Source of the DNA: Dehalococcoidia bacterium
GTDB lineage: Bacteria > Chloroflexota > Dehalococcoidia > Lucifugimonadales > Australimonadaceae
Assembly (NCBI GenBank): GCA_022820645.1
Contig: JAJEFD010000006.1
Span: 79,537-143,536, forward strand
DNA length: 64,000 bases
Direction of reading: 5' to 3'
In this document: positions 1-64,000 of the stretch, piece by piece
How the letters are laid out: each line of letters opens with the position of its first letter
Numbering within the stretch: position 1 is the stretch's first letter
Program-made: the position numbers and the translations under genes
The notes under the pieces: generated by a model
What the model saw: the letters and a program-made list of their open reading frames with translations, nothing else
Told to the model about the DNA's origin: nothing
The model's database searches: none

Positions 1-1238
1 TCGAAACGCTTCTCGTAGTACGTGAGGTGGTAGCGCCAGGCGTAACGAGCATACTCGGGCCATTCGTACCCCAGTTCCAGCGCGCGATGCACTCCCAGGT
101 AATATGCGTTCGCTTCTTCGTAGGCCTCCTGGTCGGGGAGGCCCAGCTCCACTTTCGCGGTAGCGAACACCTGGGCGTACACGTGCGCCTCCCGGTACGG
201 GTCCTCCCACCGCAGCGTGATCGCCCGGCTGTGCGCGTCCACGTACGCCGTGGCGAACGCTGCCGTCCAGCTCGGGATCTGGTCCTCTTCGACGTCGCCC
301 CGTTCCGCCCAACGTTTCGCGTCCACGTAGCCGTGACGGTAGGCGATGGCATACAGGAGACGTTGCCGTGTCGCCCTGTAGCCGCCGTACGGGCGGGAGC
401 GTTCGTAGCCCTCAAGGAAGATGTCGGACAGTTCGACGCCCTCGTCGTCGGAATACTCGTCGTCGATGCGGTAACCGGCGAAGACGGATGCGTATGCATG
501 GACGCCCACACGGCTGGCGTCGCTGCGGGCGAACGCTTCCGCGTAGTCCGTCGCATAGGTCGTTGCGGACGTGTCCTCGTGGAACGGCCAGTGCTCCGAG
601 TTCTTCCGCGCAGCCTCGCTTGCGCGGCCGAGCGCCAGCGCGACCGGGGCTGAGTCTCCGACCGCCTCCGCGAAGGCCGCCTCGTAGTCCGGCATGAAGT
701 CCGGGAGGTCATCGGGATAGTGGACGTCGATGCTGGTGCCCACGTAGAAGTGATAGAGGTAACCGGCGGCGTAGTCCTGCGCATCGTCGTCCGGCAGACC
801 CAGGGATTTCGCAACCGCGAACGCCCCCGCGAAGATGTCCACGTTCTTCCCCGTCAGGTCCTCATCGGCGGCGTACACGACCCCTTCTTCGTACCCCTCC
901 GGGAGCGGCGTGGGCGTAGCAGGTGGCGCGGGAGTTGGAGTCGCCGTAGGTTCAGGTGTCGGAGTGGCCGTCGGTTCAGGGATAGACGTGGCTGTTGCCG
1001 TCGGCGCAGGCACACGGGTTGGCGTTGCTGTCGACGTGGGCGTGGGCGTCGCCGTGGGTACCGGAGTCGGCGTAGCCGTCGGTTCCGGCGTGGGCGTTGC
1101 CGTCGGCGCAGGGGCCGGGGTTGCCGTCGGCTGTGGAGGCGGGACAGGGGTCGGGGTGGGGTCGTCGCCGTTGCAGGCGCTGAGCACGAGCGCGGCGGAC
1201 AGCATCGCCGCGAGGAACAGGCCGAGCCGTCGTTGCAT
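1..1238 (-). CDS. Secreted lipoprotein with a Pro/Thr-rich linker, function unknown (3' end runs off the window start)
   Basis: Absent from the ORF track because there is no stop inside the window. Reverse complement from ATG (comp. 1236-1238) reads MQRRLGLFLAAMLSAALVLSAC-NGDD (signal peptide plus lipobox LSAC). A ~75-aa (A/P)TPTP linker follows, then a Tyr/Ala/Asp-rich body ending ...YLGVHRALELGYEWPEYARYAWRYHLTYYEKRF, open to base 1. Plus-strand ORFs 27..653, 720..1352 and 835..1398 are its antisense shadows. Confidence 0.7.
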   Translation of the reverse strand, partial: MQRRLGLFLAAMLSAALVLSACNGDDPTPTPVPPPQPTATPAPAPTATPTPEPTATPTPVPTATPTPTSTATPTRVPAPTATATSIPEPTATPTPEPTATPTPAPPATPTPLPEGYEEGVVYAADEDLTGKNVDIFAGAFAVAKSLGLPDDDAQDYAAGYLYHFYVGTSIDVHYPDDLPDFMPDYEAAFAEAVGDSAPVALALGRASEAARKNSEHWPFHEDTSATTYATDYAEAFARSDASRVGVHAYASVFAGYRIDDEYSDDEGVELSDIFLEGYERSRPYGGYRATRQRLLYAIAYRHGYVDAKRWAERGDVEEDQIPSWTAAFATAYVDAHSRAITLRWEDPYREAHVYAQVFATAKVELGLPDQEAYEEANAYYLGVHRALELGYEWPEYARYAWRYHLTYYEKRF

Positions 1239-1263
1239 CTGGTGTCTACCTTCCCTGTGGATC

Positions 1264-1338
1264 TGGTCGGGGCGGCCAGGATCGAACTGGCGACCTCCTG
1301 CTCCCAAAGCAGGCGCGCTTCCGCTGCGCTACGCCCCG
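1264..1338 (-). tRNA. tRNA-Pro (anticodon TGG), CCA encoded
   Basis: Reverse complement folds as a cloverleaf. Acceptor CGGGGCG/CGCCCCG; D arm GCGC-AGCGGAA-GCGC; anticodon arm CCTGC-TTTGGGA-GCAGG (anticodon TGG); T arm GCCAG-TTCGATC-CTGGC; discriminator A plus CCA. Length 75 nt. Confidence 0.93.
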
Positions 1339-1407
1339 GCGCTGCCTCTTAGTGTAGCGCAATGGGATGGAGGGCTTGCGTCGTTGCGCAAAGTATGATA
1401 TTCGTTC

Positions 1408-1421
1408 GGAACATTAGTTCT
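1408..1421 (+). promoter_or_regulatory. Candidate LexA (Cheo-box type) operator GGAACATTAGTTCT
   Basis: Perfect GAAC-N4-GTTC palindrome about 20 nt upstream of the ATG at 1441. It sits between an AT-rich -10-like stretch (TATGATATT, 1394-1402) and the RBS AGAGGAGG. Confidence 0.45.
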
Positions 1422-1440
1422 ATTCAGAGGAGGTCAGACC

Positions 1441-2823
1441 ATGCTCATCCAGCGCGCTCCGGACGTATACGAGAAGCTGCGCCACCTCGGCGGGATGGCG
1501 ACGGACGACGTGCTCTCGCCTGCCGAGCGCTCGGACGGTATGGCGCGTCCGAGCGAGGGCTGGGAGCGCGTGGGGCCGCGCGGCGGGGTGACGCCGCACG
1601 CCGGCGTCTACAGGGCCGCGATGCCGAACGGCAAGCGGATCTCCCTGATGCGCGTGATGTTCACGGACCACTGCATCATGGACTGCCACTACTGCCCCAA
1701 CTCCTACTGGGTGCCCCGCAGGCGCTACGGGTTCAAGGTAGACGAGCTCGCGAGGCTGTTCGACGAGATGCACAGCCGCCACATGGTGGAAGGGCTCTTC
1801 CTCAGCTCCGGCATCTTCAAGGACCCGAACGCCACGCAGGAACGGCTGCTGGACGTGGTGGAGGCGATACGCTCGCGCTACGGGTTCAGCGGCTACGTCC
1901 ACCTCAAGGTGATGCCCGGCACGAGCACGGACGCGCTGCTCGAGCAGAGCCAGAGGCTCGGCGCGCGGCTCTCCGTCAACATGGAATCCCCATCCGCGGA
2001 GCACCTGCGGAAGGTCAGCACGATGAAGGACTTCGACAACGGTATCGTCGCGCCGATGAAGCGCATCAGCGAGCTCATGCAGGAGCGCTACGGCGGCGCG
2101 GTCGGCCAGGCGACGCAGCTCGTGGTCGGCGCGGCTGACGAGTCGGACTGGGACATCTACGCGCGGATGCGCAGCCTCTACGGGGAGTACGGTTTCAAGC
2201 GCGTCTACTACTCCGCCTTCCGCCCCGTGCAGTACACGCCGCTGGAGGAACACCCCGCGACGCCGCCCGCTCGCGAGCACCGCCTCTACCAGCTGGACTG
2301 GCTGTCCCGTATCTACGGCTACGACACGGAGGAACTGCGTCCCGCCTTCGACACGGGCGGCTTCCTAGAATTGCGCGCCGACCCGAAGCTGATGATCGCG
2401 GTGAACAACTTCGAGCGCTTCCCCGTCGACGTCAACCACGCGAGCGAGCGCGAACTGCTGCGCGTTCCCGGCGTTGGGCCGCTGGCCGCGAACCGCATCG
2501 TGAAGCAGCGGGCGCAGCACACCATCACGCAGCGGCAGGAGCTGCAGGCGATGGGAGTGGTGCTGAAGCGTGCGATGCCTTTCCTGCGCTTCCCGGGCCA
2601 CAAGCCCGTGGCCGCGAAGCAGGGCGAACTGGCGCTCTTTCCGGAGCAGAGCACGGTCCGCTCGCAGCCGGCGCCCTTTCCCCGTCATTCCCGCTTCTCC
2701 CGTCATTCCCGCGAAGGCGGGAACCCAGACGCGCGCCGAACGGTTGAGCTGCACGCGGCGCACGCGGCGTCCGGCTGCGCGTCGTGTCCGCTCAATCCCG
2801 GGACCTGCGGGATGGCCGCATGA
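1441..2823 (+). CDS. Radical SAM protein of the 'putative DNA modification/repair radical SAM' type with a C-terminal helix-hairpin-helix
   Basis: CxxxCxxC cluster motif (DHCIMDCHYCPNS). Family-typical blocks GLFLSSGIFKDPNATQERLL, GYVHLKVMPGTS, ARLSVNMESPS. HhH motif LLRVPGVGPLAANRIVKQR. Strong RBS AGAGGAGG. The last ~45 aa are encoded by a repeat element plus read-through. Confidence 0.8.
   Translation: MLIQRAPDVYEKLRHLGGMATDDVLSPAERSDGMARPSEGWERVGPRGGVTPHAGVYRAAMPNGKRISLMRVMFTDHCIMDCHYCPNSYWVPRRRYGFKVDELARLFDEMHSRHMVEGLFLSSGIFKDPNATQERLLDVVEAIRSRYGFSGYVHLKVMPGTSTDALLEQSQRLGARLSVNMESPSAEHLRKVSTMKDFDNGIVAPMKRISELMQERYGGAVGQATQLVVGAADESDWDIYARMRSLYGEYGFKRVYYSAFRPVQYTPLEEHPATPPAREHRLYQLDWLSRIYGYDTEELRPAFDTGGFLELRADPKLMIAVNNFERFPVDVNHASERELLRVPGVGPLAANRIVKQRAQHTITQRQELQAMGVVLKRAMPFLRFPGHKPVAAKQGELALFPEQSTVRSQPAPFPRHSRFSRHSREGGNPDARRTVELHAAHAASGCASCPLNPGTCGMAA
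2684..2730 (+). repeat. Family A palindromic repeat (GTCATTCCCGCGAAGGCGGGAAyCCAG), 1.5 tandem copies, inside the 3' end of the radical SAM ORF
   Basis: gtcattcccgcttctcc + cgtcattcccgcgaaggcgggaacccagac. Hairpin ATTCCCGC-GAAG-GCGGGAA. The same element recurs at 10716..10745 and, inverted, at 39710..39738. Confidence 0.8.
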
Positions 2824-2905
2824 GCGCCGCAGGCCGGATCGAGGTTCTACGCCGCGCCGCAGGGGTGCTACTATCCACGCGAACGAACGAGGACGGACGG
2901 GAACG

Positions 2906-3367
2906 ATGCTCAGCGTCGGCACACAGGCCCCCGACTTCACCCTGCCGCTCAACACCGGTGACCTCTTCACCCTCTCGGAGCAGCGCGGGCGGAACGTCGT
3001 GCTCTTCTTCTTCCCGCGCGCAGGCACCCCGGGGTGAACCTGGGAGGCCGCGGAGTTCCGCGACAATCACGAGCGTATCGCCGCCGCAGACGCGGTTGTG
3101 GTGGGCATCAGCACGGACGGCTCCGACGCGCTTACCGACTTCGCTCAGAGCATCGGCCTGCCCTACTACTTGGCGTCCGACCGCTCCGGCGAGGTGCGGC
3201 GTCTGTACGACGTGCGGCGCCGCTTCGGGCTGGGCACCTCCCGGTTCACCTACGTCGTGGACGCTGCCGGAGTGATCCGGAGGGTGTACCACAACGAGTT
3301 CGTCATGAAGAGCCACGCCCGCAGCGCGCTCGAGGCGCTGGAAGCGCTCCGCAACGGCCGGGCATAG
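2906..3367 (+). CDS. bcp: Bcp/PrxQ-type thiol peroxidase with in-frame TGA (3035..3037) at the peroxidatic Cys position; probable selenocysteine
   Basis: The tail of ORF 2570..3037 and ORF 3098..3367 are in the same frame. Joined, they read MLSVGTQAPDFTLPLNTGDLFTLSEQRGRNVVLFFFPRAGTPG-[TGA]-TWEAAEFRDNHERIAAADAVVVGISTDGSDALTDFAQS... This is collinear with E. coli Bcp ...YFYPKAMTPGCTVQACGLRD...GISTD. Total length 153 codons, normal for Bcp. Confidence 0.75.
3049..3062 (+). promoter_or_regulatory. Candidate bacterial SECIS-like hairpin downstream of the in-frame TGA
   Basis: CGCGG-AGUU-CCGCG stem-loop. The loop begins 19 nt after the U of UGA and contains GU. Confidence 0.4.
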
Positions 3368-3401
3368 CCGGGCAGCCCCGCGACACCGCGACCTCCGGCA
3401 G

Positions 3402-3902
3402 ATGCGGTATCATCGTCTCGTGTACAAGGTAGGCGTTCTCACGAGCAGCGACATGGGCGCGCGCGGCGAGCGCGAGGACACCAGTGGGGCATTGATCCGC
3501 GAGACTCTCACGCCGCCGGACTACGAGCACGCCGAGTACGCCGTCGTCCCCGACGACCGCGCGACCATCGAGCAGACGCTGCGGACGTGGGCCGACGAGC
3601 GCGGGCTCGACCTCATCCTCACGACCGGCGGCACCGGCCTTACCGACCGTGACGTCGCGCCGGAAGCGACTCTCGCGGTGATCGACCGGCTCGCGCCCGG
3701 CCTGCCGGAGGCGATGCGCGCCTACGGCCTGACCAAGACCCCGATGGCGATGCTCAGCCGCGGGACGGCGGGCGTACGCGGGCGTACGCTCATCGTGAAC
3801 CTGCCCGGCAGCCCGAAGGGCGTGCGCGAGGGGTTGGAAGTGCTCGCGCCCATCCTGCCGCACGCCCTCGGCCAGTTGACGGGCGCCGACCGCGGACACT
3901 GA
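3402..3902 (+). CDS. Molybdenum cofactor biosynthesis protein, MogA/MoaB family
   Basis: VGVLTSSDMGARGEREDTSG, LILTTGGTGLTDRDVAPEAT and IVNLPGSPKGV blocks are typical of MogA/MoaB. The start is uncertain (ATG 3402 or GTG 3420). Confidence 0.8.
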   Translation: MRYHRLVYKVGVLTSSDMGARGEREDTSGALIRETLTPPDYEHAEYAVVPDDRATIEQTLRTWADERGLDLILTTGGTGLTDRDVAPEATLAVIDRLAPGLPEAMRAYGLTKTPMAMLSRGTAGVRGRTLIVNLPGSPKGVREGLEVLAPILPHALGQLTGADRGH

Positions 3903-3908
3903 CCCACG

Positions 3909-4667
3909 ATGCGCATAGACGTCCTCACCGTGTTCCCGGGGATGTTCGGTCCGGTGCTCGACGCCGGCATCGTCGGCAAGGCCGTACGGAACGGCATCGC
4001 GGACGTGCGCGTCCACGACCTGCGCGACTTTGCGCACGACCGGCACCGCTCCACGGACGACTCGCCGTTCGGCGGAGGTCCGGGGATGGTGATGCTGCCA
4101 GGGCCGCTATTCGAGGCCGTGCGCTCGCTGGAAGCCGGTCCGGATGCGGCCATCGTCGCGCTGACGCCGCAGGGCAGGCCGTTCGATCAGCGGGCGGCTG
4201 AGCGGCTCGCAGGGCTGGAGCACGTCGTCATCATCTGCGGGCGGTACGAGGGCATCGACGAGCGTGTCATCGAGGGGCTGGCGACGGACGAGATCAGCAC
4301 CGGCGACTACGTGGTGAGCGGCGGCGAGATCCCCGCGATGCTCATCGTCGACGCGCTCGTGCGGCTGCTGCCCGATGCGCTGGGGCACAGCGAGGAGGCG
4401 CTGGCCGACGATTCGCACACGTCAGGACTGCTGCAGCATCCGCAATACACGCGCCCTGCCGATTTCGAGGGGCTTGCCGTGCCGGAGGTGCTGCTCTCCG
4501 GCAATCACGCAGCCATCGCGCGATGGCGCAGGCACGAAGCGCTGCGGAGAACGCTCGAGCGGCGCCCCGACATGCTCGACGAGGCCGGGCTGAGCGCGGA
4601 AGACGTCGAGACCCTCCGCGCGCTGGGCTGGCAGCCGCCTACGCAGGCACCTGGGCCGCAGGAGTAA
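3909..4667 (+). CDS. trmD: tRNA (guanine37-N1)-methyltransferase
   Basis: [13 protein letters not shown]...[13 protein letters not shown]...[12 protein letters not shown]...SIGDYVLSGGE-type motifs throughout; 252 aa. Confidence 0.93.
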
Positions 4668-5586
4668 CCACGGGCTCGGACGCCGCCGGGACGGCTGGGG
4701 CTGCTTTGCGGGCCGGAGCCGCCACGCGGCGGGTTTTGGTGGGTTCGGGCAGCGCCGTCCTGCCGATGCTGAATGCCTCGAGGCTCTCCAACTGGCTGGC
4801 GCGCACCCATTCGTCGCGCCCCACCGGAGCGACAAGCCAGCTCTCCAGCACGGCCTGGCGCTTCACCTCGACCTTCGTGCGGGCGGTGGCCTCCGGGTTC
4901 CAGTCGTACGCCGCGTTGACCGTCGGCGAGAGATGCATGGAGGTGGGCACGAGCATGCCAAGGAACGCATACGTCGCCTTCCCCTGCTGGCAGAGGACGA
5001 TCTGGTGGCCGGGAGTCGGGCCTGCGGCAGGCTCGACCCAGACGCCGGAGCAGACCTCGGTGGTGCTGTCGACCAGTTCGAGCTGGCCGCTGTCCAGCAG
5101 AGGCTCGACGTCGTCCGCGCGGTACTGCTTGCGGTTCCTTCTGCTGGGCCGCATCGCCTCTTCCAACGCGTCCTTGTGGACGATATAGCGAGCATTCGGG
5201 AATGTGGGGAGAACACGCCCTGAGGAAGTGAAGTGAGTGCACCCTCCCGCGTATTCGGAGAAGAGGTCCGTCTGGATGACGACCGCGATGTCCTTCGGCA
5301 TGAGGCCGATCTGCTTCAGCTCCCTTGCCATCGACGATCTGCTGCGGGTCCGGACAAGGTCGACGGAGAGCGGGGGTTTGTCGCCGGGGCCCGTGTTCAC
5401 GAGCACCCAGCCGTCCGGGTGATCGATGAGCAGGCTGTAGTTGCCGATGGACACCCGGTTCTGGCGGTCCGGGGAAACGAACCGCTCCCAGAGCTGCTTG
5501 GCGGTTGCCCCGAACACGGTGCCGCCGTCCAGACGGGTGGTGCTGACGCGGAGAAGACGTATGTACGGTTTGGTTGCCTTACCCAT
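4639..5586 (-). CDS. Metallo-beta-lactamase-fold protein with a degenerate HxHxDH motif and an Ala/Pro-rich C-terminal tail
   Basis: Start reassigned to MGKATKPYI (comp. 5584-5586), which has RBS AAGGAG 7 nt upstream. MBL-like blocks [17 protein letters not shown] and TPGHQIV are present. The HxHxDH position reads [10 protein letters not shown]. Confidence 0.6.
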
Positions 5587-5632
5587 CGGATTCTCCTTAG
5601 GCGCAGGAGCGCTTGCAGGAACAATGGCGGCT

Positions 5633-5660
5633 ATTATGTCCAAGTTTTCGGTTTTGTCAA
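5633..5660 (-). promoter_or_regulatory. Sigma70-like promoter for the MBL-fold gene
   Basis: On the minus strand: TTGACA-16 nt-CATAAT, in an unusually AT-rich 150-bp spacer, about 45 nt upstream of the ATG at 5586. Confidence 0.5.
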
Positions 5661-5791
5661 TACTTTGTTTAGATTTCGGTCTATGAATTCAACCAAAGTC
5701 TTACACACAGTCGGACACCGGCCGTGCGAGTCCGGTCCGGTCTGCCTTGCCGGAAGCATGGAATCGATATTGAACGAAGTTTAGGAAATAG

Positions 5792-6133
5792 TCAGGACGC
5801 GGCTGAACGGCGGGCGCTCGCACCGCCGAGCGCAGCGCCGACCGTGCCCCCTGCGAACACCCACAGCACTGCCGCTCCGGCTACCACCAGTACGAAGTTC
5901 GCCGACAACTGCGCGAACAGGGCTACCCCCGTGACGGCTACAGCCGCGGGGAACAGCAGCAACGCCGCCATGAGCAGGCCGATGAGCAGCGCCTCTCCCT
6001 GGGTGCAGGCGCTCCTCGTGCCCGCCATGTACCCCCCGATGAGGGGGGACGGGACCGCCGTCACGAAATGCACGATGGGGATCAGGATGCAACCAAGGGT
6101 GACGGCTGCCCCCACGAGGGCGGCTTTGAACAC
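5792..6133 (-). CDS. Small integral membrane protein (about 4 TM), function unknown
   Basis: Hydrophobic segments FKAALVGAAVTLGCILIPIVHFV, ALLIGLLMAALLLFPAAVAVTGVALF and FVLVVAGAAVLWVFAGG. Start placed at GTG (comp. 6131-6133), which follows RBS-like GAGAGGA. The longer ORF to 6331 would overlap the divergent gene. Confidence 0.45.
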   Translation of the reverse strand: MFKAALVGAAVTLGCILIPIVHFVTAVPSPLIGGYMAGTRSACTQGEALLIGLLMAALLLFPAAVAVTGVALFAQLSANFVLVVAGAAVLWVFAGGTVGAALGGASARRSAAS

Positions 6134-6266
6134 GGCTGGTCCTCTCAGGCGCAGGAAGTCGTGGGAAGTGTACGGATGGGCGGCAGGGACTGTCCAACGC
6201 ACGCGGCACGTACAATGACCGCCGTGAGCGTCCAACGCACAAACGACCGCCGGAGCCGCGACAGCC

Positions 6267-6794
6267 GTGCGGGTTGACGACGCGTTCCGCCGTGCGCTGA
6301 GCACGAGCTTCGTCATCCGTGTGACCCACACGGGACGGAGGAGCGGCCTGCCCCGCGTGCTGGAGACGACCTACTACTGGGACGGAGCGGGAAAGGTCTA
6401 CCTCTCCGGCTATCCCGGCAAGCGGGACTGGGTGGCGAACATGGGAGCGCACCCGGACGCGACCGTCTACACCGTGGAACGCGGGCAGTGGTTCGCCGTT
6501 CCGGCGGCCGCGCGTGTGCTGCGGGTCCGCGAAGAGCGTACGCCCTACGTCATGGCGTACGTACGCCACTGGCTGCGCCTGGGCGGGGGTCAACGCCGCC
6601 TCGTCCGGTGGGCGCTGGCGGCGGTACGCGTCAACCGGGCGCTGCGTCTGCCGTGGTGGGGACCGTTCTACTGCATCCGCCGGGTGTTCGACTCCATGCC
6701 GTGCGTCGAGCTGACGCTCACCGGCGAGCCCGTCCCTCTGGACGCACCGCCGCCCGAGCCTACCCTGCCGCGCTCAACCGGGGAGGCTCCGTAA
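6267..6794 (+). CDS. Deazaflavin (F420)-dependent nitroreductase-family oxidoreductase (DUF385/Ddn-like)
   Basis: THTGRRSGLPRVLETTYYWDG...KVYLSGYPGKRDWVANMGAHPDATV matches the TGRKSG-PR...W..N....P signature of this family. GTG start. Confidence 0.6.
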   Translation: MRVDDAFRRALSTSFVIRVTHTGRRSGLPRVLETTYYWDGAGKVYLSGYPGKRDWVANMGAHPDATVYTVERGQWFAVPAAARVLRVREERTPYVMAYVRHWLRLGGGQRRLVRWALAAVRVNRALRLPWWGPFYCIRRVFDSMPCVELTLTGEPVPLDAPPPEPTLPRSTGEAP

Positions 6795-7037
6795 TTCGCC
6801 ATAAACTCGTTAACGTGGCGTTGACACCGCCCTAACCCACCGCGTACAGTGCCGCCCTGTAGCATGGCCGTGTATAATGCTCGGAATACATCCATGCATC
6901 TGCCCCGATCCGACAAGAAGGCCGGCGTCGAACTACCGCAACATCAGGGTACTCGCCAACGCTATGATGCATAGCCCATCCAGCCGTCGTATCGGTTCAC
7001 CCCGCAGGACATTCCCCCTGACCAGGAGCACTTTGCC

Positions 7038-8123
7038 ATGAGCGCCTCCGTCGGATTCCACTTGCCGCCCAGAGCCGTATCCCGGCTGGACACGCTGGTG
7101 GACGGCATCGAAGCGAACCCGGGCCCGCTGCTGAACCCCGCCGCACTGCGCGAGGCATCCGAAGATTTGGATATCCGCAGCGCGATTGAACAATTGCCGG
7201 ACGGCATGTCTCTCGAAGACTTCGTCGGCATCCTCAAACTGGCGATGCTCACCGAGTGCGCTACCGACTCGTACTCAGCCGTCTTCCAGGACGGCGCGGA
7301 GCGGTTCGACTCCCCCTGGCTGGCCCGGTTCAACGAGCGCATCTGGACCCCGGACGAGCACACCCACTACACGCCGTACAAGCTCATGCTGCAGTCGCTC
7401 GGCTACTCCGATGAGGAGTTGGACCGCGAGATGCGCGAGGTGCAGGAGCGCAACTACGAGCACTGCTGCGGCCGCACCCCCATCGAACTGACCACCTACG
7501 GCATCATCCAGGAGTACCTCACCGACAACTGGCACGGCATGATCAGCCAGCTGCTGAAGCCGTCCGCGCCCTACGCAGCCAGGTGCGCTTCCATGGTGAA
7601 GCGGCGCGAGACGCTCCACACCACCTGGTACCGGGAGATGACCGCCATACAGGTGGAAGAGAACCCGGAGATGCTTCACCTGGTGGCCGACACTGTGCTC
7701 ACGTTCCAGATGCCGGGGACGCGGCTCGTTCCCGAGTTCGGCACCCGATCGCTCGAATGGATGAGCAAGGCGAACGTGGACTTCCCCCGCGTCGCGAGGG
7801 ACTTCGTACGCAACTTCCAGCAGGTCGCGGGGACGATGAAGCGCGCCGGCCAGCTCTTCGTGGAACTCGCGGCGAGGCGCGGCGTGAAGCTCGGCCCGAT
7901 GCCGCTGAGCGCCGCCCGCCGGGTGCTGGACAAGATTGGCGGGCCCGGCTACGGACTTCTCGGCGAGGCGCTGCTGGACAAGTTCGGCATCCCCCGTCCG
8001 ACTACCGAGAGCCAGACCGGGCCTGTCAGCCTGCCGCCCCGGATGTACGAGGCGTTCCGCGCCCGTGTACGGGGCATGATCATCCGACGGATAGAAACAG
8101 CCGCCATCATCGGCGAGGTCTAA
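7038..8123 (+). CDS. Ferritin-like diiron-carboxylate protein, acyl-ACP desaturase family
   Basis: Four-helix diiron ligand pattern E...ExxH...E...ExxH: LTECATDSY, WTPDEHTHY, IIQEYLTDNW, KRRETLHTTWY. RBS-like CAGGAGC precedes the ATG. Confidence 0.55.
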   Translation: MSASVGFHLPPRAVSRLDTLVDGIEANPGPLLNPAALREASEDLDIRSAIEQLPDGMSLEDFVGILKLAMLTECATDSYSAVFQDGAERFDSPWLARFNERIWTPDEHTHYTPYKLMLQSLGYSDEELDREMREVQERNYEHCCGRTPIELTTYGIIQEYLTDNWHGMISQLLKPSAPYAARCASMVKRRETLHTTWYREMTAIQVEENPEMLHLVADTVLTFQMPGTRLVPEFGTRSLEWMSKANVDFPRVARDFVRNFQQVAGTMKRAGQLFVELAARRGVKLGPMPLSAARRVLDKIGGPGYGLLGEALLDKFGIPRPTTESQTGPVSLPPRMYEAFRARVRGMIIRRIETAAIIGEV

Positions 8124-8218
8124 CGGCCATTCCTCGACTGCCACGTCTGCCACTGCGGCCCGCGGTTCGCGCCGCCAAGCGCGCAGGCACGCCTGCAACC
8201 GACCTCCTCGCGCGCAAA

Positions 8219-9391
8219 GTGTTCCTCTCCGCCGTCGGCAGGATCAAGATAGGCTCCCTCCGCATCGAGACGCCCGACGGCGGCAGGTCCTACTCCTTCG
8301 AGACGACCGCCCCCGGCCCGCAGGGTGAGCTCCGGATACACGACGATTCGTTCTACCGGCGCGTGCTCACGGGGGGCGAGGTCGGCTTCGGCGAGGCGTA
8401 CCAGGACGGCATCTGCGATTCGCCGAACCTCGAGCAGCTGATCAGGCTGGCGATACTCAACCGGCAGGCGGTGGACTTGAACAAGGGAGCGATGCGCCTC
8501 CTCTCCAAGCGCTCCAACCTCCGGCTCCACCGCTCCCGCGCCAACACGAAGGAGCAGAGCAAGGACAACATCCACGCGCACTACGACATCGGCAACGCGT
8601 TCTTCCAGCTCTTCCTGGACTCGACCCTCACCTACTCCAGCGCGGTCTTCGCGTTCGAGGGACAGCTGCTCGCCGACGCACAGGCCAACAAGTACCAGCG
8701 CATGTGCGAGTTCGCGGGCATCACGGCTGAGAGCCGCGTGCTGGAGATCGGCAGCGGCTGGGGCGGATTCGCCATGCACGCGGCGCGCGAGTTCGGCTGC
8801 CACGTCACGACCGTCACCATCTCGCAGGAGCAGTTCGACCTCGCCTCGGAGCGTATCGCGGAAGCGGGGCTGAGCGACCGCATCGACATCCGCCTCATGG
8901 ACTACCGGGACGTCCAGGGCACGTTCGACAGCATCGTCTCCATCGAGATGTTCGAGGCCGTCGGCGCAGAGTTCTTCGAGACGTTCTTCCTCAAGAGCGC
9001 GTCGCTGCTGAAGCCGGGCGGCAAGCTGGCGATGCAGGTCATCACCGTGCCGGACCGGAACTTCGAGGCCCAGAAGCGCGGCGTGAACTGGATACAGAAG
9101 TACATCTTCCCCGGCGGCGTGCTGCCGTCGCTCGCCGCGATGGAGCAGGCGAACGCCCGCACGGGGCTCATCATCGCGTCCGTCGACCACATCGGAAAGC
9201 ACTACGCCGTGACGCTGCGGCAGTGGCGCAAGACGTTCTGGGACCGCATCGAGGAGGTGCGCGCCCTGGGCTACGACGAACGCTTCGTCAGGACGTGGGA
9301 CTACTACCTCGCGGCCTGCGAGGCCGGTTTCCTCACGAGCACCACGGACGACATCCAGATCGTCTTCGAGAAGCCCGCCCTCGCCGCCTGA
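8219..9391 (+). CDS. cfa: Cyclopropane-fatty-acyl-phospholipid synthase
   Basis: AHYDIGNAFFQLFLDSTLTYSSAVF, SAM motif VLEIGSGWGGFAMHAA and a C-terminal YYLAACEAGF block. There is no ATG before the conserved core. Start set at the first in-frame GTG after the upstream stop; the true start lies somewhere in 8126-8219. Confidence 0.8.
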   Translation: MFLSAVGRIKIGSLRIETPDGGRSYSFETTAPGPQGELRIHDDSFYRRVLTGGEVGFGEAYQDGICDSPNLEQLIRLAILNRQAVDLNKGAMRLLSKRSNLRLHRSRANTKEQSKDNIHAHYDIGNAFFQLFLDSTLTYSSAVFAFEGQLLADAQANKYQRMCEFAGITAESRVLEIGSGWGGFAMHAAREFGCHVTTVTISQEQFDLASERIAEAGLSDRIDIRLMDYRDVQGTFDSIVSIEMFEAVGAEFFETFFLKSASLLKPGGKLAMQVITVPDRNFEAQKRGVNWIQKYIFPGGVLPSLAAMEQANARTGLIIASVDHIGKHYAVTLRQWRKTFWDRIEEVRALGYDERFVRTWDYYLAACEAGFLTSTTDDIQIVFEKPALAA

Positions 9392-9405
9392 CCACGACTT
9401 GCCTC

Positions 9406-10356
9406 CTAGGTTGTGCCGCCTGGCGCGGGTAGTTCATAACGTTGCGTGAGCCTCCGCAGCCAATCGCCCCGGGAACGGCTGCTTAGGAACTCGCGTCCCC
9501 CGAAGTATCCCCACCGGTTCGGAGGACGGTACAAGCTCCATGGTGGCTCCATGCGACCGGTGTGGACCCCGAGGCTTTCTTCGACCCAAGATGCGGGCGG
9601 GTCCCAGGCAGAGAAGTCCCATTGGCCGAGCCTGCTCTGGAGGAGTTCTCCTCCGTTCTCTTCGAGCCACGAGCGTTCCGGTTCAGACATACCAAGCACC
9701 TGTGAGTCAGTAGCGCCCGGGACCACGGCCGCTGAGAACTCAGTTGCCAGGCATTCGTCGAGGAATCGCTCTGCCAGCGGCAGCCTGTTCAGGGTCGCCC
9801 AGAATGACCAAGGCTCAATGCTTGAACAGACCCTTGGGACTGGGCTGCTGGTTCCAGGAGTGGAGTAGCGCAGGGCGTGAGCGATCTCATGGCCTAGCCA
9901 CACTGGTATCGAATCGACGCCCATGTCCAGATAGCCCGAACGCGAACCGGGCTTCAGGAAGTGTTCTAACCACAGGAAGGCCAATCCCCTCTCACGCCAG
10001 AGGCCTTGTGAGGCATTGCTCATCCCCAGACCAACCGAGACGACGATATCCACTTGGTCGATATGGACGCCAAGCAAACCCTCGGTACGCTGAATGGCCC
10101 ACGTCACTAGTCGCCTCCAAGTTCCCTCCTCGACGAGCGCCAATAGGGGCTTTCGGATATCTTGCAACGCTGCGAGGCGAGGCCCCACCAGCTCATGCCA
10201 TCTGTTGTCTTGCGGAGTCGACCCGAGTCCCGAAAACCCGACCTGCACCCAAGGCGGGGCATCTCGGACCCATCTGGTGAAGGCCTGTAATGGATCAGGA
10301 GCGTTCAGCCAGGACATGGCCTGATCTGTGTAGTCGAAGAGATTCATGGTATACAT
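9406..10356 (-). CDS. Putative Zn-metalloprotease (HExxH = HEIAH), possibly DUF2268-like; lower-GC gene
   Basis: 316-aa ORF with WLGHEIAHALRY. Hand-counted GC is about 57-63%, against about 68% in the flanks. The family assignment is a guess. Confidence 0.45.
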   Translation of the reverse strand: MYTMNLFDYTDQAMSWLNAPDPLQAFTRWVRDAPPWVQVGFSGLGSTPQDNRWHELVGPRLAALQDIRKPLLALVEEGTWRRLVTWAIQRTEGLLGVHIDQVDIVVSVGLGMSNASQGLWRERGLAFLWLEHFLKPGSRSGYLDMGVDSIPVWLGHEIAHALRYSTPGTSSPVPRVCSSIEPWSFWATLNRLPLAERFLDECLATEFSAAVVPGATDSQVLGMSEPERSWLEENGGELLQSRLGQWDFSAWDPPASWVEESLGVHTGRMEPPWSLYRPPNRWGYFGGREFLSSRSRGDWLRRLTQRYELPAPGGTT

Positions 10357-10715
10357 GCGTATCAGGTGTATCGCTAACCAACCAGTGGTGGCAAGACTTG
10401 ATTCATCGCGAAGCTTCCATTGAGCCCACCTTGGGATTCTGGTGACATCTGCCCCTTACGCCGACGCCCCGCGACTCCGTACGCTGTCTCCGGAGGACAG
10501 CGCAATGCCGGCGCCACGCAAACCCCGCCGAAGGACTACTCCGCACGAGCGGACCGGAATGAGCGGTTATGGACCGGTTTCGACCCTGAATGGGCTGCCG
10601 ATAGGCTGCTTTGGGCCGCCGGACAGCCCATTCCTGAGCCGTATCCAGAGGTGAGATCAAGCGGAGGGGCCGTTTTGGACCGCATTTCCCCCCGGGACTT
10701 CGCTACCTGCTCCCC

Positions 10716-10745
10716 CATCATTCCCGCGAAGGCGGGAATCCAGAG
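10716..10745 (+). repeat. Family A palindromic repeat copy
   Basis: catcattcccgcgaaggcgggaatccagag. Same core as 2701..2730. Confidence 0.8.
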
Positions 10746-10900
10746 GTGCGCATAGCGCACACGGCCGCGCGGTGAGGGTGGCAAAGCACATGCCGCCGAC
10801 CAGTGACACGCGGCCCTTGCGCGGTTCCATGCGGCACGCAGACCATGCCGAAGAGGCGGACGCGCACTCGTAGGCACTCGTGAATGGATGCCCTGAGTGA

Positions 10901-10945
10901 TACCATATCTAGTGGGGAATCTATGGAAATCCACTAGATATGGGT
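10901..10945 (+). promoter_or_regulatory. Tandem NrdR-box-like operators
   Basis: taCCATATCTAGTGGg (10901-10916) and tCCACTAGATATGGgt (10930-10945) are exact 13-bp inverted copies with centres about 29 bp apart. They resemble the NrdR consensus acaCwAtATaTwGtgt and overlap the -35 of the nrdA promoter. Confidence 0.6.
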
Positions 10946-10973
10946 TGACGGGCGGCTATCGACGGCGCATACT
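10945..10973 (+). promoter_or_regulatory. Putative nrdAB promoter
   Basis: TTGACG-17 nt-CATACT, about 70 nt upstream of ATG 11042. Confidence 0.4.
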
Positions 10974-11041
10974 TGCCGTCCGTCGCACTGGAACGAGGGC
11001 AGTCAGACGCCGCTGGGAGGGCGGCTTCGGAGGCTTTTGAA

Positions 11042-13441
11042 ATGACTTACGTGGTGAGTACCGACCAGTTCAGCGCGGGAACGCCGGAGCAGACGTCAGC
11101 GGACGCAGCAGTGTCTACAACCATGCACGTCCGCAAACGGAACGGTGGGCTCGAGCCCGCCGACGTGATGAAGATCGTGCGCGCGGTGGAGCGCTCCTCC
11201 GGAGAACTGGAGAGTGTCGACCCGCTGCGCGTCGCCACCCGCACCATCAGCGGACTGTACGACGGCGCGACCACCAGTGAGTTGGACGAACTCTCCATCC
11301 GCACCGCCGCGTCGCTCATCGCAGAGGAGCCGGAGTACTCCAAGCTCGCCGCGCGTCTCCTTGCCGTCTTCATAGACAAGGAAGTGCGCAACCAGGACAT
11401 CCACTCCTTCTCGCAGTCGGTGAAGGCGGGGCACGCCCTCGGCCTCATCGACGACCGCGTCGCGGAGTTCGCCGCGGTCAACGCGCGCAAGCTGGACGAC
11501 GCCATCACCCCGGAGCGGGACAAGCTCTTCGAGTACTTCGGCATCCGCACGCTGTACGACCGCTACCTGCTCAAGCACCCGGAGAGCAGGCACAGCATCG
11601 AGACGCCGCAGCACTTCTTCCTGCGCATCGCCTGCGGGCTCGCGGAGAGCCCCGCCGACGCTATCGAGTTCTACGAGCTGATCTCCCGGCTGGACTACAT
11701 GCCGAGCTCGCCCACGCTGTTCAACTCCGGCACGCGCCACTCCCAGATGTCGTCCTGCTACCTCCTCGACTCCCCCGAAGACGACCTGGAGGCCATCTAC
11801 AACCGCTACACGGACATCGCCAAGCTCTCCAAGTTCGCGGGCGGCATCGGCGTCTCCTTCTCGCGCGTACGCTCGCAGGGCTCCCTCATCAAGGGGACGA
11901 ACGGCACGTCCAACGGCATCGTGCCGTGGCTCAAGACGCTCGACTCCTCCGTCGCCGCCGTCAACCAGGGCGGCAAGCGCAAGGGCGCGGCGTGCGTCTA
12001 CGTGGAGAGTTGGCACGCGGACATCGAGGACTTCCTCGAGTTGAAGAACAACACCGGCGACGAGTCCCGCCGCGCGCACAACCTCAACCTCGCCAACTGG
12101 GTGCCGGACCTGTTCATGAAGCGCGTCGAGGAGGACGGCGTCTGGTCGCTCTTCGACCCGAAGGCGCTGCCCGAGCTCGTGGACACCTACGGCGACGAGT
12201 TCGAGCGCATCTACATGCAGGCCGAGGCCGAGGAGCGGTACGAGCGGCAACTCCCCGCGCGTGAACTGTACGCACGCATGATGCGCACACTCGCGCAGAC
12301 GGGCAACGGCTGGATGACCTTCAAGGACACCTCCAACCGCAAGTCCAACCAGACGCTGCGGGGCGAGAACGTCATCCACCTCTCCAACCTCTGCACGGAG
12401 ATCCTCGAGGTCACCAACAAGGACGAGACCGCGGTCTGCAACCTCGGCTCGCTCAACCTCGGCCACTTCGTCACCGACGAGGGCACGTTCGACTACGAGC
12501 GCCTGAACCGCGCCGTGAAGACCGCCGTGCGCTACCTGGACCGCGTCGTGGACATCAACTTCTACCCCACCGACGCTGCCGCTTACTCCAACAGCAAGTG
12601 GCGGCCCGTCGGTCTCGGCGTCATGGGACTGCAGGACGTCCTCTTCAAGATGCGGATGCCATTCGACAGCAACGAAGCGGTGAACCTCGCCGCGCGCATC
12701 CAGGAGGAGGTCTACTTCGGCGCGCTCGACACCTCCTGCGCACTGGCGGAGGAGCGCGGGGCGCACGAGACGTTCAAGGACACGCGCGCGGCCAACGGCG
12801 AACTCCAGTTCGACTTCTGGGGCGTCGCGCCCAGCAAGCCGGAGTGGCCGGATCTGCGGGAGCGCATCAAGCGCTTCGGGCTGCGCAACTCGCTGCTCAT
12901 CGCCATCGCGCCCACGGCCACCATCGCCTCCATCTGCGGCGCCTACGAGTGCATCGAGCCCCAGGTCTCCAACCTGTTCAAGCGCGAGACGCTCTCCGGC
13001 GAGTTCCTCCAGATCAACCACTACCTCGTCAACGACCTGAAGGAGCGTGGGCTCTGGACGGAAGCGATACGCAACCGCATCAAGCTCAGCGACGGCTCCG
13101 TGCAGTACGTCGACGACATCCCCGACGACCTGAAGCGGCTCTACCAGACCGCTTGGGAGCTGCCGCAGAAGGCGCTCATAGACATGGCCGCCGCCCGCGG
13201 CCCTTACATCGACCAGAGCCAGTCCCTCAACCTCTTCATGGCTGCGCCGACCATCGGCAAGCTCTCCTCCATGTACCTCTACGCCTGGAAGACCGGCCTG
13301 AAGACCACCTACTACCTCCGCTCCCGCCCGGCGACGCGCATCACCCAGACGACCATCGCCGTCGCCGAGAAGGAGTACGCGGACCAGGATGCGATCGCCT
13401 GCTCCCTGGAGAACCCGGAGACCTGCGAAGCCTGTCAATAG
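11042..13441 (+). CDS. nrdA: Ribonucleoside-diphosphate reductase, large (alpha) subunit, class I
   Basis: Degenerate ATP-cone (VRKRNGGLEPADVMKIVRAV), catalytic blocks SSCYLL, NLCTEI and PTATIAS, and a C-terminal Cys pair (CSLENPETCEACQ). Start moved to ATG 11042 (RBS GGAGG 8 nt upstream), because the track's TTG at 10973 lies inside the predicted -10. Confidence 0.9.
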   Translation: MTYVVSTDQFSAGTPEQTSADAAVSTTMHVRKRNGGLEPADVMKIVRAVERSSGELESVDPLRVATRTISGLYDGATTSELDELSIRTAASLIAEEPEYSKLAARLLAVFIDKEVRNQDIHSFSQSVKAGHALGLIDDRVAEFAAVNARKLDDAITPERDKLFEYFGIRTLYDRYLLKHPESRHSIETPQHFFLRIACGLAESPADAIEFYELISRLDYMPSSPTLFNSGTRHSQMSSCYLLDSPEDDLEAIYNRYTDIAKLSKFAGGIGVSFSRVRSQGSLIKGTNGTSNGIVPWLKTLDSSVAAVNQGGKRKGAACVYVESWHADIEDFLELKNNTGDESRRAHNLNLANWVPDLFMKRVEEDGVWSLFDPKALPELVDTYGDEFERIYMQAEAEERYERQLPARELYARMMRTLAQTGNGWMTFKDTSNRKSNQTLRGENVIHLSNLCTEILEVTNKDETAVCNLGSLNLGHFVTDEGTFDYERLNRAVKTAVRYLDRVVDINFYPTDAAAYSNSKWRPVGLGVMGLQDVLFKMRMPFDSNEAVNLAARIQEEVYFGALDTSCALAEERGAHETFKDTRAANGELQFDFWGVAPSKPEWPDLRERIKRFGLRNSLLIAIAPTATIASICGAYECIEPQVSNLFKRETLSGEFLQINHYLVNDLKERGLWTEAIRNRIKLSDGSVQYVDDIPDDLKRLYQTAWELPQKALIDMAAARGPYIDQSQSLNLFMAAPTIGKLSSMYLYAWKTGLKTTYYLRSRPATRITQTTIAVAEKEYADQDAIACSLENPETCEACQ

Positions 13442-13582
13442 GCAGGCCCCACCGGACGAGCCCGCCCTGCGGTCAGCGGCGCGGGCTCGTTCGCGACGAT
13501 ACGTCCGCACCCTGCAGGGACGTGCCGCTCCCGCAGGAGTGCAGCAGATGCGGCATACGCGAACAGAACACGGAGACACGCG

Positions 13583-14581
13583 ATGATCCTCGAACCAGGA
13601 CTCAACCTCACGCTCCGGCCCATGCGCTACCCGGACTTCTACGAGATGTACAAGAACGGGATACGCAACACGTGGACCGTCGACGAGGTTGACTGGTCGG
13701 ACGACATCAAGGATCTGACCGGGAAGCTCTCCCCACCGGAGCAGCACCTCATCCAGCGGCTCGTCGCGTTCTTCGCCACCGGCGACTCCATCGTCGCCAA
13801 TAACCTCGTGCTCAACCTCTACAAGCACATCAACGCGCCGGAGGCGCGCCTCTACCTCTCACGCCAGCTCTTCGAGGAGGCCCTCCACGTCCAGTTCTAC
13901 CTGACCCTCCTCGACACCTACATCCCGGACGTGGACGAGCGGCACGAGATGTTCCGCGCCATCGAGACCATCCCCTCCATCAAGCAGAAGGCCGACTTCT
14001 GCTTCAAATGGATCGACTCCATCCACGAGCTCGACACGCTGGACACGGACGAGCAGAAGCGCCAGTTCCTGCTGAACCTCATCTGCTTCGCCACCTGCAT
14101 CGAGGGGCTCTTCTTCTACGCCGCATTCGCCTACGTCTACTTCATGCGCTCCAAGGGGCTGCTGAACGGGCTGGCGTCCGGCACCAACTGGGTGTTCCGC
14201 GACGAGTCCGCACACATGGAGTTCGGACTGCAGGTCGTCCGCACGGCGCGCGAGGAGTACCCGCACCTGTTCGATGAGCGCATGGAGGAGCAGGTCACGC
14301 AGATGATCCAGGAGGCCGTCGACTGCGAGACGCAGTTCGCCGAGGACCTGCTGGAGGGCGGCGTCGCCGGTCTCACCGTGGTGGAGGTGCGCCAGTACCT
14401 CCAGTACGTCGCCGACCAGCGCCTCACCAACCTCGGCCTGCCGACCTACTTCGGCACGCGCAACCCGCTCACGTTCATGGAGCTGCAGGACGTGCAGGAG
14501 CTCTCCAACTTCTTCGAGCGCCGCGTCTCCGCCTACCAAGTCGCCGTCACCGGCCAGGTCGCCTTCAACGAAGAGTTCTAG
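13583..14581 (+). CDS. nrdB: Ribonucleoside-diphosphate reductase, small (beta) subunit
   Basis: Diiron/tyrosyl-radical R2 signature: FFATGDSIVANNL, EEALHVQFY, FYAAFAYVYF, RDESAHMEF. 332 aa, directly downstream of nrdA. Confidence 0.9.
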   Translation: MILEPGLNLTLRPMRYPDFYEMYKNGIRNTWTVDEVDWSDDIKDLTGKLSPPEQHLIQRLVAFFATGDSIVANNLVLNLYKHINAPEARLYLSRQLFEEALHVQFYLTLLDTYIPDVDERHEMFRAIETIPSIKQKADFCFKWIDSIHELDTLDTDEQKRQFLLNLICFATCIEGLFFYAAFAYVYFMRSKGLLNGLASGTNWVFRDESAHMEFGLQVVRTAREEYPHLFDERMEEQVTQMIQEAVDCETQFAEDLLEGGVAGLTVVEVRQYLQYVADQRLTNLGLPTYFGTRNPLTFMELQDVQELSNFFERRVSAYQVAVTGQVAFNEEF

Positions 14582-14587
14582 AGGCCC

Positions 14588-15946
14588 TCACTCCAGGTCC
14601 ACCAGCCCGTCCGCGTCGCCGACGCCGCTCTCGACCGCCGCCTTACCCACGGCGTACGCCACCCTCCGGTGCACCTCCGGGTCGAGCGCAGTGGGACTGA
14701 GGTCGCCGTGGGGGGTCACTTCCATGAGCGCCTCGCCCGCCGCGATGAGCATCGAGCGGTTGATCTCGCTGGCCTGCGTGCTGAGCGCCCCGCGCCAGAT
14801 GCCCGGGTAGCCCAGCAGGTTATTCACCGTCGTTCCGTCGGCTGCGAGCGCCGCGCCCGCTTCGATCGCATGCGCAGGCCGTATCTCCGGGTCCGGGTTG
14901 GAGAGCGCGAACACCACCTGCCCGCTCCGCACGGCTTCCGGTGCGATGAGGCCCGGCACGCCGGTCGTCGATATCACCACGTCTGCTGTCGCCATGATCT
15001 CGTCCAGCGAGGCCACGCGTCCGCCCTGCTGTTCATGGCGGGTGATGCAGTCCTCGTTCACGTCCGCACCCAGCACCGGCCTGCCGGTGGCGTGCATCAG
15101 GAGCGACGCCACGGACTGCCCCGCCGCGCCGAGGCCCACCTGACCTATCGTCACGTCGGACAGGCGCTTGCCGGTCGTCCGCATGGCGCTCATCAGCGCA
15201 CCGAGCACGACCGCTGCAGTGCCGTCCTGGTCGTCCTGCATCACGGGGATGCTGAGCCGCTCGCGCAGCTTCGCCACGATGTCGAAACAGGCGGGCGCGG
15301 CAACGTCCTCCACGTGGATGCCGCTGTACGTCGGCGCGACGCGCACGACGGCCTCGACGAACTCGTCGGCGTTCGAGGCTTCGATGAGGAGCGGTGCGCC
15401 GTTCACCCCCGCGAACTGCTGCAGCAGCGCAGCCTTACCCTCCATGACCGGCATCGCGGGCGCGAGCCCGATCCGCCCGAGGCCCAGCACCGCAGTGCCG
15501 TCCGTCACGATGGCGACCGTGCTGCCGATGGACGTGAAGCGCCGCGCGAGGCTCGGCTGCGCATGGATGGCGCGGCATATCTCCGCCACCCCGGGCGTGT
15601 AGACCTTTCGCAGCATCGCGATGTCCGCGACCGGCTGGCGGCTCACGATGGCGATCTTGCCGCCCTGATGCAGGTCCATCACCTCGTCGCGCGTCTCGGT
15701 GACGCGCACGCCCTTCACCTGCCCTACCGCGCGCAGCACCTCCAGCAGGTGTGTCTCGTCCTCCACGTGCACGTCGATATCGCGGAGCACGTAGCTCTGG
15801 CTGAGGTGGACGGTCTGGATGTTGCCGATATTCGCGCCCGCGCTGCCGATAGCCGACGCAAGCGCGCCCAGCACGCCGGGGATGTTCTCGTTGCGCACCT
15901 GCACGGTGCGGATCAGGCCGTAGTTCGTCGTGTTGGTCGCGACCAT
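14588..15946 (-). CDS. NAD(P)-dependent malic enzyme with an N-terminal ACT domain
   Basis: ACT-like N-terminus (VQVRNENIPGVLGALASAIGSAGANIGNIQ) followed by malic-enzyme blocks VYTPGVAEIC, VTDGTAVLGLG, MEGKAALL and GLGAAG. Start at MVATNT, which has RBS AGGAGG. Confidence 0.8.
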   Translation of the reverse strand: MVATNTTNYGLIRTVQVRNENIPGVLGALASAIGSAGANIGNIQTVHLSQSYVLRDIDVHVEDETHLLEVLRAVGQVKGVRVTETRDEVMDLHQGGKIAIVSRQPVADIAMLRKVYTPGVAEICRAIHAQPSLARRFTSIGSTVAIVTDGTAVLGLGRIGLAPAMPVMEGKAALLQQFAGVNGAPLLIEASNADEFVEAVVRVAPTYSGIHVEDVAAPACFDIVAKLRERLSIPVMQDDQDGTAAVVLGALMSAMRTTGKRLSDVTIGQVGLGAAGQSVASLLMHATGRPVLGADVNEDCITRHEQQGGRVASLDEIMATADVVISTTGVPGLIAPEAVRSGQVVFALSNPDPEIRPAHAIEAGAALAADGTTVNNLLGYPGIWRGALSTQASEINRSMLIAAGEALMEVTPHGDLSPTALDPEVHRRVAYAVGKAAVESGVGDADGLVDLE

Positions 15947-16032
15947 GCTGCGCCTCCTGTCGTGGGGGAGAAAGCCAGTATCGCACCGACGCGCTAGAAT
16001 CGCTGCCACCTACGGATGCACGGAGTTGCGCG

Positions 16033-16905
16033 ATGCCGAACGTTACAGTGGACGGAGCCGCCATCGAGTACGCGGAGGCAGGCAGCGGCCTGCCCCTCGT
16101 CTTCTGCCACGAGTTCGCGGGCAGCATGGAGAGCTGGGAGCAGCAGGTGAACTACTTCTCCCGCCGCTACCGCACGGTGACCTACAACGCGAAGGGCTAC
16201 CCGCCCTCCGAGGTCCCGGCGGACTGGGAGGAGTACACGTGGGACCACCAGGTGGCCGTGCTGCTGGGACTGCTCGACGCGCTGGGCATCGAGCGTGCTC
16301 ACGTCTGCGGGCTCTCGATGGGCGCGTACACGGCGGTGCAGTTCATGCTCGCGCACCCGGAACGCTGCCTCAGCGTCGTCGCAGCAGGCGTCGGCACCGG
16401 CAGCGACGACCCGGCGTCGTTCCTGACCGAGTCCGAGGAGCGCGCAGGGCTGCTGGAGGCGAACGGCATGGCGGGTATGGAAGCGTACCTTTCAGGCTCG
16501 ACACGCATCCGTTTCCGTGAGAAGGACCCCGCGGGCTGGGAGCGGTTCGCCGCGCTCTTCCTCGCGCACTCGGCCACGGGCTCGGCCAACACACTGCGCG
16601 GCTTCCAGGGCAGGCGTCCCAGCCTCTACACCCGCGAGGCCGACCTGGCGGCGCTCGACGTGCCGCTGCTCATCGTCTGCGGCGACGAGGACGACCCATG
16701 CGTGGGGCCGTCACTCTTCCTCAACCGCACGGTGCCGAACTCCGGGCTCGCGATGCTGCCCCACACGGGCCACGCCTGCAACCTCGAGGAGCCTGCCGCA
16801 TTCAACGCAGCCGTCGCCGAGTTCCTCGCGCAGGCCGAGGCAGGGAAGTGGGGACCGCGCCCCGAAGACAGCGGCGACAACTGGGCCGCGTCGCCCGCCC
16901 GGTAG
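16033..16905 (+). CDS. Alpha/beta-fold hydrolase
   Basis: Nucleophile elbow GLSMG, an HE-type oxyanion region (VFCHEFAG) and a C-terminal His (PHTGHACNLE). Confidence 0.75.
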   Translation: MPNVTVDGAAIEYAEAGSGLPLVFCHEFAGSMESWEQQVNYFSRRYRTVTYNAKGYPPSEVPADWEEYTWDHQVAVLLGLLDALGIERAHVCGLSMGAYTAVQFMLAHPERCLSVVAAGVGTGSDDPASFLTESEERAGLLEANGMAGMEAYLSGSTRIRFREKDPAGWERFAALFLAHSATGSANTLRGFQGRRPSLYTREADLAALDVPLLIVCGDEDDPCVGPSLFLNRTVPNSGLAMLPHTGHACNLEEPAAFNAAVAEFLAQAEAGKWGPRPEDSGDNWAASPAR

Positions 16906-16912
16906 AAGCGCG

Positions 16913-17311
16913 CTAGTCGTCGAGAACGGCGAACGCCTCGATCTCGATGAGGTACTCAGGCTGCGCCAGCGCGCGTACGATGACCATCGAACTCGCTGGC
17001 GTCGGAGCGTCGCCCCAGCACTCGTTCTGCGCGGCGCGCGCCGCCGGCAGGTACGCCTCCGACGTGACGAAGATGGTCACCTTCACGATGTTGGCGAACG
17101 TCCCGCCGACCGACTCGATGGCGGTCCGCAGGTTCTCATAGACCTGCCGGCACTGCGCAGGCGCGCTGTCGAGTCCGATCACCTTGCCGTCCGGCCCGCG
17201 CGATGTCTGCCCCGCTATCCAGACGAGGTTCCCCCATCGCACGACGTGGGAGTAGCGCCCGCCCGGCGGCGGCGCAAGCGCCTCCGGGTTGGTTCGTTGG
17301 ATATCAGGCAT
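16913..17311 (-). CDS. RidA/YjgF-family (Rid) protein
   Basis: MPDIQRTNPEAL...YSHVVRWGNLVWIAGQT...NIVKVTIFV...IEIEAFAV. Start has RBS AGGAGG. Confidence 0.75.
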   Translation of the reverse strand: MPDIQRTNPEALAPPPGGRYSHVVRWGNLVWIAGQTSRGPDGKVIGLDSAPAQCRQVYENLRTAIESVGGTFANIVKVTIFVTSEAYLPAARAAQNECWGDAPTPASSMVIVRALAQPEYLIEIEAFAVLDD

Positions 17312-17325
17312 CGGGACCTCCTGCC

Positions 17326-18012
17326 TCACGCCTTGTAGTAGACCGGCACCGCCGCGCCAGAGACGGCGCGCGCCTCCTCCGATGCGAGGAACAGCAACAC
17401 ATTCGCCAGGTCGTCGGGCTGCACCCATCGCTCCGCCTTCGCGTCCGGCATCGCTGCGCGGTTCGCGGGCGTGTCGATGATGCTCGGCAGCACCGCGTTC
17501 ACGGTGATGTCGTGCGCCTTGACCTCGGCCGCGACGGACTGCGTGAGCAGGATGACGCCGCCCTTGCTCACCGAGTAGTGCGCGACCATCGGGTCGCCAT
17601 GCAGACCGCTGCGCGCCGCGATGCTCACGATACGCCCGTAGTCTTGCGCCTTCATGTACGGCAGCACGTTCTTGATGGTGAGGAACGCGGACTTGAGGTT
17701 CAGTTGCAGCAGCCCGTCCCAGTCCGACTCGTCCATCTCCTCGACGGATGGACCGAACCGGAAGCCGCCCGCGATATTCACGAGCACGTGCGGCCCTCCG
17801 TACTCCGACGCGACACGCTCGAACAACCCCCGCACCGACGCCTCATCGAGCACGTCGGTCTCGTGGTAGACCACGGCACCTGCCTCGTCGGGCAGCGGCG
17901 CCGTGTCGGCGACTACCACCTGCGCGCCTGCCTCCGCGAACCTGCGCGAGGCCACGCGCCCCACCGCCCCGCTGCCGCCCGTCACCACCACCGTCTTGCC
18001 TGAGAAGCTCAT
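17326..18012 (-). CDS. Short-chain dehydrogenase/reductase
   Basis: TGGSGAVG Rossmann motif, NIAG, and YSVSK (YxxxK). Confidence 0.8.
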   Translation of the reverse strand: MSFSGKTVVVTGGSGAVGRVASRRFAEAGAQVVVADTAPLPDEAGAVVYHETDVLDEASVRGLFERVASEYGGPHVLVNIAGGFRFGPSVEEMDESDWDGLLQLNLKSAFLTIKNVLPYMKAQDYGRIVSIAARSGLHGDPMVAHYSVSKGGVILLTQSVAAEVKAHDITVNAVLPSIIDTPANRAAMPDAKAERWVQPDDLANVLLFLASEEARAVSGAAVPVYYKA

Positions 18013-18446
18013 GCCTGCTCCTCGATGAGCCGTCCGATGTGCGCCTTGCCCGCTTGCACGATCTCCTCGTCCTCCTCCGCGGTGCGTCCGCTGACGCCGA
18101 GCCCGCCGAGTATCGTGCCGTCCGGCGCGACGACCACCGCGCCGCCCCCGCCGATGGTGAAGTTCGGATTGCCGAAACCCGCGAGTCCCTGCGGCGACGC
18201 CTGCGCCCGCTCCGCGAAGTCGAGCGTGTCCGCGCGCATGCAGGCCGACGTGTACGCCTTCTTGATGGCGTTCTGACGGGCAAGCGCGGCGTTCACTCCG
18301 GCCTGTGCCGCGAAGCAGATCAGCTCACCACGGTCGTCCATCACGGCGATGGCGATCGGTCGTCCGCCCATCTCTTCCGCCTTGCGCAGCATCTCCGTGA
18401 GCGCCTCCCGGGACTCGGCAAGTCCCAGCGTCGTACGTGTCTTCAC
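18009..18446 (-). CDS. GlcG/HbpS-like (DUF336) heme-binding-family protein
   Basis: IAIAVMDDRGELICFAAQAG...AIKKAYTS...GGGAVVV..DGTILGGLGVSG. Overlaps both neighbours by 4 nt. Confidence 0.7.
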   Translation of the reverse strand: MKTRTTLGLAESREALTEMLRKAEEMGGRPIAIAVMDDRGELICFAAQAGVNAALARQNAIKKAYTSACMRADTLDFAERAQASPQGLAGFGNPNFTIGGGGAVVVAPDGTILGGLGVSGRTAEEDEEIVQAGKAHIGRLIEEQA

Positions 18447-18871
18447 GACAGCCCTCCCTGCAACGCAGCCAGCGCAGCTCGGGCAAGGCGCTCGTCGAGT
18501 TCGCGATCGGAGCCCTGGACGCCGATAGCGCCCACGACGGCCCCTTGCCCTGCCGCACGCACGACAACACCGCCATGCGCAGCGCCCACGAACCCATCGT
18601 CGAACTCGGCGGCGCTCATCCCGCGTCCGGCACGGTAGGCGGCGAACTCGCTCAGGTCCGCGCCCACACGCGACGCCGTGTACGCCTTCCGGATAGCGTG
18701 ACGCCGCTGGAAGATGGGCGTGCCGTCCGCGCGGGCGAACGCCACGAGGTCTCCGTTGTCGTCAACGACAGCAACGGCCAGTGGCCCCGCGCCCTCTGCA
18801 GAACCCGCCTCGATCGCGGCGTCCACGGCACGCAGCGCGTCCTCCACGTCCATCACCTGCCGGTCGTACAT
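18443..18871 (-). CDS. GlcG/HbpS-like (DUF336) protein, second paralogue
   Basis: LAVAVVDDNGDLVAFARADG...AIRKAYTAS...GAIGVQG. Confidence 0.7.
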   Translation of the reverse strand: MYDRQVMDVEDALRAVDAAIEAGSAEGAGPLAVAVVDDNGDLVAFARADGTPIFQRRHAIRKAYTASRVGADLSEFAAYRAGRGMSAAEFDDGFVGAAHGGVVVRAAGQGAVVGAIGVQGSDRELDERLARAALAALQGGLS

Positions 18872-18927
18872 CTCTCCTCCACCGGTTGTCGTGCCTGCGC
18901 AGTGTAGTCGAGGAACCGCTCAACGCA

Positions 18928-18955
18928 AGAGGAGCGCCCGCTTGGGCGCTCCTCT
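18928..18955 (-). terminator. Stem-loop downstream of the TctC-like gene
   Basis: Perfect 12-bp stem AGAGGAGCGCCC / GGGCGCTCCTCT with a 4-nt loop. On the minus strand it is followed by TTGCGTTG. Confidence 0.55.
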
Positions 18956-18978
18956 GTACATGGTCTACTACCCGGGAC

Positions 18979-20265
18979 CTAGCTCGGGAAGAGGCCGCGG
19001 ATGATGTCCAGGGTCTCATCCGGAAGGCCTGCGAACGATTCCACCTGCGCCTGGTACTGGTCGCCGGTGCGCAAGCCAACGTCGTATCGCCGGGACTTCA
19101 TGTCCGCCACGAAGTCGTCGCTCGACACCACGCGCTCGAACGCGGCGCGCATCTCGTTCACGATGTTGCCCGGCGTCTGCGCCGGCATGGCGTAGATGCG
19201 GCTGGACGCCGCTGCGGCCATCAACGCGTCGAAAGCGTTCAGGTAGTCGTTACCCGTGCCGAAACGCTCTTCCGCGATCTCCCTGATGGACTTGACCCAC
19301 CCGTACTTGCCTTCCGCCTTGCCGGCCTTGATCCACTCCGGCTCCATGATCGTGTAGAAGAGCGGGGTCGCGTAGCCCTCGGCCCATTCCGGGTTCTGCG
19401 CGACCTGAGAGTCGCGGCAGGTAGGCGTTACGTCGATCTCGCGCCGGTTGAAGGCCGCGTCCATGTCGGACGTGCCCGTGTAGCCGAACACGCGCTCGAA
19501 CGGGAAGCCGACCTGCACGGCCCACTCGGAAGAGGTCGCGTACGTGTCCACCCGGCCGATCTGGCCGAGGGTGAAGTTGCCCGCGAGGTAGTCGTCAAGG
19601 TTGTCCGCAAGGTCGGAGCGGATGCACCACGTCTGGTCGCTGGGAGTGTAGTCCGGAGCGCCGAGGTAGACGAGGTCGTTCGCCGCGTCGAACTCGGACA
19701 CACCGCCGAGGATGGACTGCTGGATCAGGGTGGAGATGACCACTACGATGTCCACCTGGTTGTCCCTGTAGTCCTTGTCGATAACGGAGCGGACGGCAAC
19801 GAGCGTGTTAGCGCCGGGCTTGTTGCTCACAAAGACGTTGGGGTTGCCCCTGAGCTCGTCCGAGAGATGGTGCGCGAAGATGCGGGCGAACGTATCGAAC
19901 CCGCCGCCGGGTGCATAACCGACGGTGATCTGCACCGTCTTGCCGGAGAAGTCCACCTGCTCCTCAACCGGGATGGGCGTCGGAGTCGGCCGCGGCGTCG
20001 GTGTGGGGTCCGCCGTCTCCGTCATCGCTTCCGGAGTGGGGGTCGCCTCGTCCTCCATCATCGCCTCGGCGGTGGGAGTTGGCTCCTCCGCCATCATTGC
20101 AGCGGTGGGGGTCGCGGTTGGGGCGGCAGGCTGGGCGGGAGTGTCCGGCTGGGGAGTCGGAGTGGGGTCCTCCTCACCTCCGCAGGCCACGACGAGCATC
20201 GCCATCACGGCTGCAAGCGCGAACAGGCCGACTGCCCGTTTAGCTGTCATCAATGCAGTGCGCAT
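18979..20265 (-). CDS. tctC: Tripartite tricarboxylate transporter substrate-binding lipoprotein (TctC/Bug family) with a long Pro/Thr/Ala linker
   Basis: Start at MRTALMTAKR (RBS GAGGAGG). Lipobox VVAC, about 80-aa PT-rich linker, then a TctC-like core: VGYAPGGGFDTFARIFAHHLSDELRGNPNVFVSNKPGANT. Confidence 0.7.
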   Translation of the reverse strand: MRTALMTAKRAVGLFALAAVMAMLVVACGGEEDPTPTPQPDTPAQPAAPTATPTAAMMAEEPTPTAEAMMEDEATPTPEAMTETADPTPTPRPTPTPIPVEEQVDFSGKTVQITVGYAPGGGFDTFARIFAHHLSDELRGNPNVFVSNKPGANTLVAVRSVIDKDYRDNQVDIVVVISTLIQQSILGGVSEFDAANDLVYLGAPDYTPSDQTWCIRSDLADNLDDYLAGNFTLGQIGRVDTYATSSEWAVQVGFPFERVFGYTGTSDMDAAFNRREIDVTPTCRDSQVAQNPEWAEGYATPLFYTIMEPEWIKAGKAEGKYGWVKSIREIAEERFGTGNDYLNAFDALMAAAASSRIYAMPAQTPGNIVNEMRAAFERVVSSDDFVADMKSRRYDVGLRTGDQYQAQVESFAGLPDETLDIIRGLFPS

Positions 20266-20389
20266 CTGTCCTCCTCGGAACGCTGTTCTTCCCAAGATCG
20301 CGTCTACGCGCGTTGACGCAAAATGCTAGCACGACAGGTGCCATCCGTCTACGCGCAACCCTCTAACCGAAGAGTGGGTCGAAGATCGG

Positions 20390-22597
20390 TCAGATAAGCC
20401 GGTCCCAGAACTGCGTGATCGTCTCCCTGCCCTTCAGGATGTCCGGGATGAAGTCCCCCAGCACCGGGTCTATCCACGGGATGTGGATGATGAGATCGAA
20501 GAAGCCGTAGATCAGCACGAGGAAGACGATGAGCCACCCCAGGGCGACCCACCAGCGAACGCGCCCGAAGATGAGCAGGTAGAGGAAGACGTATCCGGGC
20601 AGGGCGATCTGGAAGCCGATGAGCCATATCGCCAGAACGAGCCCGAACGTAGTGCCGATGGCCTTCGCCGTGCGGCGCATGAGGACGCGGCGGTCGTCGT
20701 CGGTGCGGGTCCTCCCGATGTCCATGATGCGGCCCCCTCCGGACGAGGGAAAGGCAAAGTGGAACACAGTGTAGATGCCGGTGAGCACGAGCCCCACTAC
20801 GGTAATCACGCGGGGGAGACGGGCCGCCTCGTTCGTCCATCCGAACGATTGCCAGAGTGTAAACGCGAAAGCGAACACCAGAAGTGCGATGAACACGCCA
20901 CTTGGAGTCGGCTGCAGCAGCTCCGACAGCAACGGGCGCTTTCGCGTCCGCACAGGTTCGGCCTGGGCGGCCTCCGTCGCGTCATCGCTGGCGCCTGCGG
21001 GTGGAGGCTGAGCAGCCTCCGTGCGGGTTGCGAACTCGGCTTCCTGCCTCGCCATGGTGCGGTTCACACTGCGTTGCATACGCACCGTGTAGGCGGCGGT
21101 GCCCACGGCGATGGCGATGATGATGATGACGGCCGGGCGTGTGAAGACCCCCTCCGTCGGATTGGAGAAGTTCACCCAGTCGAACGCGCCGCTGGAAATA
21201 CCGTAGAAGCGCTCGATGATGCCCCCAAGGATGACGGCGATGATGATGGGCGGACGCGGCCATCCATAGGACTTCATGAAGTAGCCGAGAGCGCCGAACG
21301 CCAGCATCACGACGAGATCGTAGATCGAGCGGTTCGCCTGGAACGCGGCAATCGTCATCACGGCAAGGATGATTGGGACAAGGATGTTCGGTCGAACGAA
21401 AGCGATACGCGTGAGCAGCGGCGTGAATCCAAGCGCCATTCCGGTGGCAAGTACGTTCGCCATCACCAGCGATATCGCTATCGTCATGGTGAGCGGGAGC
21501 TGGTTGTTCAACATGTCCGGACCGGGACGCACGTCCAGGATGATGAGCAGGCCGAGGAAGAGCGCCATACCGACCGAACCCGGCACCCCGAAGAAGAGCG
21601 TCGGCACCAGCTGGCCTCCGTCCACGGCGTTATTCGCCGACTCGGGCGCGATGACGCCCCGTATATCCCCTGTTCCGAACGTCTCCGTGCCGCCGCGCAC
21701 GGTCTGACGCGCCGAGGCGTATGACAACCATTGCGCCAGCGAGCCACCGATGCCCGGCAGCAGCCCGACGAACACACCCATGGCGGCGGAGCGTATGACG
21801 AGGAGCCAGTTCCGCAGTACGGAGGTCATCCCCTCGCGGCGCTGCGCGGACGCGTCGATCGTGGAAGTCTCCGCACGGCGGGCGATGGACACGTCGCTGA
21901 CCACCATGTCGAAGAACTCGGGGATGGCGAAGAGGCCGATGACCACCGGGATGATGTGGATGCCGTCCCAGAGGTAGTTCTGCCCGAACGTCAGGCGGTG
22001 CGCGCCCGTGGCGTCGTCATAGCCGACGCTGGCGATGAGCAGGCCGAACGCGCCCGCGATGAGGCCCCGCAGCAGCGCCCCACTGCTGACAACGCCGACC
22101 ACGGCGATGGCGACGAGGCCGAGGACGAAGAACTCCGCCGCGCTGAACGTGTTGACGACAGGCCGGGCAACGGGAATGGTCATGAACAGGAATATCGCGC
22201 CGATGATGCCGCCCAGCAGCGACGCGAAGTAGGCCGCGGAGAGCGCCACGCCTGCCCTGCCCCGTCGAGCGAGCGGGTTGCCGTCCAGGATCGTCGCCTG
22301 GCCGGAGGTTGAGCCGGGCATGCCGAGCAGCACGGCGGGCAGCGTGTCGCCCGTCGGCACTGTCGCCACCATCCCGATGGCGAGTGGCAACGCGATGTAC
22401 GGGTCGAGCCCGTAGGCGAAGCCAAGGAGCACGATGAGGCTGGGCACGGCACCGCCGGGCATCGCGCCGTTCAGTACGCCAACGACCACCCCCACGATGA
22501 GCGCGAGGATGGGCCTCCAGTCGGCGAGGTTGCCAATGGCCTCCCCGCCCGCATCGAACATCGCGGGAAAGCCTTCCAGGATCGAATCTATGAACAT
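20390..22597 (-). CDS. tctA: TTT large permease TctA with a fused C-terminal 4-TM module (TctB-like)
   Basis: The N-terminal ~500 aa are TctA-like (LIVLLGFAYGLDP, LLGMPGSTSGQATILDG). A hydrophilic linker follows (EAAQPPPAGASDDATEAAQAEP), then about 190 aa with 4 predicted TM helices. Total 735 aa. Confidence 0.75.
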   Translation of the reverse strand: MFIDSILEGFPAMFDAGGEAIGNLADWRPILALIVGVVVGVLNGAMPGGAVPSLIVLLGFAYGLDPYIALPLAIGMVATVPTGDTLPAVLLGMPGSTSGQATILDGNPLARRGRAGVALSAAYFASLLGGIIGAIFLFMTIPVARPVVNTFSAAEFFVLGLVAIAVVGVVSSGALLRGLIAGAFGLLIASVGYDDATGAHRLTFGQNYLWDGIHIIPVVIGLFAIPEFFDMVVSDVSIARRAETSTIDASAQRREGMTSVLRNWLLVIRSAAMGVFVGLLPGIGGSLAQWLSYASARQTVRGGTETFGTGDIRGVIAPESANNAVDGGQLVPTLFFGVPGSVGMALFLGLLIILDVRPGPDMLNNQLPLTMTIAISLVMANVLATGMALGFTPLLTRIAFVRPNILVPIILAVMTIAAFQANRSIYDLVVMLAFGALGYFMKSYGWPRPPIIIAVILGGIIERFYGISSGAFDWVNFSNPTEGVFTRPAVIIIIAIAVGTAAYTVRMQRSVNRTMARQEAEFATRTEAAQPPPAGASDDATEAAQAEPVRTRKRPLLSELLQPTPSGVFIALLVFAFAFTLWQSFGWTNEAARLPRVITVVGLVLTGIYTVFHFAFPSSGGGRIMDIGRTRTDDDRRVLMRRTAKAIGTTFGLVLAIWLIGFQIALPGYVFLYLLIFGRVRWWVALGWLIVFLVLIYGFFDLIIHIPWIDPVLGDFIPDILKGRETITQFWDRLI

Positions 22598-22603
22598 GCC
22601 GGA

Positions 22604-23971
22604 CTATGCTCGCTGTAGCCGCACCTCTTCGTAGCGGCGGTAGATCTCCAGTATCTGGTTCAGCGCGGGACTGTACCTGTCCATGTGGTAGTGGCTCAAC
22701 TTGAATCCTGCGTTGTCTCCCACCACGGCAGTCATGTCCCCCATCTCTGTCAGGCTCATCCGGTGGTCATCCTTCTCAGAGAATGCAGAGCGGGTGACCG
22801 GCCCCGGCAGTACGTTGACCGGCAGGTCTATCCGTTCATTCACAGCGGGGTCCCGGAACACGTTTATCGGGTCGCCGCCGTCCTGCACGATCTTCATCTG
22901 GTCCATCAGCAGTTTGCGGAACATGATGACGCCGCGGTCGGAGACGCCGAGGCGTTCGTTCTCGCGGTCGGCGATGGCTCCCTGGCTCCACCATGCCGCC
23001 AGGTCCTGCGCGAGGACGTAGTCGGCGATGGGGCGCCCCGCCTCATCGAACAGCGGATGCTCGAAGTAGGGTACGTAGTCCTGCTCCGGCACCTCCACGT
23101 CCGGCCCGGGGCAGTACGCCATGTAGTCCAGGTGCAGCGTGTGCTCGTCGTCCATCGGCACTCGTATCTGCAGCTCGCTGCGTATCTTCCCGCCGAGGCG
23201 GACGAAGTACGGGAACACGAGCGGGTGGCCTATCGTCCAGTCCGGTGTGTCTTCGGCTTCACCCTCACGGAGACGGTACTTCTGGATACCCCACTCGTTC
23301 ACTTCCCACTCCGTTTTCAGGTGGCGGACCTTGAACGAGTCTGCATGCTCCTGTGCGATCGCATCGTGCTCCGGATTGCCGGTGCCGCCGCCGCGGTCCA
23401 GAACGTGGTACTCGAACCACCAGCCGTGCGTGTACTCGGTGTGCGAGGTGTCGACCGAGTTCTCCATGCACTGGAGCCAGTTGGCGTTCAGCACGGAGGC
23501 GCCGACGTGCCGGTACGTGTTGTCCCAGACGAGCACGTCCCAGCGCGGGAGGAGCGGCACGGGCTCCGGGCCCAGGTAGGCGAATATCAGCCCGCCCAGC
23601 TCCTGCACCGGGTACGACTTGATGCGCACCTTCTCGTTGAAGTGCGAGCCTTCCGGCTCCGTCGGCTGGTCTACGCACTGGCCGTTCACGTCGTACATCC
23701 AGCCGTGATACATGCAGCGCAGACCCTCCTCGGTGGGGATCCCGATGGAGAGGTCGACGCGCCGGTGCGCGCAGCGCCGGTCCACGAGGCCGATCCTGCC
23801 GCTCTTGTCCTTGAAGAGCGTCAGATCCTCGCCGAGCAGACGCACGGATATGACGGGGTCGCGAAGCAGCCGTCCGTTGCTGGTGACAGGCCACCAGTAG
23901 CGGCGGAGCAGTTCGCCCATGGGCGTGCCCGCGCCGGTCTGCGTCAGCAGTACGTTCTCTTCCGCACGCAT
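22604..23971 (-). CDS. Rieske [2Fe-2S] non-heme-iron oxygenase, alpha subunit (phthalate-family, alpha-only type) - R0
   Basis: Rieske motif CAHRRVDLSIGIPTEEGLRCMYHGW, mononuclear-iron motif NSVDTSHTEYTH, strong RBS AAGGAGGAG. Confidence 0.85.
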   Translation of the reverse strand: MRAEENVLLTQTGAGTPMGELLRRYWWPVTSNGRLLRDPVISVRLLGEDLTLFKDKSGRIGLVDRRCAHRRVDLSIGIPTEEGLRCMYHGWMYDVNGQCVDQPTEPEGSHFNEKVRIKSYPVQELGGLIFAYLGPEPVPLLPRWDVLVWDNTYRHVGASVLNANWLQCMENSVDTSHTEYTHGWWFEYHVLDRGGGTGNPEHDAIAQEHADSFKVRHLKTEWEVNEWGIQKYRLREGEAEDTPDWTIGHPLVFPYFVRLGGKIRSELQIRVPMDDEHTLHLDYMAYCPGPDVEVPEQDYVPYFEHPLFDEAGRPIADYVLAQDLAAWWSQGAIADRENERLGVSDRGVIMFRKLLMDQMKIVQDGGDPINVFRDPAVNERIDLPVNVLPGPVTRSAFSEKDDHRMSLTEMGDMTAVVGDNAGFKLSHYHMDRYSPALNQILEIYRRYEEVRLQRA

Positions 23972-24012
23972 CGGTGCTCCTCCTTACGCAGGCGTCGCGC
24001 AGGCAGCGCGGC

Positions 24013-25005
24013 CTACTGGTCCATCGTGTTCTTGGCGAACACGTCCTCCAGATTCGCAAGCTTCGGCGTGAGTCCCTGCTCGAACGAGTACTGCGCCGCC
24101 GTCTCGAGCACGAGCCGGTTCGCGCGGATGCCGTGCTGCACCAGCGGCTGCTTGAGCGCTGCGCCGCCTTCCGCGTTCACGAGTCCGGTCTCGACGTAGT
24201 AGTCGACGTGCTCGGCCCGCTCGCGGTTGCAGATGTCGTTCGCCCGGTTGAACGCCTTCATCAGGTTGAGCAGCACCCACGGGTGGTCCTCGGCGATCTC
24301 CCGCTTCACGACCATGCCGTGGTTGATGGGGTAAAGGCCTGTCTTCTGGTAGAAGCGGATGCCCTCGGCCCGCGCGTCCGGGAACAATGGCGCGATGTCC
24401 GGGTGACTCCAGAGGTCGGCGGTGCTGCGGTCGATGAGGTTGGGGTCGACGATGTAGAGCAGCGTCGCCTCCAGCTCGCCGGAGAGCATCATGGAGCCGA
24501 TGTTCTTCTCCAGCGGGATCTGGTTGACCGTGACGCCTTCCGGGGGCTTGAAGCCGGTGGAGCCGCCATGGCTCTGCTCCGGCACACGCTCCATGAAGAA
24601 CTCCATGTCCTTCGGCTCGACACCGAACTCGTGCTGGAGCACGCCGCGCGTCCAGAGCGCCGCGGTCTGCTGGTACTCGGGCACGCCTACGCGCTTGCCC
24701 TTCAGGTCGGCGGGCGACTGGATGCCGGAGTCCTTGCGGATGAGGACGCCGGTGTGGAAGAACCGGCGCGTCGTGAAGACCGGCAGGCCCACCCAGCGAT
24801 CGTCGCCCGCCGCCATCGCCATGATGAGCGACGAGAACGACATCTCCGAGACGTCGAAGTCGCCGAACTTCAACTGGCGCCAGAAGAGCTCCGACGCGTG
24901 CACCGGGCTCGGGATGAGCTCGATGCCGTCCGGCTTGATGCGGCCGTCGTGGATCGCCCACGTCCGGGGGTTGGATGCCATGCCTATGCTGAGCTGAATA
25001 TCCAT
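24013..25005 (-). CDS. 4,5-dihydroxyphthalate decarboxylase-like protein (cytosolic periplasmic-binding-protein fold)
   Basis: No signal peptide. IKPDGIELIPSPVHASELFWRQLKFGDFDVSEMSFSS...LPVFTTRRFFH...DLKGKRVGVPEYQQTAALWTRGVLQHEFGV matches my memory of Pht5/PhtD-type decarboxylases. Confidence 0.6.
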   Translation of the reverse strand: MDIQLSIGMASNPRTWAIHDGRIKPDGIELIPSPVHASELFWRQLKFGDFDVSEMSFSSLIMAMAAGDDRWVGLPVFTTRRFFHTGVLIRKDSGIQSPADLKGKRVGVPEYQQTAALWTRGVLQHEFGVEPKDMEFFMERVPEQSHGGSTGFKPPEGVTVNQIPLEKNIGSMMLSGELEATLLYIVDPNLIDRSTADLWSHPDIAPLFPDARAEGIRFYQKTGLYPINHGMVVKREIAEDHPWVLLNLMKAFNRANDICNRERAEHVDYYVETGLVNAEGGAALKQPLVQHGIRANRLVLETAAQYSFEQGLTPKLANLEDVFAKNTMDQ

Positions 25006-25035
25006 CTGTTTGTGCCTCCTCCGGCTGATTGTGGC

Positions 25036-26085
25036 CTACAGGCCCGATATGAACTGCTCTTCCTGGTCCCACTTCCCAACGTTGGAGCGCCACACCATGT
25101 CGAGACGCGCCATGTCTTCATCGCTTATCGGCGGCGCTCCGGAGCAGCCTGCCGCCTCCTCCAGGTGCGACATCTCCGAGAACCCGCCCAGCACCGTCGT
25201 AACCGCGTCGTCCTGCAGGATGAAGCGGTACGCGGCTTGCGAGAGCGTCTGTCCGGGGCGGGAGAGGAACGCGAACGGGCGGGCGCGCTCCACCATCGCC
25301 TGGTACATGTCCGCGTTGCGCGTGAGCCCGCCGCCTGCGAGGGCGTGCCTGCCGCCTCCGCTCACCGCGTGGTCGGTCAGCACGCCGCCTCCGAGCGGAC
25401 GTATCACCGCCGTGCCTATGCCCAACTCCTGTGCCCGGCGCAGGAACTGCCCGTAGTCGTGCTGCACGTCCAGACCGTCGGGCGTCGGCAGCCCGGCGGT
25501 CGGGTTCAGGAGGTCGTACCACACGTTCAGCATGTGGAACTCGCCCGTCTCCATGAGCGCCATCACCGCGTCAGCATTCGCGTCCTCGTTTGCGAAGCCG
25601 AAAAAGCGCGTCTTGCCCGCGCGGCGCAGCCGCTCCATCCCCTCGAGCGCACCACCGGGGCCGAGGTAGTCGTCGAGTCCAAGGTGCAGCCAGCCGGGGA
25701 CGGTGGTGTCGGTCTCGATGCTCGGGGGGTTGTGGATCTGGAGCACGTCTACGTAGTCCACCTGCAGGCGCTCCAGCGACTCCTCCAGCGATTCGACGAC
25801 CGCATCCGCGATGTGGTCGAGCTCGTCGGGCATGACCTCGACCTTCGTGGCGAGGACCGGGCGGAACCCGATCTCGCGCATCGCCTTACCGATGTTCGTC
25901 TCGGCGAGGCCCTTGCCGTAGTCGGGTGAGGTGTCGAAGTAGTTGATGCCGAGTTCGAGCGCTCGTTCGATGGCCTCGAGCTGCTCTCGCGGTTCGCCCT
26001 TCACGAGCAGACCGGCGTTGTCGCCCGAGCCGAAACCGACCTCGGAGACGCGGATGCCGGTAGCCCCCATCATGCGGTATCGCAA
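25036..26085 (-). CDS. Aldo/keto reductase
   Basis: MRYRMMGATGIRVSEVGFG...INYFDTSPDYGKG... TTG start preceded by GGAGGTGAGG. Confidence 0.8.
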   Translation of the reverse strand: MRYRMMGATGIRVSEVGFGSGDNAGLLVKGEPREQLEAIERALELGINYFDTSPDYGKGLAETNIGKAMREIGFRPVLATKVEVMPDELDHIADAVVESLEESLERLQVDYVDVLQIHNPPSIETDTTVPGWLHLGLDDYLGPGGALEGMERLRRAGKTRFFGFANEDANADAVMALMETGEFHMLNVWYDLLNPTAGLPTPDGLDVQHDYGQFLRRAQELGIGTAVIRPLGGGVLTDHAVSGGGRHALAGGGLTRNADMYQAMVERARPFAFLSRPGQTLSQAAYRFILQDDAVTTVLGGFSEMSHLEEAAGCSGAPPISDEDMARLDMVWRSNVGKWDQEEQFISGL

Positions 26086-26168
26086 GCCTCACCTCCGAAG
26101 CCGCGGCTCGGAGGCCATACGGCGGCGTTATCTAACGCTGTCGCGCGAGTGCGTGTCAAGGGCGCACC

Positions 26169-27209
26169 CTACCCGTCCACGAGCCGCAGCGACTCGGCGG
26201 ACGGCGTGACGTCTCCCGACTCCACGCGGTGCACGAGCGCAGTGATGGCGTCGCAGTATGGCGTCGCGATACCGTGCGCCGCGCCCTTCTGTGAGACGAG
26301 GCCGCTGAAGTAGTCCACCTCGGTCTTCCGCCCGCGACGAACGTCCTGGTACATGGAGGTCATCGCGCCCGGCCCGACGTTCGCGGCGCGCGCCTCCAGT
26401 CCCCGCTCCACCACGTCCGATTCCCCTGCCGCGCTGGCATACACGTCCGGCGCGTCGTAGTCGCCCATGATGCGCGCCAGCGGGTGGCCCTCCGCCTCGG
26501 CGACGCGCATCGTCTCCGCCGCGAGCCGCACCGCGATACGCCGCGCGTCGGCGTTCGCCAGCAGCTCTGCCGACCGCAGCCCGCCGACCGCTGAGACGGG
26601 GTTGAGCATCGTGTTGTTCACCATCTTGGACCAGCGCTCGTGCAGCAGGTCGTCGACCGGCTCGGCGGGCCAGACGTTTCCGAGCACGTCCGCCACGCGT
26701 CGGGCGTTCGCTCCGGCGGGCGCGCCGTACTCGCCGACGTACACCCCCGGGAGTGTCGCGGCAGCAGACGCCCTGCTGACCGACCCCGCCGCCTGTACGC
26801 GCCCCGGCTCCAGGAACGAGCCGTTGACGAGGATGACGCCTCCCACCGTCCGCTCCGCGCCGACCTCCGGCGCTATCCACTCCTCGTTGATGCTGTTCTG
26901 CATCGAGACGAGCAAGCCGTCGTCCGCCAGCCGCGGCTTGCTCACTGCGAGCGCCTCCAGCGTGTCGTACGACTTCACGCAGAGGAAGAGCAGCGAGACT
27001 TCCTCGGCCAGTTCGTGCGGAGCGATGGTCGTGGGTGTGGCATGCTCCTCGCCGCCGCCCTCCGTCTGCATCGTCAGTCCGCGGGCCTGTATCGCCTCAC
27101 GCTGCGCGTCCCACGGCTCGACCACGAGCGGATCGAGCCCCGCGTTGGCGAGCCGCACCGCGATCTGACCGCCGATCGCCCCGGCCCCATAGACGACGAG
27201 GCGGCTCAC
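26169..27209 (-). CDS. 2-dehydropantoate 2-reductase (ketopantoate reductase/ApbA) family oxidoreductase
   Basis: VVYGAGAIGG Rossmann motif, LCVKSYD, and ERWSKMVNNTMLNPVSA. The GTG start overlaps the upstream stop (GTGA). Confidence 0.7.
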   Translation of the reverse strand: MSRLVVYGAGAIGGQIAVRLANAGLDPLVVEPWDAQREAIQARGLTMQTEGGGEEHATPTTIAPHELAEEVSLLFLCVKSYDTLEALAVSKPRLADDGLLVSMQNSINEEWIAPEVGAERTVGGVILVNGSFLEPGRVQAAGSVSRASAAATLPGVYVGEYGAPAGANARRVADVLGNVWPAEPVDDLLHERWSKMVNNTMLNPVSAVGGLRSAELLANADARRIAVRLAAETMRVAEAEGHPLARIMGDYDAPDVYASAAGESDVVERGLEARAANVGPGAMTSMYQDVRRGRKTEVDYFSGLVSQKGAAHGIATPYCDAITALVHRVESGDVTPSAESLRLVDG

Positions 27210-28882
27210 AGCCCGCCCCCGAACTTCCGGCTGTTCACGACGGCCTGCGCGCGCGGGCTGATCTGGCTCTGCACGCGGATGTTCAGCAGCGCCGGCCCGT
27301 CGACCTCGAGTGCGCGGTCGAGCGCGGGGCCGAGCTCCTCCGGACGCTCCACGAGTTCCGCGTACGCGCCCAGCCCCTGCGCGACGAGGTCGTAGCGGGA
27401 CGGCACGAGGTCCGTGATCACGGCCTTCCCGTACAGCCCCTCCTGCAGGTTCTTGTCGATGCCCCACGCCGCGTCGTTCCCCACGAGGAAGACCACCTTG
27501 AGCCCGTGGCGGACGGCAGTGTCGACCTCCATCGCGTTGAACCCGAACGCCCCGTCGCCGGTGATGCAGAACACGCGCGACTCCGGCCTCGCGACCTTCG
27601 CCGCGATGGACATCGGCACCGCCTGCCCCAGCATGCCGAGGTTCGGCAGGTAGTACCACGAGCGCGGCGCGAGCGCAGGCAGATACGCACGCCCGTAGTA
27701 GGCGTAGTCGCCTCCGTCGAACACGAGCACGTCGTCGCGCCGCAAGCGCTGCGCCAGCGTGTGGTGCACCCACATCGAGCGCAGCGGCGTCTCGTCCAGC
27801 ACGTACTGTTCGAGGTACACCTTGTGCTCCGCGACCGCCGTGCGGAAGCGCTCCACCCACGGGCGCTCCGGCCAGTCGCTCTTCGCCGCCTCGTCCGCGA
27901 GCTGCGCCGCGATGGGCCCGACGTCTCCTACGAGTGCGAGGTCGACGCCGCGGTTGCGCCCCGCCTGCGTCGCCTCCGGCTCGACCTGGATGACCGTCGC
28001 GTCGTTCGGGATGACCGGCCCGAAGCCGAAGCCGATGGTGAAGTCGAGCAGCTTGCCGAGGAAGAGGACGGCGTCCGCTTCCCGCACGAGGTTCGCGGCG
28101 GTGTGCTGGCTCAGGTCGAAGAAGCCGAAGCAGTACGGGTGGTCGTCCGGCACGATGCCGCGCGCCGCCTCCTCCGTCAGGAACGGTATCTTCGTCGTCT
28201 CGATGAGCCGCTCGTAGATATGGCCCCAGTCGCCGTAGGCGGCAGGCGTGCTCGCGACGATGATGGGGCGCTCTGCGTTGCGCAGCAGACGCACCGCTTC
28301 CTCGACCGCCTCTGCCGACGCGACGATGGGGTGCGTCCGCCGGTACGACTCCGCGCCGAAGAAGCGGACCTCCTCCTCTTCGACGACGGCGCTCTGCACG
28401 TCGACAGGGACGGTCAGGTGCGCGGGGCCGCGTCTGCCCTCGAACGCAGCCCGGATGGCGGTCGACATCAGATCGGGGATCCGGCGCGGGTCGTGGGCGA
28501 GCCACGCGCCCTTCGTGACCGTGCGCGCGATGCCGACCTGGTCTATCTCCTGCATGATGCCTCGGTGGTAGTTCCGCAGATCGGACGACCCCGCGATGTT
28601 CAGGATGGGGCTCTCCGTCGACTGCGCGTTGATGAGCCCAGGCAGCGCGTTCGCGTGCCCGGGAGTCGTGACCGCCACCACCCCCAGCCTGCCGGTCATG
28701 CGCGCCCACGACTCCGCCATGTGCACCGCGGCCTGCTCGTGGCGGCAGTCGATGAGCCGGAAGTCCTCGTCGTACAGCACGTCCAGCAGCGGAAGGATGT
28801 GGTCGCCCGCGAGGGTGAAGATCGTATCGACGCCTTCCTCCCGCAACGCCCGCGTGATGATCTGCGCTCCGCTTACCGGCAT
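27206..28882 (-). CDS. Thiamine-pyrophosphate-dependent enzyme (acetolactate synthase-like family)
   Basis: Start reassigned to MPVSGAQIITRALREEGVDTIFTLAGDHILPLLD. Carries the TPP-binding motif GDGAFGFNAMEVDTAVRHGLKVVFLVGNDAAW. The track's 764-aa ORF reads through an upstream MITE. Confidence 0.8.
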   Translation of the reverse strand: MPVSGAQIITRALREEGVDTIFTLAGDHILPLLDVLYDEDFRLIDCRHEQAAVHMAESWARMTGRLGVVAVTTPGHANALPGLINAQSTESPILNIAGSSDLRNYHRGIMQEIDQVGIARTVTKGAWLAHDPRRIPDLMSTAIRAAFEGRRGPAHLTVPVDVQSAVVEEEEVRFFGAESYRRTHPIVASAEAVEEAVRLLRNAERPIIVASTPAAYGDWGHIYERLIETTKIPFLTEEAARGIVPDDHPYCFGFFDLSQHTAANLVREADAVLFLGKLLDFTIGFGFGPVIPNDATVIQVEPEATQAGRNRGVDLALVGDVGPIAAQLADEAAKSDWPERPWVERFRTAVAEHKVYLEQYVLDETPLRSMWVHHTLAQRLRRDDVLVFDGGDYAYYGRAYLPALAPRSWYYLPNLGMLGQAVPMSIAAKVARPESRVFCITGDGAFGFNAMEVDTAVRHGLKVVFLVGNDAAWGIDKNLQEGLYGKAVITDLVPSRYDLVAQGLGAYAELVERPEELGPALDRALEVDGPALLNIRVQSQISPRAQAVVNSRKFGGGL

Positions 28883-28954
28883 GTGCGTCCCGCTCCGAAC
28901 CGTGAGGATGCCCGCGATGCTAGCACACGCCAGGAGCAAGGCGACGATAGATCT

Positions 28955-29085
28955 GTCATTCCGAGCGAAGCGCAGCGGAGCCGAGGAATCTCTCGGGTGG
29001 AGACCCCTTGTAGACGAACGCTCCCCGAGAGATGTTTCGACTTCGCTCAACATGACAAGGGGGAAGCTCCGCTCAACATGACAAG
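28955..29085 (+). mobile_element. Family B MITE-like structured repeat (about 105 bp) with a duplicated 3' terminus
   Basis: GTCATTCCGAGCGAAGCGCAGCGGAGCCGAGGAATCTCTCGGG...CCCCGAGAGATG...CGCTCAACATGACAAG. The outer and inner arms are mutually complementary. gctcaacatgacaag is repeated at 29045-29059 and 29071-29085. A second copy lies at 33447..33548. Confidence 0.7.
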
Positions 29086-29131
29086 AGCGGCCTGCTTGCG
29101 CGCCCACACCTCTACCCCCGAAACTCCCCGC

Positions 29132-29479
29132 ATGGCGCTTGCAGACGAACAGTGCGTGGAGCTGAACGCGCAGTCGACGCTCGCGACGGCCAACGATGCC
29201 GCCGCGATGCTGGCGGACCTGCCGGAGTGGAGCGTCGCGAACGAGGGCGGCATCGATCAGCTCGTGCGCGCGTTCCGGTTCGAGACGTTCGCGCGGGCGC
29301 TGGCGTTCACGAACGCCGTCGGCGAGGCGGCTGAGGCGCAGGGCCACCACCCGCGCATCGTCACCGAGTACGGCAGGGTGACGGTGTCGTGGTGGACGCA
29401 CTTCCTCGGCGGGCTGCACCGCAACGACTTCATCATGGCCGCGCGCACGGACGCGCTTGCGCGGGAGATACGGGGGTAA
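29132..29479 (+). CDS. phhB: Pterin-4a-carbinolamine dehydratase
   Basis: LPEWSV...LVRAFRFETFARALAFTNAVGEAAEAQGHHPRIVTEYGRVTVSWWTH...GLHRNDFIMAARTD is the canonical PCD signature. The start is uncertain. Confidence 0.8.
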   Translation: MALADEQCVELNAQSTLATANDAAAMLADLPEWSVANEGGIDQLVRAFRFETFARALAFTNAVGEAAEAQGHHPRIVTEYGRVTVSWWTHFLGGLHRNDFIMAARTDALAREIRG

Positions 29480-29482
29480 CGC

Positions 29483-29854
29483 ATGGGCAGACCGGTCCAC
29501 TTCGAGATACTCGGCGACGACCCGGCAAAGCTGGCCGAGTTCTACAGCGACGTGCTCGGCTGGGAGTTCCAGTCATGGTCGGGCTCCGAGGAGTTCCAGC
29601 AGGAGTACTGGCTCGCCACGACCGGCCCGAAGGAGCAGGTCGGCATCGACGGCGCCATCATGAAGCGCCACTTCCCGCAGCCCGTCATCAACACGACGCT
29701 GGTCGACTCGCTGGACGAGACGCTGGCGAAGGTGGCTGCGGCGGGCGGCAAGCTGGTCTTCGGCCCGAACGAGATCCCCTACGTCGGCACGCACGCCTAC
29801 TGCGAGGACCCGCAGGGCAACCTCTTCGGCGTCATCGAAGAACCCAAGGCGTAG
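29483..29854 (+). CDS. VOC (glyoxalase/bleomycin-resistance) family protein
   Basis: MGRPVHFEILGDDPAKLAEFYSDVLGWEF...GTHAYCEDPQGNLFGV. Confidence 0.7.
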   Translation: MGRPVHFEILGDDPAKLAEFYSDVLGWEFQSWSGSEEFQQEYWLATTGPKEQVGIDGAIMKRHFPQPVINTTLVDSLDETLAKVAAAGGKLVFGPNEIPYVGTHAYCEDPQGNLFGVIEEPKA

Positions 29855-29880
29855 GTCTCCGACTCCCCATCCGCAGTACC

Positions 29881-29916
29881 CTCACCCTAACCCTCTCCCC
29901 TTGTAGGGAGAGGGGA
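29881..29916 (+). repeat. Family C palindromic repeat (CCCTCACCCTnnCCCTCTCCCC..GGGAGAG)
   Basis: ctcaccctaaccctctccccttgtagggagagggga, with a 9-bp stem CCCTCTCCC/GGGAGAGGG. A second copy lies at 37011..37047. Confidence 0.7.
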
Positions 29917-29928
29917 TGACGCAGAAGA

Positions 29929-29946
29929 GGCGCCCCGAAGGGCGCC
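29929..29946. terminator. GC hairpin between convergent genes
   Basis: GGCGCCC-CGAA-GGGCGCC, immediately after the Family C hairpin, between the VOC stop (29854) and the amidohydrolase stop (29974). Confidence 0.4.
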
Positions 29947-29973
29947 CCTGTACGGATGCGGCACTCCCTCCTC

Positions 29974-31068
29974 CTACAGCCCGTAGAGCGCCACGGAGTT
30001 GTCGACGAGCACCTTGCGCTTCGACTCCTCGCTGATGGTGTCGAGATTGCGGAAGGTTTCGATGGCGTCGACCTCGCTGGACGTGTCCGTGTGGCCGTAG
30101 TCCGTGCCGATGACGATGTTCTCGTCGCCGACGTAGTCGAACACGTACGGGAAGTCGTCGTCGGTCTGGGCGGAGACGTAGATGTTGTATTCCTTGAACG
30201 GGTTGTCCGGGTAGTACCAGCCGGCCTGCTTCGCGCGGCGGGAGGACTCGTGGATGATCCACGGCACCCACTGGCACGACGACTCGATGAAGCCCCAGCG
30301 CAGTTCGGGGTAGCGCTTCGGGACGTCGCTCAGGATGAGGCCGTTGCAGGCGTGGACGGTCGGCATCCGGAAGGTGGGCAGGCCGCCGCTGGGGTCGTAG
30401 GCGGACGCGATCGCGCTGACGTACGCCTCGTTCGCGTTCGCGATATGGATGGTCATCGCAAGGTCGTTCTCCTGCGCCGCCTCGAAGTACGGGAAGAAGT
30501 ACGGGTCGAGCATGAAGCGGTGCCCCTCGAACGGCTTCGTCACCACGCCCACCGCACCGTTCTCCTTCACCCACGGCATCCAGTCGATGGCGGTGTCGAG
30601 GTCAGTCAGCGGGAGGACGGCGGCCCAGCGCAGGCGTCCGCCGGACTCCTTCCAGGCCTCGGCCATCCAGCGGTTCCACGCCTTGCAGAGGGCGCGGTCC
30701 ACTTCCGGGCGCTGCGACACGTCGCGGATCCAGAGCGTGTTATGGAGGATCTGGATGTCCACCCCGAGCCTGTCCATGTGCGCGAGGCGCAGCGAGATAT
30801 CGTCGAGGGAGCGTGCCTCCTCGGACGTGACGAGGTCGCGCCCGGCGCGCTCGGACATCGCCTTCAATTCGCGCTCGACCGGCGACGCGGGGCGGAGCCC
30901 TGCGATGCGTCCGTCGATCACCCAGTAGCGGCTCGCGGGCCTCTCCGGGTTCGTGAAGAGGAACGGGCGGAACTGCTTGTCCGCCTCGTCGAGGTAGTCC
31001 CACGTCTGCTCGCTCTCGATGACGTGCGCGTCCGCGTCGATAGCCTTGTACTTCACCGCCGTGGTCAT
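29974..31068 (-). CDS. Amidohydrolase-2 (ACMSD-like metal-dependent hydrolase/decarboxylase) family protein
   Basis: Start at MTTAVKYKAIDADAHV (RBS AAGGAG). HxH-type N-terminal metal motif (DADAHV); MTIHIANA; C-terminal GTDYGHTD. Confidence 0.75.
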   Translation of the reverse strand: MTTAVKYKAIDADAHVIESEQTWDYLDEADKQFRPFLFTNPERPASRYWVIDGRIAGLRPASPVERELKAMSERAGRDLVTSEEARSLDDISLRLAHMDRLGVDIQILHNTLWIRDVSQRPEVDRALCKAWNRWMAEAWKESGGRLRWAAVLPLTDLDTAIDWMPWVKENGAVGVVTKPFEGHRFMLDPYFFPYFEAAQENDLAMTIHIANANEAYVSAIASAYDPSGGLPTFRMPTVHACNGLILSDVPKRYPELRWGFIESSCQWVPWIIHESSRRAKQAGWYYPDNPFKEYNIYVSAQTDDDFPYVFDYVGDENIVIGTDYGHTDTSSEVDAIETFRNLDTISEESKRKVLVDNSVALYGL

Positions 31069-31199
31069 GTCCTCACTCCTTTGGCGTATCGCTGCCTTCA
31101 GAACGCCCGTAGTATCCCGCACCCACGCCCCGCTGACAACAGCGCCCTTACTCCGTCGTCCCGCCTACCCCAGCCGCAGCGAAGTTTCCGGGGGAAACG

Positions 31200-31335
31200 C
31201 TGCTCATTTCTGCTCATCCGCTCGAGTTTCACTTCTGGGATCGGCCTTCCGCGCGAGCAGTCCAACTGCTCATAACTGCTCATCCGTTGCTCATTCACTC
31301 CGCACGACTGCTCATTTCCCCTCAGAACTGCTCAC
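31200..31335 (+). repeat. Array of seven direct (C)TGCTCA(T/C) repeats with about 10-11-bp phasing
   Basis: TGCTCAT begins at 31201, 31211, 31267, 31277, 31288 and 31309, and TGCTCAC at 31329. Spacings are 10, 56, 10, 11, 21 and 20 nt. The array is intergenic. Confidence 0.75.
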
Positions 31336-31518
31336 CTGCCTACGGGGGCTTGGGGAGCACTCAGCGCCGTCAGCGACCAGCGTATGCAATCGGGGCGCGA
31401 CCGCGAAAGGGGCCGGTGTCACAGTGAGGTGACACGAGGTTCTTACGCGATTGCGAATGGCGCGTCTACGCTTGGGGAAATCACGAGAAAGGAGAGAACG
31501 CCGTCGTTGTCATGGTAA

Positions 31519-31686
31519 GCAAGGCTGGATACGCTGCGAACGTTGCCGAGCAATCGGCTGGAAGCACTCAAGGGCGACAGGGAAGGACAGTACTCCATCC
31601 GCATCAACCGTCAATGGCGTATCTGCTTCAGTTGGCCTCGCGGCAACCCTGGCCCTACCGAAGTCGAGATTGTGGACTACCATTAG
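31519..31686 (+). pseudogene. higB: higB (RelE-fold toxin, PF05015-type) remnant: C-terminal ~55 codons only
   Basis: [55 protein letters not shown] matches the C-terminal half of HigB toxins (...LKGDR.G.YSIRIN.QWRI.F......DYH). An in-frame TAA lies at 31516-31518, and no HigB-like N-terminus is found in any frame. Confidence 0.55.
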
Positions 31687-31698
31687 CAAGAGGGGGAT

Positions 31699-31989
31699 AT
31701 GTTCAAGCGCGCCGTGCACCCCGGCGAGATACTGAGGGACGAACTGGACGAGTTAGGCGTCAGCCCGACGGCGTTCGCGCGCGCCATCGACGTGCCTCCC
31801 AACCGCATCAGCCAGATCATCGCTGGCAAACGCTCGGTAACCGGAGACACCGCCCTTCGTTTTGGGCACTGGTTCGGCGTCGACCCGCAGTTCTGGATGA
31901 ACCTCCAAGGGCAGTTCGACCTCGCGATCGCGGAAGAACACGCCGGAGCGGCGGTGCGCGGACTGCCGGTCGCGCCGCGGAGCGTGTAG
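31699..31989 (+). CDS. higA: HigA antitoxin (XRE-type HTH)
   Basis: HPGEILRDELDELGVSPTAFARAIDVPPNRISQIIAGKRSVTGDTALRFGHWFGVDPQFWMNLQ is the canonical HigA/VapI signature. Confidence 0.85.
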   Translation: MFKRAVHPGEILRDELDELGVSPTAFARAIDVPPNRISQIIAGKRSVTGDTALRFGHWFGVDPQFWMNLQGQFDLAIAEEHAGAAVRGLPVAPRSV

Positions 31990-31992
31990 GCC

Positions 31993-32802
31993 TTGCGAAC
32001 ACTCGCCCTCCTTGCCCTGACGCTCCTCGCGCTGGGGCTCGCGGCATGCTCGGAGGCGACTCCGACGCCTGCTCCGACCGCAACGCCCACTCCCGTGCCC
32101 ACGGCAACGCCTACTCCCGCTCCTGCTCCCACCGATATCCCGCTGCCCACGCCGACCGTCGCCTCCGATCCGATCGAGTTCAGCTTCACTTTCGACGATG
32201 ACGCCGAGGGTTGGACCGTCGGGTTTGCGGACCTGCCCGCCGATTACGACCAGTCGATCTTCGAGCTCGACCACGGGCATCGTCCGCTTCCGGACGGACT
32301 GGAAGGCAGCGGCGTCTACGTCCAGGGGCACAACCGCAGCGACGACCTTTTCATCTTCCTCAAGAGACGGGTCGGAGGCCTGGAGCCGGATGCAACGTAC
32401 ACGGTCGAGGCCTCGGTCGACCTGGCAACCAACGTCCCCACGGGCCTCGTTGGCATCGGCGGCGCTCCCGGAGAGAGCGTCTACGTGAAGGCGGGTGCGT
32501 CGGACGTTGAACCCGATACGGTGCTGGACAACATCGGGTACTCCAGGATGAACGTCGACAAGGGCAACCAGTCCCGGGGAGGCGAGGCGATGGTCGTGCT
32601 CGGCAACGTCGCTCACCCTGACGTGACTGACCGGGAGTACCGCATCAAGACGCTGGACAACGACGGGCGGACAATGACCGTCGAGGCGGACAGTGAAGGC
32701 CGGGTGTGGCTCATCGTCGGCACCGATTCCGGGTTCGAGGGCTTCACCGCCCTCTACTACGACCGCATCTCCTACCGCCTGCGGCTGGCGGACGAAGGCT
32801 GA
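31993..32802 (+). CDS. Lipoprotein with a Pro/Thr linker, function unknown
   Basis: MRTLALLALTLLALGLAAC (lipobox), then TPTPAPTATPTPVPTATPTPAPAPT, then a beta-rich domain. TTG start right after the higA stop. Confidence 0.55.
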   Translation: MRTLALLALTLLALGLAACSEATPTPAPTATPTPVPTATPTPAPAPTDIPLPTPTVASDPIEFSFTFDDDAEGWTVGFADLPADYDQSIFELDHGHRPLPDGLEGSGVYVQGHNRSDDLFIFLKRRVGGLEPDATYTVEASVDLATNVPTGLVGIGGAPGESVYVKAGASDVEPDTVLDNIGYSRMNVDKGNQSRGGEAMVVLGNVAHPDVTDREYRIKTLDNDGRTMTVEADSEGRVWLIVGTDSGFEGFTALYYDRISYRLRLADEG

Positions 32803-32993
32803 ACAAAGCCCACAGTGACACCCGCCCCTTACGCAGTCGCCTCTGCCTGCCCTACCATGGTTCCAGTCGCGGGAGCCCGCCGATCGTCAGGAGTGCCGTG
32901 GCCGACTTTGGCTCACAATGGCTCACTTTTCGCGAGACGGGCCATTCCGCGCGGAGACCAGTAGGTAACCATGAGCGAGAAGAAGGAGGCCCC

Positions 32994-33437
32994 ATGTCCG
33001 ACGTCAAGCCCATCCCGGACGGCTACACCGCCATCACGCCCTACCTCGTTGTCGAGGGCGCGAGCGGCTACATCGACTTCCTAGCGAACGCGTTCGGCGC
33101 GGTGGAGCGCATGCGTATCCCCCTGCCTGAGGACCTCGTGGCGCACGCCGAGGTCACGATCGACGGCGCCATCGTCATGCTCTCCGACGCGATGCCGCCC
33201 GATTCCCCCGCCCAGACGGCGCACATCCACCTCTACACCGCGGACGTGGACGCCGCCTACGCCAGAGCGGTGAGCGCGGGCGCAACCTCGGACGCCGAGC
33301 CCGAGACCCACTTCTACGGCGAGCGCATGGCAAGCGTGACCGACCCCCGCGGCATCCACTGGACGCTCGCCACCCACGTCGAGGACGTGGACATGGACAC
33401 GCTCATGCAGCGCATGGCGGAGATGGAACAGGGGTAA
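32994..33437 (+). CDS. VOC-fold protein (PhnB/YjdN-like)
   Basis: IPDGYTAITPYLVVEGASGYIDFLANAFGA...AHAEVTIDGAIVMLSDA...FYGERMASVTDPRGIHWTLATH. RBS GAAGGAGG. Confidence 0.7.
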   Translation: MSDVKPIPDGYTAITPYLVVEGASGYIDFLANAFGAVERMRIPLPEDLVAHAEVTIDGAIVMLSDAMPPDSPAQTAHIHLYTADVDAAYARAVSAGATSDAEPETHFYGERMASVTDPRGIHWTLATHVEDVDMDTLMQRMAEMEQG

Positions 33438-33446
33438 GTGGGGAAT

Positions 33447-33548
33447 GTCATTCCGAGCGGAGTGCAGCGGAGTCGAGGAATCTCTCAGGGGCGCTCCTCC
33501 CAGGCCGACCTTCCCCGAGAGATGCCTCGGCTACGCTCGGCATGACAA
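33447..33548 (+). mobile_element. Family B MITE-like structured repeat, second copy
   Basis: GTCATTCCGAGCGGAGTGCAGCGGAGTCGAGGAATCTCTCAGGG...CCCCGAGAGATGCCTCGGCTACGCTCGGCATGAC. The termini GTCATTCCGAGCG / CGCTCGGCATGAC are inverted repeats with one mismatch. Confidence 0.7.
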
Positions 33549-33573
33549 CACGCCGATACGCTAGACTCACGCC

Positions 33574-34716
33574 ATGACGAACACCTCGAAAGCAGCAGCC
33601 ATCGTCGGCGTCGCCGAGTCCGACGAGATCGGACTCGTGCCGCACAAGTCGGCGCTCGCCCATCACGCCGAGGCCGCGCACAACGCGCTGGAGGACGCAG
33701 GGCTGACCCGCAACGACGTCGACGGCCTCCTCACCGCGGGCTACGTCAACTACGACCTCGCCGACTACCTCGGCCTCGCGCCGCGCTACACGGACACCAC
33801 CACGGTCGGCGGAGCGTCGTTCGTGATCCACGTCGGGCACGCGGTCAACGCCATCGCCAACGGCCTCTGCGAGGTCGCGCTCATCACCCACGGCCAGGCC
33901 GGACGCAGCAGCCGCGTCCCCATCCCGCGCGACCCCAACCTGCCCTCCGCCATGTACGAGATGCCGTACGGCATGATCGGCATGCCCATCAACTACTCGA
34001 TGGCCGCCACCCGGTACATGCACCAGTACGGCGAGGACCGGACGCGCCAGGCGATGGCCGAGATCGCCGTCTCCACGCGCAAGTGGGCGCAACTGAACCC
34101 GAAAGCGATGATGCGCGACCCGATGTCGTTCGACGACTACCACGACTCGCGCTGGATTTGCTGGCCGTTCCACCTGCTGGACTGCTGCCTCGTGACGGAC
34201 GCGGGCGCGGCCATCGTCGTCACGACCCCCGAGCGCGCGCGCAGCCTGCCGAAGCCGCCTGTGTGGGTGCTCGGCCACGCGGAGCACCACGACCACGCGG
34301 GCATCACCACGATGCCGGACCTCACGTCGACGCCCGCCCGCGTCACCGGCCCCGCCGCGCTCGGCATGGCCGGCGTCACGCATGGCGACATCGACCTCAC
34401 GATGATCTACGACTCGTTCACGTACACGGTGCTGGTCACGCTGGAGTCGCTCGGCTACTGCGGGCCGGGCGAGGGGCCGGACTTCGTGGCGGGGCAGCGC
34501 ACCGCTCCCGGCCGCGACTTCCCGCTCAACACGAGCGGCGGCGGCCTCTCCTACACGCACCCCGGCATGTACGGCATCTTCCCGGTCGTCGAGGCGGTGC
34601 GGCAGCTGCGCGGCGAGTGCGGCGACCGCCAGGCGCCGGACGTGTCGCTGGCGCTCGTGAACGGCACCGGCGGGGCGCTGTCGGCCACCGGCACCATCGT
34701 CCTGGGGGTGGAGTGA
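33574..34716 (+). CDS. Thiolase-like (SCP-x/lipid-transfer type) protein
   Basis: AAIVGVAESD...GGASFVIHVGHAVNAIANGLCEVALI...YMHQYG...LNTSGGGLSYTHPGMYG. Confidence 0.75.
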   Translation: MTNTSKAAAIVGVAESDEIGLVPHKSALAHHAEAAHNALEDAGLTRNDVDGLLTAGYVNYDLADYLGLAPRYTDTTTVGGASFVIHVGHAVNAIANGLCEVALITHGQAGRSSRVPIPRDPNLPSAMYEMPYGMIGMPINYSMAATRYMHQYGEDRTRQAMAEIAVSTRKWAQLNPKAMMRDPMSFDDYHDSRWICWPFHLLDCCLVTDAGAAIVVTTPERARSLPKPPVWVLGHAEHHDHAGITTMPDLTSTPARVTGPAALGMAGVTHGDIDLTMIYDSFTYTVLVTLESLGYCGPGEGPDFVAGQRTAPGRDFPLNTSGGGLSYTHPGMYGIFPVVEAVRQLRGECGDRQAPDVSLALVNGTGGALSATGTIVLGVE

Positions 34717-35135
34717 TGACGAGCGGCGCGTACCAGGGCCCCCTGCCCGTCAAGCAGCCGGAGTCCGACTTCTACTGGGAGAAGGCGCAGGCGCACGAGC
34801 TGTGGCTGCGCCGGTGCAACGCCTGTGAGCACGCCTACTTCTACCCGCGCGACTTCTGCCCGGACTGCGGCTCGCGCGACGTGTCGTGGGTGCAGGCGAG
34901 CGGCAAGGGGACGCTGCACACGTTCGCCATCGTGCACCGGGCCCCGGTGCCCGCCTTCCGCGACCACGTGCCGTTCGTCGTCGCGATGGTCGACCTCGAG
35001 GAGGGGCCCCGCATCCCCACCAACCTCGTCGACGTCGAGCCCGACCCCGCGCACATCCACGTCGGCATGGCGGTCGAGGTCGCCTTCGCAGACCTCACCG
35101 ACGAGATCACGCTGCCGGTGTTCCGGCCCTCGTGA
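34716..35135 (+). CDS. Zn-ribbon/OB-fold protein (DUF35), partner of the thiolase-like protein
   Basis: FYWEKAQAHELWLRRCNACEHAYFYPRDFCPDCGS...W..ASGKGTLHTFAIV. ATG overlaps the upstream stop (TGATG). Confidence 0.75.
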   Translation: MTSGAYQGPLPVKQPESDFYWEKAQAHELWLRRCNACEHAYFYPRDFCPDCGSRDVSWVQASGKGTLHTFAIVHRAPVPAFRDHVPFVVAMVDLEEGPRIPTNLVDVEPDPAHIHVGMAVEVAFADLTDEITLPVFRPS

Positions 35136-35143
35136 GAGACGGG

Positions 35144-35151
35144 TGTATAAT
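35144..35151 (+). promoter_or_regulatory. Extended -10 element TGTATAAT, implying a leaderless transcript
   Basis: A perfect TGnTATAAT ends 6 nt before the A of ATG 35158. There is no room for a Shine-Dalgarno sequence. Confidence 0.45.
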
Positions 35152-35157
35152 TCCGAC

Positions 35158-35361
35158 ATGAGCACGGACTACGCCAAGCGCATCACCATCGAGCCGGGCA
35201 AGCGCGGCGGCAAGCCCTGCATCCGCGGGCTGCGCATCACGGTCGCCGACGTACTCGGCTACCTCGAATCCGGCATGTCGGAGAGCGACATCCTCACCGA
35301 TTTCCCCGAACTGACACACGAGGATATCGAGGCGTGCCGCGCGTACGCTGCTGAACACTGA
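35158..35361 (+). CDS. DUF433-family antitoxin-like protein
   Basis: ITIEPGKRGGKPCIRGLRITVADVLGYLESGMSESDILTDFPELTHEDIEAC is the DUF433 signature. Confidence 0.75.
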   Translation: MSTDYAKRITIEPGKRGGKPCIRGLRITVADVLGYLESGMSESDILTDFPELTHEDIEACRAYAAEH

Positions 35362-35382
35362 CCTTCCTCTTCCCTTGACTGG

Positions 35383-35718
35383 ATGAAACTCCTGTTCGAC
35401 CAGAACCTCTCCTCACGCCTCGTTCAAGCACTGCATGACCTCTATCCCGATTCGGCCCACCTCAAGGACGTTGGGCTCGAATCCGCAGACGACGCGGCCG
35501 TATGGGAATACGCAAAGGAGCACGGGTTCACCATCACGTCCAAGGACTTCGACTTCTGGCAGTTCAGCTTCACGCTTGGACAGCCGCCCAAGGTGATATG
35601 GGTCCAACTCGGCAATTGCACGACATCGGACGTGGAGGCTGCGCTTCGCCGCCGCTACAACGATCTCACCGCCTTCGACCAAGACGAGCGCGAGTCTTTC
35701 CTGACGCTACGCCCCTAG
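35383..35718 (+). CDS. DUF5615 (PIN-like/Mut7-C-like) toxin-like protein
   Basis: MKLLFDQNLSSRLVQAL...DAAVWEYAKEHGFTITSKDFDF, typical of DUF5615 partners of DUF433. Confidence 0.65.
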   Translation: MKLLFDQNLSSRLVQALHDLYPDSAHLKDVGLESADDAAVWEYAKEHGFTITSKDFDFWQFSFTLGQPPKVIWVQLGNCTTSDVEAALRRRYNDLTAFDQDERESFLTLRP

Positions 35719-35730
35719 TGCGCTCTCCAT

Positions 35731-36225
35731 TCACTCCGTGAGCTTGAGCAGTTCCCAGATCTCGTCGCGGGCGGCGCGGGCACGAGCGTAGTCGACACCG
35801 AAGTAGGCCATCGTGCGGCAGCCCACGCTCTCCGGGATGGCGAGCAGCCCCAGCAAGATGTGCTCGGTGCCGATGGGATAGGCCGAGTGGAACTGCTCCG
35901 CCTCGGCCAGCGACAGCTCCATCGTCCGGAGCGCCTCCGGCGTGTGGGGCTTGTCCCACAGCGTGAAGACGCGCTCCTCATGGTCGGGCAGCGGACGCCC
36001 GTGCAGCAACTCGAACTCGGTGATCGAGGCGGCGAGCGCCATGTCCACGCCCAGCCGGCGGAGCATCAGCCCACCCGCGCACTCCGGGTGTCGGATGACG
36101 CCGAGGAGCAGGTGGCCCGTCATCAGCGCCGACCGGGGCCTCGACGCGCTCTCGAACGACTCGACGCCATGCTCCCACGCCAGTCGGGCGCACCGTCCCA
36201 TGCGCTCCCAGGTCAGCTCGGCCAT
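35731..36225 (-). CDS. Stand-alone Clp N-terminal (double Clp_N repeat) domain protein
   Basis: Two repeats: MTGHLLLGVIRHPECAGGLMLRRLGVD and IGTEHILLGLLAIPESVGCRTMAYFGVD. Start at MAELTW. Confidence 0.65.
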   Translation of the reverse strand: MAELTWERMGRCARLAWEHGVESFESASRPRSALMTGHLLLGVIRHPECAGGLMLRRLGVDMALAASITEFELLHGRPLPDHEERVFTLWDKPHTPEALRTMELSLAEAEQFHSAYPIGTEHILLGLLAIPESVGCRTMAYFGVDYARARAARDEIWELLKLTE

Positions 36226-36230
36226 GACGG

Positions 36231-36986
36231 CTAGTGCACTTCCCTGCCGCCGTTGACGACGATCATCTGGCCGGAGATGAAGCGCGCGTCGTCGGTGAAG
36301 AGGAACGTCATCACGCCGGTCAGGTCCTCGGGTACGCCGCGCCGGACGAGCGACGCCTCCGGCTCCGGGTAGGCCTCGTCCGCGCCGATAGGCTCCTCCG
36401 TGTCGGAGGTCGTCGAGCCCGGCGCGACCGTGACGACGTTGATGTTGTACTGGCCGAGCTCGCGGGCAACTGCCCGAGTGATGCCGATGATGGCCGACTT
36501 CGACGAGACGTAGTGCGGGTTCATGTCTGTCGGCCCGCGCGCGATGCGGAGCGTACTGCCGGAGCTGACGTTGACGATGGTGCCAGAGCGCTGTTCCCGC
36601 ATGTAGGGGAAGACTGCGCGCACGCCCAGGAACGTGCCGCGTGCGTTGACCGCGAAGACGCGGTCCCACGTCTCCATGTCCACGTCCAGGATGGACTTCA
36701 CCCCCAGCCCGCGCATCATCCCCGCGTTGTTCAGCAGGCCGTCGATGCGCCCGTACTGCTCGTGCGTGCGGCGGGCCATCTCCTGCGTCTCGTCCTCGGA
36801 GGAGACGTCGACGCGCAGCGGGATGACCTCGGCGCCCTCGGCCCGGCAGAGCTCCGCCGTCCTGCTCACGTCCTGCACGTCGGCGATGGTGAGCCTCGCG
36901 CCTTCCTTCGCGAAGCGGATGGCGTACTGCCGCCCGAGTCCGCCTGCCGCGCCCGTCACGATGATGGCCTTGTCCTGCAATCGCAT
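36231..36986 (-). CDS. Short-chain dehydrogenase/reductase
   Basis: TGAAGGLG, NNAG, YVSSK (YxxxK). Confidence 0.8.
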   Translation of the reverse strand: MRLQDKAIIVTGAAGGLGRQYAIRFAKEGARLTIADVQDVSRTAELCRAEGAEVIPLRVDVSSEDETQEMARRTHEQYGRIDGLLNNAGMMRGLGVKSILDVDMETWDRVFAVNARGTFLGVRAVFPYMREQRSGTIVNVSSGSTLRIARGPTDMNPHYVSSKSAIIGITRAVARELGQYNINVVTVAPGSTTSDTEEPIGADEAYPEPEASLVRRGVPEDLTGVMTFLFTDDARFISGQMIVVNGGREVH

Positions 36987-37010
36987 CTCGCGCCCTCCTT
37001 ACGTCTGAAA

Positions 37011-37047
37011 CCCTCACCCTGGCCCTCTCCCCAAGGGAGAGAGAACC
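37011..37047 (+). repeat. Family C palindromic repeat, second copy
   Basis: ccctcaccctggccctctccccaagggagagagaacc. Same orientation as the copy at 29881. Confidence 0.65.
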
Positions 37048-37052
37048 ACAGC

Positions 37053-37982
37053 CTACCCGCCGCCCGCCACCGCGTCCACGACCCGGCGCAAGGCCGCGAT
37101 GTGCGCCGGGCCCGTACCGCAGCAGCCGCCCACGATGCGGCAGCCGTCGGCCAGCCAGCGCTCCGCGCCCGCGGCGAGTACCTCCGGCGTGAAGTCGTCG
37201 TCGAACTCCCAGTTGGGGCGCGCATAGGTCCCCCCGTGGGGATAGGCGCCCAGCGGGCCGTCCCAGACGCTCCGCAGCACGGCGAGCGATGGCTCCACCT
37301 CGGGGGTCCGCGTGTGCATGATGAACGCGACCTCGACGCCGGAGAGATCGATGCGCCGCAGCGACTCCTCCAGCGGCTCGTCGGGCTCGTTCAAGAGTGT
37401 GAGGCTGCTCTTCTCGTCCACCGCGCTGGAGAACCCGGCCCACACCGGCAGACCCGCCGTCGCCGCAGCAGCGAGTTCGACCCTGGCGCGCTCGACGTGC
37501 GACAGCATCTCCACCATGAGGAAGTCCACGCCCGCATCCGCGAGTATGCGCGCCTGCGAAGCGAGCGCCCAATCTTCCTCTGCGGGGGCCACCTTACCCT
37601 CCGGGCCCCGGTAGCTGGTGGTCGTCATGCAGCCAGCCACGAGTAGCGGGCGTTCTGCTCCGGCGTGTTCGCGCGCCTCCAGCGCGAGCGTCACGGCCGC
37701 GCGGTTCAGCTCCTCCTCGCGCCCGTGTATCCCGTGCGCGGCCAGACTCAGCTCCACGCAGCCGAACGTATTGGTGCTGATGATGTCCGCGCCCGCGGCG
37801 ATGAAGTCGGCATGGATGGCGCGGAGCGTGTCCGGCATCTCGGCGTTCGCAAGGTTCGCCCACGCCCCAAGCGAGCCACCCCGCCGCGCCACCTCGGAGC
37901 CGATGCCGCCGTCGAGCACGGCAAACCCGCCTTCGGCGAGCCGCCCCATCACCGTTTCGTATGCCGCGCTGCGCTGAGTCAT
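37053..37982 (-). CDS. Homocysteine S-methyltransferase-domain protein
   Basis: LDGGIGSE, ISTNTFG, and C-terminal GGCCGTGPAHI (Zn-binding Cys pair). Confidence 0.75.
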   Translation of the reverse strand: MTQRSAAYETVMGRLAEGGFAVLDGGIGSEVARRGGSLGAWANLANAEMPDTLRAIHADFIAAGADIISTNTFGCVELSLAAHGIHGREEELNRAAVTLALEAREHAGAERPLLVAGCMTTTSYRGPEGKVAPAEEDWALASQARILADAGVDFLMVEMLSHVERARVELAAAATAGLPVWAGFSSAVDEKSSLTLLNEPDEPLEESLRRIDLSGVEVAFIMHTRTPEVEPSLAVLRSVWDGPLGAYPHGGTYARPNWEFDDDFTPEVLAAGAERWLADGCRIVGGCCGTGPAHIAALRRVVDAVAGGG

Positions 37983-38061
37983 GGGAAGAGCCTATCACCG
38001 TCAGTCCAAGGGAGCGTCGTATACTACGAAGAGCCGCCTGAGCGGCGAGGAGGAAGCAGCG

Positions 38062-38844
38062 ATGACCACGGAGTCCCAGGAGATCAAGCGGCTGGTGAGC
38101 GAGCGCTACGCGAAGGACGCGAAGGTGGTCATCGGGCTGACCGCCGTCGAGGCAACATCCGCCGAGGCCGACGCCTGTTGCGCCCCTTCAGGCCAGGAGC
38201 GCGCGATGACGCTGTACGAGGAGGCGCAGTTGTCCGGGCTGCCCGCCGAGTCGATCGCCATCTCGCTCGGGTGCGGCAACCCGACGGCGCTCGCGGACCT
38301 CAAGGAAGGTGAGCGCGTGCTCGACCTGGGGTCCGGCGGGGGCATCGACTGCTTCCTCGCAGCGCAGCAGGTGGGCGAATCCGGGCGCGTCACCGGGCTC
38401 GACATGACGCCCGACATGCTGGACCTCGCGCGGAGCAACCAGGCCAAGCTCGGACTGACAAACGTGGAGTTCGTGAAGGGCGAGATCGAGAACATCCCGC
38501 TGCCGGACGCGTCGGTGGACGTAGTCATCTCCAACTGCGTCGTCTGCCTGTCGCCGGACAAGGATGCGGTCTTCCGCGAAGCGTTCCGCGTGCTTTCGCC
38601 GGGCGGCAGGCTGCACATCTCCGACATGATGGCACTCAACGACGACGGTCCCGCACAGAAGGACGTAGAGGCGTGGGTGTCGTGCACCGCCGGGGCGGAG
38701 CCGAAGGACACGTACCTCGGACGGCTGCGCGACGCGGGTTTCGAGGGCATAGCCATCACCGAGGAGTCGGCGCATGTCGAGAACGACGCCCCGGCGGACG
38801 TCTCCAGCGTGAAGGTCGTGGCGCGCAAGCCGGGTCAGGCGTAG
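38062..38844 (+). CDS. arsM: Arsenite S-adenosylmethionine methyltransferase-like protein
   Basis: LGCGNP, VLDLGSGGGIDCF, VISNCVVCLS, WVSCTAGA and an N-terminal CC pair are in the positions of the ArsM catalytic cysteines. RBS GAGGAGG. Confidence 0.65.
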   Translation: MTTESQEIKRLVSERYAKDAKVVIGLTAVEATSAEADACCAPSGQERAMTLYEEAQLSGLPAESIAISLGCGNPTALADLKEGERVLDLGSGGGIDCFLAAQQVGESGRVTGLDMTPDMLDLARSNQAKLGLTNVEFVKGEIENIPLPDASVDVVISNCVVCLSPDKDAVFREAFRVLSPGGRLHISDMMALNDDGPAQKDVEAWVSCTAGAEPKDTYLGRLRDAGFEGIAITEESAHVENDAPADVSSVKVVARKPGQA

Positions 38845-39002
38845 AAGGCGAAGCCCAATAGCCGAAATGGAGGTATTACGCCTCTCTCCTTGATTCCAGC
38901 GGCAGCCGTGACAACGGTAGAATTCGCAGTGAAACAGAAGCCGTCCAACTCGTGTTGCCAGTTGCACCCGCCTTCGAGATGAGGAACGGATAGGAGACCA
39001 GT

Positions 39003-39242
39003 ATGCGCCCAAGCTTGATACTGATACCCGCCACCGCCGCGGCAGCCGCAGGCTTCCTGGTGAAGGACCGGGCGGCCAAGCTCGCTGTCGGTGCGGCAAA
39101 AGCCGCGACCCGCAAAGTGCGGGAGGCGACCGCGCAAGAGGGTTCGATCAGAATGGATACGGCCGCCGACTGGTTCGGAGCGGCGGCGAAAGAGCGCTAC
39201 GGCGAGGTGGACGCCGCCAAGCCGGAGCGCAGGTCAGAGTAG
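39003..39242 (+). CDS. Small Ala-rich protein with an N-terminal hydrophobic segment (YtxH-like?)
   Basis: 79 aa, with RBS-like TAGGAGA. Shares ...R(M)D/E..AADWF..AAK.RY with the next gene. Low-GC islet (about 54% by hand count). Confidence 0.4.
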   Translation: MRPSLILIPATAAAAAGFLVKDRAAKLAVGAAKAATRKVREATAQEGSIRMDTAADWFGAAAKERYGEVDAAKPERRSE

Positions 39243-39271
39243 TCGGAGCTATAGCCCCGACGGGAGACTTC

Positions 39272-39685
39272 ATGCCCTTCCCCGTGATCCCAATGGCCGC
39301 TGTGGCGGTAGTAGGTTCTGTAGCAAAGCAGAAGGCAGCCCAACTCGCATTCTCGATAGCGATAGCTACGGCCAGTAAAGTACTCGCGCCGACCGCAAAG
39401 GCGGCTGCGAGGGCAGGAGTGGATAGGATGGAGAAGGCCGCCGACTGGTTCGAAGAGGCAGCCAAGCGCTATGAGTTTGCCGCAGCCGAATCGGAGGGCA
39501 AGAAGCGTCTCTATCTCAGTGCTGAAGCCGCAGGCGCGAAGGGGATGGCGGCAGGACTCAGAGAAATCGCGACGTTGATCGAGCAAAACGCAGACGATGC
39601 CGCCGTGAGATCAGCCGTGACCAAGGCTGAGGGCAAGCTGAAGGAACTTGCAGCCCGCAGACGAACACCTCCGGCAACCGAGTAA
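39272..39685 (+). CDS. Small Ala-rich protein, paralogue of the preceding gene with a helical C-terminal extension
   Basis: 137 aa. VDRMEKAADWFEEAAKRYEF aligns with IRMDTAADWFGAAAKERYGE of the upstream ORF. RBS GGGAGA. Confidence 0.4.
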   Translation: MPFPVIPMAAVAVVGSVAKQKAAQLAFSIAIATASKVLAPTAKAAARAGVDRMEKAADWFEEAAKRYEFAAAESEGKKRLYLSAEAAGAKGMAAGLREIATLIEQNADDAAVRSAVTKAEGKLKELAARRRTPPATE

Positions 39686-39709
39686 CCCCACCGTAGCCTA
39701 GTGGCCACT

Positions 39710-39738
39710 CTGGATTCCCGCTTTCGCGGGAATGACGG
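39710..39738 (-). repeat. Family A palindromic repeat copy (inverted orientation)
   Basis: ctggattcccgctttcgcgggaatgacgg is the reverse complement of the GTCATTCCCGCGAAnGCGGGAATCCAG core. Confidence 0.75.
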
Positions 39739-39748
39739 AGTCGGTAGC

Positions 39749-40915
39749 CTACCCGCTGATCCCCGCGCCTGCGGGGACAGGCAGGCCGTAGAGCTTGGTG
39801 GTGCCCTTCCAGAGGATGCGCGATTTCTGTTCGTCGCTGAGGTCGGGGCGGTTGTAGATGTAGCGCGGCGAGTCCGGCACCCGGTGCGCGTGGGGGATGT
39901 CGCTCGCGTACACCCAGCAGTCCGTCCCGTACTTGTTCACCATGTAGGGCAGCAGGTCGTCGTCGACCTCGAAGCCGATGAAGATGCGGCCATCCCTGAT
40001 GTACTCCAGCGGCGTCGCCTCCGGCAGACCGCGCTCCACGATGGCCTTGTGCTCGGAGCGTATCGTGCCGAGCTCCAGCCGGTCCTTCACGTTGTCGAGC
40101 GTGAAGTCCATCACGGCGACGGCGAAGTCCACCCAGGTGCAGCCCGTCTCGAGGAACGACACCTTCACCTTCGGGTAGCGGTCGAGGATGCCGGAGCCGC
40201 AGATCGTCTTGAAGCCGCGCACCACCGACATGAGGAACTGGTCGCCCGCGATGTTGCGGTAGGTCTTCATCGCGTCGCGCGCGCCGGTGCCGGGGTGCAC
40301 GTTCACCGGCATCTCGAGGTCCTGCGCCGCGGCCCAGAAGCACTCGAGACTGGGGTGGTCCAGCGCCTTGTCGGAGTAGTCGCCGAACACCATCACGCCG
40401 ACCGAGCCCATCTTCTTCGTGCGTTCCATCTCGCGGACGGCCTCGGCGGGGTCGCGCGGGTCGATCGCCGTCACCCACTTCAGCCGGTCGGGCGACTGGT
40501 TGGAGACGTCGGCGACCCAGCTGTTGTAGGAGCGGGTGAGGGCGGCGTTCAGCGCCGGATCGCTGGCGATGGGCCAGCTCAAGAGCAGCGTGGGGTAGTT
40601 GACGGAGAGGTACGTGTTCTCCGCGTCCATCACCGCGAGCCGCGCCTCGGCGGAGTGGAACTCGCCGCTCTCGTGCGGGCCGCGCCACTTCGCCATCTTC
40701 TCGTACTCGGTGGAGACGACGCCGTCCTTGCTGGAGGGCGAGCCGCCGATGCGGATGCGCTCGCCGTCGATCTCCCAGATGAAGTCGTGCTCGAACTCGC
40801 CGGTCTCGACCACCTTCGGGCGGCGATCGCGGAACCCGGGCTCCAGGTAGTCGTCGGACCAGGTGGCCTCCCACTCCTCGACGTGCCCGTCGCCGTCCAC
40901 CGCCAGGATGTCCAT
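39749..40915 (-). CDS. Amidohydrolase-2 family protein
   Basis: Start at MDILAVDGDGHV (RBS GAGGAG). Further blocks VNVHPGTG and ASDIPHAH. Confidence 0.7.
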   Translation of the reverse strand: MDILAVDGDGHVEEWEATWSDDYLEPGFRDRRPKVVETGEFEHDFIWEIDGERIRIGGSPSSKDGVVSTEYEKMAKWRGPHESGEFHSAEARLAVMDAENTYLSVNYPTLLLSWPIASDPALNAALTRSYNSWVADVSNQSPDRLKWVTAIDPRDPAEAVREMERTKKMGSVGVMVFGDYSDKALDHPSLECFWAAAQDLEMPVNVHPGTGARDAMKTYRNIAGDQFLMSVVRGFKTICGSGILDRYPKVKVSFLETGCTWVDFAVAVMDFTLDNVKDRLELGTIRSEHKAIVERGLPEATPLEYIRDGRIFIGFEVDDDLLPYMVNKYGTDCWVYASDIPHAHRVPDSPRYIYNRPDLSDEQKSRILWKGTTKLYGLPVPAGAGISG

Positions 40916-41038
40916 CGCCCCTGCTCCTCGTTCCAAGATGGCGCAATCCTACCACGCGAGAGGGTGCCCGGCGCGCCCTACCCCTGTGCCACGGTATCTA
41001 GTAGAGTCCTTCCTGATACCAGCAGGAGGACCAGAACA

Positions 41039-41839
41039 ATGCCGAGAGAATGGGACGAGGTCAAATACGAGGTGGCGGTCGCGAACCGCGTACTCGCCGA
41101 AGTGGGACTCGCGACCGGCTTCCGGGCGTCGCTGGGGCACGCCAGCATGCGCCTGCCGAACGACCCGGACAAGTTCGTGGTGAAGGGCCGCGGTTACGCC
41201 GTCGACGCGCTGCACTCCATGCGCCCGCAGGACATGATCGTCGTGGACATCGAGGGCTACAAGGTGGACGGGCCGGTCGGCTCCTCCCAGCCGTTCGAGG
41301 TCATCATGCACTCCTCCATCATGAAGGCGCGCCCGGAGGTCAACTCCGTGGTGCACGTGCATCCGCACTACACCATCCTCGCCACGACGCTCGGGAGACG
41401 CCTCCGCCCCATGAACCAGGAGGGCGCACAACTGGTGCAGAAGGAACTGCCCGTGTGGAACCACGTCAAGACCGTGCAGACGGAGGAGGAGGGCGCCGAA
41501 GTCGCCACGCTGATGGGCGACTCTCCCGTCATCCTGCTGCGCGGCCACGGCGCGACGAGCGCGGGCAGCAGCCTGGAAGACGCGGTGATGACGATGATGC
41601 AGCTGGAGGAGCAGGCCAAGATGAACTACTGGGCCTACTCCGCCGCCGGACCGGACCACCCCTACCTCGAGGACGAGTTGGTCAATGAGATGTCCGGGCG
41701 CACGCCGTTGCCGCAACTGCCGCACTTCGCGCAGGTGCTCCCTTCCGGCTGGCGCCCGAGGGTCGGCGGCGTCTGGCAGTACTACACACGCGTCGTCACC
41801 GACAACCCGGAGGCGAAGCCGGACATCAGCAGACCGTAG
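41039..41839 (+). CDS. Class II aldolase/adducin-domain protein
   Basis: LGHASMRLP...FVVKGRG...VVHVHPHYT...LLRGHGATSAGSSLEDAV. RBS AGGAGGA. Confidence 0.75.
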   Translation: MPREWDEVKYEVAVANRVLAEVGLATGFRASLGHASMRLPNDPDKFVVKGRGYAVDALHSMRPQDMIVVDIEGYKVDGPVGSSQPFEVIMHSSIMKARPEVNSVVHVHPHYTILATTLGRRLRPMNQEGAQLVQKELPVWNHVKTVQTEEEGAEVATLMGDSPVILLRGHGATSAGSSLEDAVMTMMQLEEQAKMNYWAYSAAGPDHPYLEDELVNEMSGRTPLPQLPHFAQVLPSGWRPRVGGVWQYYTRVVTDNPEAKPDISRP

Positions 41840-41883
41840 GCGCTGGGCGCGGCGCATCCCGCTCTAAACCGCCCGCGCCGCGC

Positions 41884-41912
41884 TTGACCCGTGTCTACTC
41901 CCGCCCTACTCT
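41884..41912 (+). promoter_or_regulatory. Putative promoter of Rieske gene R1 (TTGACC-17-TACTCT)
   Basis: Lies 40 nt upstream of ATG 41952. The whole ~70-bp leader is duplicated in front of R3. Confidence 0.4.
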
Positions 41913-41951
41913 TACGCTACGCAAATCTGCGCACGCGAGGTGAACGCACGC

Positions 41952-43280
41952 ATGCTCAGCGTCAAAGCGAACCAGGAACTCACGCAGGTCAGCGCAGGCA
42001 CGCCGATGGGCGAACTGATGCGACGCTACTGGCACCCCATCGCAGGAGCGGCGGAGCTCGACGAGCGCCCCACCAAGGCCGTCCGCCTGCTCGGTGAGGA
42101 CCTCGTCCTCTACAAGGACAAGTCAGGCACGCTGGGCCTCATCGACCGCTTCTGCCCGCATCGCAGGGTCGACCTCTCCTACGGCATCCCCGAGGAGCAT
42201 GGGCTCCGGTGCATGTACCACGGCTGGATGATGGACGAGACCGGCCAGTGCATCGAGCAGCCGTTCGAGGAGACCGTCCACCCGGACGGACGCTTCAAGG
42301 AGAAGGTCAAGGTCGCCGGCTACCCGGTCGAGGTCGCAGGCGGACTCGTGTTCGCGTACCTCGGGCCGCAGCCCGTCCCGTTCCTGCCGCTGTGGGAGCC
42401 GCTCGTGTGGGACAACGCGGTGCGCGACATCGCCATCTCCCACCTGCCCTGCAACTGGCTCCAGTGCCAGGAGAACTCGCTCGACCCTGTGCACGTCGAG
42501 TGGGCGCACTCCTACTGGGGGCAGTACGTGCAACAGGGCCCCGGTTTCAAAGGCGCGCTGCTCGACCTGCCGACCCACCAGAAGATCGGGTTCGACATCT
42601 TCGAGCACGGCGTCGTGAAGCGCCGCGTGTTCAAGGGCTACACCGAGGAGGACGACGACTGGAAGCACGGCCACCCGGTCTTCGTGCCGAACATCCTGCT
42701 CGTCGGCTCCGAGGTCTCGGTGACGATGCAGTTCCGCGTCCCGATAGACGACGAGAACACGCTGCACGTTTCCCTCTACACGTGGAGGGGCGCTCCCGGC
42801 CAGCCCGTGCCTAAACAGGAGTCCGTCCCCTACCGGGAGGTGCCGCTGCTCGACGAGAACGGCCGCTGGATCGTGGACGTGGTGTTCAACCAGGACTACA
42901 CGATGTGGGTGACGCAGGGGCCCATCGCCAAGCGGAACCTCGAGCATCTCGGCGAGTCCGACCGCGGCCTCATCCTCTACCGGAAGCTGCTCCGCGAGCA
43001 GATGGACATCGTCGCCGACGGCGGGGATCCGATGAACGTCTTCCGCACCCCCGCGCCGGAGGGCGGCATCGTCGCGCCGCTGGAGCGGGTCAAGTTCGGG
43101 ATGAAGCGCGCCAAGAAGTACATCCCCGGCGAGGCCGGATACTCCCGCGACGGTGAACTCATCAACCAGGTGCTCCAGACGTGGGAGGAGTTGCCGGATC
43201 GCGCGCCCGCTGCTTCCGAGGACGAACTCAAGGAGGCCGCAGGCGCCGTGGATGGCATCAAGGACAACTGGCCGCTGTAG
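41952..43280 (+). CDS. Rieske non-heme-iron oxygenase alpha subunit - R1
   Basis: CPHRRVDLSYGIPEEHGLRCMYHGW and NSLDPVHVEWAH. ATG with RBS GAGGTG, chosen by analogy with R3 (both start MLSVKANQELTQVSAGTP). Confidence 0.85.
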   Translation: MLSVKANQELTQVSAGTPMGELMRRYWHPIAGAAELDERPTKAVRLLGEDLVLYKDKSGTLGLIDRFCPHRRVDLSYGIPEEHGLRCMYHGWMMDETGQCIEQPFEETVHPDGRFKEKVKVAGYPVEVAGGLVFAYLGPQPVPFLPLWEPLVWDNAVRDIAISHLPCNWLQCQENSLDPVHVEWAHSYWGQYVQQGPGFKGALLDLPTHQKIGFDIFEHGVVKRRVFKGYTEEDDDWKHGHPVFVPNILLVGSEVSVTMQFRVPIDDENTLHVSLYTWRGAPGQPVPKQESVPYREVPLLDENGRWIVDVVFNQDYTMWVTQGPIAKRNLEHLGESDRGLILYRKLLREQMDIVADGGDPMNVFRTPAPEGGIVAPLERVKFGMKRAKKYIPGEAGYSRDGELINQVLQTWEELPDRAPAASEDELKEAAGAVDGIKDNWPL

Positions 43281-43318
43281 CTTGGGGCACCGGTGAACGA
43301 ATACGAGGAGGCCACGCG

Positions 43319-44587
43319 ATGCTGAGCGTACAGGAGAATGAGCAACTGACGCAGGTCGGCCCCGGAACGCCGATGGGCGAACTCATGCGACGCTACTGGC
43401 ACCCCATCGCAGCCAGCGCCGAACTGATCGAGCGTCCCACCAAGGCCGTCCGCCTGCTCGGTGAGGACCTCGTCCTCTACAAGGACAAGTCCGGCACACT
43501 CGGCCTCATCGACCGCTTCTGCCCCCACCGTAGAGTCGACCTCTCCTACGGCATCCCCGAGGAGAACGGCCTGCGCTGTATGTACCACGGCTGGATGATG
43601 GACGAGACCGGACAGTGCATCGAGCAGCCCTTCGAGGAGACGGTCCACCCGGACGGTCGCTTCAAGGAGAAGGTGAAGATCGCAGGCTACCCGGTCCGCG
43701 AGATGGCGGGGCTGGTGTTCGCCTACCTCGGCCCGCAGCCCGTGCCGCTGCTCCCGCGTTGGGAGCACCTGCTCTGGGAGAACGCCGTCCGCGACATCGC
43801 CATCACGGAGATCCCCTGCAACTGGCTGCAGTGCCAGGAGAACTCGCTCGACCCCGTCCACGTCGAGTGGCTGCACGCCTACATGGGCGCGTACCGCAAC
43901 ACGGACCGCATCGCCACGCAGCAGCGCGGCTCGTCGCGCAGGCACCAGAGGATCGGGTTCGACGAGTTCGAGTTCGGCATCATCAAGCGCCGCATCCTCG
44001 AGGGCAAGGACGAGACCGACGATGAGTGGGCTGAGGGCCACCCCGTCCTCTTCCCGAACATCCTGCTCGTCGGCAACGAGGCGCGCGCCACGTTCCAGTT
44101 CCGCGTGCCCGTGGACGACACGAACACACTGCACGTCTCCATCTACAACTACCGCGCCGCGCCCGGCGCAAGCGCACCGACGCAGGATGCCATCCCCTAC
44201 CGCTACGTCCCGCTGAAGGACGACGAAGGACGCTACATCGTCGACTGGACGTTCAACCAGGACTACATGGCCTGGGCGACGCAGGGCCCCATCGCCAAGC
44301 GCCACCTGGAGATGCTGGGGCAGTCGGACGTCGGCATCATCCTCTTCCGCAAGCAGTTGAAGCGGAACATCGCGGTGATGGAGGACGGGGGCGACCCGAT
44401 GAACGTCTTCCGCGGAGACGAGCTCGGACTATTGCACGCGCCGGTGGAGAAGGTGAAGTTCGGTGTGCGGGCGCAGGCGCGCTACGTCCGGCCCGAAGCC
44501 GGCGACACCCCGGCGGTGCCGCAGATCGAAGAGGTCATGAGCACCTGGGTCGACTACCTCGGCGAGGAGGCCACGCTGGGGCGGTAG
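43319..44587 (+). CDS. Rieske non-heme-iron oxygenase alpha subunit - R2
   Basis: Start reassigned to MLSVQENEQLTQ (RBS GAGGAGG). CPHRRVDLSYGIPEENGLRCMYHGW and NSLDPVHVEWLH. Confidence 0.85.
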   Translation: MLSVQENEQLTQVGPGTPMGELMRRYWHPIAASAELIERPTKAVRLLGEDLVLYKDKSGTLGLIDRFCPHRRVDLSYGIPEENGLRCMYHGWMMDETGQCIEQPFEETVHPDGRFKEKVKIAGYPVREMAGLVFAYLGPQPVPLLPRWEHLLWENAVRDIAITEIPCNWLQCQENSLDPVHVEWLHAYMGAYRNTDRIATQQRGSSRRHQRIGFDEFEFGIIKRRILEGKDETDDEWAEGHPVLFPNILLVGNEARATFQFRVPVDDTNTLHVSIYNYRAAPGASAPTQDAIPYRYVPLKDDEGRYIVDWTFNQDYMAWATQGPIAKRHLEMLGQSDVGIILFRKQLKRNIAVMEDGGDPMNVFRGDELGLLHAPVEKVKFGVRAQARYVRPEAGDTPAVPQIEEVMSTWVDYLGEEATLGR

Positions 44588-44651
44588 GGACGCCCCACTT
44601 CTCGCTGCCAAGCCGCCAGAGAAAGCTAACGCGGTTAACCTCGCGTCGCGC

Positions 44652-44680
44652 TTGACCGGCGCACACGTCCGCCCTACCCT
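44652..44680 (+). promoter_or_regulatory. Putative promoter of Rieske gene R3 (TTGACC-17-TACCCT)
   Basis: Paralogous to 41884..41912, with the same 40-nt distance to the ATG. Confidence 0.4.
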
Positions 44681-44719
44681 TACGCCACGCACACCCACGT
44701 ACGCGAGGAGAATGCACGC

Positions 44720-45997
44720 ATGCTCAGCGTCAAGGCCAACCAGGAACTCACGCAGGTCAGCGCAGGGACGCCGGGGGGCGAGCTCATGCGCCGCTACTGG
44801 CACCCCATCGCCGCGACGGCGGAGCTCGACGAGCGCCCCACCAAGCCGGTGCGGCTGCTCGGCGAGGACCTCGTCCTCTACCGCGACAGATCCGGCACCC
44901 TGGGCCTCATCGAACGCTTCTGCCCCCACCGTCGGGTCGACCTCTCCTACGGCATACCGGAGGAGAACGGCCTCCGATGCATGTACCACGGCTGGATGAT
45001 GGACGAGACCGGCCAGTGCATCGAGCAGCCCTTCGAGGAGACGGTCCATCCGGACGGACGCTTCAAGGAGAAGGTCAAGATCGCGGGCTATCCTGTGGAG
45101 GAACTCGGCGGCCTCATCTTCGCGTACATGGGCCCGCAGCCCATGCCGCTGCTGCCGCGATGGGAGCAGCTGACGTGGGACAACGCGGTGCGCGAGATCT
45201 GCATCTCCGAACTGCCGTGCAACTGGCTGCAGTGCCAGGAGAACTCACTCGACCCCGTCCACAACGAGTGGCTCCACGCCTACTACGGCAACGTCGTCCG
45301 CAACGGCGTCCACGCGCTGCCCGAACTGCGCGGCACACACCTCAAGATCGGGTTCGACGTCTTCGAGCACGGCATCATCAAGCGCCGCGTCGAGGCCGGA
45401 TACACCGAGGAGGACGACGACTGGAAGGAAGGCCACCCCATCATGTTCCCCAACATCCTCCTGGTGGGCGACGAGGTGCGCTCCACGTTCCAGTTCCACG
45501 TGCCCGTGGACGACGAGAACACATACCACGTCTCCTACTACGTGTGGCGTCCCGCGCCCGGAGCACAGGCCCCGCGTCAGGAGAGCGTCCCCTACCGCTA
45601 CGTGCCGCTGAAGGACGAGAACGACCGCTACATCAACGACATCCTCTTCAACCAGGACTACCTCGCGTGGGTCACGCAGGGCCCCGTCGCCAAGCGCCAC
45701 CTGGAGAAGCTCGGCGAGTCCGACAAGGGCACCATCCTCTTCAGGAAGCTGCTGCAGGAGCAGGCGCAACTCGTCGCCGACGGCGGCGACCCGATGAACA
45801 CGTTCCGCGACCCCGAGCAGAACGAGGCGATCAGCCTGCCGCTGGAGCACGTGAAGTTCGGCAACCGCCGCCGCATGGGCTACACGCTCGTCGAGGCCGG
45901 TGAGCCGGTCGTAGCCGACGTCGTGAACGAGACGCTGGAAAGCTGGGAGGGCATGCGCAGCCTGCCGCGCACCGCAGGGGCCGCGCACGGGGCGTAG
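44720..45997 (+). CDS. Rieske non-heme-iron oxygenase alpha subunit - R3
   Basis: CPHRRVDLSYGIPEENGLRCMYHGW and NSLDPVHNEWLH. Confidence 0.85.
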   Translation: MLSVKANQELTQVSAGTPGGELMRRYWHPIAATAELDERPTKPVRLLGEDLVLYRDRSGTLGLIERFCPHRRVDLSYGIPEENGLRCMYHGWMMDETGQCIEQPFEETVHPDGRFKEKVKIAGYPVEELGGLIFAYMGPQPMPLLPRWEQLTWDNAVREICISELPCNWLQCQENSLDPVHNEWLHAYYGNVVRNGVHALPELRGTHLKIGFDVFEHGIIKRRVEAGYTEEDDDWKEGHPIMFPNILLVGDEVRSTFQFHVPVDDENTYHVSYYVWRPAPGAQAPRQESVPYRYVPLKDENDRYINDILFNQDYLAWVTQGPVAKRHLEKLGESDKGTILFRKLLQEQAQLVADGGDPMNTFRDPEQNEAISLPLEHVKFGNRRRMGYTLVEAGEPVVADVVNETLESWEGMRSLPRTAGAAHGA

Positions 45998-46140
45998 CAG
46001 CCATTCAGAGCGACGTGTGACCGCCAGCACGGCGCAGGGGTTGACGACGGTCATCGCCCGATAGCGCTTGACGTTGCGCGGCTTGCTATAATCCCGTCGC
46101 AGGACAGCGCGAAATCCAGCAGCACAAGGAGAGAGACCTC

Positions 46141-47424
46141 ATGCTGACGCAGGAAGCGAACGACCGCTACACCCGGGTAGGCCCCGGCACCCCGATGGGC
46201 GAGCTGATGCGACGCTACTGGCACCCCGTAGCCGCCGTCTCCCAGATGAACGACAAGTGGACGATGAAGGTGCGCCTCTTGGGCGAGGACCTCATCCTCT
46301 ACAAGGACCGCTCCGGCACGTTCGGCCTCATGGAGCCGCACTGCGCCCACCGGCGCATGAACATGATTTACGGCATCCCTGAGGAGCACGGCCTCCGCTG
46401 CCCATACCACGGCTGGCTGTACGATGAGACGGGCCAGTGCACCGAGCAGCCGTACGAGGAGACAGAGGACCCGGAGGCGCGGTTCAAGGACAAGATCCAG
46501 ATGAAGGCGTACCCGGTGGAGCAGAAGGCCGGGCTGCTGTTCGCCTACCTCGGCCCGACGCCCGTGCCCCTCATCCCCAACTACGACGTCTTCTCCGCGA
46601 CCGGCGTCCTGCGCGACATCGGCTACGCGATGCTCCCGTGCAACTGGCTGCAGTGCCAGGAGAACTCGCTGGACCCGGTGCACCTCGAGTGGCTGCACGT
46701 CGCGTGGGCCAACTTCATCCGCGAGATGAACGGCGACAAGGAACGCCGCACCCGCTGGCCGCACAAGACCATCCGCTTCGACGCCTTCGAGCACGGCATC
46801 ATCAAGCGCCGCATCTGGGAGGGCGGTTCCGAAGAGGACACCGAGTGGAAGGACGGCCACCCCATCGTCTTCCCCAACTACCTGCGACAGGGCGGCGACG
46901 GCTACAACGTTGCCGACGGCAGGTACCGGGGCAGCTTCTCGATGGGCCCCGCCTTCCAGATCCGCACCCCCATCGACGACTACAACACCGCCCACTGGTG
47001 GGTCGCCTGCTACCCGATGATCGAGGGCGACGTCGAGCAGGCGCCGGAGGAGATCCCCTTCTACCTCCCGCCCGTGCCGACGCTGGACGAGAACGACCAG
47101 CCCATCTATCCCGAACTGCGCAGCAACTCCTCGCAGGACCCGGCGGCATGGATAACGCAGGGCGGCATCGCCGACCGCACGGGCGAGCACCTCGGCCGCT
47201 CCGACAAGGGCATCATCATGTTCCGCCAGATGCTGGAGGACAACATGCGCATCGTCGAGGACGGCGGCGACCCGATGGAGGTCTACCGAGACCCCGCGGA
47301 GAACGTCTACATCCCGTTCATGACGGAGCAGCACAACTACGTGGACACCTCGTCCCGCCAGGGGGCGGCGACGATGTACTCGCCCATCCTGGATAGGCGG
47401 GAAGCCGCAGCTGCGGCCAAGTAG
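46141..47424 (+). CDS. Rieske non-heme-iron oxygenase alpha subunit - R4 (more divergent)
   Basis: CAHRRMNMIYGIPEEHGLRCPYHGW and NSLDPVHLEWLH. RBS AAGGAGAG. A perfect TATAAT lies at 46087-46092. Confidence 0.85.
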   Translation: MLTQEANDRYTRVGPGTPMGELMRRYWHPVAAVSQMNDKWTMKVRLLGEDLILYKDRSGTFGLMEPHCAHRRMNMIYGIPEEHGLRCPYHGWLYDETGQCTEQPYEETEDPEARFKDKIQMKAYPVEQKAGLLFAYLGPTPVPLIPNYDVFSATGVLRDIGYAMLPCNWLQCQENSLDPVHLEWLHVAWANFIREMNGDKERRTRWPHKTIRFDAFEHGIIKRRIWEGGSEEDTEWKDGHPIVFPNYLRQGGDGYNVADGRYRGSFSMGPAFQIRTPIDDYNTAHWWVACYPMIEGDVEQAPEEIPFYLPPVPTLDENDQPIYPELRSNSSQDPAAWITQGGIADRTGEHLGRSDKGIIMFRQMLEDNMRIVEDGGDPMEVYRDPAENVYIPFMTEQHNYVDTSSRQGAATMYSPILDRREAAAAAK

Positions 47425-47435
47425 AAGACCCGACG

Positions 47436-47460
47436 GAGGGGGCAGCGAGGCTGCCCCCTC
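47436..47460 (+). terminator. Stem-loop after the Rieske array
   Basis: Perfect 11-bp stem GAGGGGGCAGC / GCTGCCCCCTC with loop GAG, 12 nt after the R4 stop. It is followed by TCTCGCTATCC, so there is no clean U-tract. Confidence 0.55.
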
Positions 47461-47568
47461 TCGCTATCCCGACCTCACCACTCTATGATTGCGGCGGCAG
47501 CGCGCCCGTTCTGCTCGACGTGGGGAGTGTTGCCGAACCTGAACACGACACATCGCAGGAGGCGCAAC

Positions 47569-48678
47569 ATGACCCTCATCCTGAATAACGACGACATCGC
47601 ATCCGTGCTGACGATGGAGGAGACGATAGGCGCGCTGCGGAACGCGTACGAGGAGCTCGCGCGCACCGAGGCCGTCTGCCGCCCGCGCATCGACATCCGC
47701 ATCCCCACGTCCGACCCCGCGAAGATGTATCAGTGGGGCACGATGGAGGGCGGCTCCGCGTCCGGCTACTTCGCCATCCGCATGAAATCGGACGTCGTCT
47801 ACGAGCAGGAGTACGGCGGCACGCGCACCCAGGAGAAGTACTGCCTGCGCCCCGGCCTCTTCTGCGGCCTCATCCTGCTGATGAGCGTCGATAACGGCGA
47901 GCCGCTCGCCATCATCAACGACGGCTACCTCCAGCACATGCGCGTCGGGGCCGACTCCGGCATCGGCGCGGGCTACATGGCGCGCGAGGACGCGTCGGTC
48001 GTCGCCATGATCGGCTCCGGCGGCATGGCGCGCTCGCACGCCGAGTCGTTCGCCGCCGTACGCGACATCAAGCGCATCCAGGTCTACAGTCCCACGAAGG
48101 CGAACCGCGAGGCCTACGCCGCCGAGATACAGGCGAAGATGGGCATCGAGGTCGTCCCGGTCGGGTCCGCTGCCGAGGCGTGCAAGGGCGCGCACATCGT
48201 CGCGGGGTGTACTGACGCGGTGGAGCCGGTCATCTTCGGCAAGGACATCGAGGACGGCGCGCACATGACCTGCGTCGGCGGCAGCATCGACGGCGAAGCG
48301 TTCGAGCGCATCGACCGCTCGCTCCGCCTCGGCTCGGCGCCTGCGCCGGTCGGCATACCGGAGATGCGGCTCCACGACGAGAACATCGCCTACGAGGCCA
48401 ACGCGCCGGACGGTACGCCCGCATCCGCGAGCCAGACGCGCGAGCGCGCCGGCAGGGGGCACGGCGTCGTCGCCGAGGACCGCGTCGTCTTCCTGGAAGA
48501 AGTGCTGCAGGGAGCACAGGCACGTCCCGGCCCCAGCGCCGTCACCTACTCGGAGCGCGGCAACATCCAGGGCGCGCAGTTCTTCTCCGTCGCGGGCCGC
48601 GCCTACGAACTCGCAAAGGCGAAGGGTCTCGGCCACGAACTCCCCACCGAGTGGTTCCTGCAGGACATCCGCGACTGA
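47569..48678 (+). CDS. Ornithine cyclodeaminase/mu-crystallin family protein
   Basis: Start at MTLILNNDDIASVLTMEETIGALRNAY (RBS CAGGAGG). Rossmann motif MIGSGGMARSHA. Confidence 0.7.
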   Translation: MTLILNNDDIASVLTMEETIGALRNAYEELARTEAVCRPRIDIRIPTSDPAKMYQWGTMEGGSASGYFAIRMKSDVVYEQEYGGTRTQEKYCLRPGLFCGLILLMSVDNGEPLAIINDGYLQHMRVGADSGIGAGYMAREDASVVAMIGSGGMARSHAESFAAVRDIKRIQVYSPTKANREAYAAEIQAKMGIEVVPVGSAAEACKGAHIVAGCTDAVEPVIFGKDIEDGAHMTCVGGSIDGEAFERIDRSLRLGSAPAPVGIPEMRLHDENIAYEANAPDGTPASASQTRERAGRGHGVVAEDRVVFLEEVLQGAQARPGPSAVTYSERGNIQGAQFFSVAGRAYELAKAKGLGHELPTEWFLQDIRD

Positions 48679-48766
48679 GGCGGGCGACGCGTCACACACC
48701 CGCCCCCTACCCCACACTCCCATCTCGGAGTAAGATGCGGCCATCCGGAACCGACGGAGGCTTGGC

Positions 48767-49867
48767 ATGGCGCGACGTTTCACCTACGACGACTGGATGG
48801 AGTCCCAGGGCATCCCCATCCACCGGGGCTACTACGTGGAAGACCTCCGCACCGCCGAGCTCGGCTGGTGGGAGGACCGCCAGGTGGACGCCGCGTTCAT
48901 GCAGTTGCGCGGCATGGAGGGCGTGGTCGAGGGCCGCATCGAGGAGATACCGCCGGGACACACGCTCCCACCGCTGAAACTCTCCGTCGACGAGCAGGTC
49001 TACGTCCTCGGCGGACGCGGTGTCGCCACCGTCTGGACGGACGACGTCCGCCCGAAGAAGACGTTCGAGTGGGCGACGCGCAGCCTCTTCCTCGTGCCGC
49101 GCAACTCGTACTGCCAGTTGACGAACATGGACGGCAACAACCCGGCGCGGCTGCTCCACTACAACTACCTCCCCATCGCCATGTCCGCCACACCGGACCC
49201 GGACTTCTTCGTCAACAACCCGTACTCCACCAACTCCTTCCTGCACAGCACGGAGGAGTTCTACTCCGAGGCGAAGGCCGTCATGGAGGAGGGCGAGGGC
49301 GCCTTCGCCGGACGCGGACGGCAGGTGTGGCACGGCAACTTCTTCCCGGACATGGCCGCCTGGGACAAGCTCGTCCCGTTCTGGGGGCGCGGCGCCGGCG
49401 GACACGTCGTCTTCATCCAGTCGCCCGGGTCGGAGATGCACGCGCACATGTCCGTCTTCCCCGCCCGCACCTACAAGAAGGGCCACCGCCACGGGCCGGG
49501 GCGCGTCATCGTCATCCCCGGCGGCGAGGGCTACTCCGTCATGTGGGAGGAGGGGAAGGAGAAGATCGTCATTCACTGGCACGAGGCGAGTTGCTTCGTA
49601 CCCCCGGACCGCTGGTTCCACCAGCACTTCAACCTCGGCCGGGCCGACGGGCGCTACCTCGCGCTCCATCCGCCGAACCAGTTCATGGGCATGTCCGAGA
49701 AGGTCACCGACCGCGGCCGCGACCAGATCGAGTACCCGAACGAGGACCCGTGGATACGCGAGTACTTCGAGAGCCAGCTGGCCGAGCGCGGCATGACGTC
49801 CGAGATACCGGCGGAAGCCTATGAGGACCCCACCTACGAGTGGGACTACTCGAAGTCCGCGGGCTGA
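48767..49867 (+). CDS. Bicupin protein, gentisate-1,2-dioxygenase-like (3-His site only in the C-terminal cupin) - cupin 1
   Basis: C-terminal barrel: YKKGHRHGPGRVIVIPGGEGYS...CFVPPDRWFHQHFNLG (HxH...H). The N-terminal barrel has G..YVLGGRG...LFLVPRN but no His ligands. RBS GGAGG. Confidence 0.7.
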   Translation: MARRFTYDDWMESQGIPIHRGYYVEDLRTAELGWWEDRQVDAAFMQLRGMEGVVEGRIEEIPPGHTLPPLKLSVDEQVYVLGGRGVATVWTDDVRPKKTFEWATRSLFLVPRNSYCQLTNMDGNNPARLLHYNYLPIAMSATPDPDFFVNNPYSTNSFLHSTEEFYSEAKAVMEEGEGAFAGRGRQVWHGNFFPDMAAWDKLVPFWGRGAGGHVVFIQSPGSEMHAHMSVFPARTYKKGHRHGPGRVIVIPGGEGYSVMWEEGKEKIVIHWHEASCFVPPDRWFHQHFNLGRADGRYLALHPPNQFMGMSEKVTDRGRDQIEYPNEDPWIREYFESQLAERGMTSEIPAEAYEDPTYEWDYSKSAG

Positions 49868-49963
49868 TGTCCGGCGCGGCACGCGCTCGCGCGATACGGT
49901 AAGATAGGGCGACGCCGGGCATAGTCCCGGCGTTGCGCTGCAATCTCTCTCTGGGGACGCCAC

Positions 49964-51487
49964 ATGCACGACGACGACGATCTCGACCATTCACACGTAT
50001 TCGACCTGCTGAACGACGAGGAAGCCGAGGATATCGAGGGGATCGAGAAGTTCACGCTCTACAGCGTGGGCATAGACATCGGCTCCTCCACCACCCACAC
50101 CATCTTCTCCCGGCTGGTGCTTCGCCGCGAGGGCGCCGGGCTCTCCGCCAAGTTCGTCGTCACCAACCGCGACGTGCTCTACCGCTCGCCCATCATGCTC
50201 ACGCCCTACTCCTCCGGCACCGCCATCGACACGGACAGCGTGCAGGAGTTCATCGAGCGCTCCTACAGCGAGGCGGGTTTCACGCCGGACGACGTTGACA
50301 CCGGCGCGGTCGTCATCACGGGCGAGGCGCTCAAGAAGGAGAACGCGCAGCCCATCCTCGAGTACTTCTCCGAGGAGTCCGGGCGTTTCATCTGCGCGTC
50401 CGCAGGCCCGATGCACGAGGCGCTGCTGGCGGCGTTCGGCTCCGGCGCAGTCGCCATCTCCAAGAGCAATTCCAACACCGTGCTGGACGTGGACATGGGC
50501 GGCGGCACGACCAAGATATCCCTCATCCGCAACGGCGAGATCGCCCAGATGGTCGCCATCGAGGTCGGCGCGCGTCTCATCGCCTACGACGACGACATGA
50601 CCATCACCCGCGTCGAGCAGCCCGCCCGCACCATCCTCGGCTCACTCGGCCAGACGGTCGAGGTCGGCGAGAAGCTCACGGACGAGAAGCGCGAGCTGTT
50701 CGCCGCCAAGATGACCGACATCCTCTTCGACGCCATCAGCGGCGGCGAGATGGACCCGCTCACCGATTCGCTCCTGCTCACCGACAGCCTCGACATCGAC
50801 TCGCTGGAGGACGTCGACCACGTCGTCTTCTCCGGCGGCGTGTCCGAGTACGTGTACGACCGCACGAGCGAGTCGTACGGCGACATCGGCCCGTGGCTCG
50901 GTAAGAACGTGCGCGAGCGCTGTCAGCAGACGTTGCGTCCCGGCATGCTGGTGATGCCCGCCGAGGGCATCCGCGCCACCGTTATCGGCGCGGGCGAGTA
51001 CACCCTGCAGGCGAGCGGGAGCACCTCGTACATCTCCACGCACGACGTGCTTCCGGTGCGCGGCATACAGGTCGCTCGGGCGTTCATTAACAAGGAGCAG
51101 ACCGCGGAAGAGATGGAGGCTGCGCTGGCGACAGGCGTCGGCAAGTACGACCTGGCGAAGCTGCCATCCACCATGGCGCTCGCCATGTCCATAGCCGGAC
51201 AGCCGGACTACTGGTACATCCGGCGCCTGGCAGAATCCATCGTCAAGACCGTGGACGACGAGCCCCCGGAAGCTCCGGTCTTCGTCGTCGTGGACGTGGA
51301 CGTGGCCAAGTCGCTCGGCGGCATCATCCGCGAGGAGTTGCACCTGGACCGGGCCGTCATCGCGATAGACGGCATCGAGGTGGGTGACCTGGACTACGTG
51401 GACGTGGGCAAGCCGATGGGCGCGAGCGAGGTCATCCCCGTCACCGTCAAGTCGCTCGTATTCTCCATCCGCTCGCAGTCCGGATAG
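49964..51487 (+). CDS. EutA-family ASKHA ATPase (homologue of the ethanolamine ammonia-lyase reactivating factor) with an acidic/His-rich N-terminal tail - EutA-like 1
   Basis: Collinear with E. coli EutA as I recall it: VGIDIGSSTTH, VDTGAVVITGEALKKENA, ICASAGPMHEALLAAFGSGA, VLDVDMGGGTTK, VFSGGVSEYVY, IRATVIGAGEYTLQASGSTS, VIPVTVKSLVF. Confidence 0.8.
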   Translation: MHDDDDLDHSHVFDLLNDEEAEDIEGIEKFTLYSVGIDIGSSTTHTIFSRLVLRREGAGLSAKFVVTNRDVLYRSPIMLTPYSSGTAIDTDSVQEFIERSYSEAGFTPDDVDTGAVVITGEALKKENAQPILEYFSEESGRFICASAGPMHEALLAAFGSGAVAISKSNSNTVLDVDMGGGTTKISLIRNGEIAQMVAIEVGARLIAYDDDMTITRVEQPARTILGSLGQTVEVGEKLTDEKRELFAAKMTDILFDAISGGEMDPLTDSLLLTDSLDIDSLEDVDHVVFSGGVSEYVYDRTSESYGDIGPWLGKNVRERCQQTLRPGMLVMPAEGIRATVIGAGEYTLQASGSTSYISTHDVLPVRGIQVARAFINKEQTAEEMEAALATGVGKYDLAKLPSTMALAMSIAGQPDYWYIRRLAESIVKTVDDEPPEAPVFVVVDVDVAKSLGGIIREELHLDRAVIAIDGIEVGDLDYVDVGKPMGASEVIPVTVKSLVFSIRSQSG

Positions 51488-51511
51488 CAGGAGCATTCGG
51501 AGTCTGGCGCC

Positions 51512-51835
51512 ATGCTCATCGCGGCACTCGTCTTTGGACTCCTGGGCGGGGTCGTCGGCCTCTTCATCGGGACGCTCGTATTCATCGGCGATCTGGTGGA
51601 CTTCGCGTTCCGCGGGGGAGATACCAACACCGCCGGACTGCTGGTGCTGTTCTTCGCCCTCCTGGCCATCGCGGGCTCGATCATGTCCCTCAAGAAACCG
51701 TGGCAGGCTGCGGCGCTCCTGCTCGTCTCCGGCATCGGCCCCATGATCGTCGTCAACATATTCGGAGCGCCCATCTTTTTCCTCACGCTCCTTGCGGCCT
51801 TCTCGGCTGTACGCGGACGCCGCGAGATCCGCTAG
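51512..51835 (+). CDS. Small 4-TM membrane protein
   Basis: 107 aa, almost entirely hydrophobic (LIAALVFGLLGGVVGLFIGTLVFIG, LLVLFFALLAIAGSI, AALLLVSGIGPMIVV, IFFLTLLAAF). Starts 24 nt after EutA-like 1. Confidence 0.55.
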   Translation: MLIAALVFGLLGGVVGLFIGTLVFIGDLVDFAFRGGDTNTAGLLVLFFALLAIAGSIMSLKKPWQAAALLLVSGIGPMIVVNIFGAPIFFLTLLAAFSAVRGRREIR

Positions 51836-51848
51836 CGCAGACACGAAA

Positions 51849-51877
51849 GGGCCGGAACGCGACTTGCGTTCCGGCCC
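51849..51877. terminator. Bidirectional stem-loop terminator
   Basis: Perfect 12-bp stem GGGCCGGAACGC / GCGTTCCGGCCC with a 5-nt loop, followed by CTCTTTCTC. Lies between convergent genes ending at 51835 and 51902. Confidence 0.65.
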
Positions 51878-51901
51878 CTCTTTCTCGTCGTTCCTGCCGC
51901 T

Positions 51902-52636
51902 TTACTTCAAGTGCGCCCCGAAGAACGCCAGCGTCTTCGGCCACGAGTCGGCGGATGCCGCCTCGTGGTAGCTGCCTCGCTCGGTGCAGAAGAAACCGTG
52001 GCCCGCGCCCTCGTAGACGTGGTTCTCTATCGACTTGCCCTTCTCCTTCAGCACCCGCTCGATCTCCTCGACGTTGGAGACCGGTATGCCGCCGTCCTCG
52101 GTGCCCCAGAAGCCGATGATAGGGGCCTGCACCGCGTCGGCGGTGGCGTCGAGCAGGCGCGGCGCGTCCGCCGGTGCGTCGGGGCGCGGCAGGATGCCGC
52201 CGCCGTAGTAGACCGCAGCCGCCTTGATGCCGCTCATCGTGGAACCGAGGTAGGAGACCATCCCGCCGAAGCAGAAGCCCACGATGCCGATGTTGTCTGC
52301 ATCCACGTCCGGGTTGCTGCGCAGGTAGTCGATCGTCGCCTGCACGTCCGCCGTGATGTCGTCGTTGCTCAGCTTGCCGCGCTCCGCGAACGCCGCCTGC
52401 ATCTCGGAGAACGGGATGTCGACGCCCTTGCCGGAGCGGTGGAACATCTCCGGCGCAGCCGCGAAGTAGCCCGCGTCGGCGAACCGGTCCGCGATGCTGC
52501 GAACGTCGTTGTTCACGCCGAAGATCTCCTGGATCACGATCACCGCCGCGCTCTTTCCGCCGCCGTCCGGGCGCGCCGTATAGATAGGCATCGGGCTGCC
52601 GCCCACATTCACTTCCGCAACGTCAGATGTTGCCAT
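51902..52636 (-). CDS. Dienelactone hydrolase (carboxymethylenebutenolidase) family protein
   Basis: AVIVIQEIFGVNN, Cys-nucleophile elbow GFCFGG, C-terminal GAGHGF. Confidence 0.8.
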   Translation of the reverse strand: MATSDVAEVNVGGSPMPIYTARPDGGGKSAAVIVIQEIFGVNNDVRSIADRFADAGYFAAAPEMFHRSGKGVDIPFSEMQAAFAERGKLSNDDITADVQATIDYLRSNPDVDADNIGIVGFCFGGMVSYLGSTMSGIKAAAVYYGGGILPRPDAPADAPRLLDATADAVQAPIIGFWGTEDGGIPVSNVEEIERVLKEKGKSIENHVYEGAGHGFFCTERGSYHEAASADSWPKTLAFFGAHLK

Positions 52637-52797
52637 GCTCTCCCTCCGTGTATATGTGATGAGCCGGCCGCGTCACCGGCCGCCGCCATCCTACACCAAC
52701 GCGCCCCGCCCTGCCGCCCGCCGGAGGTTAACGTGTGACACCGGCCTCTTACGCCTACCCCTAGCCGCCACGAGTCTGCCTGTGTGAGAATCGCACC

Positions 52798-54096
52798 ATG
52801 AGCAACACCAACCGCACCCCGGAAGAACAGGCCCTGATGACCAAAGCCGCCGCCGTCCTCCCCGGCGGCTCGCTCGGCAACCTGCGCCTCGATGAGGAGC
52901 ACGCGTTCGTCGTGCGCGAGGGCCACGGCTCCCGCGTCATCGATGTGAGCGGGAACGAGTACATCGACTACCTGCTCGGCTCCGGTCCCATGGTGCTGGG
53001 ACACGCCCACCCGAAGGTGATCGCCGCGGCCACCGAGGCGATGATGAAGGGCACGACCTTCTTCACCCAGAACGCCTACGCTATCGAACTCGCCGAGCGC
53101 ATCGTCGAGGCCATGCCGTGCGCCGAGCAGGTGCGGTTCGTCAGCAGCGGCTCCGAGGCCACCTACAACGCGCTCAAGGTCGCCCGCGCGTTCCGCAAGC
53201 GCGAGAAGATCCTGAAGTTCGAGGGCGGCTACCATGGCTCGCACGACTACTCCCTGATGAGCCTCGCTCCGTCCGGCAACACGCCCTTCCCGCAAGCCGA
53301 GCCCAGCTCCGCCGGCATCCCACGCGCCATCCAGGAGACCGTCCTCGTCGCGCCGTTCAACGACCTCAACGCCGTCGAGGACCTGCTCGACCGCTACCAC
53401 GACGAGCTCGCCGCGGTCATCGTCGAGCCGGTGCAGCGCACCATCGCGCCCCAGCCGGGCTTCCTGCCAGGGCTGCGCGAACTCACGAACCGCTACGGCG
53501 TCCTGCTGATCTACGACGAGGTCGTCACCGGCTTCCGCCTCGCCTACGGCGGAGCGCAGGAGTACTACAACGCCGTGCCGGACATCGCAGCCATCGGCAA
53601 GATCGTCGGGGGCGGCTTCCCGCTCGCGGCCATCGTGGGCAGGCGCGAGATCATGGAGTCGTACGACCAAGGCTCCGCCGCGCCGGATGTCTACGTCCCG
53701 CAAAGCGGCACGCTCAACGGCAACCCCGTCGCCGCAGCAGCCGGGCTCGCTACCCTCGAAGTGCTCCGTCAGCCCGGCACCTACGAGGCGTATCACGCCC
53801 GCGCCGCCACGCTCCGCAACACGCTCCAGCGGCTGTTCGACGAGGCGGAGATCCCGGCGCAGGTCAGCGGCATCGACATGATGTTCGACGTCTTCTTCAC
53901 CGAGCACCCCATCGTCGACTACCGGTCGACCCTCGTGGACAAGACGCTCAACCGCATCTTCGACAACACGCTGCTGGACAACGGCATCCTCAAATCACCC
54001 GGCAAGCTCTACGTGGGCGTTTGCCACTCGGACGAGGACATCGAGCGCACCATCGAGGTGTTCCGCATGGGCGTCGCCGCCGTCCGCGACGCGTGA
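52798..54096 (+). CDS. Class III aminotransferase, glutamate-1-semialdehyde 2,1-aminomutase-like
   Basis: LPGGS, IDYLLGSGPMVLGHAHP, VSSGSEATYNALKVARA, FEGGYHG, and the PLP-Lys block AIGKIVGGGFP. Confidence 0.8.
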   Translation: MSNTNRTPEEQALMTKAAAVLPGGSLGNLRLDEEHAFVVREGHGSRVIDVSGNEYIDYLLGSGPMVLGHAHPKVIAAATEAMMKGTTFFTQNAYAIELAERIVEAMPCAEQVRFVSSGSEATYNALKVARAFRKREKILKFEGGYHGSHDYSLMSLAPSGNTPFPQAEPSSAGIPRAIQETVLVAPFNDLNAVEDLLDRYHDELAAVIVEPVQRTIAPQPGFLPGLRELTNRYGVLLIYDEVVTGFRLAYGGAQEYYNAVPDIAAIGKIVGGGFPLAAIVGRREIMESYDQGSAAPDVYVPQSGTLNGNPVAAAAGLATLEVLRQPGTYEAYHARAATLRNTLQRLFDEAEIPAQVSGIDMMFDVFFTEHPIVDYRSTLVDKTLNRIFDNTLLDNGILKSPGKLYVGVCHSDEDIERTIEVFRMGVAAVRDA

Positions 54097-54692
54097 TGGT
54101 CGCAGCCACCCTTCGCCTCGTCCGCGAAGACGACGCCGAGCAGATAGCGGCTATCTACGCGCCTTACGCGAACGGCACCGCCGTCAGTTTCGCCGACCGC
54201 GCTCCGACCGCCGAGGAATACCGCGACCGCATCCGCACGACGACCGCACGCCTGCCGTGGATCGTGTGCGAACAGGATGGCATCGTGGCCGGTTACGCCT
54301 ACGCCAGCCCGCACAGGGCATCCCCGGCCTACAGATGGTCGGTCGAGGCGAGCATCTACGTCCATGCGGAGCATCAGCGCAGGGGCGTCGGCAGGGCGCT
54401 CTATGCCGCTTTGCTCGAGACGCTGCGCCTGCTCGGCTACCACCGCGCCTATGCGGGCGTCACCGACCCCAACCCCGCCAGCGTGGGGCTGCACGAGGCC
54501 GTCGGCTTCGAGCGGTTCGGCACGTTCGAGGATGTCGGCTACAAGCTCGGCGCGTGGCAGAGCGTCATCTGGCTCGTCTACCGGCTGGGCAACGACGACT
54601 ACCCGCCCACGGAGCCGCGCCTGCTCCTCGACCTGCTCGGCACGCCGGAGTGGGACGCCGCGCTCGGGGCCGGGCAGGCGCTGCTGAGCTAG
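54096..54692 (+). CDS. GNAT N-acetyltransferase (phosphinothricin/MSO acetyltransferase-like)
   Basis: VSFADRAPTAEEYRDRI...GIVAGYAYASPHR...HQRRGVGRALYAALLE...VGLHEAVGFERFG. TGATG overlap with the upstream gene. Confidence 0.7.
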   Translation: MVAATLRLVREDDAEQIAAIYAPYANGTAVSFADRAPTAEEYRDRIRTTTARLPWIVCEQDGIVAGYAYASPHRASPAYRWSVEASIYVHAEHQRRGVGRALYAALLETLRLLGYHRAYAGVTDPNPASVGLHEAVGFERFGTFEDVGYKLGAWQSVIWLVYRLGNDDYPPTEPRLLLDLLGTPEWDAALGAGQALLS

Positions 54693-54702
54693 CGCACGCT
54701 CT

Positions 54703-55626
54703 TTAGCGCGCGCCTGCGAAGAACAGCTCGTCGGCCGTGAAGCGGCGGCTGATGATGCCGAGATCGGCGGCGTACCGCACGATCGTCTCGATGGCGCGGC
54801 GGTTGTTCTCCAGCCCGTTCTCGTGCGGGAAGAGGCCGTGCTCGCGCAGCCAGCCCACCTTCAGCGCCATGTGCTCATCGTCGTCCGAGACGTTGGCGTA
54901 GTAAAGGCGGCGCGCTTCGTTGCAGGCGTCGACGACGGCCTGCCCGAGACCAGGGTTGGCGTCGAGCACATCGCTCTTCGCCACGAGCATGACGTTGACC
55001 GGAAAGACGCCGCTCTGCCGGTGGTAGGTGAGCGCCGCGTCGAGCGGGTCCTCGAACAGCCGGGCGCGATTGCCGTCCAGCGGAGGGCCTCCGCGGTCGA
55101 ACAACACGGCGTCCAGCTCGCCGCTTTCCAATTCCGCGACCTGGTCGCCGCCCTTCGCTATGCTGAAACGCGGGTCGCGGGGGTAGTCGACGCTCATCAG
55201 CGAGTTCGGCTCCGCCTCCACCCACTGCACCTTCGTCAGGTCGAGGCCGTACACGTCCGCGAGCGCGCCGCGCATCCACGTGCCGGGGTTGAACCCCCAG
55301 CCGCGCACGCCCACACGTTTGCCCTCGAGGTCCTTCGGCCCGCGGATGCCAGCGTTCACGTTCACCTGCGCCCCGACGTGTGCGAACGACACGTCCGGGA
55401 AGACAGGGATGCCCATCACCGGACACCCGATGTCCCGCGCGATGAGGTAGTTGGTGATGGGCACCACCATGATGTCGTAGGGCGGCTCGGTGAACAGCTT
55501 GCCGTAGACCGAGCCCGAGCCTCCCTCCGGCCAGTCGGTCTCAACGTCGAAGCCCTCCACCTTCACCGTGCCGTTCGCCAGGTACTCGGCGGCGTACTCG
55601 TGGTCCGCCATCAGCGTTATCGCCAT
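54703..55626 (-). CDS. Second 4,5-dihydroxyphthalate-decarboxylase-like / NMT1-type PBP-fold protein (no signal peptide)
   Basis: GIPVFPDVSFAH...DLEGKRVGVRGWGFNPGTWMRGALADVYGL parallels the 24013..25005 protein. More divergent. Confidence 0.5.
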   Translation of the reverse strand: MAITLMADHEYAAEYLANGTVKVEGFDVETDWPEGGSGSVYGKLFTEPPYDIMVVPITNYLIARDIGCPVMGIPVFPDVSFAHVGAQVNVNAGIRGPKDLEGKRVGVRGWGFNPGTWMRGALADVYGLDLTKVQWVEAEPNSLMSVDYPRDPRFSIAKGGDQVAELESGELDAVLFDRGGPPLDGNRARLFEDPLDAALTYHRQSGVFPVNVMLVAKSDVLDANPGLGQAVVDACNEARRLYYANVSDDDEHMALKVGWLREHGLFPHENGLENNRRAIETIVRYAADLGIISRRFTADELFFAGAR

Positions 55627-55632
55627 ATCGTC

Positions 55633-57282
55633 TTACTCCGGGATGGGGTAGCCGTCTGAGCGGCGGTCGGTGCCGCCGGTGTGGACGCCCCGTTCGTGGT
55701 CTATGCCTATGAGCTGTACCGCGCCGGGCGTGCCGACGCTGGGATAGGTCCTGATCTTGTGGCCCTTCGCCTCCAACGCCCGCAGCGTCTCCTCCGGGAA
55801 ACCGTCCTCGAGGCGGAGCACCATCTCCTCGTCTATCGTGCGCGGGTCGGTGCCGGGGAAGTGCGTCCAGCGCGGTGCGTCGGCCGCTTCCTGCACGTTC
55901 ATCCCGTGGTCGATCACGTTGGACACCGCCTGCGCGTTCCACTGCGGCTGGTTGTCGCCGCCCGGCGTCCCGCCGACGAGCACAGGCTTGTCGTCCTTGA
56001 ACACCATGTAGGCGTGGATCGTGTTGATCGTCTTCTTGCCGGGGGCGATGACGTTCACGTGGCCCTCGTCCAGGTAGAAGCCGCGTCCCGCACGGTCGTT
56101 GAAAAGGATGCCGGTATCTCCGGCCACGAAGCCGCTGCCCCAGTACGCCGAGAGGCTGTGGATGAACGAGACCGCGTTCCCTTCCTTGTCGATGACGTTG
56201 AAGTACGACGTGCTCGGCGTGGGCGCGGCGGAGTGCGCGAGTTCGCCCGCTGGCACGATGCCCTCGGCGGCGCGCTCCGGGTCGATGCTCTTGATGCGCT
56301 GGGCGGCGTACTCCGGCGACAGCAGTTCGTCCAGCGGCACGTCGATGAACTCCGGGTCGCCGACATACGCGAGACGGTCGGCGAACGCCAGCCGCTTCGC
56401 CTCGACCATCGTGTGGACGCTCTCGATAGTGTTGTGGCCCATCGCCGCGAGGTCGAAGCCGTCCAGCAGGCTCAGCAGCTCCAGCGTGAGCATGCCCTGC
56501 GAGGGCAGACCGGTCGCGTAGACCGTGTGGCCGTGGAAGCGCGCGGAGGGCGGGTTCTCGTAGACCAGCGTCTCCTGCCCGGCGAGGTCGGCTTCATCGA
56601 TGAGGCCGCCACCGTCCTCCATCGCCTGCGCTATCTGCCTGGCGATCGTGCCGAGGTAGAACTCGTCCGGCCCGTGCTCCGCGATGCGCCGCAGCGACCG
56701 CGCAAGGTTCGGCTGAGCGAATACGTCGCCCACCTGGTACGCGGAGCCGTCAGGCTTGATGTACGTCTTCGCGGTCGACTCGTACTTGGCGATCTTGTCG
56801 TAGTGGTCGCTGAAGTAGCTGGCGGAGCGCGGCGGCAGCGAGAAACCCTCGGACGCGAGGCTGATGGCCGGGTCGATGAGCGATGCCAACGAGCGCGTCC
56901 CGAACCGGTCGACGATCGTCTGCCATGCGCGCACCTCGCCGGGAACGGCGGGCGTCAGCGGGCCGTCGGCCGGCATCTTCACGTAACCCAGGTCAGTGAA
57001 GTATTCCCGCCGCGCGCGCATCGGCGCCTTGCCGGAGCCGGAGACGCCGTAGAGCGTACCGGACGCGGCGTGGTAGAGGAGGGCGAACACCTCGCCACCG
57101 ATGCCGCACATCATGGGCAGCGTCACGGCTTCCGCCGCCGCGACGGCGACTGCAGCGTCGAACGCGTTCCCTCCCTCGCGCATCACATGCGCTCCCACAG
57201 CGCCTGCCAGCGGCGAGGCGGAGCCGACCAGTCCACGCGTCGTGTATACGGGGCTATGCGACCTGTTGATGACGCTGCTCAC
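55633..57282 (-). CDS. ggt: Gamma-glutamyltranspeptidase-family Ntn hydrolase, apparently without a signal peptide
   Basis: ASPLAGAVGAHVMREGGNAFDAAVA, MCGIGGEVFALLY, a catalytic-Thr region PSTSYFNVIDKEGNAV, and GGTPGGDNQPQ. GTG start (MSSVINRSHSP). The upstream 440 codons of the track ORF are antisense to cupin 2. Confidence 0.8.
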   Translation of the reverse strand: MSSVINRSHSPVYTTRGLVGSASPLAGAVGAHVMREGGNAFDAAVAVAAAEAVTLPMMCGIGGEVFALLYHAASGTLYGVSGSGKAPMRARREYFTDLGYVKMPADGPLTPAVPGEVRAWQTIVDRFGTRSLASLIDPAISLASEGFSLPPRSASYFSDHYDKIAKYESTAKTYIKPDGSAYQVGDVFAQPNLARSLRRIAEHGPDEFYLGTIARQIAQAMEDGGGLIDEADLAGQETLVYENPPSARFHGHTVYATGLPSQGMLTLELLSLLDGFDLAAMGHNTIESVHTMVEAKRLAFADRLAYVGDPEFIDVPLDELLSPEYAAQRIKSIDPERAAEGIVPAGELAHSAAPTPSTSYFNVIDKEGNAVSFIHSLSAYWGSGFVAGDTGILFNDRAGRGFYLDEGHVNVIAPGKKTINTIHAYMVFKDDKPVLVGGTPGGDNQPQWNAQAVSNVIDHGMNVQEAADAPRWTHFPGTDPRTIDEEMVLRLEDGFPEETLRALEAKGHKIRTYPSVGTPGAVQLIGIDHERGVHTGGTDRRSDGYPIPE

Positions 57283-57393
57283 GATGACACACCTCTCTCG
57301 CACGAGTATCCGGGCAGCGGCATGATATGCTCCGCATCTGCCACCGGCAAACCTACCGCGCTCTGGCGCGCCACAGAAACAGGGAGGAACACC

Positions 57394-58485
57394 ATGGCCG
57401 AGGACTTCACCTATGACCGCTGGATGAACAGCCAGGGGATACCTGTACACCGCGGCTACTACATCGAGGATCTGCGCAACATCGAACTCGGCCATTGGGG
57501 CCTGCGCGATTGCGACGCCGCCTTCATCCAACTGGAGGGGATGCCCGGCGTTGTGGAGGGGCGCGTGCAGGAAGTGCCACCCGGAGGTTCCATCAAGCCG
57601 TTCAAGCAAGCGATAGACGAGATGGTCTACGTCGCCAGCGGACAGGGCACGGCGTCCGTCTGGAGCGGCGACGGCGAGCCGCACACGTTCGAGTGGTCGC
57701 CGCGCAGCCTCTTCCTCATCCCGCGCAACTCGTGGGCGCAGTTCAACAACATGCAGGGCGACAGGCCCGCGCGCCTGCTGCACTACAACTACCTCCCCAT
57801 CGCAATGTCCGCCATCCCTAACCCGGACTTCTTCTTCAATAACCCCTTTGAGGAAGACGTGCTCAGTGGGGAGGACTTCTACTCCGAGGCCGAGGCGACG
57901 ACCCAGGAGCACGTAGCCGAGGGCGCCGCGGGGCGCACGCTCTGGCTCGGCAACTTCTTCCCGGACATGGGCGTCTGGGACAAGCTGATGCACCGTCCCG
58001 GACGCGGCTCCCTGAACCGCTCCGTCTACATGCGCATACCAGGCTCGGAGCTGCGCGCGCACATGTCCGTCTTCCCAGCGGGGACGTACAAGAAAGGACA
58101 CCGCCACGGACCGGGACGCGTCATCGTCATTCCCGGCGGCGAGGGCTTCTCCATCATGTGGCAGGAGGGCCAGGAGAAGATCGTCATCCACTGGCACGAG
58201 GCGAGCTGCTTCGTGCCGCCGGACCGCTGGTTCCACCAGCACTTCAACCTCGGCGCCGCTCCCGGACGCTACCTCGCACTCCATCCGCCGAACCAGTTCA
58301 TGGGCATGTCCGAGTCGGTGCAAGACCTCTCGCGCGACCAAATTGAGTATCCCGACGAAGACCCGTGGATACGCGAGTATTTCGAGAGCCAGCTCGCCGA
58401 GCGGGGCATCGAGTCCCAGATGCCGGACGAGGCGTACCGCGACCGCAACTACCGCTGGGACTACACCGGCGTCAAGGAGAACTAG
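57394..58485 (+). CDS. Bicupin protein, paralogue of 48767..49867 - cupin 2
   Basis: MAEDFTYDRWMNSQGIPVHRGYYIEDL...YKKGHRHGPGRVIVIPGGEGFS...CFVPPDRWFHQHFNLG. RBS AGGGAGG. Start reassigned inside the track ORF 55681..58485. Confidence 0.75.
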   Translation: MAEDFTYDRWMNSQGIPVHRGYYIEDLRNIELGHWGLRDCDAAFIQLEGMPGVVEGRVQEVPPGGSIKPFKQAIDEMVYVASGQGTASVWSGDGEPHTFEWSPRSLFLIPRNSWAQFNNMQGDRPARLLHYNYLPIAMSAIPNPDFFFNNPFEEDVLSGEDFYSEAEATTQEHVAEGAAGRTLWLGNFFPDMGVWDKLMHRPGRGSLNRSVYMRIPGSELRAHMSVFPAGTYKKGHRHGPGRVIVIPGGEGFSIMWQEGQEKIVIHWHEASCFVPPDRWFHQHFNLGAAPGRYLALHPPNQFMGMSESVQDLSRDQIEYPDEDPWIREYFESQLAERGIESQMPDEAYRDRNYRWDYTGVKEN

Positions 58486-58534
58486 CGCCTCCCGCCCACC
58501 GCATAGACACCAGCCGAAAGGAAGACCAGCCCTC

Positions 58535-60097
58535 ATGCACGACGAGCCCTGGGCGCACGTCCACGATCCCGACGAAGAGCGCCTCGCCAAACTCACCATC
58601 GAACTGAACAACCCCGACCACGACTACTACCACTACGAGGTCATCGAACTCACGACGGTCGGCATCGACATCGGCTCCTCCACGTCGCACCTCATGTTCT
58701 CGAGCATCACGCTCCAGCGCGTGCAGGAGATGCACTCCAGCCGGTACGTCGTCGTGGACAGGCAGACGCTCTACAAGTCGCCCATCCTGCTCACCCCGTA
58801 CACGCATGACAACCTCATCAACACGGAGCAATTGCAACGGTTCGTCGCCGAGTCGTACGCGGAGGCAGGCTTCGAGCCGCAGGACGTCGACAGCGGCGCG
58901 ATCATCCTCACGGGCGAGGCGATCAAGCGGCGTAACGCCCACGCGATAGCCGACATCTTCGCCGACCAGGCGGGCAAGTTCGTCTGCGCCTCCGCGGGCC
59001 ACAACCTGGAGTCCGTGCTCGCAGCCAACGGGTCGGGCTCGGTGAAGCTGTCGCGCAACCCGCGCCAGACCGTACTGAACGTTGACATCGGCGGCGGCAC
59101 GACGAAGTTCGCGCTCGTCCACGGCGGACGCATCCAGCACACCGCTGCCCTCAACGTTGGCGGACGGCTAGTCGCCACGGACGACGACGGCAGGGTCACA
59201 CGCATCGAGGACGCGGCGCACACCGCCGCCGACAGCATCGCCGTGCCGCTCGCGCTCGGCGAACACCTGCCGGACGAGCACCGCACCGCCATCGCGGACG
59301 CGCTTGCGGAGTGCCTGTTGGACGTGATCCAGGGCCGCCCGCGCTCCGAGCTGACAGAGGCGCTGCTGCTGACCGCAGACATCCCGCTCGATGCCACCTT
59401 CGACGCGCTCGTCTTCTCCGGCGGCGTCTCCGAGTACGTCTACAACAACGAGACGCAGGAATTCGGCGACCTCGCGGTCGCACTCGCGGCCGCCGTCCGG
59501 CGCAAGATGGCGGAGCACGCGCTGCCCGCGCCGGTGCAGCCCGCAGCGGAGCGCATCCGCGCCACGGTCATCGGGGCGTCGCAGTTCACTGTGCAGTTGA
59601 GCGGGAACACGCTCTCCATATCGGACCCGTCGCTCCTCCCCTACCGGAACGTGCCTGTGCTCATCTCGCGGCTGCCGGAGGACCACGAGGTGCAGCCGGA
59701 GGAGGTCGCCGCGCTCGTTGGAGAAGCGTTCGAGCGGCAGGACCTCGTGGAGGGTGAGCAGCAGGTGGCGCTCGCGTTCGAGTGGGACGGCCTGCCGCGC
59801 TACGCGCAGATACGCAAGATAGCGGACGGCATCGCGTCGGCGGTGCCGCGCTCGCTGGCGAACGGCGCACCGCTCATGCTCGTCTTCACCGGCGACTTCG
59901 CCAAACTGGTGGGCGACACCATCACGAAGGACATGGGCATCCCGAACCCGGTCATCTCCATCGACAACCTCTTCCTGCAGGAGTTCGATTTCATCGATAT
60001 CGGGGAGATGATCTACCCGGCGCGGGTCGTGCCGGTAGTCGTGAAGTCGCTGCTCTTCCCGGAGATCGAGAAGCAGACCGCCGAAGTGCTGGACTGA
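58535..60097 (+). CDS. EutA-family ASKHA ATPase with a His/Asp-rich N-terminal tail - EutA-like 2
   Basis: VGIDIGSSTSH, VDSGAIILTGEAIKRRNA, VCASAGHNLESVLAANGSGS, VLNVDIGGGTTK, LNVGGRLVATDDDGRV, VFSGGVSEYVY, IRATVIGASQFTVQLSGNTL, VVPVVVKSLLFP. Start at MHDEPWAHVHD. Confidence 0.8.
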   Translation: MHDEPWAHVHDPDEERLAKLTIELNNPDHDYYHYEVIELTTVGIDIGSSTSHLMFSSITLQRVQEMHSSRYVVVDRQTLYKSPILLTPYTHDNLINTEQLQRFVAESYAEAGFEPQDVDSGAIILTGEAIKRRNAHAIADIFADQAGKFVCASAGHNLESVLAANGSGSVKLSRNPRQTVLNVDIGGGTTKFALVHGGRIQHTAALNVGGRLVATDDDGRVTRIEDAAHTAADSIAVPLALGEHLPDEHRTAIADALAECLLDVIQGRPRSELTEALLLTADIPLDATFDALVFSGGVSEYVYNNETQEFGDLAVALAAAVRRKMAEHALPAPVQPAAERIRATVIGASQFTVQLSGNTLSISDPSLLPYRNVPVLISRLPEDHEVQPEEVAALVGEAFERQDLVEGEQQVALAFEWDGLPRYAQIRKIADGIASAVPRSLANGAPLMLVFTGDFAKLVGDTITKDMGIPNPVISIDNLFLQEFDFIDIGEMIYPARVVPVVVKSLLFPEIEKQTAEVLD

Positions 60098-60136
60098 CGC
60101 CTCGACGATAGGGGGCGAGCCCACCCGTCCTGACGC

Positions 60137-60598
60137 TCAGTCTTCGTCGTTCGATAGCGAGGCTTGTCCGGCTATCTCGGGACGGCGGAGCCGCCGATAG
60201 AGCGGTGACGTGAACCAAAGCCACAGCAGGGCGAATATGCCCAGCGCTATGCCGCCCCAGAAGAGCGCTGCCGCCAACTGCCCTCCCGGCGTCGGCCCCC
60301 TCCAGGTGCGCGACGGCTCAGCAGAGTCGAACGTGACCAGGACCTCATCGCCGTTCACGTAGTAGCCGATACATTCATCCGTGAGTCGTGAGAAGTTCTT
60401 GCACTCGGTCCACGCGGAGATCGTTACGGTCTGGCCTGCCTGCGTCGTATACGTCAGGCGGCTGTCTTCGTAGACCGCGACAGCCTGCTCCGTGCGGTCT
60501 GCCAGTTCTGCCACCTCGCCTAACAAGATCCACCCCGCGAAGATTGCTATCGCGGCCACGACGAGGCCGACGAAGGATATCCGCATGTTGATCTTCAT
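60137..60598 (-). CDS. Membrane protein, TM-beta domain-TM architecture (DUF3592-like?)
   Basis: N-terminal TM (ISFVGLVVAAIAIFAGWILLG), a soluble ~80-aa segment (YVNGDEVLVTFDSAEPSRTW), and a C-terminal TM (LFWGGIALGIFALLWLWF). Lower GC. Confidence 0.4.
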   Translation of the reverse strand: MKINMRISFVGLVVAAIAIFAGWILLGEVAELADRTEQAVAVYEDSRLTYTTQAGQTVTISAWTECKNFSRLTDECIGYYVNGDEVLVTFDSAEPSRTWRGPTPGGQLAAALFWGGIALGIFALLWLWFTSPLYRRLRRPEIAGQASLSNDED

Positions 60599-60610
60599 GT
60601 CAGGGCGTGG

Positions 60611-60868
60611 TCACCCCGGGAAACGGTTCTCTCCGGAAGCCACCCACCTGGGTGCGAGCCACCGGAGCAGCAGGAACAGTCCCACGTACACGATGATGAT
60701 GGTGACGCCCACGATAGCGTAGCCAACCGGTCCCATCTCGCCGCCCACCAGCGGCTTGAGCACCTCAATGAGGAAATAGACCCCTATGAGCGCCACGGCG
60801 GCCGCGCCCAGCGCACCGACCGTGTTCCACACAGCCCGGGCCCTCGTTCCGTTCCCATCATTCTGCAC
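60611..60868 (-). CDS. Small 2-TM membrane protein
   Basis: 85 aa. TM segments VGALGAAAVALIGVYFLI and YAIVGVTIIIVYVGLFLLL. Confidence 0.4.
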   Translation of the reverse strand: MQNDGNGTRARAVWNTVGALGAAAVALIGVYFLIEVLKPLVGGEMGPVGYAIVGVTIIIVYVGLFLLLRWLAPRWVASGENRFPG

Positions 60869-60896
60869 GCCTGGGCTCCTTTCCCCTGATGCGCTT

Positions 60897-62927
60897 CTAG
60901 CTCAACCAGTCCAGGATGAACGGGGTCGGCCAGATGACGGCAAGAGCAAAGTCAAAGAAGAGCAGGTTCAGGATGAGGATGGTGACGCCGGCGACGATGC
61001 CTCCGATCACGCCTGTCCTGTTCTGCATCATCAACATCGGGCCGAGCGTGGCGATGACTATCGCGCCCCACTTCAACCCCTCCTCCATCAGGCCGGTCAT
61101 CAGGAGCATGGAAAGCAGCATGATGAGGAAGATGAGTCCGGCCGATCGGGCTCCCTCCATCCCGCGACTGCGTATGCCGATGTCCATAATCTCGCCCGTC
61201 TCTGCGCCCAATCCTTCTCGAACGAGCTGAATGACACAGAGTCCCAGACCGATGATCGCGAGGCTCATCGGGAACCACTTGCCGAAGAACGAGAAACTCG
61301 TCGCTTCCCAGATGGCGTATCCGAGGACGAATATCGCGACCAGCGTGAAGAGGTGCTCCTCCCGCCAGCGCCAGCGCCAGCGGCGTGCGGGAGCGCCCGG
61401 GGCTTCGCCTGCCGGTGGCGCGAGCCTGGTGGATGTGACTTCGTCCTCGGAGGTGCTCATCCCTCCACTCATGAACCTGGTGAAGAGCGCTCCCATCGCG
61501 ATTGCCAGGATAACGAGCACGATGAAGAGCGGGCGCGTGAATGTGCCCACCCAGTCATAGCGGGCGACGGAGTCAGTGATGTTCTTCTCAATGATGGGGC
61601 CCAGGATGAAGCCAATGAGCAGCGGGGGGCGCGGCCAGCGGTAGCGCTTCATGAGCATTCCCAGCACAGCGCCGCCGAGCACGATGGCTATTGCGCTCAC
61701 GTCCCGCGTGTCCTGGAACGCGGCCAGAAGCGATATGGGGATGATGAGGAATCCGAGCACCGGGTACGGGATGAGCGTGAGACGCGCCATCTGTCGCGTG
61801 AACCCGAACCCGAGCAGCGTCACGAACAGGTTCCCCAGCCCAAGGCTGACGATGATCATGATGGTGATGTCAGCGTGGTCCTCCAGCATCCGCGGGCCCG
61901 GAGCGATGCCATACGCAAGCATGGCGACGATAACGAACGCCCACGCCCGCCCGCCCGGTATCCCAAGTGCGAGCGTGGGGACCGCCTGTCCACCCTCTTT
62001 CGAGTTCTGGGCGGATTCGGCGAACAGCACGCCGTCCAGCGAGCCCTTGCCGAACTGGCTCTTGTCCTTGGTCCAGAAGATGCCGAAGGCGTAGGACATC
62101 CAGTCCACGACGCCGCTGCCGATGCCGGGCACCGCGCCGAGAAAAACGCCGAAGAGCGATTGCCGGATAGCCACGTGCCAGCGCGAAAAGCCGTATCGCG
62201 CACCGCTGAATATCTCGCTGTAGCTGATGCGGGCGTCCTTGGGGGCGAGTGGCTTGCGCGTCATCGTGAGGTCGATGATCTCCGGCAGAGCGAACACGCC
62301 GATGGTCGTGGCGATGAGCGGCAGGCCTGTCCAGAGCAACCATTCCTGTTCGAAGGAATACCGGAAGTCGAGACCGATCGGGCCCACCGTGCTGAGCAAC
62401 ATCCCGAAGATGCCCGCCGCGATGCCCTTGATCATCGCGCCGCCGCTCAGGGCTGCGACCATCGCGACACCGAACATCGCCATGGCGGCAATCTCGGCGA
62501 ACCCGAATGCAAGCACGAACGGTGCAATGACCGGGATGATGATGGCAAGTGCAAGCGCACCCACGACGCCGCCTATCGCCGAGACTGCGTATACGGCCCC
62601 CAGCGTATGGGCGGCGTAGCCGCGCTGAGCCAGCTGGTTCCCTTCCAGGAACGTGACCTGCGTCGCTCCGCCCGGCATGCCGAGCAGGATCGAGGGGATG
62701 GAGTCGAGCGTATTGTCGATCCCGGTCAGGGTCGCGAGCATCACGAGGCCGACCACCGGGTCCGACACCGAGATAACGATGAACGGAATCATGATGGCCA
62801 TCACGAGCGTTGCCGATATGCCCGGGATCAGGGCGATCGGCACGGTGATGAAGACAGCTACCAGGAATCCGGTCCAGTAACCTGCGGTCCCCAGATAGGA
62901 GAGTCCCGTCCAGAAGTCAGCCAGCAT
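60897..62927 (-). CDS. tctA: TTT large permease TctA with a fused C-terminal 4-TM (TctB-like) module, second locus
   Basis: TctA blocks (LLGMPGGATQVTFLEGNQLAQRG, AIGGVVGALALAIIIP). A linker follows (SGGMSTSEDEVTSTRLAPPAGEAPGAPARRWRWRWR), then about 170 aa with 4 TM helices. Total 676 aa. Confidence 0.75.
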   Translation of the reverse strand: MLADFWTGLSYLGTAGYWTGFLVAVFITVPIALIPGISATLVMAIMIPFIVISVSDPVVGLVMLATLTGIDNTLDSIPSILLGMPGGATQVTFLEGNQLAQRGYAAHTLGAVYAVSAIGGVVGALALAIIIPVIAPFVLAFGFAEIAAMAMFGVAMVAALSGGAMIKGIAAGIFGMLLSTVGPIGLDFRYSFEQEWLLWTGLPLIATTIGVFALPEIIDLTMTRKPLAPKDARISYSEIFSGARYGFSRWHVAIRQSLFGVFLGAVPGIGSGVVDWMSYAFGIFWTKDKSQFGKGSLDGVLFAESAQNSKEGGQAVPTLALGIPGGRAWAFVIVAMLAYGIAPGPRMLEDHADITIMIIVSLGLGNLFVTLLGFGFTRQMARLTLIPYPVLGFLIIPISLLAAFQDTRDVSAIAIVLGGAVLGMLMKRYRWPRPPLLIGFILGPIIEKNITDSVARYDWVGTFTRPLFIVLVILAIAMGALFTRFMSGGMSTSEDEVTSTRLAPPAGEAPGAPARRWRWRWREEHLFTLVAIFVLGYAIWEATSFSFFGKWFPMSLAIIGLGLCVIQLVREGLGAETGEIMDIGIRSRGMEGARSAGLIFLIMLLSMLLMTGLMEEGLKWGAIVIATLGPMLMMQNRTGVIGGIVAGVTILILNLLFFDFALAVIWPTPFILDWLS

Positions 62928-63058
62928 CGAAAGCTCCCATCAGGCCGTTTGACGACACGATTCTCGCGCTCCATTCGACCAGAGCGCTGAGCATTCCCTC
63001 GATCTGTGGAAAAGCGGGGCGGCGCGGAGATTCCGCGCCGCCCCTCGGAGTCAGGTGG

Positions 63059-64000
63059 CTAGCCGCCCACGTACTGGGAGAAGTACTTCGGCAGAAGTCG
63101 AGCAGCCTGCTCGTCAACGACGGCCTGTGAGCCCTCGAACAGGTCCTCGTTTTCCTTCGTCGCCGCCGTCAATTCAGCCCTGCCGATCCAGCCAGGCTCC
63201 TCACCTGCCACGCCGGCGTACTTCTGGATGAGCTCTGCGTCAGTGGTGAGCGCTTCCTCGAATGCAGAAGAGAGCGCATCCGCGATGTGGTCCGGTGTGC
63301 CCGGCGGCAGCCAGAGCGCCTTCGACGCGTAGTTCGTCGGGCCGATCAGGGAGTTGAAGATGAACGTCTGATCGTCGTTGAGGTGATCGCGTACGTCTCC
63401 GCAGTGCGGCTCTGTCTGCGCATTGGCGCGCAACTGGCCGGGTCCCATGCCTGCCATCGCACGCATCAGACCGCTCGGGATCCAGTCCGGGTTCTCTACC
63501 GGGAACCGGTACCAGAGGCTGGAACGGACCGTGCTGTTGATGTCGCCGCGCGCCCACATCAGACGAACCGCGTTGGTGTCTACCGTCGTGAAGCCGAGGT
63601 AGGTGAAGGGGACGTCCAGCTGCTCGGACGCGTAGACGGTCGCCAGCATCGTCGGGTTACCCTCGGCGATGTCGGACAGCTCGTCCGCGAGGATGAACTC
63701 GCCGTGCGCGCCACCGCCCGTGCTGCTCTGGCCGGAGTAGTCCCAGAGGCAGCTCTCAGCAGCGCTCGCGCCAAGGTTACCGACCGGGTCATACAGCATC
63801 CACGCCCGTGTGGGGTCAATGGTAGAACCGAGCGCCTGGAACGTGCTGCGCTTGATGTTGAGCGTGCTGTCCGAGAAGCCGAAGTTCAACTGCGGCGTGC
63901 TGTTCCAAGAGATGTAGGTGCCGTCCTTCGGCGCCTCGGTCGCGGAGTAGATGTACTCCAGCGGTTTGTTCGGCTGGTTGGTGAACACAACGCGGGGGTT
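63059..64000 (-). CDS. TctC-like substrate-binding protein (5' end beyond the window)
   Basis: The reading frame stays open to base 64000. The C-terminal region LWLPPGTPDHIADALSSAFEEALTTDAELIQKY resembles TctC/Bug proteins and the 18979..20265 protein. Lies immediately upstream of the TctA-like gene. Confidence 0.55.
   Translation of the reverse strand, partial: NPRVVFTNQPNKPLEYIYSATEAPKDGTYISWNSTPQLNFGFSDSTLNIKRSTFQALGSTIDPTRAWMLYDPVGNLGASAAESCLWDYSGQSSTGGGAHGEFILADELSDIAEGNPTMLATVYASEQLDVPFTYLGFTTVDTNAVRLMWARGDINSTVRSSLWYRFPVENPDWIPSGLMRAMAGMGPGQLRANAQTEPHCGDVRDHLNDDQTFIFNSLIGPTNYASKALWLPPGTPDHIADALSSAFEEALTTDAELIQKYAGVAGEEPGWIGRAELTAATKENEDLFEGSQAVVDEQAARLLPKYFSQYVGG

Follow-up and report, generated by a model that had tools for sequence, protein, structure and literature searches.

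A Bcp/PrxQ-like peroxiredoxin gene of Dehalococcoidia/SAR202 bacteria with a conserved in-frame UGA that very probably encodes the catalytic residue as selenocysteine

The 64-kb stretch of marine Chloroflexota (SAR202/Dehalococcoidia) DNA analysed here (the window; GC content about 0.66–0.68) carries, on the forward strand at positions 2906–3367, a Bcp/PrxQ-type peroxiredoxin coding sequence of 153 residues with one in-frame UGA at residue 44. The frame starts at ATG 2906 and reads MLSVGTQAPDFTLP...FFFPRAGTPG up to the TGA at 3035–3037, the N-terminal half from the ATG to the TGA translating as MLSVGTQAPDFTLPLNTGDLFTLSEQRGRNVVLFFFPRAGTPG, and after the TGA it runs unbroken (TWEAAEFRDNHERI... 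/ TWEAAEFRDNHERIAAADAVVVGISTDG...) to a TAG at 3365–3367. This TGA is the sole interruption in the 153 sense or selenocysteine (Sec) codons. The mechanical list of open reading frames cuts the gene into two pieces, 2570–3037 and 3098–3367, a split already pointed out in the sequence-only reading of this DNA, and all coordinates which that reading had assigned to a Bcp-like frame passing from the ATG through the TGA to the TAG were borne out by the sequence. The joined product also has the normal family length that had been claimed for it, Cys-type Bcp/PrxQ proteins being about 150–160 aa long. Elsewhere, the window encodes Rieske/LigXa-like oxygenases, amidohydrolases, TctA transporters, ribonucleotide reductase and similar proteins.

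Searched against Pfam with Cys standing in for the TGA codon, the joined 153-residue product matched the AhpC/TSA family (PF00578) over residues 4–126 with an E-value of 4.9e-32, covering positions 1–123 of the 124-position profile, and matched the Redoxin family as well. Among solved structures, the best match found with phmmer was the Bcp 3drn, aligned over its full length (E 2.5e-26), followed by 5enu and 5epf; in total, 21 PDB entries matched at E ≤ 1e-10, most of them deposited as Bcp-type peroxiredoxins. The assignment of the open reading frame at 2906–3367 to this family is further consistent with the equal length of 14 orthologues, described below. The top matches in NCBIfam were the Bcp model NF006960 (87 bits, cut-off 140) and the PrxQ model NF053650 (82 bits, cut-off 260), both below their cut-offs. 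By best match the protein is therefore to be described as Bcp/PrxQ-like, its scores lying below the cut-offs of the curated Bcp and PrxQ equivalog models. It is not an orthologue of PrxU, the 233-position model of which (NF040737) gave 39 bits against a 270-bit cut-off, and the model for the thiol peroxidase Prx-SUH with a CxxU motif (NF045827) gave only 22.6 bits against a cut-off of 298 bits, the motif here being TxxU, with no Cys.

The alignments to solved Bcps place the TGA exactly in the column of the peroxidatic residue, which is Ser in 3drn (TPG-S-T) and Cys in both 5enu and 5epf (TPG-C-T), confirming the earlier proposal that the codon falls on the catalytic Cys. Read as Sec, it would yield the motif P37-R-A-G-T41-P-G-U44. 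Pro37 (3014–3016, forward strand) of this PxxxTxxU signature aligns with the conserved Pro of the solved Bcps, Thr41 (3026–3028, forward strand) with the Thr of their TPGC motif, and Arg113 (3242–3244, forward strand; TSR-FTYVVD), the active-site arginine, with the Arg of the '-R-(I/S)TF(V/L)ID' segment of 3drn and 5enu. The E-A-x-x-F-R-D helix downstream of the TGA aligns with 3drn, 5enu and 5epf too, as does R113. The window peroxiredoxin itself contains no Cys residue. In the relatives, Cys residues are scattered, occurring four positions after the Sec (L003 and L008), 33 positions after it (L004, L013, L014, L085 and L086) or elsewhere, and no conserved resolving Cys was found in either the window protein or the relatives compared.

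To assess the conservation of the gene, we collected relatives from contig look-ups and from a scan of species-representative genomes, obtaining 16 loci (L001–L014 and L085–L087, with L006 lying on the same NCBI contig as L001), of which 15 are loci of Dehalococcoidia/SAR202 metagenome-assembled genomes (MAGs) and one, L002, is an unbinned Logan metagenome contig. The titles of entries L001 and L005–L014 name Dehalococcoidia, Chloroflexota or the 'SAR202 cluster'. Among the closest relatives are the assembly CBDCQO01 (L005, 96% identity) and two complete chromosomes, OZ242210.1 and OZ242348.1. All 16 relatives carry an in-frame TGA at codon 44, never another stop codon or a sense codon, although the codons flanking it do vary, codon 42 encoding P, K or R and codon 46 encoding W, R, L or Q. 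The 14 distinct orthologous coding sequences are each 462 nt long, with zero indels among them, and the catalytic Pro, Thr and Arg are the same in every one. Wherever flanking sequence is present, the gene lies in the same neighbourhood, comprising genes for a radical-SAM/HHH protein, the peroxiredoxin, a MoCF-biosynthesis protein and TrmD, followed by an MBL-like gene. One relative, L085, bears a frameshift in the N-terminal half; its source is a 7x long-read assembly, and the frameshift is most simply an assembly error.

The sequence-only reading had proposed checking whether close relatives show Cys codons or TGA at this position, and the outcome was uniform, with TGA in all 16 close relatives and TGC or TGT in more distant homologues. 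The nearest Cys homologues (51–65% identity), among them the Dehalococcoidia loci L015–L020 (51–61% identity), have TGC or TGT at this codon. These loci sit in gene neighbourhoods other than those of the TGA-carrying loci, so that a direct switch from Cys to Sec between orthologues could not be demonstrated.

The pattern of substitutions indicates that both parts of the frame are under purifying selection. Using the Nei–Gojobori method pooled over all pairs, with bootstrapping of codons, we obtained a dN/dS of 0.25 (95% CI 0.13–0.43) for codons 1–43, upstream of the TGA, and of 0.32 (95% CI 0.22–0.44) for the whole part downstream of it. Within the latter, the value was 0.36 (95% CI 0.16–0.77) for codons 45–64, which lie between the TGA and the GTG chosen by the gene caller, and 0.29 (95% CI 0.19–0.41) for codons 65–153, the remainder of the C-terminal half. 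On either side of the TGA the bootstrap values essentially never reached 1.

These observations bear directly on the possibility that the locus is a pseudogene, in which a nonsense mutation changed the Cys codon of a Bcp gene to TGA and the downstream part is decaying. Such an origin would require only one base change, from TGC or TGT to TGA, and the Cys homologues do carry these codons; the frameshift in L085 could likewise be counted in its favour, but for the 7x long-read assembly in which it was found. Yet the TGA has been kept in 16 loci over a dS of about 0.27, 14 sequences are without indels, both flanks have dN/dS values well under 1 and the catalytic residues do not vary. That the loci are merely near-clonal MAG copies is spoken against by this same dS together with species-level dereplication. 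None of the orthologues is decaying, contrary to what had been set out as a refutation of the original proposal, and we regard a pseudogene as very improbable.

Even less credit can be given to a sequencing or assembly error as the source of a spurious TGA, a chance that is close to negligible. We found no specific point in its favour, and the same TGA recurs in the relatives in NCBI, ENA and Logan assemblies made independently for many samples and projects, with the window's own 89-aa C-terminal product being present on eight contigs.

A third reading would take the UGA as a true stop that ends a 43-residue peptide, with the C-terminal part being translated separately from GTG 3098. All public gene calls do consist of 43-aa and 87–108-aa products, and a GTG at codon 65 is found in most relatives. 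However, L013 uses a different start-type codon, and L009 and L010 lack any in-frame ATG, GTG or TTG in codons 45–90, implying that their conserved C-terminal half can be made only by reading through the UGA. Moreover, codons 45–64 are maintained in frame under the constraint noted above and encode the T-x-E-A-x-x-F-R-D helix conserved in the family, and a peroxiredoxin that is cut at its catalytic residue, and lacks it, would be inactive. Two separate products are thus about as hard to credit as a pseudogene. Taken together, the comparative evidence, namely the conservation of the UGA, the selection acting on both halves and the lack of a restart codon in L009 and L010, rules out the pseudogene, split-gene and assembly-error readings for practical purposes, leaving one continuous gene that is read through its UGA.

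The same division of the gene is widespread in protein databases. In a collection of 5.8 billion proteins there was no full-length match with more than 65% identity to the joined product; instead, about 27 clusters of 87–108-aa proteins with 77–94% identity covered just the C-terminal 58% of the query, indicating that the same gene split is present in many relatives. Gene callers routinely split Sec-peroxiredoxin genes in two, and the earlier characterization of the locus as an easily mis-annotated recoding event holds for every public prediction that we retrieved, each of which gives a 43-aa and an 87–108-aa fragment. That the UGA recoding event is real and is systematically mis-annotated in public predictions is well supported.

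We then asked how exceptional this TGA is within the window. For a log-odds model of codon usage, 20 genes of the window verified by Pfam served as the training set, and 40 codons were scored on each side of all TGAs with 25 or more open codons in both directions (n = 394). The peroxiredoxin TGA ranked first of the 394 by two-sided coding signal, with scores of 0.50 and 0.45 on its two sides compared with a training mean of 0.52. An earlier scan for in-frame TGAs by a GC3 threshold had overlooked even the positive control. No second selenoprotein gene was found in the window, the codon-model scan having yielded no other in-frame TGA flanked by coding signal in both directions. Two further candidates were considered and rejected: at TGA 3900, the stop of the MoCF gene is followed by the start of TrmD, so that adjacent genes share one frame, and at 60613 on the reverse strand two adjoining genes for small membrane proteins likewise lie in one frame. 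Otherwise TGA serves as a regular terminator, with 18 of the 55 heuristic gene calls ending in it, which excludes a reassigned genetic code.

The latter result also weighs on the one remaining alternative to Sec, in which a suppressor tRNA, near-cognate read-through or an alternative code would place Cys, Trp or some other residue, and no selenium, at the UGA. In other systems, Cys is known to be inserted at Sec-UGA codons when selenium is limiting, and the window contains no Sec machinery. Pfam searches of 40 ORFs, including every ORF of fitting size, revealed no selA, selB or selD in the 64 kb, and the only tRNA detected there by ARAGORN was a tRNA-Pro, with no tRNA-Sec. Against decoding without selenium stand the regular use of TGA as a stop and the peroxiredoxin being the only gene with two-sided coding signal around a TGA; furthermore, the site is the position of a redox-active Cys in a family with documented Sec forms, a hairpin lies where a SECIS element is expected, and a related genome carrying the same gene has SelA, SelB and SelD. 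We consider such selenium-free decoding unlikely, if somewhat less so than the readings dismissed above. With a conserved in-frame UGA at the catalytic residue, the codon almost certainly encodes Sec.

The related genome is that of 'SAR202 cluster bacterium bin16', whose contig MPMJ01000026.1 harbours the locus L012 with the same TGA gene. The accession MPMJ00000000 corresponds to bin16 of Slaby et al. 2017 (PMC5649159), and in Table S4 of that study bin16, the 15th genome column, is listed with one copy each of COG1921 (SelA), COG3276 (SelB) and COG0709 (SelD). By counting the columns of the same table, the SAR202 bins bin90, bin87, bin22 and bin127 likewise list SelA and SelB (PMC5649159). 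At the level of the class, two Dehalococcoidia MAGs are among the ten most selenoprotein-rich bacteria in BSepDB, with 49 and 46 selenoprotein genes (PMC13326102). The Sec machinery that the gene leads one to expect is accordingly documented for a close relative (bin16) and for the class Dehalococcoidia, rather than directly for the source genome.

Downstream of the UGA, at 3049–3062 on the forward strand, we confirmed the previously noted hairpin CGCGG-AGUU-CCGCG, a putative bacterial SECIS core with a 5-bp G+C stem and an AGUU tetraloop. It starts 11 nt past the UGA, its loop (3054–3057) lies 19–22 nt from the U of the UGA, and G and U occupy positions 2 and 3 of the tetraloop. None of the 14 distinct orthologues deviates from this hairpin, not even at any synonymous site of the Ala-Glu-Phe-Arg codons that it spans, and it is absent from the Cys homologues L015–L020. 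Of the 1414 TGA trinucleotides of the window, 13 (0.9%) have, 9–13 nt downstream, a perfect hairpin with a stem of 5 bp or more and a GU-containing loop, and only two (0.14%) have the strict form, with a spacer of 11 and a loop of 4. As an isolated 18-nt element, the hairpin folds with −8.9 kcal/mol (z = −3.0), whereas longer stretches around the UGA fold no better than their shuffled versions (z = +0.78, −0.5 and −0.98).

For a bacterial SECIS, a stem of 5 bp is short. The covariance-model check suggested earlier for this region did not lend support, as no Rfam SECIS family matched the whole window at the gathering threshold or positions 2980–3140 at E ≤ 10, where only noise was returned. The core stem shows no covariation among the 14 distinct orthologues, and evidence of this kind is impossible to obtain from a stem that is invariant. 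The hairpin bases encode the conserved peptide A-E-F-R-D in preferred codons ending in G or C, so constraints on the protein and codon bias alone could explain much of the invariance; synonymous variation near the hairpin is low, but equally low in other stretches of the gene. RNAalifold, applied to the 14 sequences, adds one G-C pair beyond a mismatch on the core stem and keeps pairs 13–43, 14–42 and 15–40 along with an outer GGUG/CAUC helix, including one GC>GU>AU series, with a covariation term of just −0.49 kcal/mol. This consensus weakly suggests an extended stem at 3031–3082 (forward strand) that would enclose the UGA. From its position, GU loop and invariance, we consider the hairpin at 3049–3062 a plausible SECIS element.

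The whole of the evidence is best explained if 2906–3367 is one intact Bcp/PrxQ thiol peroxidase gene in which the peroxidatic Cys has been replaced by Sec, and this is very probably the case. The original suggestion of a Sec-encoding UGA at the peroxidatic position is supported by the conservation of the UGA and by the purifying selection on both halves. During translation, UGA 3035 would be decoded by Sec-tRNA(Sec) brought by SelB, which in turn would be recruited by the mRNA hairpin at 3049–3062, starting 11 nt downstream and presenting its AGUU loop; the weak lower stem that includes the UGA may extend this recruiting structure. With T41 and R113 activating it, the U44 selenolate would, by analogy with peroxiredoxin chemistry, attack a hydroperoxide and be converted to a selenenic acid. 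Given that the window protein has no Cys and its relatives no conserved one, we propose a '1-Sec' mechanism, whereby the oxidised Sec would be reduced directly by an external thiol, for example that of thioredoxin or glutaredoxin. A more specific scenario, in which a cysteine-free, single-Sec Bcp/PrxQ with a minimal SECIS of 5 bp and an AGUU loop became fixed in the SAR202 clade through a lineage-specific Cys-to-Sec conversion, is put forward as a tentative one that we think is rather unlikely to hold in all its parts. Should the 14-nt hairpin alone suffice for the SelB of SAR202, few natural bacterial SECIS elements would be smaller, and the hairpin could serve as a convenient recoding tag.

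The main value of these results is for annotation, and selenoprotein biology as known is left unchanged. Because the gene is annotated in two pieces, functional profiles of SAR202/Dehalococcoidia genomes would miss an active peroxidase; at least one of the carriers is a sponge symbiont (SAR202 bin16). Recognizing the gene would add a selenium-dependent peroxide defence to the repertoire of these bacteria, and it implies a selenium requirement and Sec machinery in the source genome. For developers of selenoprotein gene finders, the locus provides a clean and well-conserved training example, in which the UGA is followed, after a spacer of 11 nt, by a hairpin with a GU tetraloop.

As anticipated in the sequence-only reading, the family is not a new one, since Sec-containing peroxiredoxins with a TxxU motif have long been known (PMC1794560, PMC2398784, PMC13188914). 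The family 'Prx, PF00578, TxxU' comprised 12 genes and five independent Cys-to-Sec conversions in a bacterial survey (Zhang et al. 2006, PMC1794560), Sec-Prx, with 253 sequences from 34 samples, was among the most abundant selenoprotein families in the GOS ocean data analysed in 2008 (PMC2398784), and the family is listed in a 2026 review (PMC13188914). The gene described here shares with it the AhpC/TSA fold and, very probably, the replacement of the peroxidatic Cys by Sec within PxxxTxxU. The TxxU family as a whole is characterized by far more numerous Cys homologues, repeated Cys-to-Sec conversions and abundance in marine metagenomes, whereas our gene represents a lineage-specific Dehalococcoidia/SAR202 clade with its own conserved neighbourhood and appears as two ORFs in every public protein prediction retrieved. 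We found no paper explicitly linking SAR202 with a Sec-containing Bcp, but the gene may well be present already in genome-wide catalogues such as BSepDB.

Comparison with Cys-type Bcp/PrxQ proteins, such as Sulfolobus Bcp1 (3drn), the Burkholderia protein 5enu and Xanthomonas BCP (3gkk), shows a full-length match, the same size and the same catalytic Pro, Thr and Arg; the differences are the UGA/Sec in place of the peroxidatic Cys and the lack of a resolving Cys in the window protein. The experimentally characterized representative among Sec-peroxiredoxins is reportedly PrxU of Eubacterium (Peptoclostridium) acidaminophilum, said to have been described by Sohling and colleagues (Sohling et al. 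2001) as thioredoxin-dependent. PrxU has Sec at the peroxidatic position, as the window protein very probably does, and the two probably share the same chemistry, with a selenenic acid reduced by a thiol partner, but PrxU belongs to another peroxiredoxin subfamily of a different size (233 positions in its model) and to an amino-acid-fermenting anaerobic Firmicute rather than a high-GC Chloroflexota host. As for the putative recoding signal, the SECIS of Escherichia coli fdhF is a SelB-binding hairpin located directly 3' of the UGA, with an 11-nt spacer and a GGUC loop. Compared with it, the candidate hairpin has just a 5-bp perfect stem, no obvious bulged U and no Rfam match; common to the two are the location inside the coding sequence, the start of the hairpin 11 nt past the UGA and the G-U at positions 2 and 3 of the tetraloop. 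Judged from its sequence, the protein belongs to the known Sec-Prx kind as a Bcp/PrxQ-like form that is specific to a Dehalococcoidia/SAR202 clade, and, with the class known and the lineage rich in selenoproteins, its presence here would not surprise a specialist.

Two relatives whose peroxiredoxin gene, like that of the window, carries the in-frame TGA depart from the usual pattern. At L087, a locus on a short metagenome contig, the gene (208-663) encodes an N-terminus of the selenocysteine type, complete with the TGA and the putative SECIS hairpin, whereas its final ~40 residues change to a sequence resembling that of the clade with cysteine at this codon (RVTYVIDTEGLVRGAFHNEVVMGSH...), and PhyH lies downstream in place of the gene for the molybdenum cofactor (MoCF) biosynthesis protein. 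The mosaic stems either from recombination or from a chimera in the assembly. At L085 (1365-1827), on a long-read contig of 7x coverage, the parts encoding the N-terminal and C-terminal portions of the peroxiredoxin are out of frame with each other, a shift that probably reflects an indel error in the assembly rather than decay of the gene.

Among the relatives with the TGA-type peroxiredoxin gene, L004 (3431-3658), L009, L010, L013, L085, L088 and L089 contain an additional insertion of ~0.4 kb between the peroxiredoxin and MoCF genes, which is missing from the window and its nearest relatives. Within it, an ORF of 75 aa was called in L004, L088 and L089 and one of 97 aa in L085; the L004 product, for which no Pfam family is recorded, is hydrophobic at its C-terminus.

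A different in-frame TGA, ranked third when a codon-usage model was used to score both sides of the TGAs in the window, falls within 60137-60868 (-), downstream of a TctA transporter gene. Here, two small predicted membrane proteins of 85 aa and 153 aa, neither with a Pfam match, are encoded in a common frame, separated by the TGA and 4 codons. There is no redox motif at this TGA, and we rejected the locus as a recoded gene, the two ORFs looking like ordinary adjacent genes.

The sole RNA gene found in the window, tRNA-Pro(UGG) at 1264-1338 (-), overlaps two entries of the mechanical ORF list, 720..1352 (+) and 835..1398 (+), as well as one heuristic gene call, 1..1307 (-), all three of which are therefore suspect at the overlapping end. 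Two long ORFs have a Pfam domain confined to the C-terminal half: a CMAS methyltransferase domain spans residues 323-592 of the 602 encoded by 7583-9391 (+), and a gamma-glutamyltranspeptidase domain residues 475-987 of the 992 encoded by 55633-58611 (-). The N-terminal 320-470 residues of these ORFs have no Pfam match, and both may be over-extended, as is typical in high-GC DNA, or include unannotated N-terminal domains.

Finally, Pfam matches identified four mutually paralogous genes for Rieske [2Fe-2S]/LigXa_C-like oxygenases within this single 64-kb window (22604-23971, -; 41940-43280, 44720-45997 and 46141-47424, all +). Two Amidohydro_2 genes (29974-31122 and 39749-40936) accompany them, as do two for TctA transporters (20390-22597 and 60897-62927), and the pattern suggests that enzymes of oxidative catabolism have expanded here into paralogues.

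Follow-up and report, generated by a model that had tools for sequence, protein, structure and literature searches.

A probable subfamily of Rieske oxygenases in a Dehalococcoidia bacterium with a common Rieske module evolving in concert and paralogue-specific catalytic domains

Three of the four tandem Rieske oxygenase genes (R1–R3) of this marine, SAR202-type Dehalococcoidia bacterium probably belong to a twelve-paralogue subfamily that joins a common Rieske module, evolving in concert, to catalytic domains specific to each paralogue. The module (residues about 46–120, and partly 1–30) would evolve in concert over long times within a genome; conversion would be confined to this well-conserved Rieske block, with the catalytic domain following each paralogue's own history, and between conversion events purifying selection would hold the module almost invariant. 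The most likely reason may be that every copy has to dock a single scarce electron donor and preserve a common subunit interface.

Within the window (the whole 64,000-nucleotide stretch analysed, C7:79537-143536), four intact alpha-subunit genes lie on the + strand between 41952 and 47424, confirming the tandem array proposed in a sequence-only reading of this DNA: R1 (41952..43280, 442 residues), R2 (43319..44587, 422 residues), R3 (44720..45997, 425 residues) and R4 (46141..47424, 427 residues), the last a more distant paralogue whose Rieske core is its own. Successive genes are separated by 38, 132 and 143 nt. R0 (22604..23971, 455 residues), a distant paralogue that is likewise intact, lies on the opposite (−) strand. 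All five proteins match the Pfam Rieske family (E about 1e-16 to 1e-19; PF00355 about 1e-18) and, above its gathering score, LigXa_C (PF19301; 40–50 bits, cut-off 27).

These five proteins belong to the phthalate/LigXa-like group of alpha-only Rieske non-heme-iron oxygenases. The Rieske ligands C68, H70, C87 and H90 (CxH...CxxH) are invariant in the five paralogues and 61 homologues, as are, among the 61 homologues, D178, H181, H186 and D315, which form the 2-His-1-carboxylate site with its bridging aspartate and align with Asp178, His181, His186 and the NQD motif of the phthalate dioxygenase PDO. An AF2 model of R1 (pLDDT 90.9, pTM 0.90) has the expected fold, a Rieske domain joined to a helix-grip catalytic domain, and as its best Foldseek matches PDO (7V25/7FJL), IPDO (9INA) and RO_CH34 (7FHR), with TM scores of 0.64–0.72 and E values of 1e-28 to 1e-30. 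R1–R4 probably form head-to-tail alpha3 trimers. Electrons would enter at the [2Fe-2S] cluster held by C68, H70, C87 and H90, then pass by way of D178 across the subunit interface to the mononuclear iron held by H181, H186 and D315, where O2 would be activated for hydroxylation or demethylation of an aromatic or similar substrate.

Divergence between R1, R2 and R3 is strongly mosaic. The first 100 residues, earlier put at about 90–92% identical by hand, have 90 identical positions for R1–R2, 92 for R1–R3 and 87 for R2–R3, and whole-protein identities are 67%, 74% and 68.5%, respectively. In sliding windows across R1–R3, identity is 90–100% over residues 46–105 and falls to 12–44% in alignment columns 196–225, just past the DPVHxEWxH iron motif, in keeping with the near-unalignable stretch described there; it is 39–65% in the window that follows and 57–83% over the remaining catalytic domain. 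The quoted motif was found as written, and so were the variable strings given for R1, R2 and R3. The sequence-only reading had named uniform divergence along the gene as an outcome that would count against it; instead, both sliding-window identity and pN (0.006–0.03 in the Rieske core vs 0.23–0.28 in the catalytic part) are strongly non-uniform. The Rieske cores (residues 46–120) of R1 (42087..42311, + strand), R2 (43454..43678, +) and R3 (44855..45079, +) stand apart from that of R4: R1 is 95–99% identical to R2 and R3 over this block and 68% identical to R4. Over their whole length, R4 is 49–50% identical to R1–R3, and R0 45–50% identical to R1–R4.

The common core extends well beyond the array. 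The 2.75-Mb genome holds 58 family loci by tblastn and 66 Rieske-domain loci; twelve of the 58, on seven contigs, have the common core (91–100% identical), nine of them dispersed paralogues whose cores are 91–100% identical to that of R1. Mean core identity among the twelve is 96%, and their catalytic parts are 47–70% identical (domain averages about 55–65%). Nine dispersed paralogues carry it and the tandem copies do not form an exclusive clade in the tree, so the common core does not belong to the array as such; in the catalytic-domain tree, the nearest in-genome relative of R2 is a dispersed copy, C19:70095. At least ten other Dehalococcoidia/SAR202 species have the order R1-R2-R3-R4, each gene with a one-to-one orthologue, R1 orthologues being 87–98% identical in 11 species and R4 orthologues 92–99% in nine; the nearest records are Dehalococcoidia, SAR202 or Chloroflexi MAGs, including SAR202-VII-2 and the sponge MAG MPMJ01.

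Recent or ongoing conversion between R1, R2 and R3 could keep the Rieske domains of these adjacent genes near-identical, but we consider this reading very unlikely, and for the core the data already largely refute it. An exact 56-nt run is common to R1 (42069..42124, + strand) and R2 (43436..43491), as reported earlier, and R2 and R3 share N82 and the rare codon CGT at position 71. However, longest identical R1/R2 runs between species have a mean of 44 nt, a 95th percentile of 70 nt and a maximum of 83 nt, so that the 56-nt run falls inside the cross-species control and is unremarkable in length, and the sites that separate codons 71 and 82 are not the same in R2 and R3. The only conversion-type tract in the window itself is a 6-nt patch at R1 codons 14–15 (41991..41996, + strand), AGC GCA as in R3 and probably a micro-conversion: in the codon table of 11 genomes, most R1 orthologues have GGC CCC or GGC CCG, and only the R1 of L002 has AGC GCA. 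The presence of the same core in nine dispersed copies also argues against an exchange restricted to the array.

No recent homogenisation was found within the window. Four-fold sites show no synonymous deficit in the core of this genome (0.361 vs 0.396 in the catalytic part, p=0.52), and core distances in the window (0.080, 0.098 and 0.089) match those of cross-genome pairs (0.085, 0.093 and 0.081), same-genome paralogues being no closer than different-genome paralogues. GC3 is 0.92, and the core has the stronger C-ending codon bias, with C at 0.71 of its four-fold sites, so that its lower synonymous divergence is confounded; normalised for composition, observed/expected four-fold divergence is 0.70–0.80 in core and rest alike. 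In codon comparisons between paralogues, dN/dS is 0.01–0.07 in the core and 0.6–1.0 in the variable segment. As there is neither a synonymous deficit nor a same-genome excess in the window, purifying selection together with 92% GC3 is the best explanation of how alike the cores are at present.

These same observations—strong purifying selection, codon bias and composition-normalised divergence that is similar in core and elsewhere—could be extended to a reading without any conversion at all, in which shared variants are parallel substitutions arising from co-evolution with one redox partner. The window's own clade fits such a reading, with core likeness of 0.92–0.93 for same-genome and 0.916–0.922 for different-genome pairs. 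We nevertheless regard it as unlikely, owing to evidence from the wider family. In a relative, L038, the tandem R2 and R3 orthologues share an identical 93-nt tract carrying an insertion, which cannot be parallel. In the sister clade B, only 2–6 of the first 66 nt distinguish R2 from R3 (13–18 in the window's clade), and the two share rare codons across this stretch; the 5' ends of these two genes were converted. Parallel change would have to repeat 3 to about 17 identical substitutions in 4–12 paralogues per lineage, and a weak same-genome excess is restricted to the core (p=0.0016).

Over long evolutionary times, and in relatives, the Rieske module has indeed undergone gene conversion. Trees of the Rieske domain group sequences by genome, whereas those of the catalytic domain group them by paralogue; in AU tests of clades that were named after the trees had been seen, catalytic data rejected genome-wise clades (p=1.6e-59 and 1e-5) and Rieske data rejected orthologue clades (p=5e-4, 5e-5 and 0.045). 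Between the R1, R2 and R3 groups, no amino acid difference is fixed in residues 1–120, compared with 110–128 in residues 121–442. Individual genomes carry their own core variants across paralogues: A66, L67 and F94 are common to all four copies in L009, and the B83 and 83cf genomes likewise have their own shared variants. For pairs with catalytic identity of 0.50–0.75, core identity is 0.92–0.97 within a genome and 0.82–0.93 between genomes; in the comparison of the window with L009, residues 1–30 and 46–120 are the only stretches where paralogues resemble each other more than orthologues do. Four-fold divergence in L005 is 0.168 in the core vs 0.409 in the catalytic part (p=4e-7). Homogenising conversion of the electron-transfer domain, which the sequence-only reading had offered as a possibility, therefore holds for the family, as seen in the discordant trees, the L038 tract and the clade B 5' ends, whereas no recent episode was found in the window.

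The sharpest differences between catalytic domains lie in the helix end and loop that follow the second iron histidine, a stretch probably at the entrance of the active site or in its pocket. This paralogue-specific segment comprises residues 187–211 in R1 (42510..42584, + strand) and R2 (43877..43951, +), 187–209 in R3 (45278..45346, +) and 187–210 in R4 (46699..46770, +); in the R1 model, where helix 181–194 is followed by loop 195–208 and strand 209–217, it takes in the last part of the iron-ligand helix and the loop after it. By profile alignment and the shared His181/His186 numbering, rather than by coordinates, the segment aligns with entrance loop LIII of RO_CH34 (186–199) and with the PDO stretch that holds Arg207, and is thus not a remote surface loop. 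The positions equivalent to PDO Arg207 are Trp201 in RO_CH34 and Leu198 in IPDO, and all three residues are reported specificity determinants (PMC8649396, PMC12445078). Residue 239, the equivalent of PDO Arg244 (PMC8649396), is also paralogue-specific.

Among orthologues of 11–12 species the segment hardly varies, and it is specific to each paralogue: in 48% of its columns, residues are conserved within groups yet differ between groups, a class that makes up 10–17% of columns in catalytic regions 121–365, 37–43% in C-terminal regions 366–442 and 0% in the Rieske domain. That it is instead a relaxed, functionally neutral surface loop in redundant paralogues would be in line with the fall in pLDDT to about 78–82 at residues 191–210, a length that varies between 23 and 41 residues within the family and the high dN/dS between paralogues given above. 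Such neutrality is very unlikely, however, given that the segment is about as conserved within orthologue groups as the rest of the protein (0.935) and that in PDO, IPDO and RO_CH34 specificity is decided by the homologous positions, which border the entrance and pocket (PMC8649396, PMC12445078). Because the segment is fixed within each orthologue group, it points to old specialisation for different substrates, and we infer from the sequences that loop 187–211 may set substrate specificity. For the diversifying change in the substrate pocket proposed earlier, the alignment supports the place, but the segment is not hypervariable now.

PDO_KF1 (7FJL, 7V25), RO_CH34 (7FHR) and IPDO_KF1 (9INA), the best matches in both sequence and fold, have the same alpha-only architecture as R1–R4 and the same iron-histidine numbering (181/186), Asp178 and NQD carboxylate motif; however, they are only 24–28% identical to the window proteins. 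Phthalate 4,5-dioxygenase function, as in PDO_KF1, was considered and rejected: by profile alignment, which is approximate in this region, the carboxylate-binding residues Arg207 and Arg244 are not conserved in R1–R4. Arg207 lies in an eight-residue PDO insertion without a counterpart in these proteins, and Arg244 aligns, again approximately, with H239 in R1, glutamate in R2 and R3 and aspartate in R4 (PMC8649396). The hexamer-forming extension of PDO (285–338) is also unmatched. With these features unmatched and identity so low, phthalate is not the substrate to be expected. LigXa, the oxygenase of the 5,5'-dehydrodivanillate O-demethylase LigXa-LigXc-LigXd, has lent its name to many homologues annotated by JGI, and the Pfam family LigXa_C is common to all five window proteins; however, the match is limited to profile positions of about 206–258 of 304, that is, to only about 50 of the 304.

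Whole-genome family searches upheld the earlier observation that the window contains no beta-subunit, ferredoxin or reductase gene. The four beta-subunit loci of the genome (PF00866) all lie outside the window, each no more than about 2 kb from a Rieske-domain locus that does not belong to the R1-type set. A search for the reductase partner, suggested by the sequence-only reading, found no canonical reductase in the genome by family searches: Reductase_C (PF14759) is absent, the PF07992 matches inspected look, as judged by eye, to be of dihydrolipoamide-dehydrogenase type, and there is one FNR-like flavoprotein. Fer2 matches are only of the CoxS, SdhB or NuoG type, so that no ferredoxin and reductase pair like LigXc/LigXd was identified; four small Rieske ferredoxin-like ORFs are present. 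Several oxygenases may be served by one electron-transfer set in other bacteria, as with several KshA homologues and one KshB, and in the oxygenase sets of sphingomonads. Those systems, like this one, have many terminal oxygenases and few redox partners, with the Rieske domain better conserved than the catalytic domain. Here, by contrast, the Rieske core tracks the genome and not the paralogue, and the gap between core (96%) and catalytic identity (about 55–65%) is wide. Parallel adaptation to an altered partner could in principle also produce variants common to all paralogues of one genome.

The array is a small part of an expansion already described for SAR202 bacteria. According to the portion of Saw et al. 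2020 drawn on here, SAR202 group VII carries up to 62 ring-hydroxylating alpha (COG4638) copies and few beta subunits (PMC6946804). There, as in the corresponding portion of Bayer et al. 2018 on sponge-associated Chloroflexi (PMC6306507), tens of alpha copies in a small genome (58–66 loci here), mostly annotated as phthalate-dioxygenase type, are accompanied by very few beta subunits (four here). These portions count and annotate copies, and do not describe a shared Rieske module, concerted evolution, the four-gene array or a paralogue-specific entrance loop.

A bolder proposal, to which we attach little probability, is that the twelve paralogues keep an interchangeable Rieske module for mixed alpha3 heterotrimers, a single non-canonical donor or both, through ectopic gene conversion of a block of about 225–350 nt. 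In a head-to-tail trimer each active site would be fed by the Rieske domain of its neighbour, and a common module would let any mix of catalytic domains work. If true, the bacterium would possess a combinatorial oxygenase pool of specialised catalytic domains.

The four tandem genes R1 (41952–43280), R2 (43319–44587), R3 (44720–45997) and R4 (46141–47424) are all intact, lie on the forward strand and are spaced by 38, 132 and 143 nt, respectively; R0 (22604–23971), a fifth relative, is encoded on the reverse strand. Each of the five proteins matches the Pfam Rieske domain and, over a short stretch, LigXa_C, with only partial, below-threshold matches in NCBIfam. The Rieske ligands C68, H70, C87 and H90, the bridging D178 and the iron ligands H181, H186 and D315 are the same in all five paralogues and in 61 homologues. 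The AlphaFold model of R1 (pLDDT 90.9, pTM 0.90) is closest to phthalate dioxygenase (PDO_KF1), isophthalate dioxygenase (IPDO) and RO_CH34 (TM 0.64–0.72, 24–28% identity), which are also the top sequence matches among solved structures. Because of these domains, invariant ligands and the model fold, R0–R4 are alpha-only Rieske non-heme-iron oxygenases. R1–R4 lack both the arginines of PDO and the partner proteins of LigXa, and are therefore assigned no more narrowly than to the alpha-only Rieske oxygenase group. The genes flanking the array (39749–41839 and 47485–52636) encode an amidohydrolase_2, a class II aldolase, an OCD/mu-crystallin protein, a cupin-like protein (without a Pfam match), an EutA-like ATPase and a dienelactone hydrolase, with no regulator recognised among them. 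These neighbours are in agreement with ring-compound catabolism, although they name no substrate.

The sequence-only reading had described near-identical Rieske domains joined to divergent catalytic segments, and the alignments bear this out: R1–R2, R1–R3 and R2–R3 have 90, 92 and 87 of their first 100 residues in common, and divergence is sharply uneven, with pN at 0.006–0.03 in residues 46–120 (the Rieske core) versus 0.23–0.28 in the catalytic part. R4 and R0 are indeed more remote (45–50% identity, versus 67–74% overall among R1–R3), the motif and variable strings quoted are found in the sequence as given, and the 56-nt run shared by R1 and R2 is an exact match (starts at 42069 and 43436). 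By contrast, the near-identity is not a property of the tandem array. The core is 91–100% identical to that of R1 in 12 paralogues of this genome, namely R1–R3 and nine dispersed copies, which together occupy seven contigs, whereas the catalytic parts of these paralogues share just 47–70% identity with R1, and their loops differ in length and sequence. In the catalytic-domain tree, R1–R3 form no exclusive clade, and R2 pairs with the dispersed copy C19:70095. Shuffling of domains among the 12 paralogues with this core was considered, as the catalytic tree splits them, but was set aside, their monophyly not being rejected (AU topology test, p = 0.07, the value that also applies to the next two copies). 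Two dispersed copies, C7:149041 and C4:50390, combine the common core, at 97% and 91% identity to R1, with catalytic domains that adjoin, with weak support, a group with a different core; this placement may hint at module exchange.

The segment that follows the iron motif DPVHxEWxH (residues 187–211) is, as previously described, almost unalignable among paralogues. In the R1 model, H181 and H186 lie on a helix (181–194) that is followed by a loop (195–208; pLDDT ~80) and a strand (209–217), and the histidine numbering is common to R1, PDO_KF1 and RO_CH34. In the latter two proteins, the active-site entrance is bounded on one side by loop LIII (186–199), and the pocket-lining residues Arg207 of PDO, Trp201 of RO_CH34 and Leu198 of IPDO determine substrate choice (PMC8649396, PMC12445078). 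When aligned by profile, the PDO Arg207 stretch falls within the variable segment, which would put that segment at the entrance or pocket rather than on a remote loop; PDO Arg244 pairs with residue 239, where R1 has H, R2 and R3 have E, and R4 has D. The term 'hypervariable' fares less well: the segment differs sharply between paralogues, but is nearly invariant within each gene across orthologues from 11–12 species. In residues 187–211, 48% of columns are at least 90% conserved per orthologue group yet different between groups; such columns make up 10–17% of catalytic regions 121–365 and 0% of the Rieske domain, and only the C-terminal regions 366–442 (37–43%) come near the segment's figure. 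Because of this near-invariance within, and difference between, orthologue groups, the segment is best read from the alignments as a signature that marks each paralogue, lies at the entrance or pocket and is fixed rather than hypervariable at present, a pattern that would fit old specialisation for different substrates. A McDonald–Kreitman-like table for positive selection was dropped: within groups, synonymous sites change so quickly that synonymous 'fixed' differences are lost and the resulting huge ratios are uninformative.

The window's genome (2.75 Mb, 95% complete) holds 58 family loci by tblastn and 66 Rieske-domain loci. The public records closest to it are metagenome-assembled genomes (MAGs) of Dehalococcoidia, SAR202 or Chloroflexi, SAR202-VII-2 and MPMJ01 among them. 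Saw et al. 2020 (PMC6946804) give MPMJ01 as a sponge symbiont and already report that ring-hydroxylating dioxygenase alpha subunits are expanded in SAR202 group VII, with as many as 62 alpha copies in one genome, a small number of beta subunits and annotation mostly as 'phthalate dioxygenase'; Bayer et al. 2018 (PMC6306507) record such genes in sponge Chloroflexi. The R1–R4 array is one corner of this known expansion. At least ten other species-level genomes have the same R1-R2-R3-R4 order with one-to-one orthologues (87–98% identity), and in a more distant genome, L009, the orthologues are 72–80% identical and accompanied by one extra copy, at 9307 between R1 and R2. Since gene order and one-to-one orthology recur across species, the duplications behind the array are old. 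Interruptions of the array differ among relatives: besides the L009 copy, an additional paralogue sits between R2 and R3 in L013 (at 8292), and in L001 (10742–12284) R2 and R3 are ~1.6 kb apart, the space between them containing two antisense ORFs that the window lacks, one of 324 aa and an Ala/Gly-rich one of 187 aa.

Gene conversion of the Rieske domain, as proposed from the sequence, finds support in relatives and over deep time; the window's own genome shows no same-genome excess, and the 56-nt run does not serve as evidence. When R1 and R2 are taken from different species, their longest identical runs average 44 nt (95th percentile 70, maximum 83), so a 56-nt run is no sign of conversion; with GC3 at 0.92 and an invariant protein, long identical DNA is the consequence. 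Core nucleotide identity in the window's clade is 0.92–0.93 for same-genome paralogues and 0.916–0.922 across genomes, and a permutation test gives a small same-genome excess (0.0066, p = 0.0016), confined to the core, which the same comparison does not show in the window's own genome. Four-fold-site counts and cross-genome controls replaced Nei–Gojobori pS per region, which is similar everywhere but near the codon-bias plateau. In the window, 0.361 of four-fold sites differ in the core versus 0.396 in the catalytic part (p = 0.52), and over the 12 paralogues the raw difference is 0.32–0.37 in the core, versus 0.37–0.49; the core is more C-biased (0.71), and after normalising, observed/expected is 0.70–0.80 in both regions. 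A contiguous R2–R3 tract at codons 71–82 of the window was rejected, as intervening sites differ. A nucleotide tree of codons 1–120, which grouped sister-clade copies (L005, L006 and L014) by genome, was likewise set aside as largely the product of third-position C: this is 0.62–0.69 in the sister clade versus 0.51–0.57 in the window's clade, at similar GC3, and a compositional shift of this strand-like kind draws the genes of one genome together in nucleotide trees. Codon bias confounds arguments from synonymous sites. The only local trace of conversion, a probable one, is at R1 codons 14–15, which are AGC GCA, as in R3, and GGC CCC or GGC CCG in most R1 orthologues.

The relatives are more informative. 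In L009, A66, L67 and F94 are present in four of four subfamily copies, against R, F and M in every window-clade copy, and two further genomes have their own core variants common to all their copies. At equal catalytic identity (0.50–0.75), core identity is 0.92–0.97 within genomes versus 0.82–0.93 between them. The copies of L009 and of MAG B83T1L10 (L038) each group with window orthologues in the catalytic-domain tree and by genome in the Rieske-domain tree. For these groups, chosen after the trees were seen, AU tests reject genome-wise clades on catalytic data (p = 1.6e-59 and 1e-5) and orthologue clades on Rieske data (p = 5e-4, 5e-5 and 0.045). In a sliding comparison of the window with L009, paralogues are nearer than orthologues only in residues 1–30 and 46–120. 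Parallel co-evolution with a partner might still explain the core amino-acid variants common to a genome's copies, but it cannot account for an insertion-bearing tract shared within L038 (6528–9320). There, the R2 and R3 orthologues have an identical 93-nt tract in common, which includes an in-frame insertion found in no other sequence and replacing ~17 aa (PPRVSRPGAAPGSSEVVVKS) of the Rieske domain. The palindrome CCCGGCGC/GCGCCGGG also lies within the tract; a REP-like element may have entered a coding loop here, conversion later copying it to the second gene. Conversion is also indicated in the sister clade, in which R2 and R3 have rare codons in common and differ at 2–6 of their first 66 nt (13–18 in the window's clade); in L005, 0.168 of four-fold sites differ in the core versus 0.409 in the catalytic part (p = 4e-7), a gap to which codon bias adds. 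Separately, the R1 and R2 orthologues of L011 share a 106-nt identical run from codon 87, likely a recent conversion tract because it exceeds the 83-nt between-genome maximum.

That the window holds no redox partner gene was confirmed, as FNR-like, Fer2-type and small Rieske ferredoxin-like genes all lie elsewhere in the genome. Searches of the genome with PF00175, PF00111, PF14759 and PF07992 for canonical partners returned only one FNR-like flavoprotein (C14:13522–14277), without an Fe-S domain, and unrelated Fe-S subunits. Fer2 matches are confined to CoxS, SdhB or NuoG-type proteins, and the genome has neither a Reductase_C domain nor a glutathione-reductase-type ferredoxin reductase, against ~60 genes for Rieske oxygenase alpha subunits. 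It does have four small Rieske ferredoxin-like ORFs (C17:19585–19836, C7:219145–219405, C19:182984–183226 and C13:129599–129841), one adjoining a classical alpha/beta pair and another in a PTPS operon. The single flavoprotein, the lack of Reductase_C, the restricted Fer2 set and the four small ORFs together support a putative shared, scarce electron donor.

We propose that the family consists of two parts, a common Rieske module and catalytic domains with separate paralogue histories. The module is homogenised occasionally by conversion, for which the conserved block would supply the identical stretches needed for recombination, while the diverged catalytic DNA would limit the tracts. Between such events, very strong purifying selection (dN/dS 0.01–0.07) holds the module, with the constraint likely stemming from the common scarce donor and a common subunit interface. 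The analysis also gives a caution: at 92% GC3 and with an invariant protein, long runs of identical nucleotides and nucleotide trees mislead on gene conversion.

Both the ocean and sponges harbour abundant SAR202 bacteria, whose large oxygenase families presumably act on recalcitrant or host-derived aromatic compounds. For this family, the locus points to a clear design rule: the common electron-receiving module evolves in concert, and the entrance loop is fixed separately in every paralogue.

Follow-up and report, generated by a model that had tools for sequence, protein, structure and literature searches.

An EutA-family ATPase encoded beside a bicupin in a Dehalococcoidia genome: a candidate ATP-driven accessory factor for a predicted metalloenzyme

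EutA is the ATPase of E. coli and Salmonella that swaps damaged cobalamin out of the adenosylcobalamin-dependent ethanolamine ammonia-lyase. What, then, would an EutA homolog do where the gene next to it encodes a bicupin and B12 enzymes are not found? The question is raised by a 64-kb stretch of DNA (the window) from a Dehalococcoidia/SAR202-like genome, which carries two cassettes, each a gene for a ~365-aa bicupin followed by a gene for a ~510-aa, full-length EutA-family ATPase (Table 1). The reading favored here, at a probability of roughly 55%, is that the EutA-like protein serves the adjacent bicupin as a dedicated, ATP-driven accessory factor and does not reactivate a B12 enzyme. Because the gene adjoins a bicupin with no B12 enzyme nearby, and because the protein has a His-rich tail typical of metal-delivery proteins, it is probably a helper that loads or repairs the cupin metal. 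A more specific version is advanced tentatively, at somewhat less than even odds: a new class of metallochaperone/reactivase, in which an EutA-family ATPase would hold a metal on its N-terminal His-rich tail and insert or replace it in a bicupin oxygenase at the expense of ATP.

Table 1. Features of the window that bear on the two cassettes (positions are those of the window).
Feature	Position	Strand	Remarks
LigXa-like Rieske oxygenase genes, four in tandem	41868-47424	+	Pfam Rieske and LigXa_C; directly upstream
Rieske genes singly	~41868-43277, 43319-44587, 44720-45997, 46141-47424	+	
Ornithine cyclodeaminase/mu-crystallin family gene	47563-48678	+	PF02423, E=1.7e-32; immediately 5' of bicupin 1
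Bicupin 1	48767-49867	+	366 aa; ORF call
G+C-rich hairpin	49909-49936	+	11-bp stem; in the 96-nt spacer between bicupin 1 and EutA-like 1
EutA-family ASKHA ATPase 1 (EutA-like 1)	49964-51487	+	507 aa; PF06277; 96 nt after bicupin 1
N-terminal extension of EutA-like 1	49964-50068	+	residues 1-35, MHDDDDLDHSHVFDLLNDEEAEDIEGIEKFTLYSV; putative metal-binding; followed by conserved EDIEG-x-E-x-F motif
107-aa hydrophobic protein	51512-51835	+	ORF, 24 nt 3' of EutA-like 1
Terminator-like hairpin	51849-51877	+	13-bp stem, 10 G-C pairs, then CTCTTTCTCG
Bicupin 2	57394-58485	+	363 aa; 68% identity to bicupin 1; Cupin_2 E=7e-7
EutA-family ATPase 2 (EutA-like 2)	58538-60097	+	519 aa; 40% identity to EutA-like 1

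The original prediction had described the first cassette as a bicupin, a 96-nt gap, a protein collinear with EutA over its whole length and a 107-aa ORF, and all of these were recovered in place. The PF06277 model aligns almost end to end with EutA-like 1 (residues 31-500 with positions 2-474 of the 475-position model; E=1.2e-125; 420.5 bits, cut-off 27), and the protein shares 32% identity with EutA of E. coli K-12 over the full length (E=5e-70). The phosphate-1, phosphate-2 and adenosine motifs of the ASKHA ATPases (VGIDIGSSTTH, LDVDMGGGTTK and VFSGGVSEYVY) are intact, as had been claimed; their residues D38, D177-G-G-G-T182 and S290-G-G292 do not vary among 151 members of the clade and recur in E. 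coli EutA. Scores against the four NCBIfam EutA equivalog models (NF007991-NF007994) are nevertheless far below their cut-offs, the best for EutA-like 1 being 369 bits against 598 and the other three 218-269 bits against 769-952, and EutA-like 2 reaches 349.7 bits with NF007992 (cut-off 598). By sequence, the EutA-like protein is a true member of the EutA family and is not an EutA equivalog. The AlphaFold2 model (pLDDT 82.2) has ASKHA ATPases as its nearest solved folds; the top Foldseek matches are the HgdC/HadI activators and the ATPase subunits of benzoyl-CoA reductase, with low TM-scores (0.3 on the query). Weak Pfam matches to Hydantoinase_A and BcrAD_BadFG are also recorded, the latter at 24.2 bits, under its cut-off of 31.5. 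In public records, homologs are named 'ethanolamine ammonia-lyase reactivating factor EutA', a label that is probably misleading as to function for the cupin-linked proteins.

The expectation that the window holds no B12 enzyme, eutBC or microcompartment shell gene was borne out by tblastn and by a Pfam sweep. The tblastn searches with E. coli EutB, EutC, EutK/L/M/N, EutH, EutG and EutJ had no match in the 64 kb or in 79 related loci, and the sweep, which covered ~40 of the 48 genes called there, was negative for B12 enzymes. The ribonucleotide reductase of the window has a large and a small chain and belongs to class I. A single EutE match (locus L018, 23% identity) was set aside as generic aldehyde-dehydrogenase similarity. 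Seven further contexts of EutA-like genes were likewise without matches to EutB, EutC or EutKLMN, and eutBC was absent from all sampled contexts of distant EutA-family representatives, bicupin-linked ones included.

The gene that does recur is the bicupin. Homologs of it are found in at least 592 stretches of species-representative genomes, with 55-75% identity across phyla, and are widespread among SAR202/Dehalococcoidia, Binatia, Deltaproteobacteria and other uncultured lineages. A census of ~79-80 loci around bicupin homologs in such genomes (flanks up to 10 kb) places an EutA-like gene directly beside the bicupin, on the same strand, at 36 loci (~40 of 106 bicupins). The pair occurs in at least six unrelated gene contexts of several phyla: (i) Rieske and ornithine cyclodeaminase genes in Dehalococcoidia, (ii) the atpFHAGDC operon in Deltaproteobacteria/Binatia, (iii) a Mo-hydroxylase in Binatia, (iv) ABC transporter genes in Micromonospora and (v) an EUTA-CUP-EUTA-CUP arrangement in Acidocella are among them. 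At one locus (L086), a small ferredoxin gene comes after the EutA-like gene. Since the bicupin is the sole constant neighbor over these contexts, as the original prediction supposed of the cupin, the possibility that the adjacency is restricted to the source genome falls away. The reverse search agrees: of the eight informative contexts of distant EutA-family representatives (EutA-like proteins of 36-57% identity), six have a bicupin of the same family. The trees of the two partners co-diverge (Mantel r=0.73, reached by none of 2000 permutations; nearest-neighbor concordance 27/30), a signal that owes partly to common species phylogeny; both window cassettes and loci L004 and L041 segregate as pairs in this analysis. 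An EutA-like gene is missing from the 10 kb around more than half of the bicupin paralogs; presumably, then, the bicupin can act alone or be served in trans.

The AlphaFold2 model of bicupin 1 (pLDDT 85.8, pTM 0.87) has two strand-rich β-barrel halves, and its top Foldseek matches (vicilins, OxdC, MncA and salicylate dioxygenase) are all bicupins, at TM-scores of ~0.5. Profile searches, which upheld the predicted EutA family, were less clear for the cupin: Cupin_2 scores 13.5 bits (E=0.06) with bicupin 1, below the gathering cut-off of 27.2, and 29.3 bits with bicupin 2, above it, and no Pfam or NCBIfam model of the gentisate 1,2-dioxygenase (GDO) family reaches its threshold. Invariant residues of the C-terminal cupin of bicupin 1 comprise H227, H240-R-H242, E273, H285-Q-H287 and N289, and the His cluster is identical in bicupin 2; the HxH metal motif is absent from the N-terminal cupin. 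Among homologs, the metal site is the same whether an EutA-like gene is adjacent or not. The resemblance to gentisate, salicylate and 5-aminosalicylate 1,2-dioxygenases lies in the ~360-aa bicupin fold and in the AHRH..G.G and H.H.N motifs, which align in a remote profile match to the gentisate 1,2-dioxygenase 3bu7 (E=8e-4); NCBIfam matches to the 5-aminosalicylate dioxygenase MabB are weak. By contrast, the His cluster of the window bicupin is C-terminal and not N-terminal, and GDO-type membership was rejected as no family model is reached and the N-terminal 3-His Fe(II) site is missing. The bicupin would be a distantly GDO-like metalloenzyme. We know of no GDO that requires an ATPase partner.

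The feature that points to metal handling is the N-terminal tail of the EutA-like protein. In EutA-like 1, a tail of ~35 residues is disordered, with pLDDT below 50 for residues 1-26, and EutA-like 2 begins MHDEPWAHVHDPDEE...PDHDYYHYE. Among 120 homologs, 105 start with Met-His, and 102 with Met-His-Asp/Glu (MHD in 97, MHE in 5, with MHG in another 3); their tails hold on average 3.1 His and 34% Asp+Glu. EutA-like 1 has two cysteines in total, of which Cys144 is invariant and, together with the invariant His45, lies near the nucleotide site. His2 and Cys144 are each conserved in at least 97% of the 151 clade members, and these residues and the tail are missing from E. coli EutA and from the orphan of locus L025, which is not cupin-linked. 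In distant members (e.g., of Micromonospora and many 50%-cluster representatives) the tail is poly-His, and P0334 is poly-His at both ends. A His-rich tail is missing from roughly half of the distant representatives of the EutA family, among them P0265 and P0288, which are bicupin-linked all the same.

Poly-His tracts are also a property of the nickel metallochaperones HypB, UreE and SlyD, and the EutA-like relatives resemble them in this respect. The conserved Met-His-acidic start has its counterpart in HypA, in which Ni is bound at the N-terminal MHE by His2 and the terminal amine (PMC7055735). The His/Asp-rich Met-His-Asp tail and Cys144 are, by this analogy, hallmarks of metallochaperones and suggest putative metal binding; the coupling of a nucleotide hydrolase to metal delivery, as proposed here, would likewise parallel HypA with HypB. 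The likeness does not extend to homology, as the EutA-like fold is ASKHA and neither HypA nor G3E GTPase, the CxxC...CxxC zinc site of HypA is absent from a protein with only two cysteines, and the client would be a cupin instead of a hydrogenase or urease; a HypA-type metallochaperone by descent was rejected on these grounds, and HypA serves as an analogy only. The proposal that the ATPase acts as a chaperone that reloads the cupin metal thus gains independent support from the tail and Cys144, but an obligatory partnership does not follow, given the many unpaired bicupins.

Cupins are prone to mis-metallation, as exemplified by MncA/CucA (PMC4192464). In the proposed mechanism, the bicupin would be the catalytic unit, a mononuclear-metal enzyme with its only metal site in the C-terminal cupin (H240, H242, H285 and probably H287) and with an AHRH motif as in ring-cleaving dioxygenases of the gentisate/salicylate type. 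It would probably act downstream of the LigXa-like Rieske oxygenases as aromatic compounds or other recalcitrant organic matter are broken down. The EutA-like ATPase would bind a metal ion through its flexible tail, probably with the help of the clade-specific Cys144 beside the nucleotide cleft. Its ATPase cycle may then open the cupin and exchange or load the metal, either when the enzyme is first metallated or once it has been oxidized or mis-metallated, by analogy with EutA; the likely common logic is that ATP drives the exchange of a cofactor bound tightly by a client enzyme. For this scheme, we infer the physical interaction, the metal (Ni/Co or Fe/Mn), the direction of transfer and the cupin reaction.

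The EutA-like protein could instead be a catalytic enzyme of the pathway, which activates the substrate or product of the bicupin by phosphorylation or by ATP-coupled carboxylation of the hydantoinase/acetone-carboxylase type, the two genes being adjacent because they encode consecutive steps. Kinases and ATP-dependent enzymes make up most of the ASKHA proteins, the Hydantoinase_A and BcrAD_BadFG matches fit such a role, and the pair is often found among catabolic genes (Rieske, Aldolase_II, transporter). This is nonetheless considered unlikely: collinearity with EutA runs through the C-terminal domains, the sole characterized function of that family is, to our knowledge, a protein-directed cofactor exchange, and a disordered His-rich tail with poly-His variants is foreign to kinases. 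Beside the ATP synthase operon, moreover, the pair occurs in surroundings free of catabolic genes, and over all contexts the bicupin is the sole constant neighbor.

An accessory factor might also work by redox repair and not by metal exchange, with ATP-coupled electron delivery to re-reduce an Fe(III) center of the cupin. Analogs are at hand in the 2-hydroxyacyl-CoA dehydratase activators, the RACo-type activators and XylT; the top Foldseek matches are of the first kind or are benzoyl-CoA reductase ATPase subunits, Cys144 and His45 could supply the ligands of a cluster that bridges a dimer, and the ferredoxin gene of L086 would suit such chemistry. HgdC-type activators, however, have two cysteines per monomer and a bridging [4Fe-4S] cluster, compared to one invariant Cys per chain here; this and the sub-threshold BcrAD_BadFG score led to the rejection of HgdC/BcrAD-type membership. 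The Foldseek TM-scores reflect the common ASKHA core, [2Fe-2S] and [4Fe-4S] motifs are absent from the EutA-like protein, and the His/Asp tail favors ion binding over a cluster. XylT, a small [2Fe-2S] ferredoxin that reactivates catechol 2,3-dioxygenase by reduction without ATP, is alike in concept (a dedicated repair factor encoded beside a ring-cleaving dioxygenase with an easily inactivated metal center) and unlike in kind, as the factor here is a 507-aa ASKHA ATPase. Redox repair is accordingly rated quite improbable.

A genuine reactivase of ethanolamine ammonia-lyase or another B12 enzyme, its client encoded at another site of the genome and the cupin adjacent by chance, would fit the clear PF06277 membership and the public names, and the B12-gene searches covered the window and the sampled loci, but it is very improbable in view of the sub-equivalog scores with all four models, the absence of eutBC and shell genes within 10 kb (window, 36 loci and sampled distant contexts), the two diverged paralogs per genome that each adjoin their own co-diverging bicupin, and the tail and Cys144 that set these proteins apart from E. 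coli EutA.

If the favored reading of an accessory factor with metal-loading activity is correct, it would be the first case of a cupin enzyme with its own ATP-dependent factor for maturation or repair; in agreement with the original prediction, a full-text literature search found no description of a cupin-EutA system. The metallochaperone NTPases known to us belong to the G3E GTPases, the MinD-type ATPases and the AAA+ ATPases, none of them ASKHA, and the ASKHA/EutA fold would join them as a metal-delivery machine. A systematic annotation error would be corrected for the many 'EutA' database entries without a neighboring B12 enzyme, and under the more specific metallochaperone version most of the non-enteric EutA family would be unrelated to ethanolamine or B12. 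Attention would also be drawn to a very conserved bicupin, probably a key enzyme, that neighbors LigXa-like Rieske oxygenases in lineages that are thought to degrade recalcitrant organic matter.

The other neighbors are less constant. The LigXa-like Rieske family lies beside bicupin homologs at 32 of 80 loci and is likely the pathway context of the bicupin, an arrangement reminiscent of salicylate hydroxylase and GDO pathways. The ornithine cyclodeaminase gene is kept in Dehalococcoidia loci only and is a lineage-specific context. The 107-aa protein, with three to four hydrophobic segments by eye and no Pfam or NCBIfam family, had been counted as a member of the unit; by tblastn it occurs at only 3 of 79 loci, in near-identical relatives, and is probably not core to the system. 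The terminator predicted after it is present as a terminator-like hairpin, which separates its gene from a convergent dienelactone hydrolase gene on the minus strand. The spacer between bicupin 1 and EutA-like 1 (49868-49963) folds at -47.1 kcal/mol (z=-2.17 compared to shuffles), and its hairpin may act between the cistrons to lower or stabilize expression of the downstream gene.

A neighbourhood census, as proposed with the original prediction, finds EutA-like genes beside bicupin genes beyond this genome. The bicupin family is large, matching at least 2455 database clusters and at least 592 stretches in species-representative genomes, and unusually well conserved, with 55-75% identity among homologues of Dehalococcoidia, Binatia, Deltaproteobacteria and other phyla. 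An EutA-like gene is present in 36 of 80 loci (79 fetched around bicupin homologues, plus the window) and, for ~40 of 106 bicupin genes, is the immediate same-strand neighbour, mostly no more than 100 nt away. The gene contexts (CUP, bicupin gene; EUTA, EutA-like gene; OCD, ornithine cyclodeaminase family) include: (i) Rieske-OCD-CUP-EUTA in Dehalococcoidia, (ii) atpFHAGDC-CUP-EUTA-(EamA)-CUP in Deltaproteobacteria and Binatia, (iii) CUP-EUTA followed by a Mo-hydroxylase in other Binatia, (iv) EUTA-CUP among ABC transporter genes in Micromonospora, (v) EUTA-CUP-EUTA-CUP in Acidocella, and (vi) CUP-EUTA-CUP in other Chloroflexota. The surrounding genes differ wholly between lineages; thus, the bicupin is the sole constant neighbour of the EutA-like gene, and the claim that the cupin is its only conserved partner holds across unlike gene contexts.

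The pairs linked to ATP synthase are found in Deltaproteobacteria and Binatia MAGs directly 3' of the F1Fo operon (loci L008, L010, L013, L015, L016, L018, L024, L026, L028, L030 and L081), in a housekeeping neighbourhood rather than a catabolic island. A second bicupin often comes next, sometimes after EamA transporter genes, and the L081 pair is also beside gidB-parAB.

Many bicupin genes have no EutA-like gene beside them. Such genes are typically found near LigXa-like Rieske oxygenases (32 loci), Amidohydro_2 proteins (21 loci), LigB and transporters, neighbours of an aromatic-catabolism flavour. The LigXa-like Rieske family is beside bicupin homologues in 32 of the 80 loci, which suggests that Rieske-then-bicupin is a recurrent pathway. 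The bicupin paralogues that have no adjacent EutA-like gene may do without the factor or may receive it in trans.

Viewed from the ATPase side, an exhaustive HMMER scan of a 50%-identity cluster library yields 758 EutA-family representatives at E<=1e-30. Contexts were sampled for 11 representatives with 33-57% identity to EutA-like 1, the ATPase of cassette 1. For six, the same operon encodes a bicupin of this family, with 27-60% identity to bicupin 1, including a locus with two pairs (L087); three are on contigs too short to judge neighbours, and two have no bicupin of this family, one of these with a pirin gene nearby. The distances among EutA-like proteins correlate with those among the adjacent bicupins (Mantel r 0.73, 0 of 2000 permutations as high), and nearest neighbours are concordant in 27 of 30 cases. 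The Mantel correlation arises partly from shared species history, and the grouping of paralogues within genomes is more telling: in the window, L004 and L041, cassette 1 clusters pairwise with its counterparts, and so does cassette 2. Thus, the pair duplicated and diverged as one unit. In two distant operons, L086 (2254-3039) and the context of the EutA-family protein P0294, an Aldolase_II (class II aldolase/adducin) gene separates the bicupin gene from the EutA-like gene; in L086 a small ferredoxin gene lies just downstream.

All features originally described for cassette 1 are recovered at their coordinates (see table). Between the two cassettes, identity is 40% for the EutA-like proteins and 68% for the bicupins. 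Three loci from Dehalococcoidia MAGs (L001, L003 and L004) have bicupin regions 97-98% identical to the window at the protein level. An ornithine-cyclodeaminase-family gene is directly 5' of cassette 1, genes for a dienelactone hydrolase, a class-III aminotransferase and an NMT1-like protein lie between the cassettes, and a TctA transporter gene (identified via its homologue cluster) is 3' of cassette 2. The analysis dropped the 107-aa membrane protein from the core of the unit. The spacer between bicupin 1 and EutA-like 1 has a predicted RNA fold of -47.1 kcal/mol (z=-2.17), and its hairpin may be an intercistronic element that fixes the bicupin:ATPase expression ratio.

Features of the two cassettes and their surroundings (window positions)
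Feature	Position	Strand	Size	Details
Further LigXa-like Rieske copy	22604-23983	-		same cluster as the tandem copies; placed by BLAST clustering only
LigXa-like Rieske oxygenases, four tandem paralogues	41868-47424			Rieske + LigXa_C; directly upstream of cassette 1
Bicupin 1	48767-49867	+	366 aa	cassette 1
Spacer, bicupin 1 to EutA-like 1			96 nt	
Hairpin within spacer	49909-49936		11 bp	G+C-rich
EutA-like 1	49964-51487	+	507 aa	cassette 1; VGIDIGSSTTH, LDVDMGGGTTK, VFSGGVSEYVY
Small hydrophobic ORF	51512-51835	+	107 aa	
Terminator-like hairpin	51849-51877		13-bp stem	between convergent genes
Antisense ORF	55633-58611	-	992 aa	artefact of high G+C
Bicupin 2	57394-58485	+		cassette 2
EutA-like 2	58538-60097	+		cassette 2

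Judged by its sequence, the 507-aa protein is a bona fide EutA-family member, as first claimed: it matches PF06277 at E=1.2e-125 over model positions 2-474 of 475 and is 32% identical over its full length to E. coli K-12 EutA. The four NCBIfam EutA equivalog models score it far under every cut-off (best 369 vs 598 bits), and public records name its homologues 'ethanolamine ammonia-lyase reactivating factor EutA', 'ethanolamine utilization protein EutA' or 'recombinase'. The nearest solved folds of its AlphaFold2 model (pLDDT 82.2) are, by Foldseek, ASKHA ATPases: 2-hydroxyacyl-CoA dehydratase activators, Ppx/GppA, actin and PilM. No EutA-family chain of the PDB is among the Foldseek or sequence matches, and sequence and profile searches reveal no close PDB structure for either the bicupin or the EutA-like protein. 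Foldseek returns nothing beyond generic ASKHA neighbours for the latter and bicupin neighbours for the former; the PDB matches to MdaB and the designed-repeat 8pjs are short and spurious.

All cupin-adjacent EutA-like proteins have an extension of ~35 residues before the phosphate-1 loop that E. coli EutA lacks. Among the 120 closest database homologues, all called by independent pipelines, the tail begins MHD in 97, MHE in 5 and MHG in 3, has on average 3.1 His and 34% Asp+Glu, and closes on a conserved EDIEG-x-E-x-F; residues 1-26 of EutA-like 1 are disordered in the AlphaFold2 prediction. The tail grows more extreme in distant members, reading HHHQGHHHDHGHHHHCHHDDHGHSH in Micromonospora, and at least three His are found in this region in 65 of 140 near-full-length representatives, often as HG or HD repeats. 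The EutA-family protein P0334 has a poly-His C-terminus (...HGPHHHAHDHHHHHVEGGHAHAGHHHHHDD) besides its His-rich N-terminal region; its gene (L090, 5001-6746) is not adjacent to this bicupin family and has a pirin (another bicupin) and a BLUF gene just upstream. His2 and Cys144 are at least 97% invariant across 151 clade members, compared to a gap and Val in E. coli EutA and Thr and Ala in an orphan from locus L025. Cys144 presumably resides just before the connect-1 helix, beside the nucleotide cleft, as expected from the ASKHA fold. His-rich tracts are typical of HypB, UreE and SlyD-type chaperones, which the EutA-like tails resemble in this respect. The Met-His-acidic N-terminus is a HypA-like feature: the HypA Ni site is formed by a conserved N-terminus of this type, in which the N-terminal amine and His2 bind Ni and an H2A change abolishes function (PMC7055735).

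The orphan EutA-family gene of L025 (791-2275, minus strand; PF06277 E=4e-114) has neither the Met-His tail, Cys144 nor an adjacent bicupin, and is flanked by an aldo-keto reductase and ORFs of no family. Such a gene could point to a third kind of client for EutA-like proteins.

Sequence libraries hardly recognise bicupin 1, with Cupin_2 at E=0.06 and no NCBIfam match. The AlphaFold2 model (pLDDT 85.8, pTM 0.87) has two cupin barrels and its Foldseek matches are exclusively bicupins (TM ~0.45-0.52), in agreement with the original assignment. The family profile matches the gentisate 1,2-dioxygenase (GDO) 3bu7 at E=8e-4, a remote likeness in which AHRHGPG...GEGY is paired with AHRH...G.GY and HQHFN with HEHCN. 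GDO-type Fe(II) enzymes easily lose or oxidise their iron. The metal-type residues of the C-terminal cupin (H227, H240, H242, E273, H285, H287 and N289) are all invariant; the N-terminal cupin has no HxH. Bicupins with and without an adjacent EutA-like gene show no metal-site difference. A loop modelled with low confidence follows the last cupin strand and holds residues 304 and 307 (window ~49676-49687); these are mostly M/N/L at 304 and H/M at 307 in the EutA-adjacent bicupins, compared to R/P and S/R/T in the non-adjacent. These residues may be a docking or lid determinant, with the contrast confounded by phylogeny.

EutA uses ATP to remove a damaged, tightly bound cofactor from its client enzyme. 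By this family precedent, the EutA-like protein is proposed to act likewise on the bicupin, and the data are consistent with a dedicated accessory factor, driven by ATP, for the bicupin metal centre. It is because of the tail and Cys144, which together suggest it, that the cargo would be read as a metal ion. The chaperone or repair role first put forward for the cupin dioxygenase gains a metal-type tail and Cys144 that fit it; we infer its other parts, namely the EutA-like/bicupin interaction and metal transfer, as well as the bicupin reaction. Cupins are a classic example of proteins that incorporate the wrong metal and trap metal as they fold, as for MncA/CucA (PMC4192464). The HypA-like motif and poly-His tracts would by analogy lean towards Ni or Co as the metal, and the GDO-like motifs towards Fe(II). 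Full-text literature searches find neither an EutA-cupin pair described, nor EutA-like proteins outside eut/B12 contexts, nor His-rich EutA homologues ('EutA' in ectoine papers is an unrelated gene). We rate the system as a reactivase/chaperone family that has probably taken on a new class of client and gained a putative metal-binding tail; a proven metal-insertase mechanism would make it a new class of metallochaperone.

That the protein is a substrate-activating ASKHA enzyme of the same pathway is less likely, because it has the His-rich tail and the EutA architecture over its full length, and because the pair occurs beside housekeeping genes. The Foldseek neighbours of the EutA-like model hint at ATP-coupled electron injection that re-reduces Fe(III), but the protein has only a single invariant Cys. 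A true EutA with a distant B12 client is very unlikely. By tblastn, E. coli EutB, EutC, EutK/L/M/N, EutH, EutG and EutJ have no match in the window or the 79 related loci, seven more loci around distant EutA-like genes have no eut match save EutA itself, and eutBC is absent from the 11 sampled EutA-like contexts (three on short contigs). A Pfam sweep of the remaining window genes finds no cobalamin-dependent enzyme; it shows that the ribonucleotide reductase is of class I and that a homocysteine S-methyltransferase domain occurs in isolation. The absence of eutB/eutC and of a B12 enzyme from the window, noted originally, is thereby upheld. The only EutE match (L018, 23% identity) is generic aldehyde-dehydrogenase similarity.

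Tested as possible metal (Fbp-type) importers, the neighbouring ABC transporters offer no evidence for metal; they are nearest, at sub-threshold NCBIfam scores, to putative 2-aminoethylphosphonate or polyamine-type systems. In L081 (15065-18340), a NikR_C-domain regulator and a ZnuABC-like importer (ZnuA/ABC/ABC-3) are found ~3.5 kb downstream of the pair, and in L083 a CDF cation-efflux gene abuts it; these single cases are treated as anecdotes and may be coincidence.

The window is ~66% G+C, and long antisense shadow ORFs are numerous. The N-terminal part of the 992-aa ORF is a shadow of bicupin 2; its C-terminal part lies between the cassettes and, judged by eye, seems to be a genuine gamma-glutamyltranspeptidase gene. 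The EutA-like protein P0341 (606 aa) has an MHDIDGGHIHE segment, and its reading frame runs on into a C-terminal bicupin half (YKKADRH...PPDQMFHQHFN...ARYLA); a natural fusion, a deletion or a chimera of the assembly could each account for this. In a low-G+C EutA-family subgroup of 670-700 aa (P0343, P0365, P0370, P0371, P0375 and P0381), encoded on contigs too short to show neighbours, ~200 extra N-terminal residues carry a CxxC...H/C zinc-ribbon-like motif, and Ser replaces Cys144.
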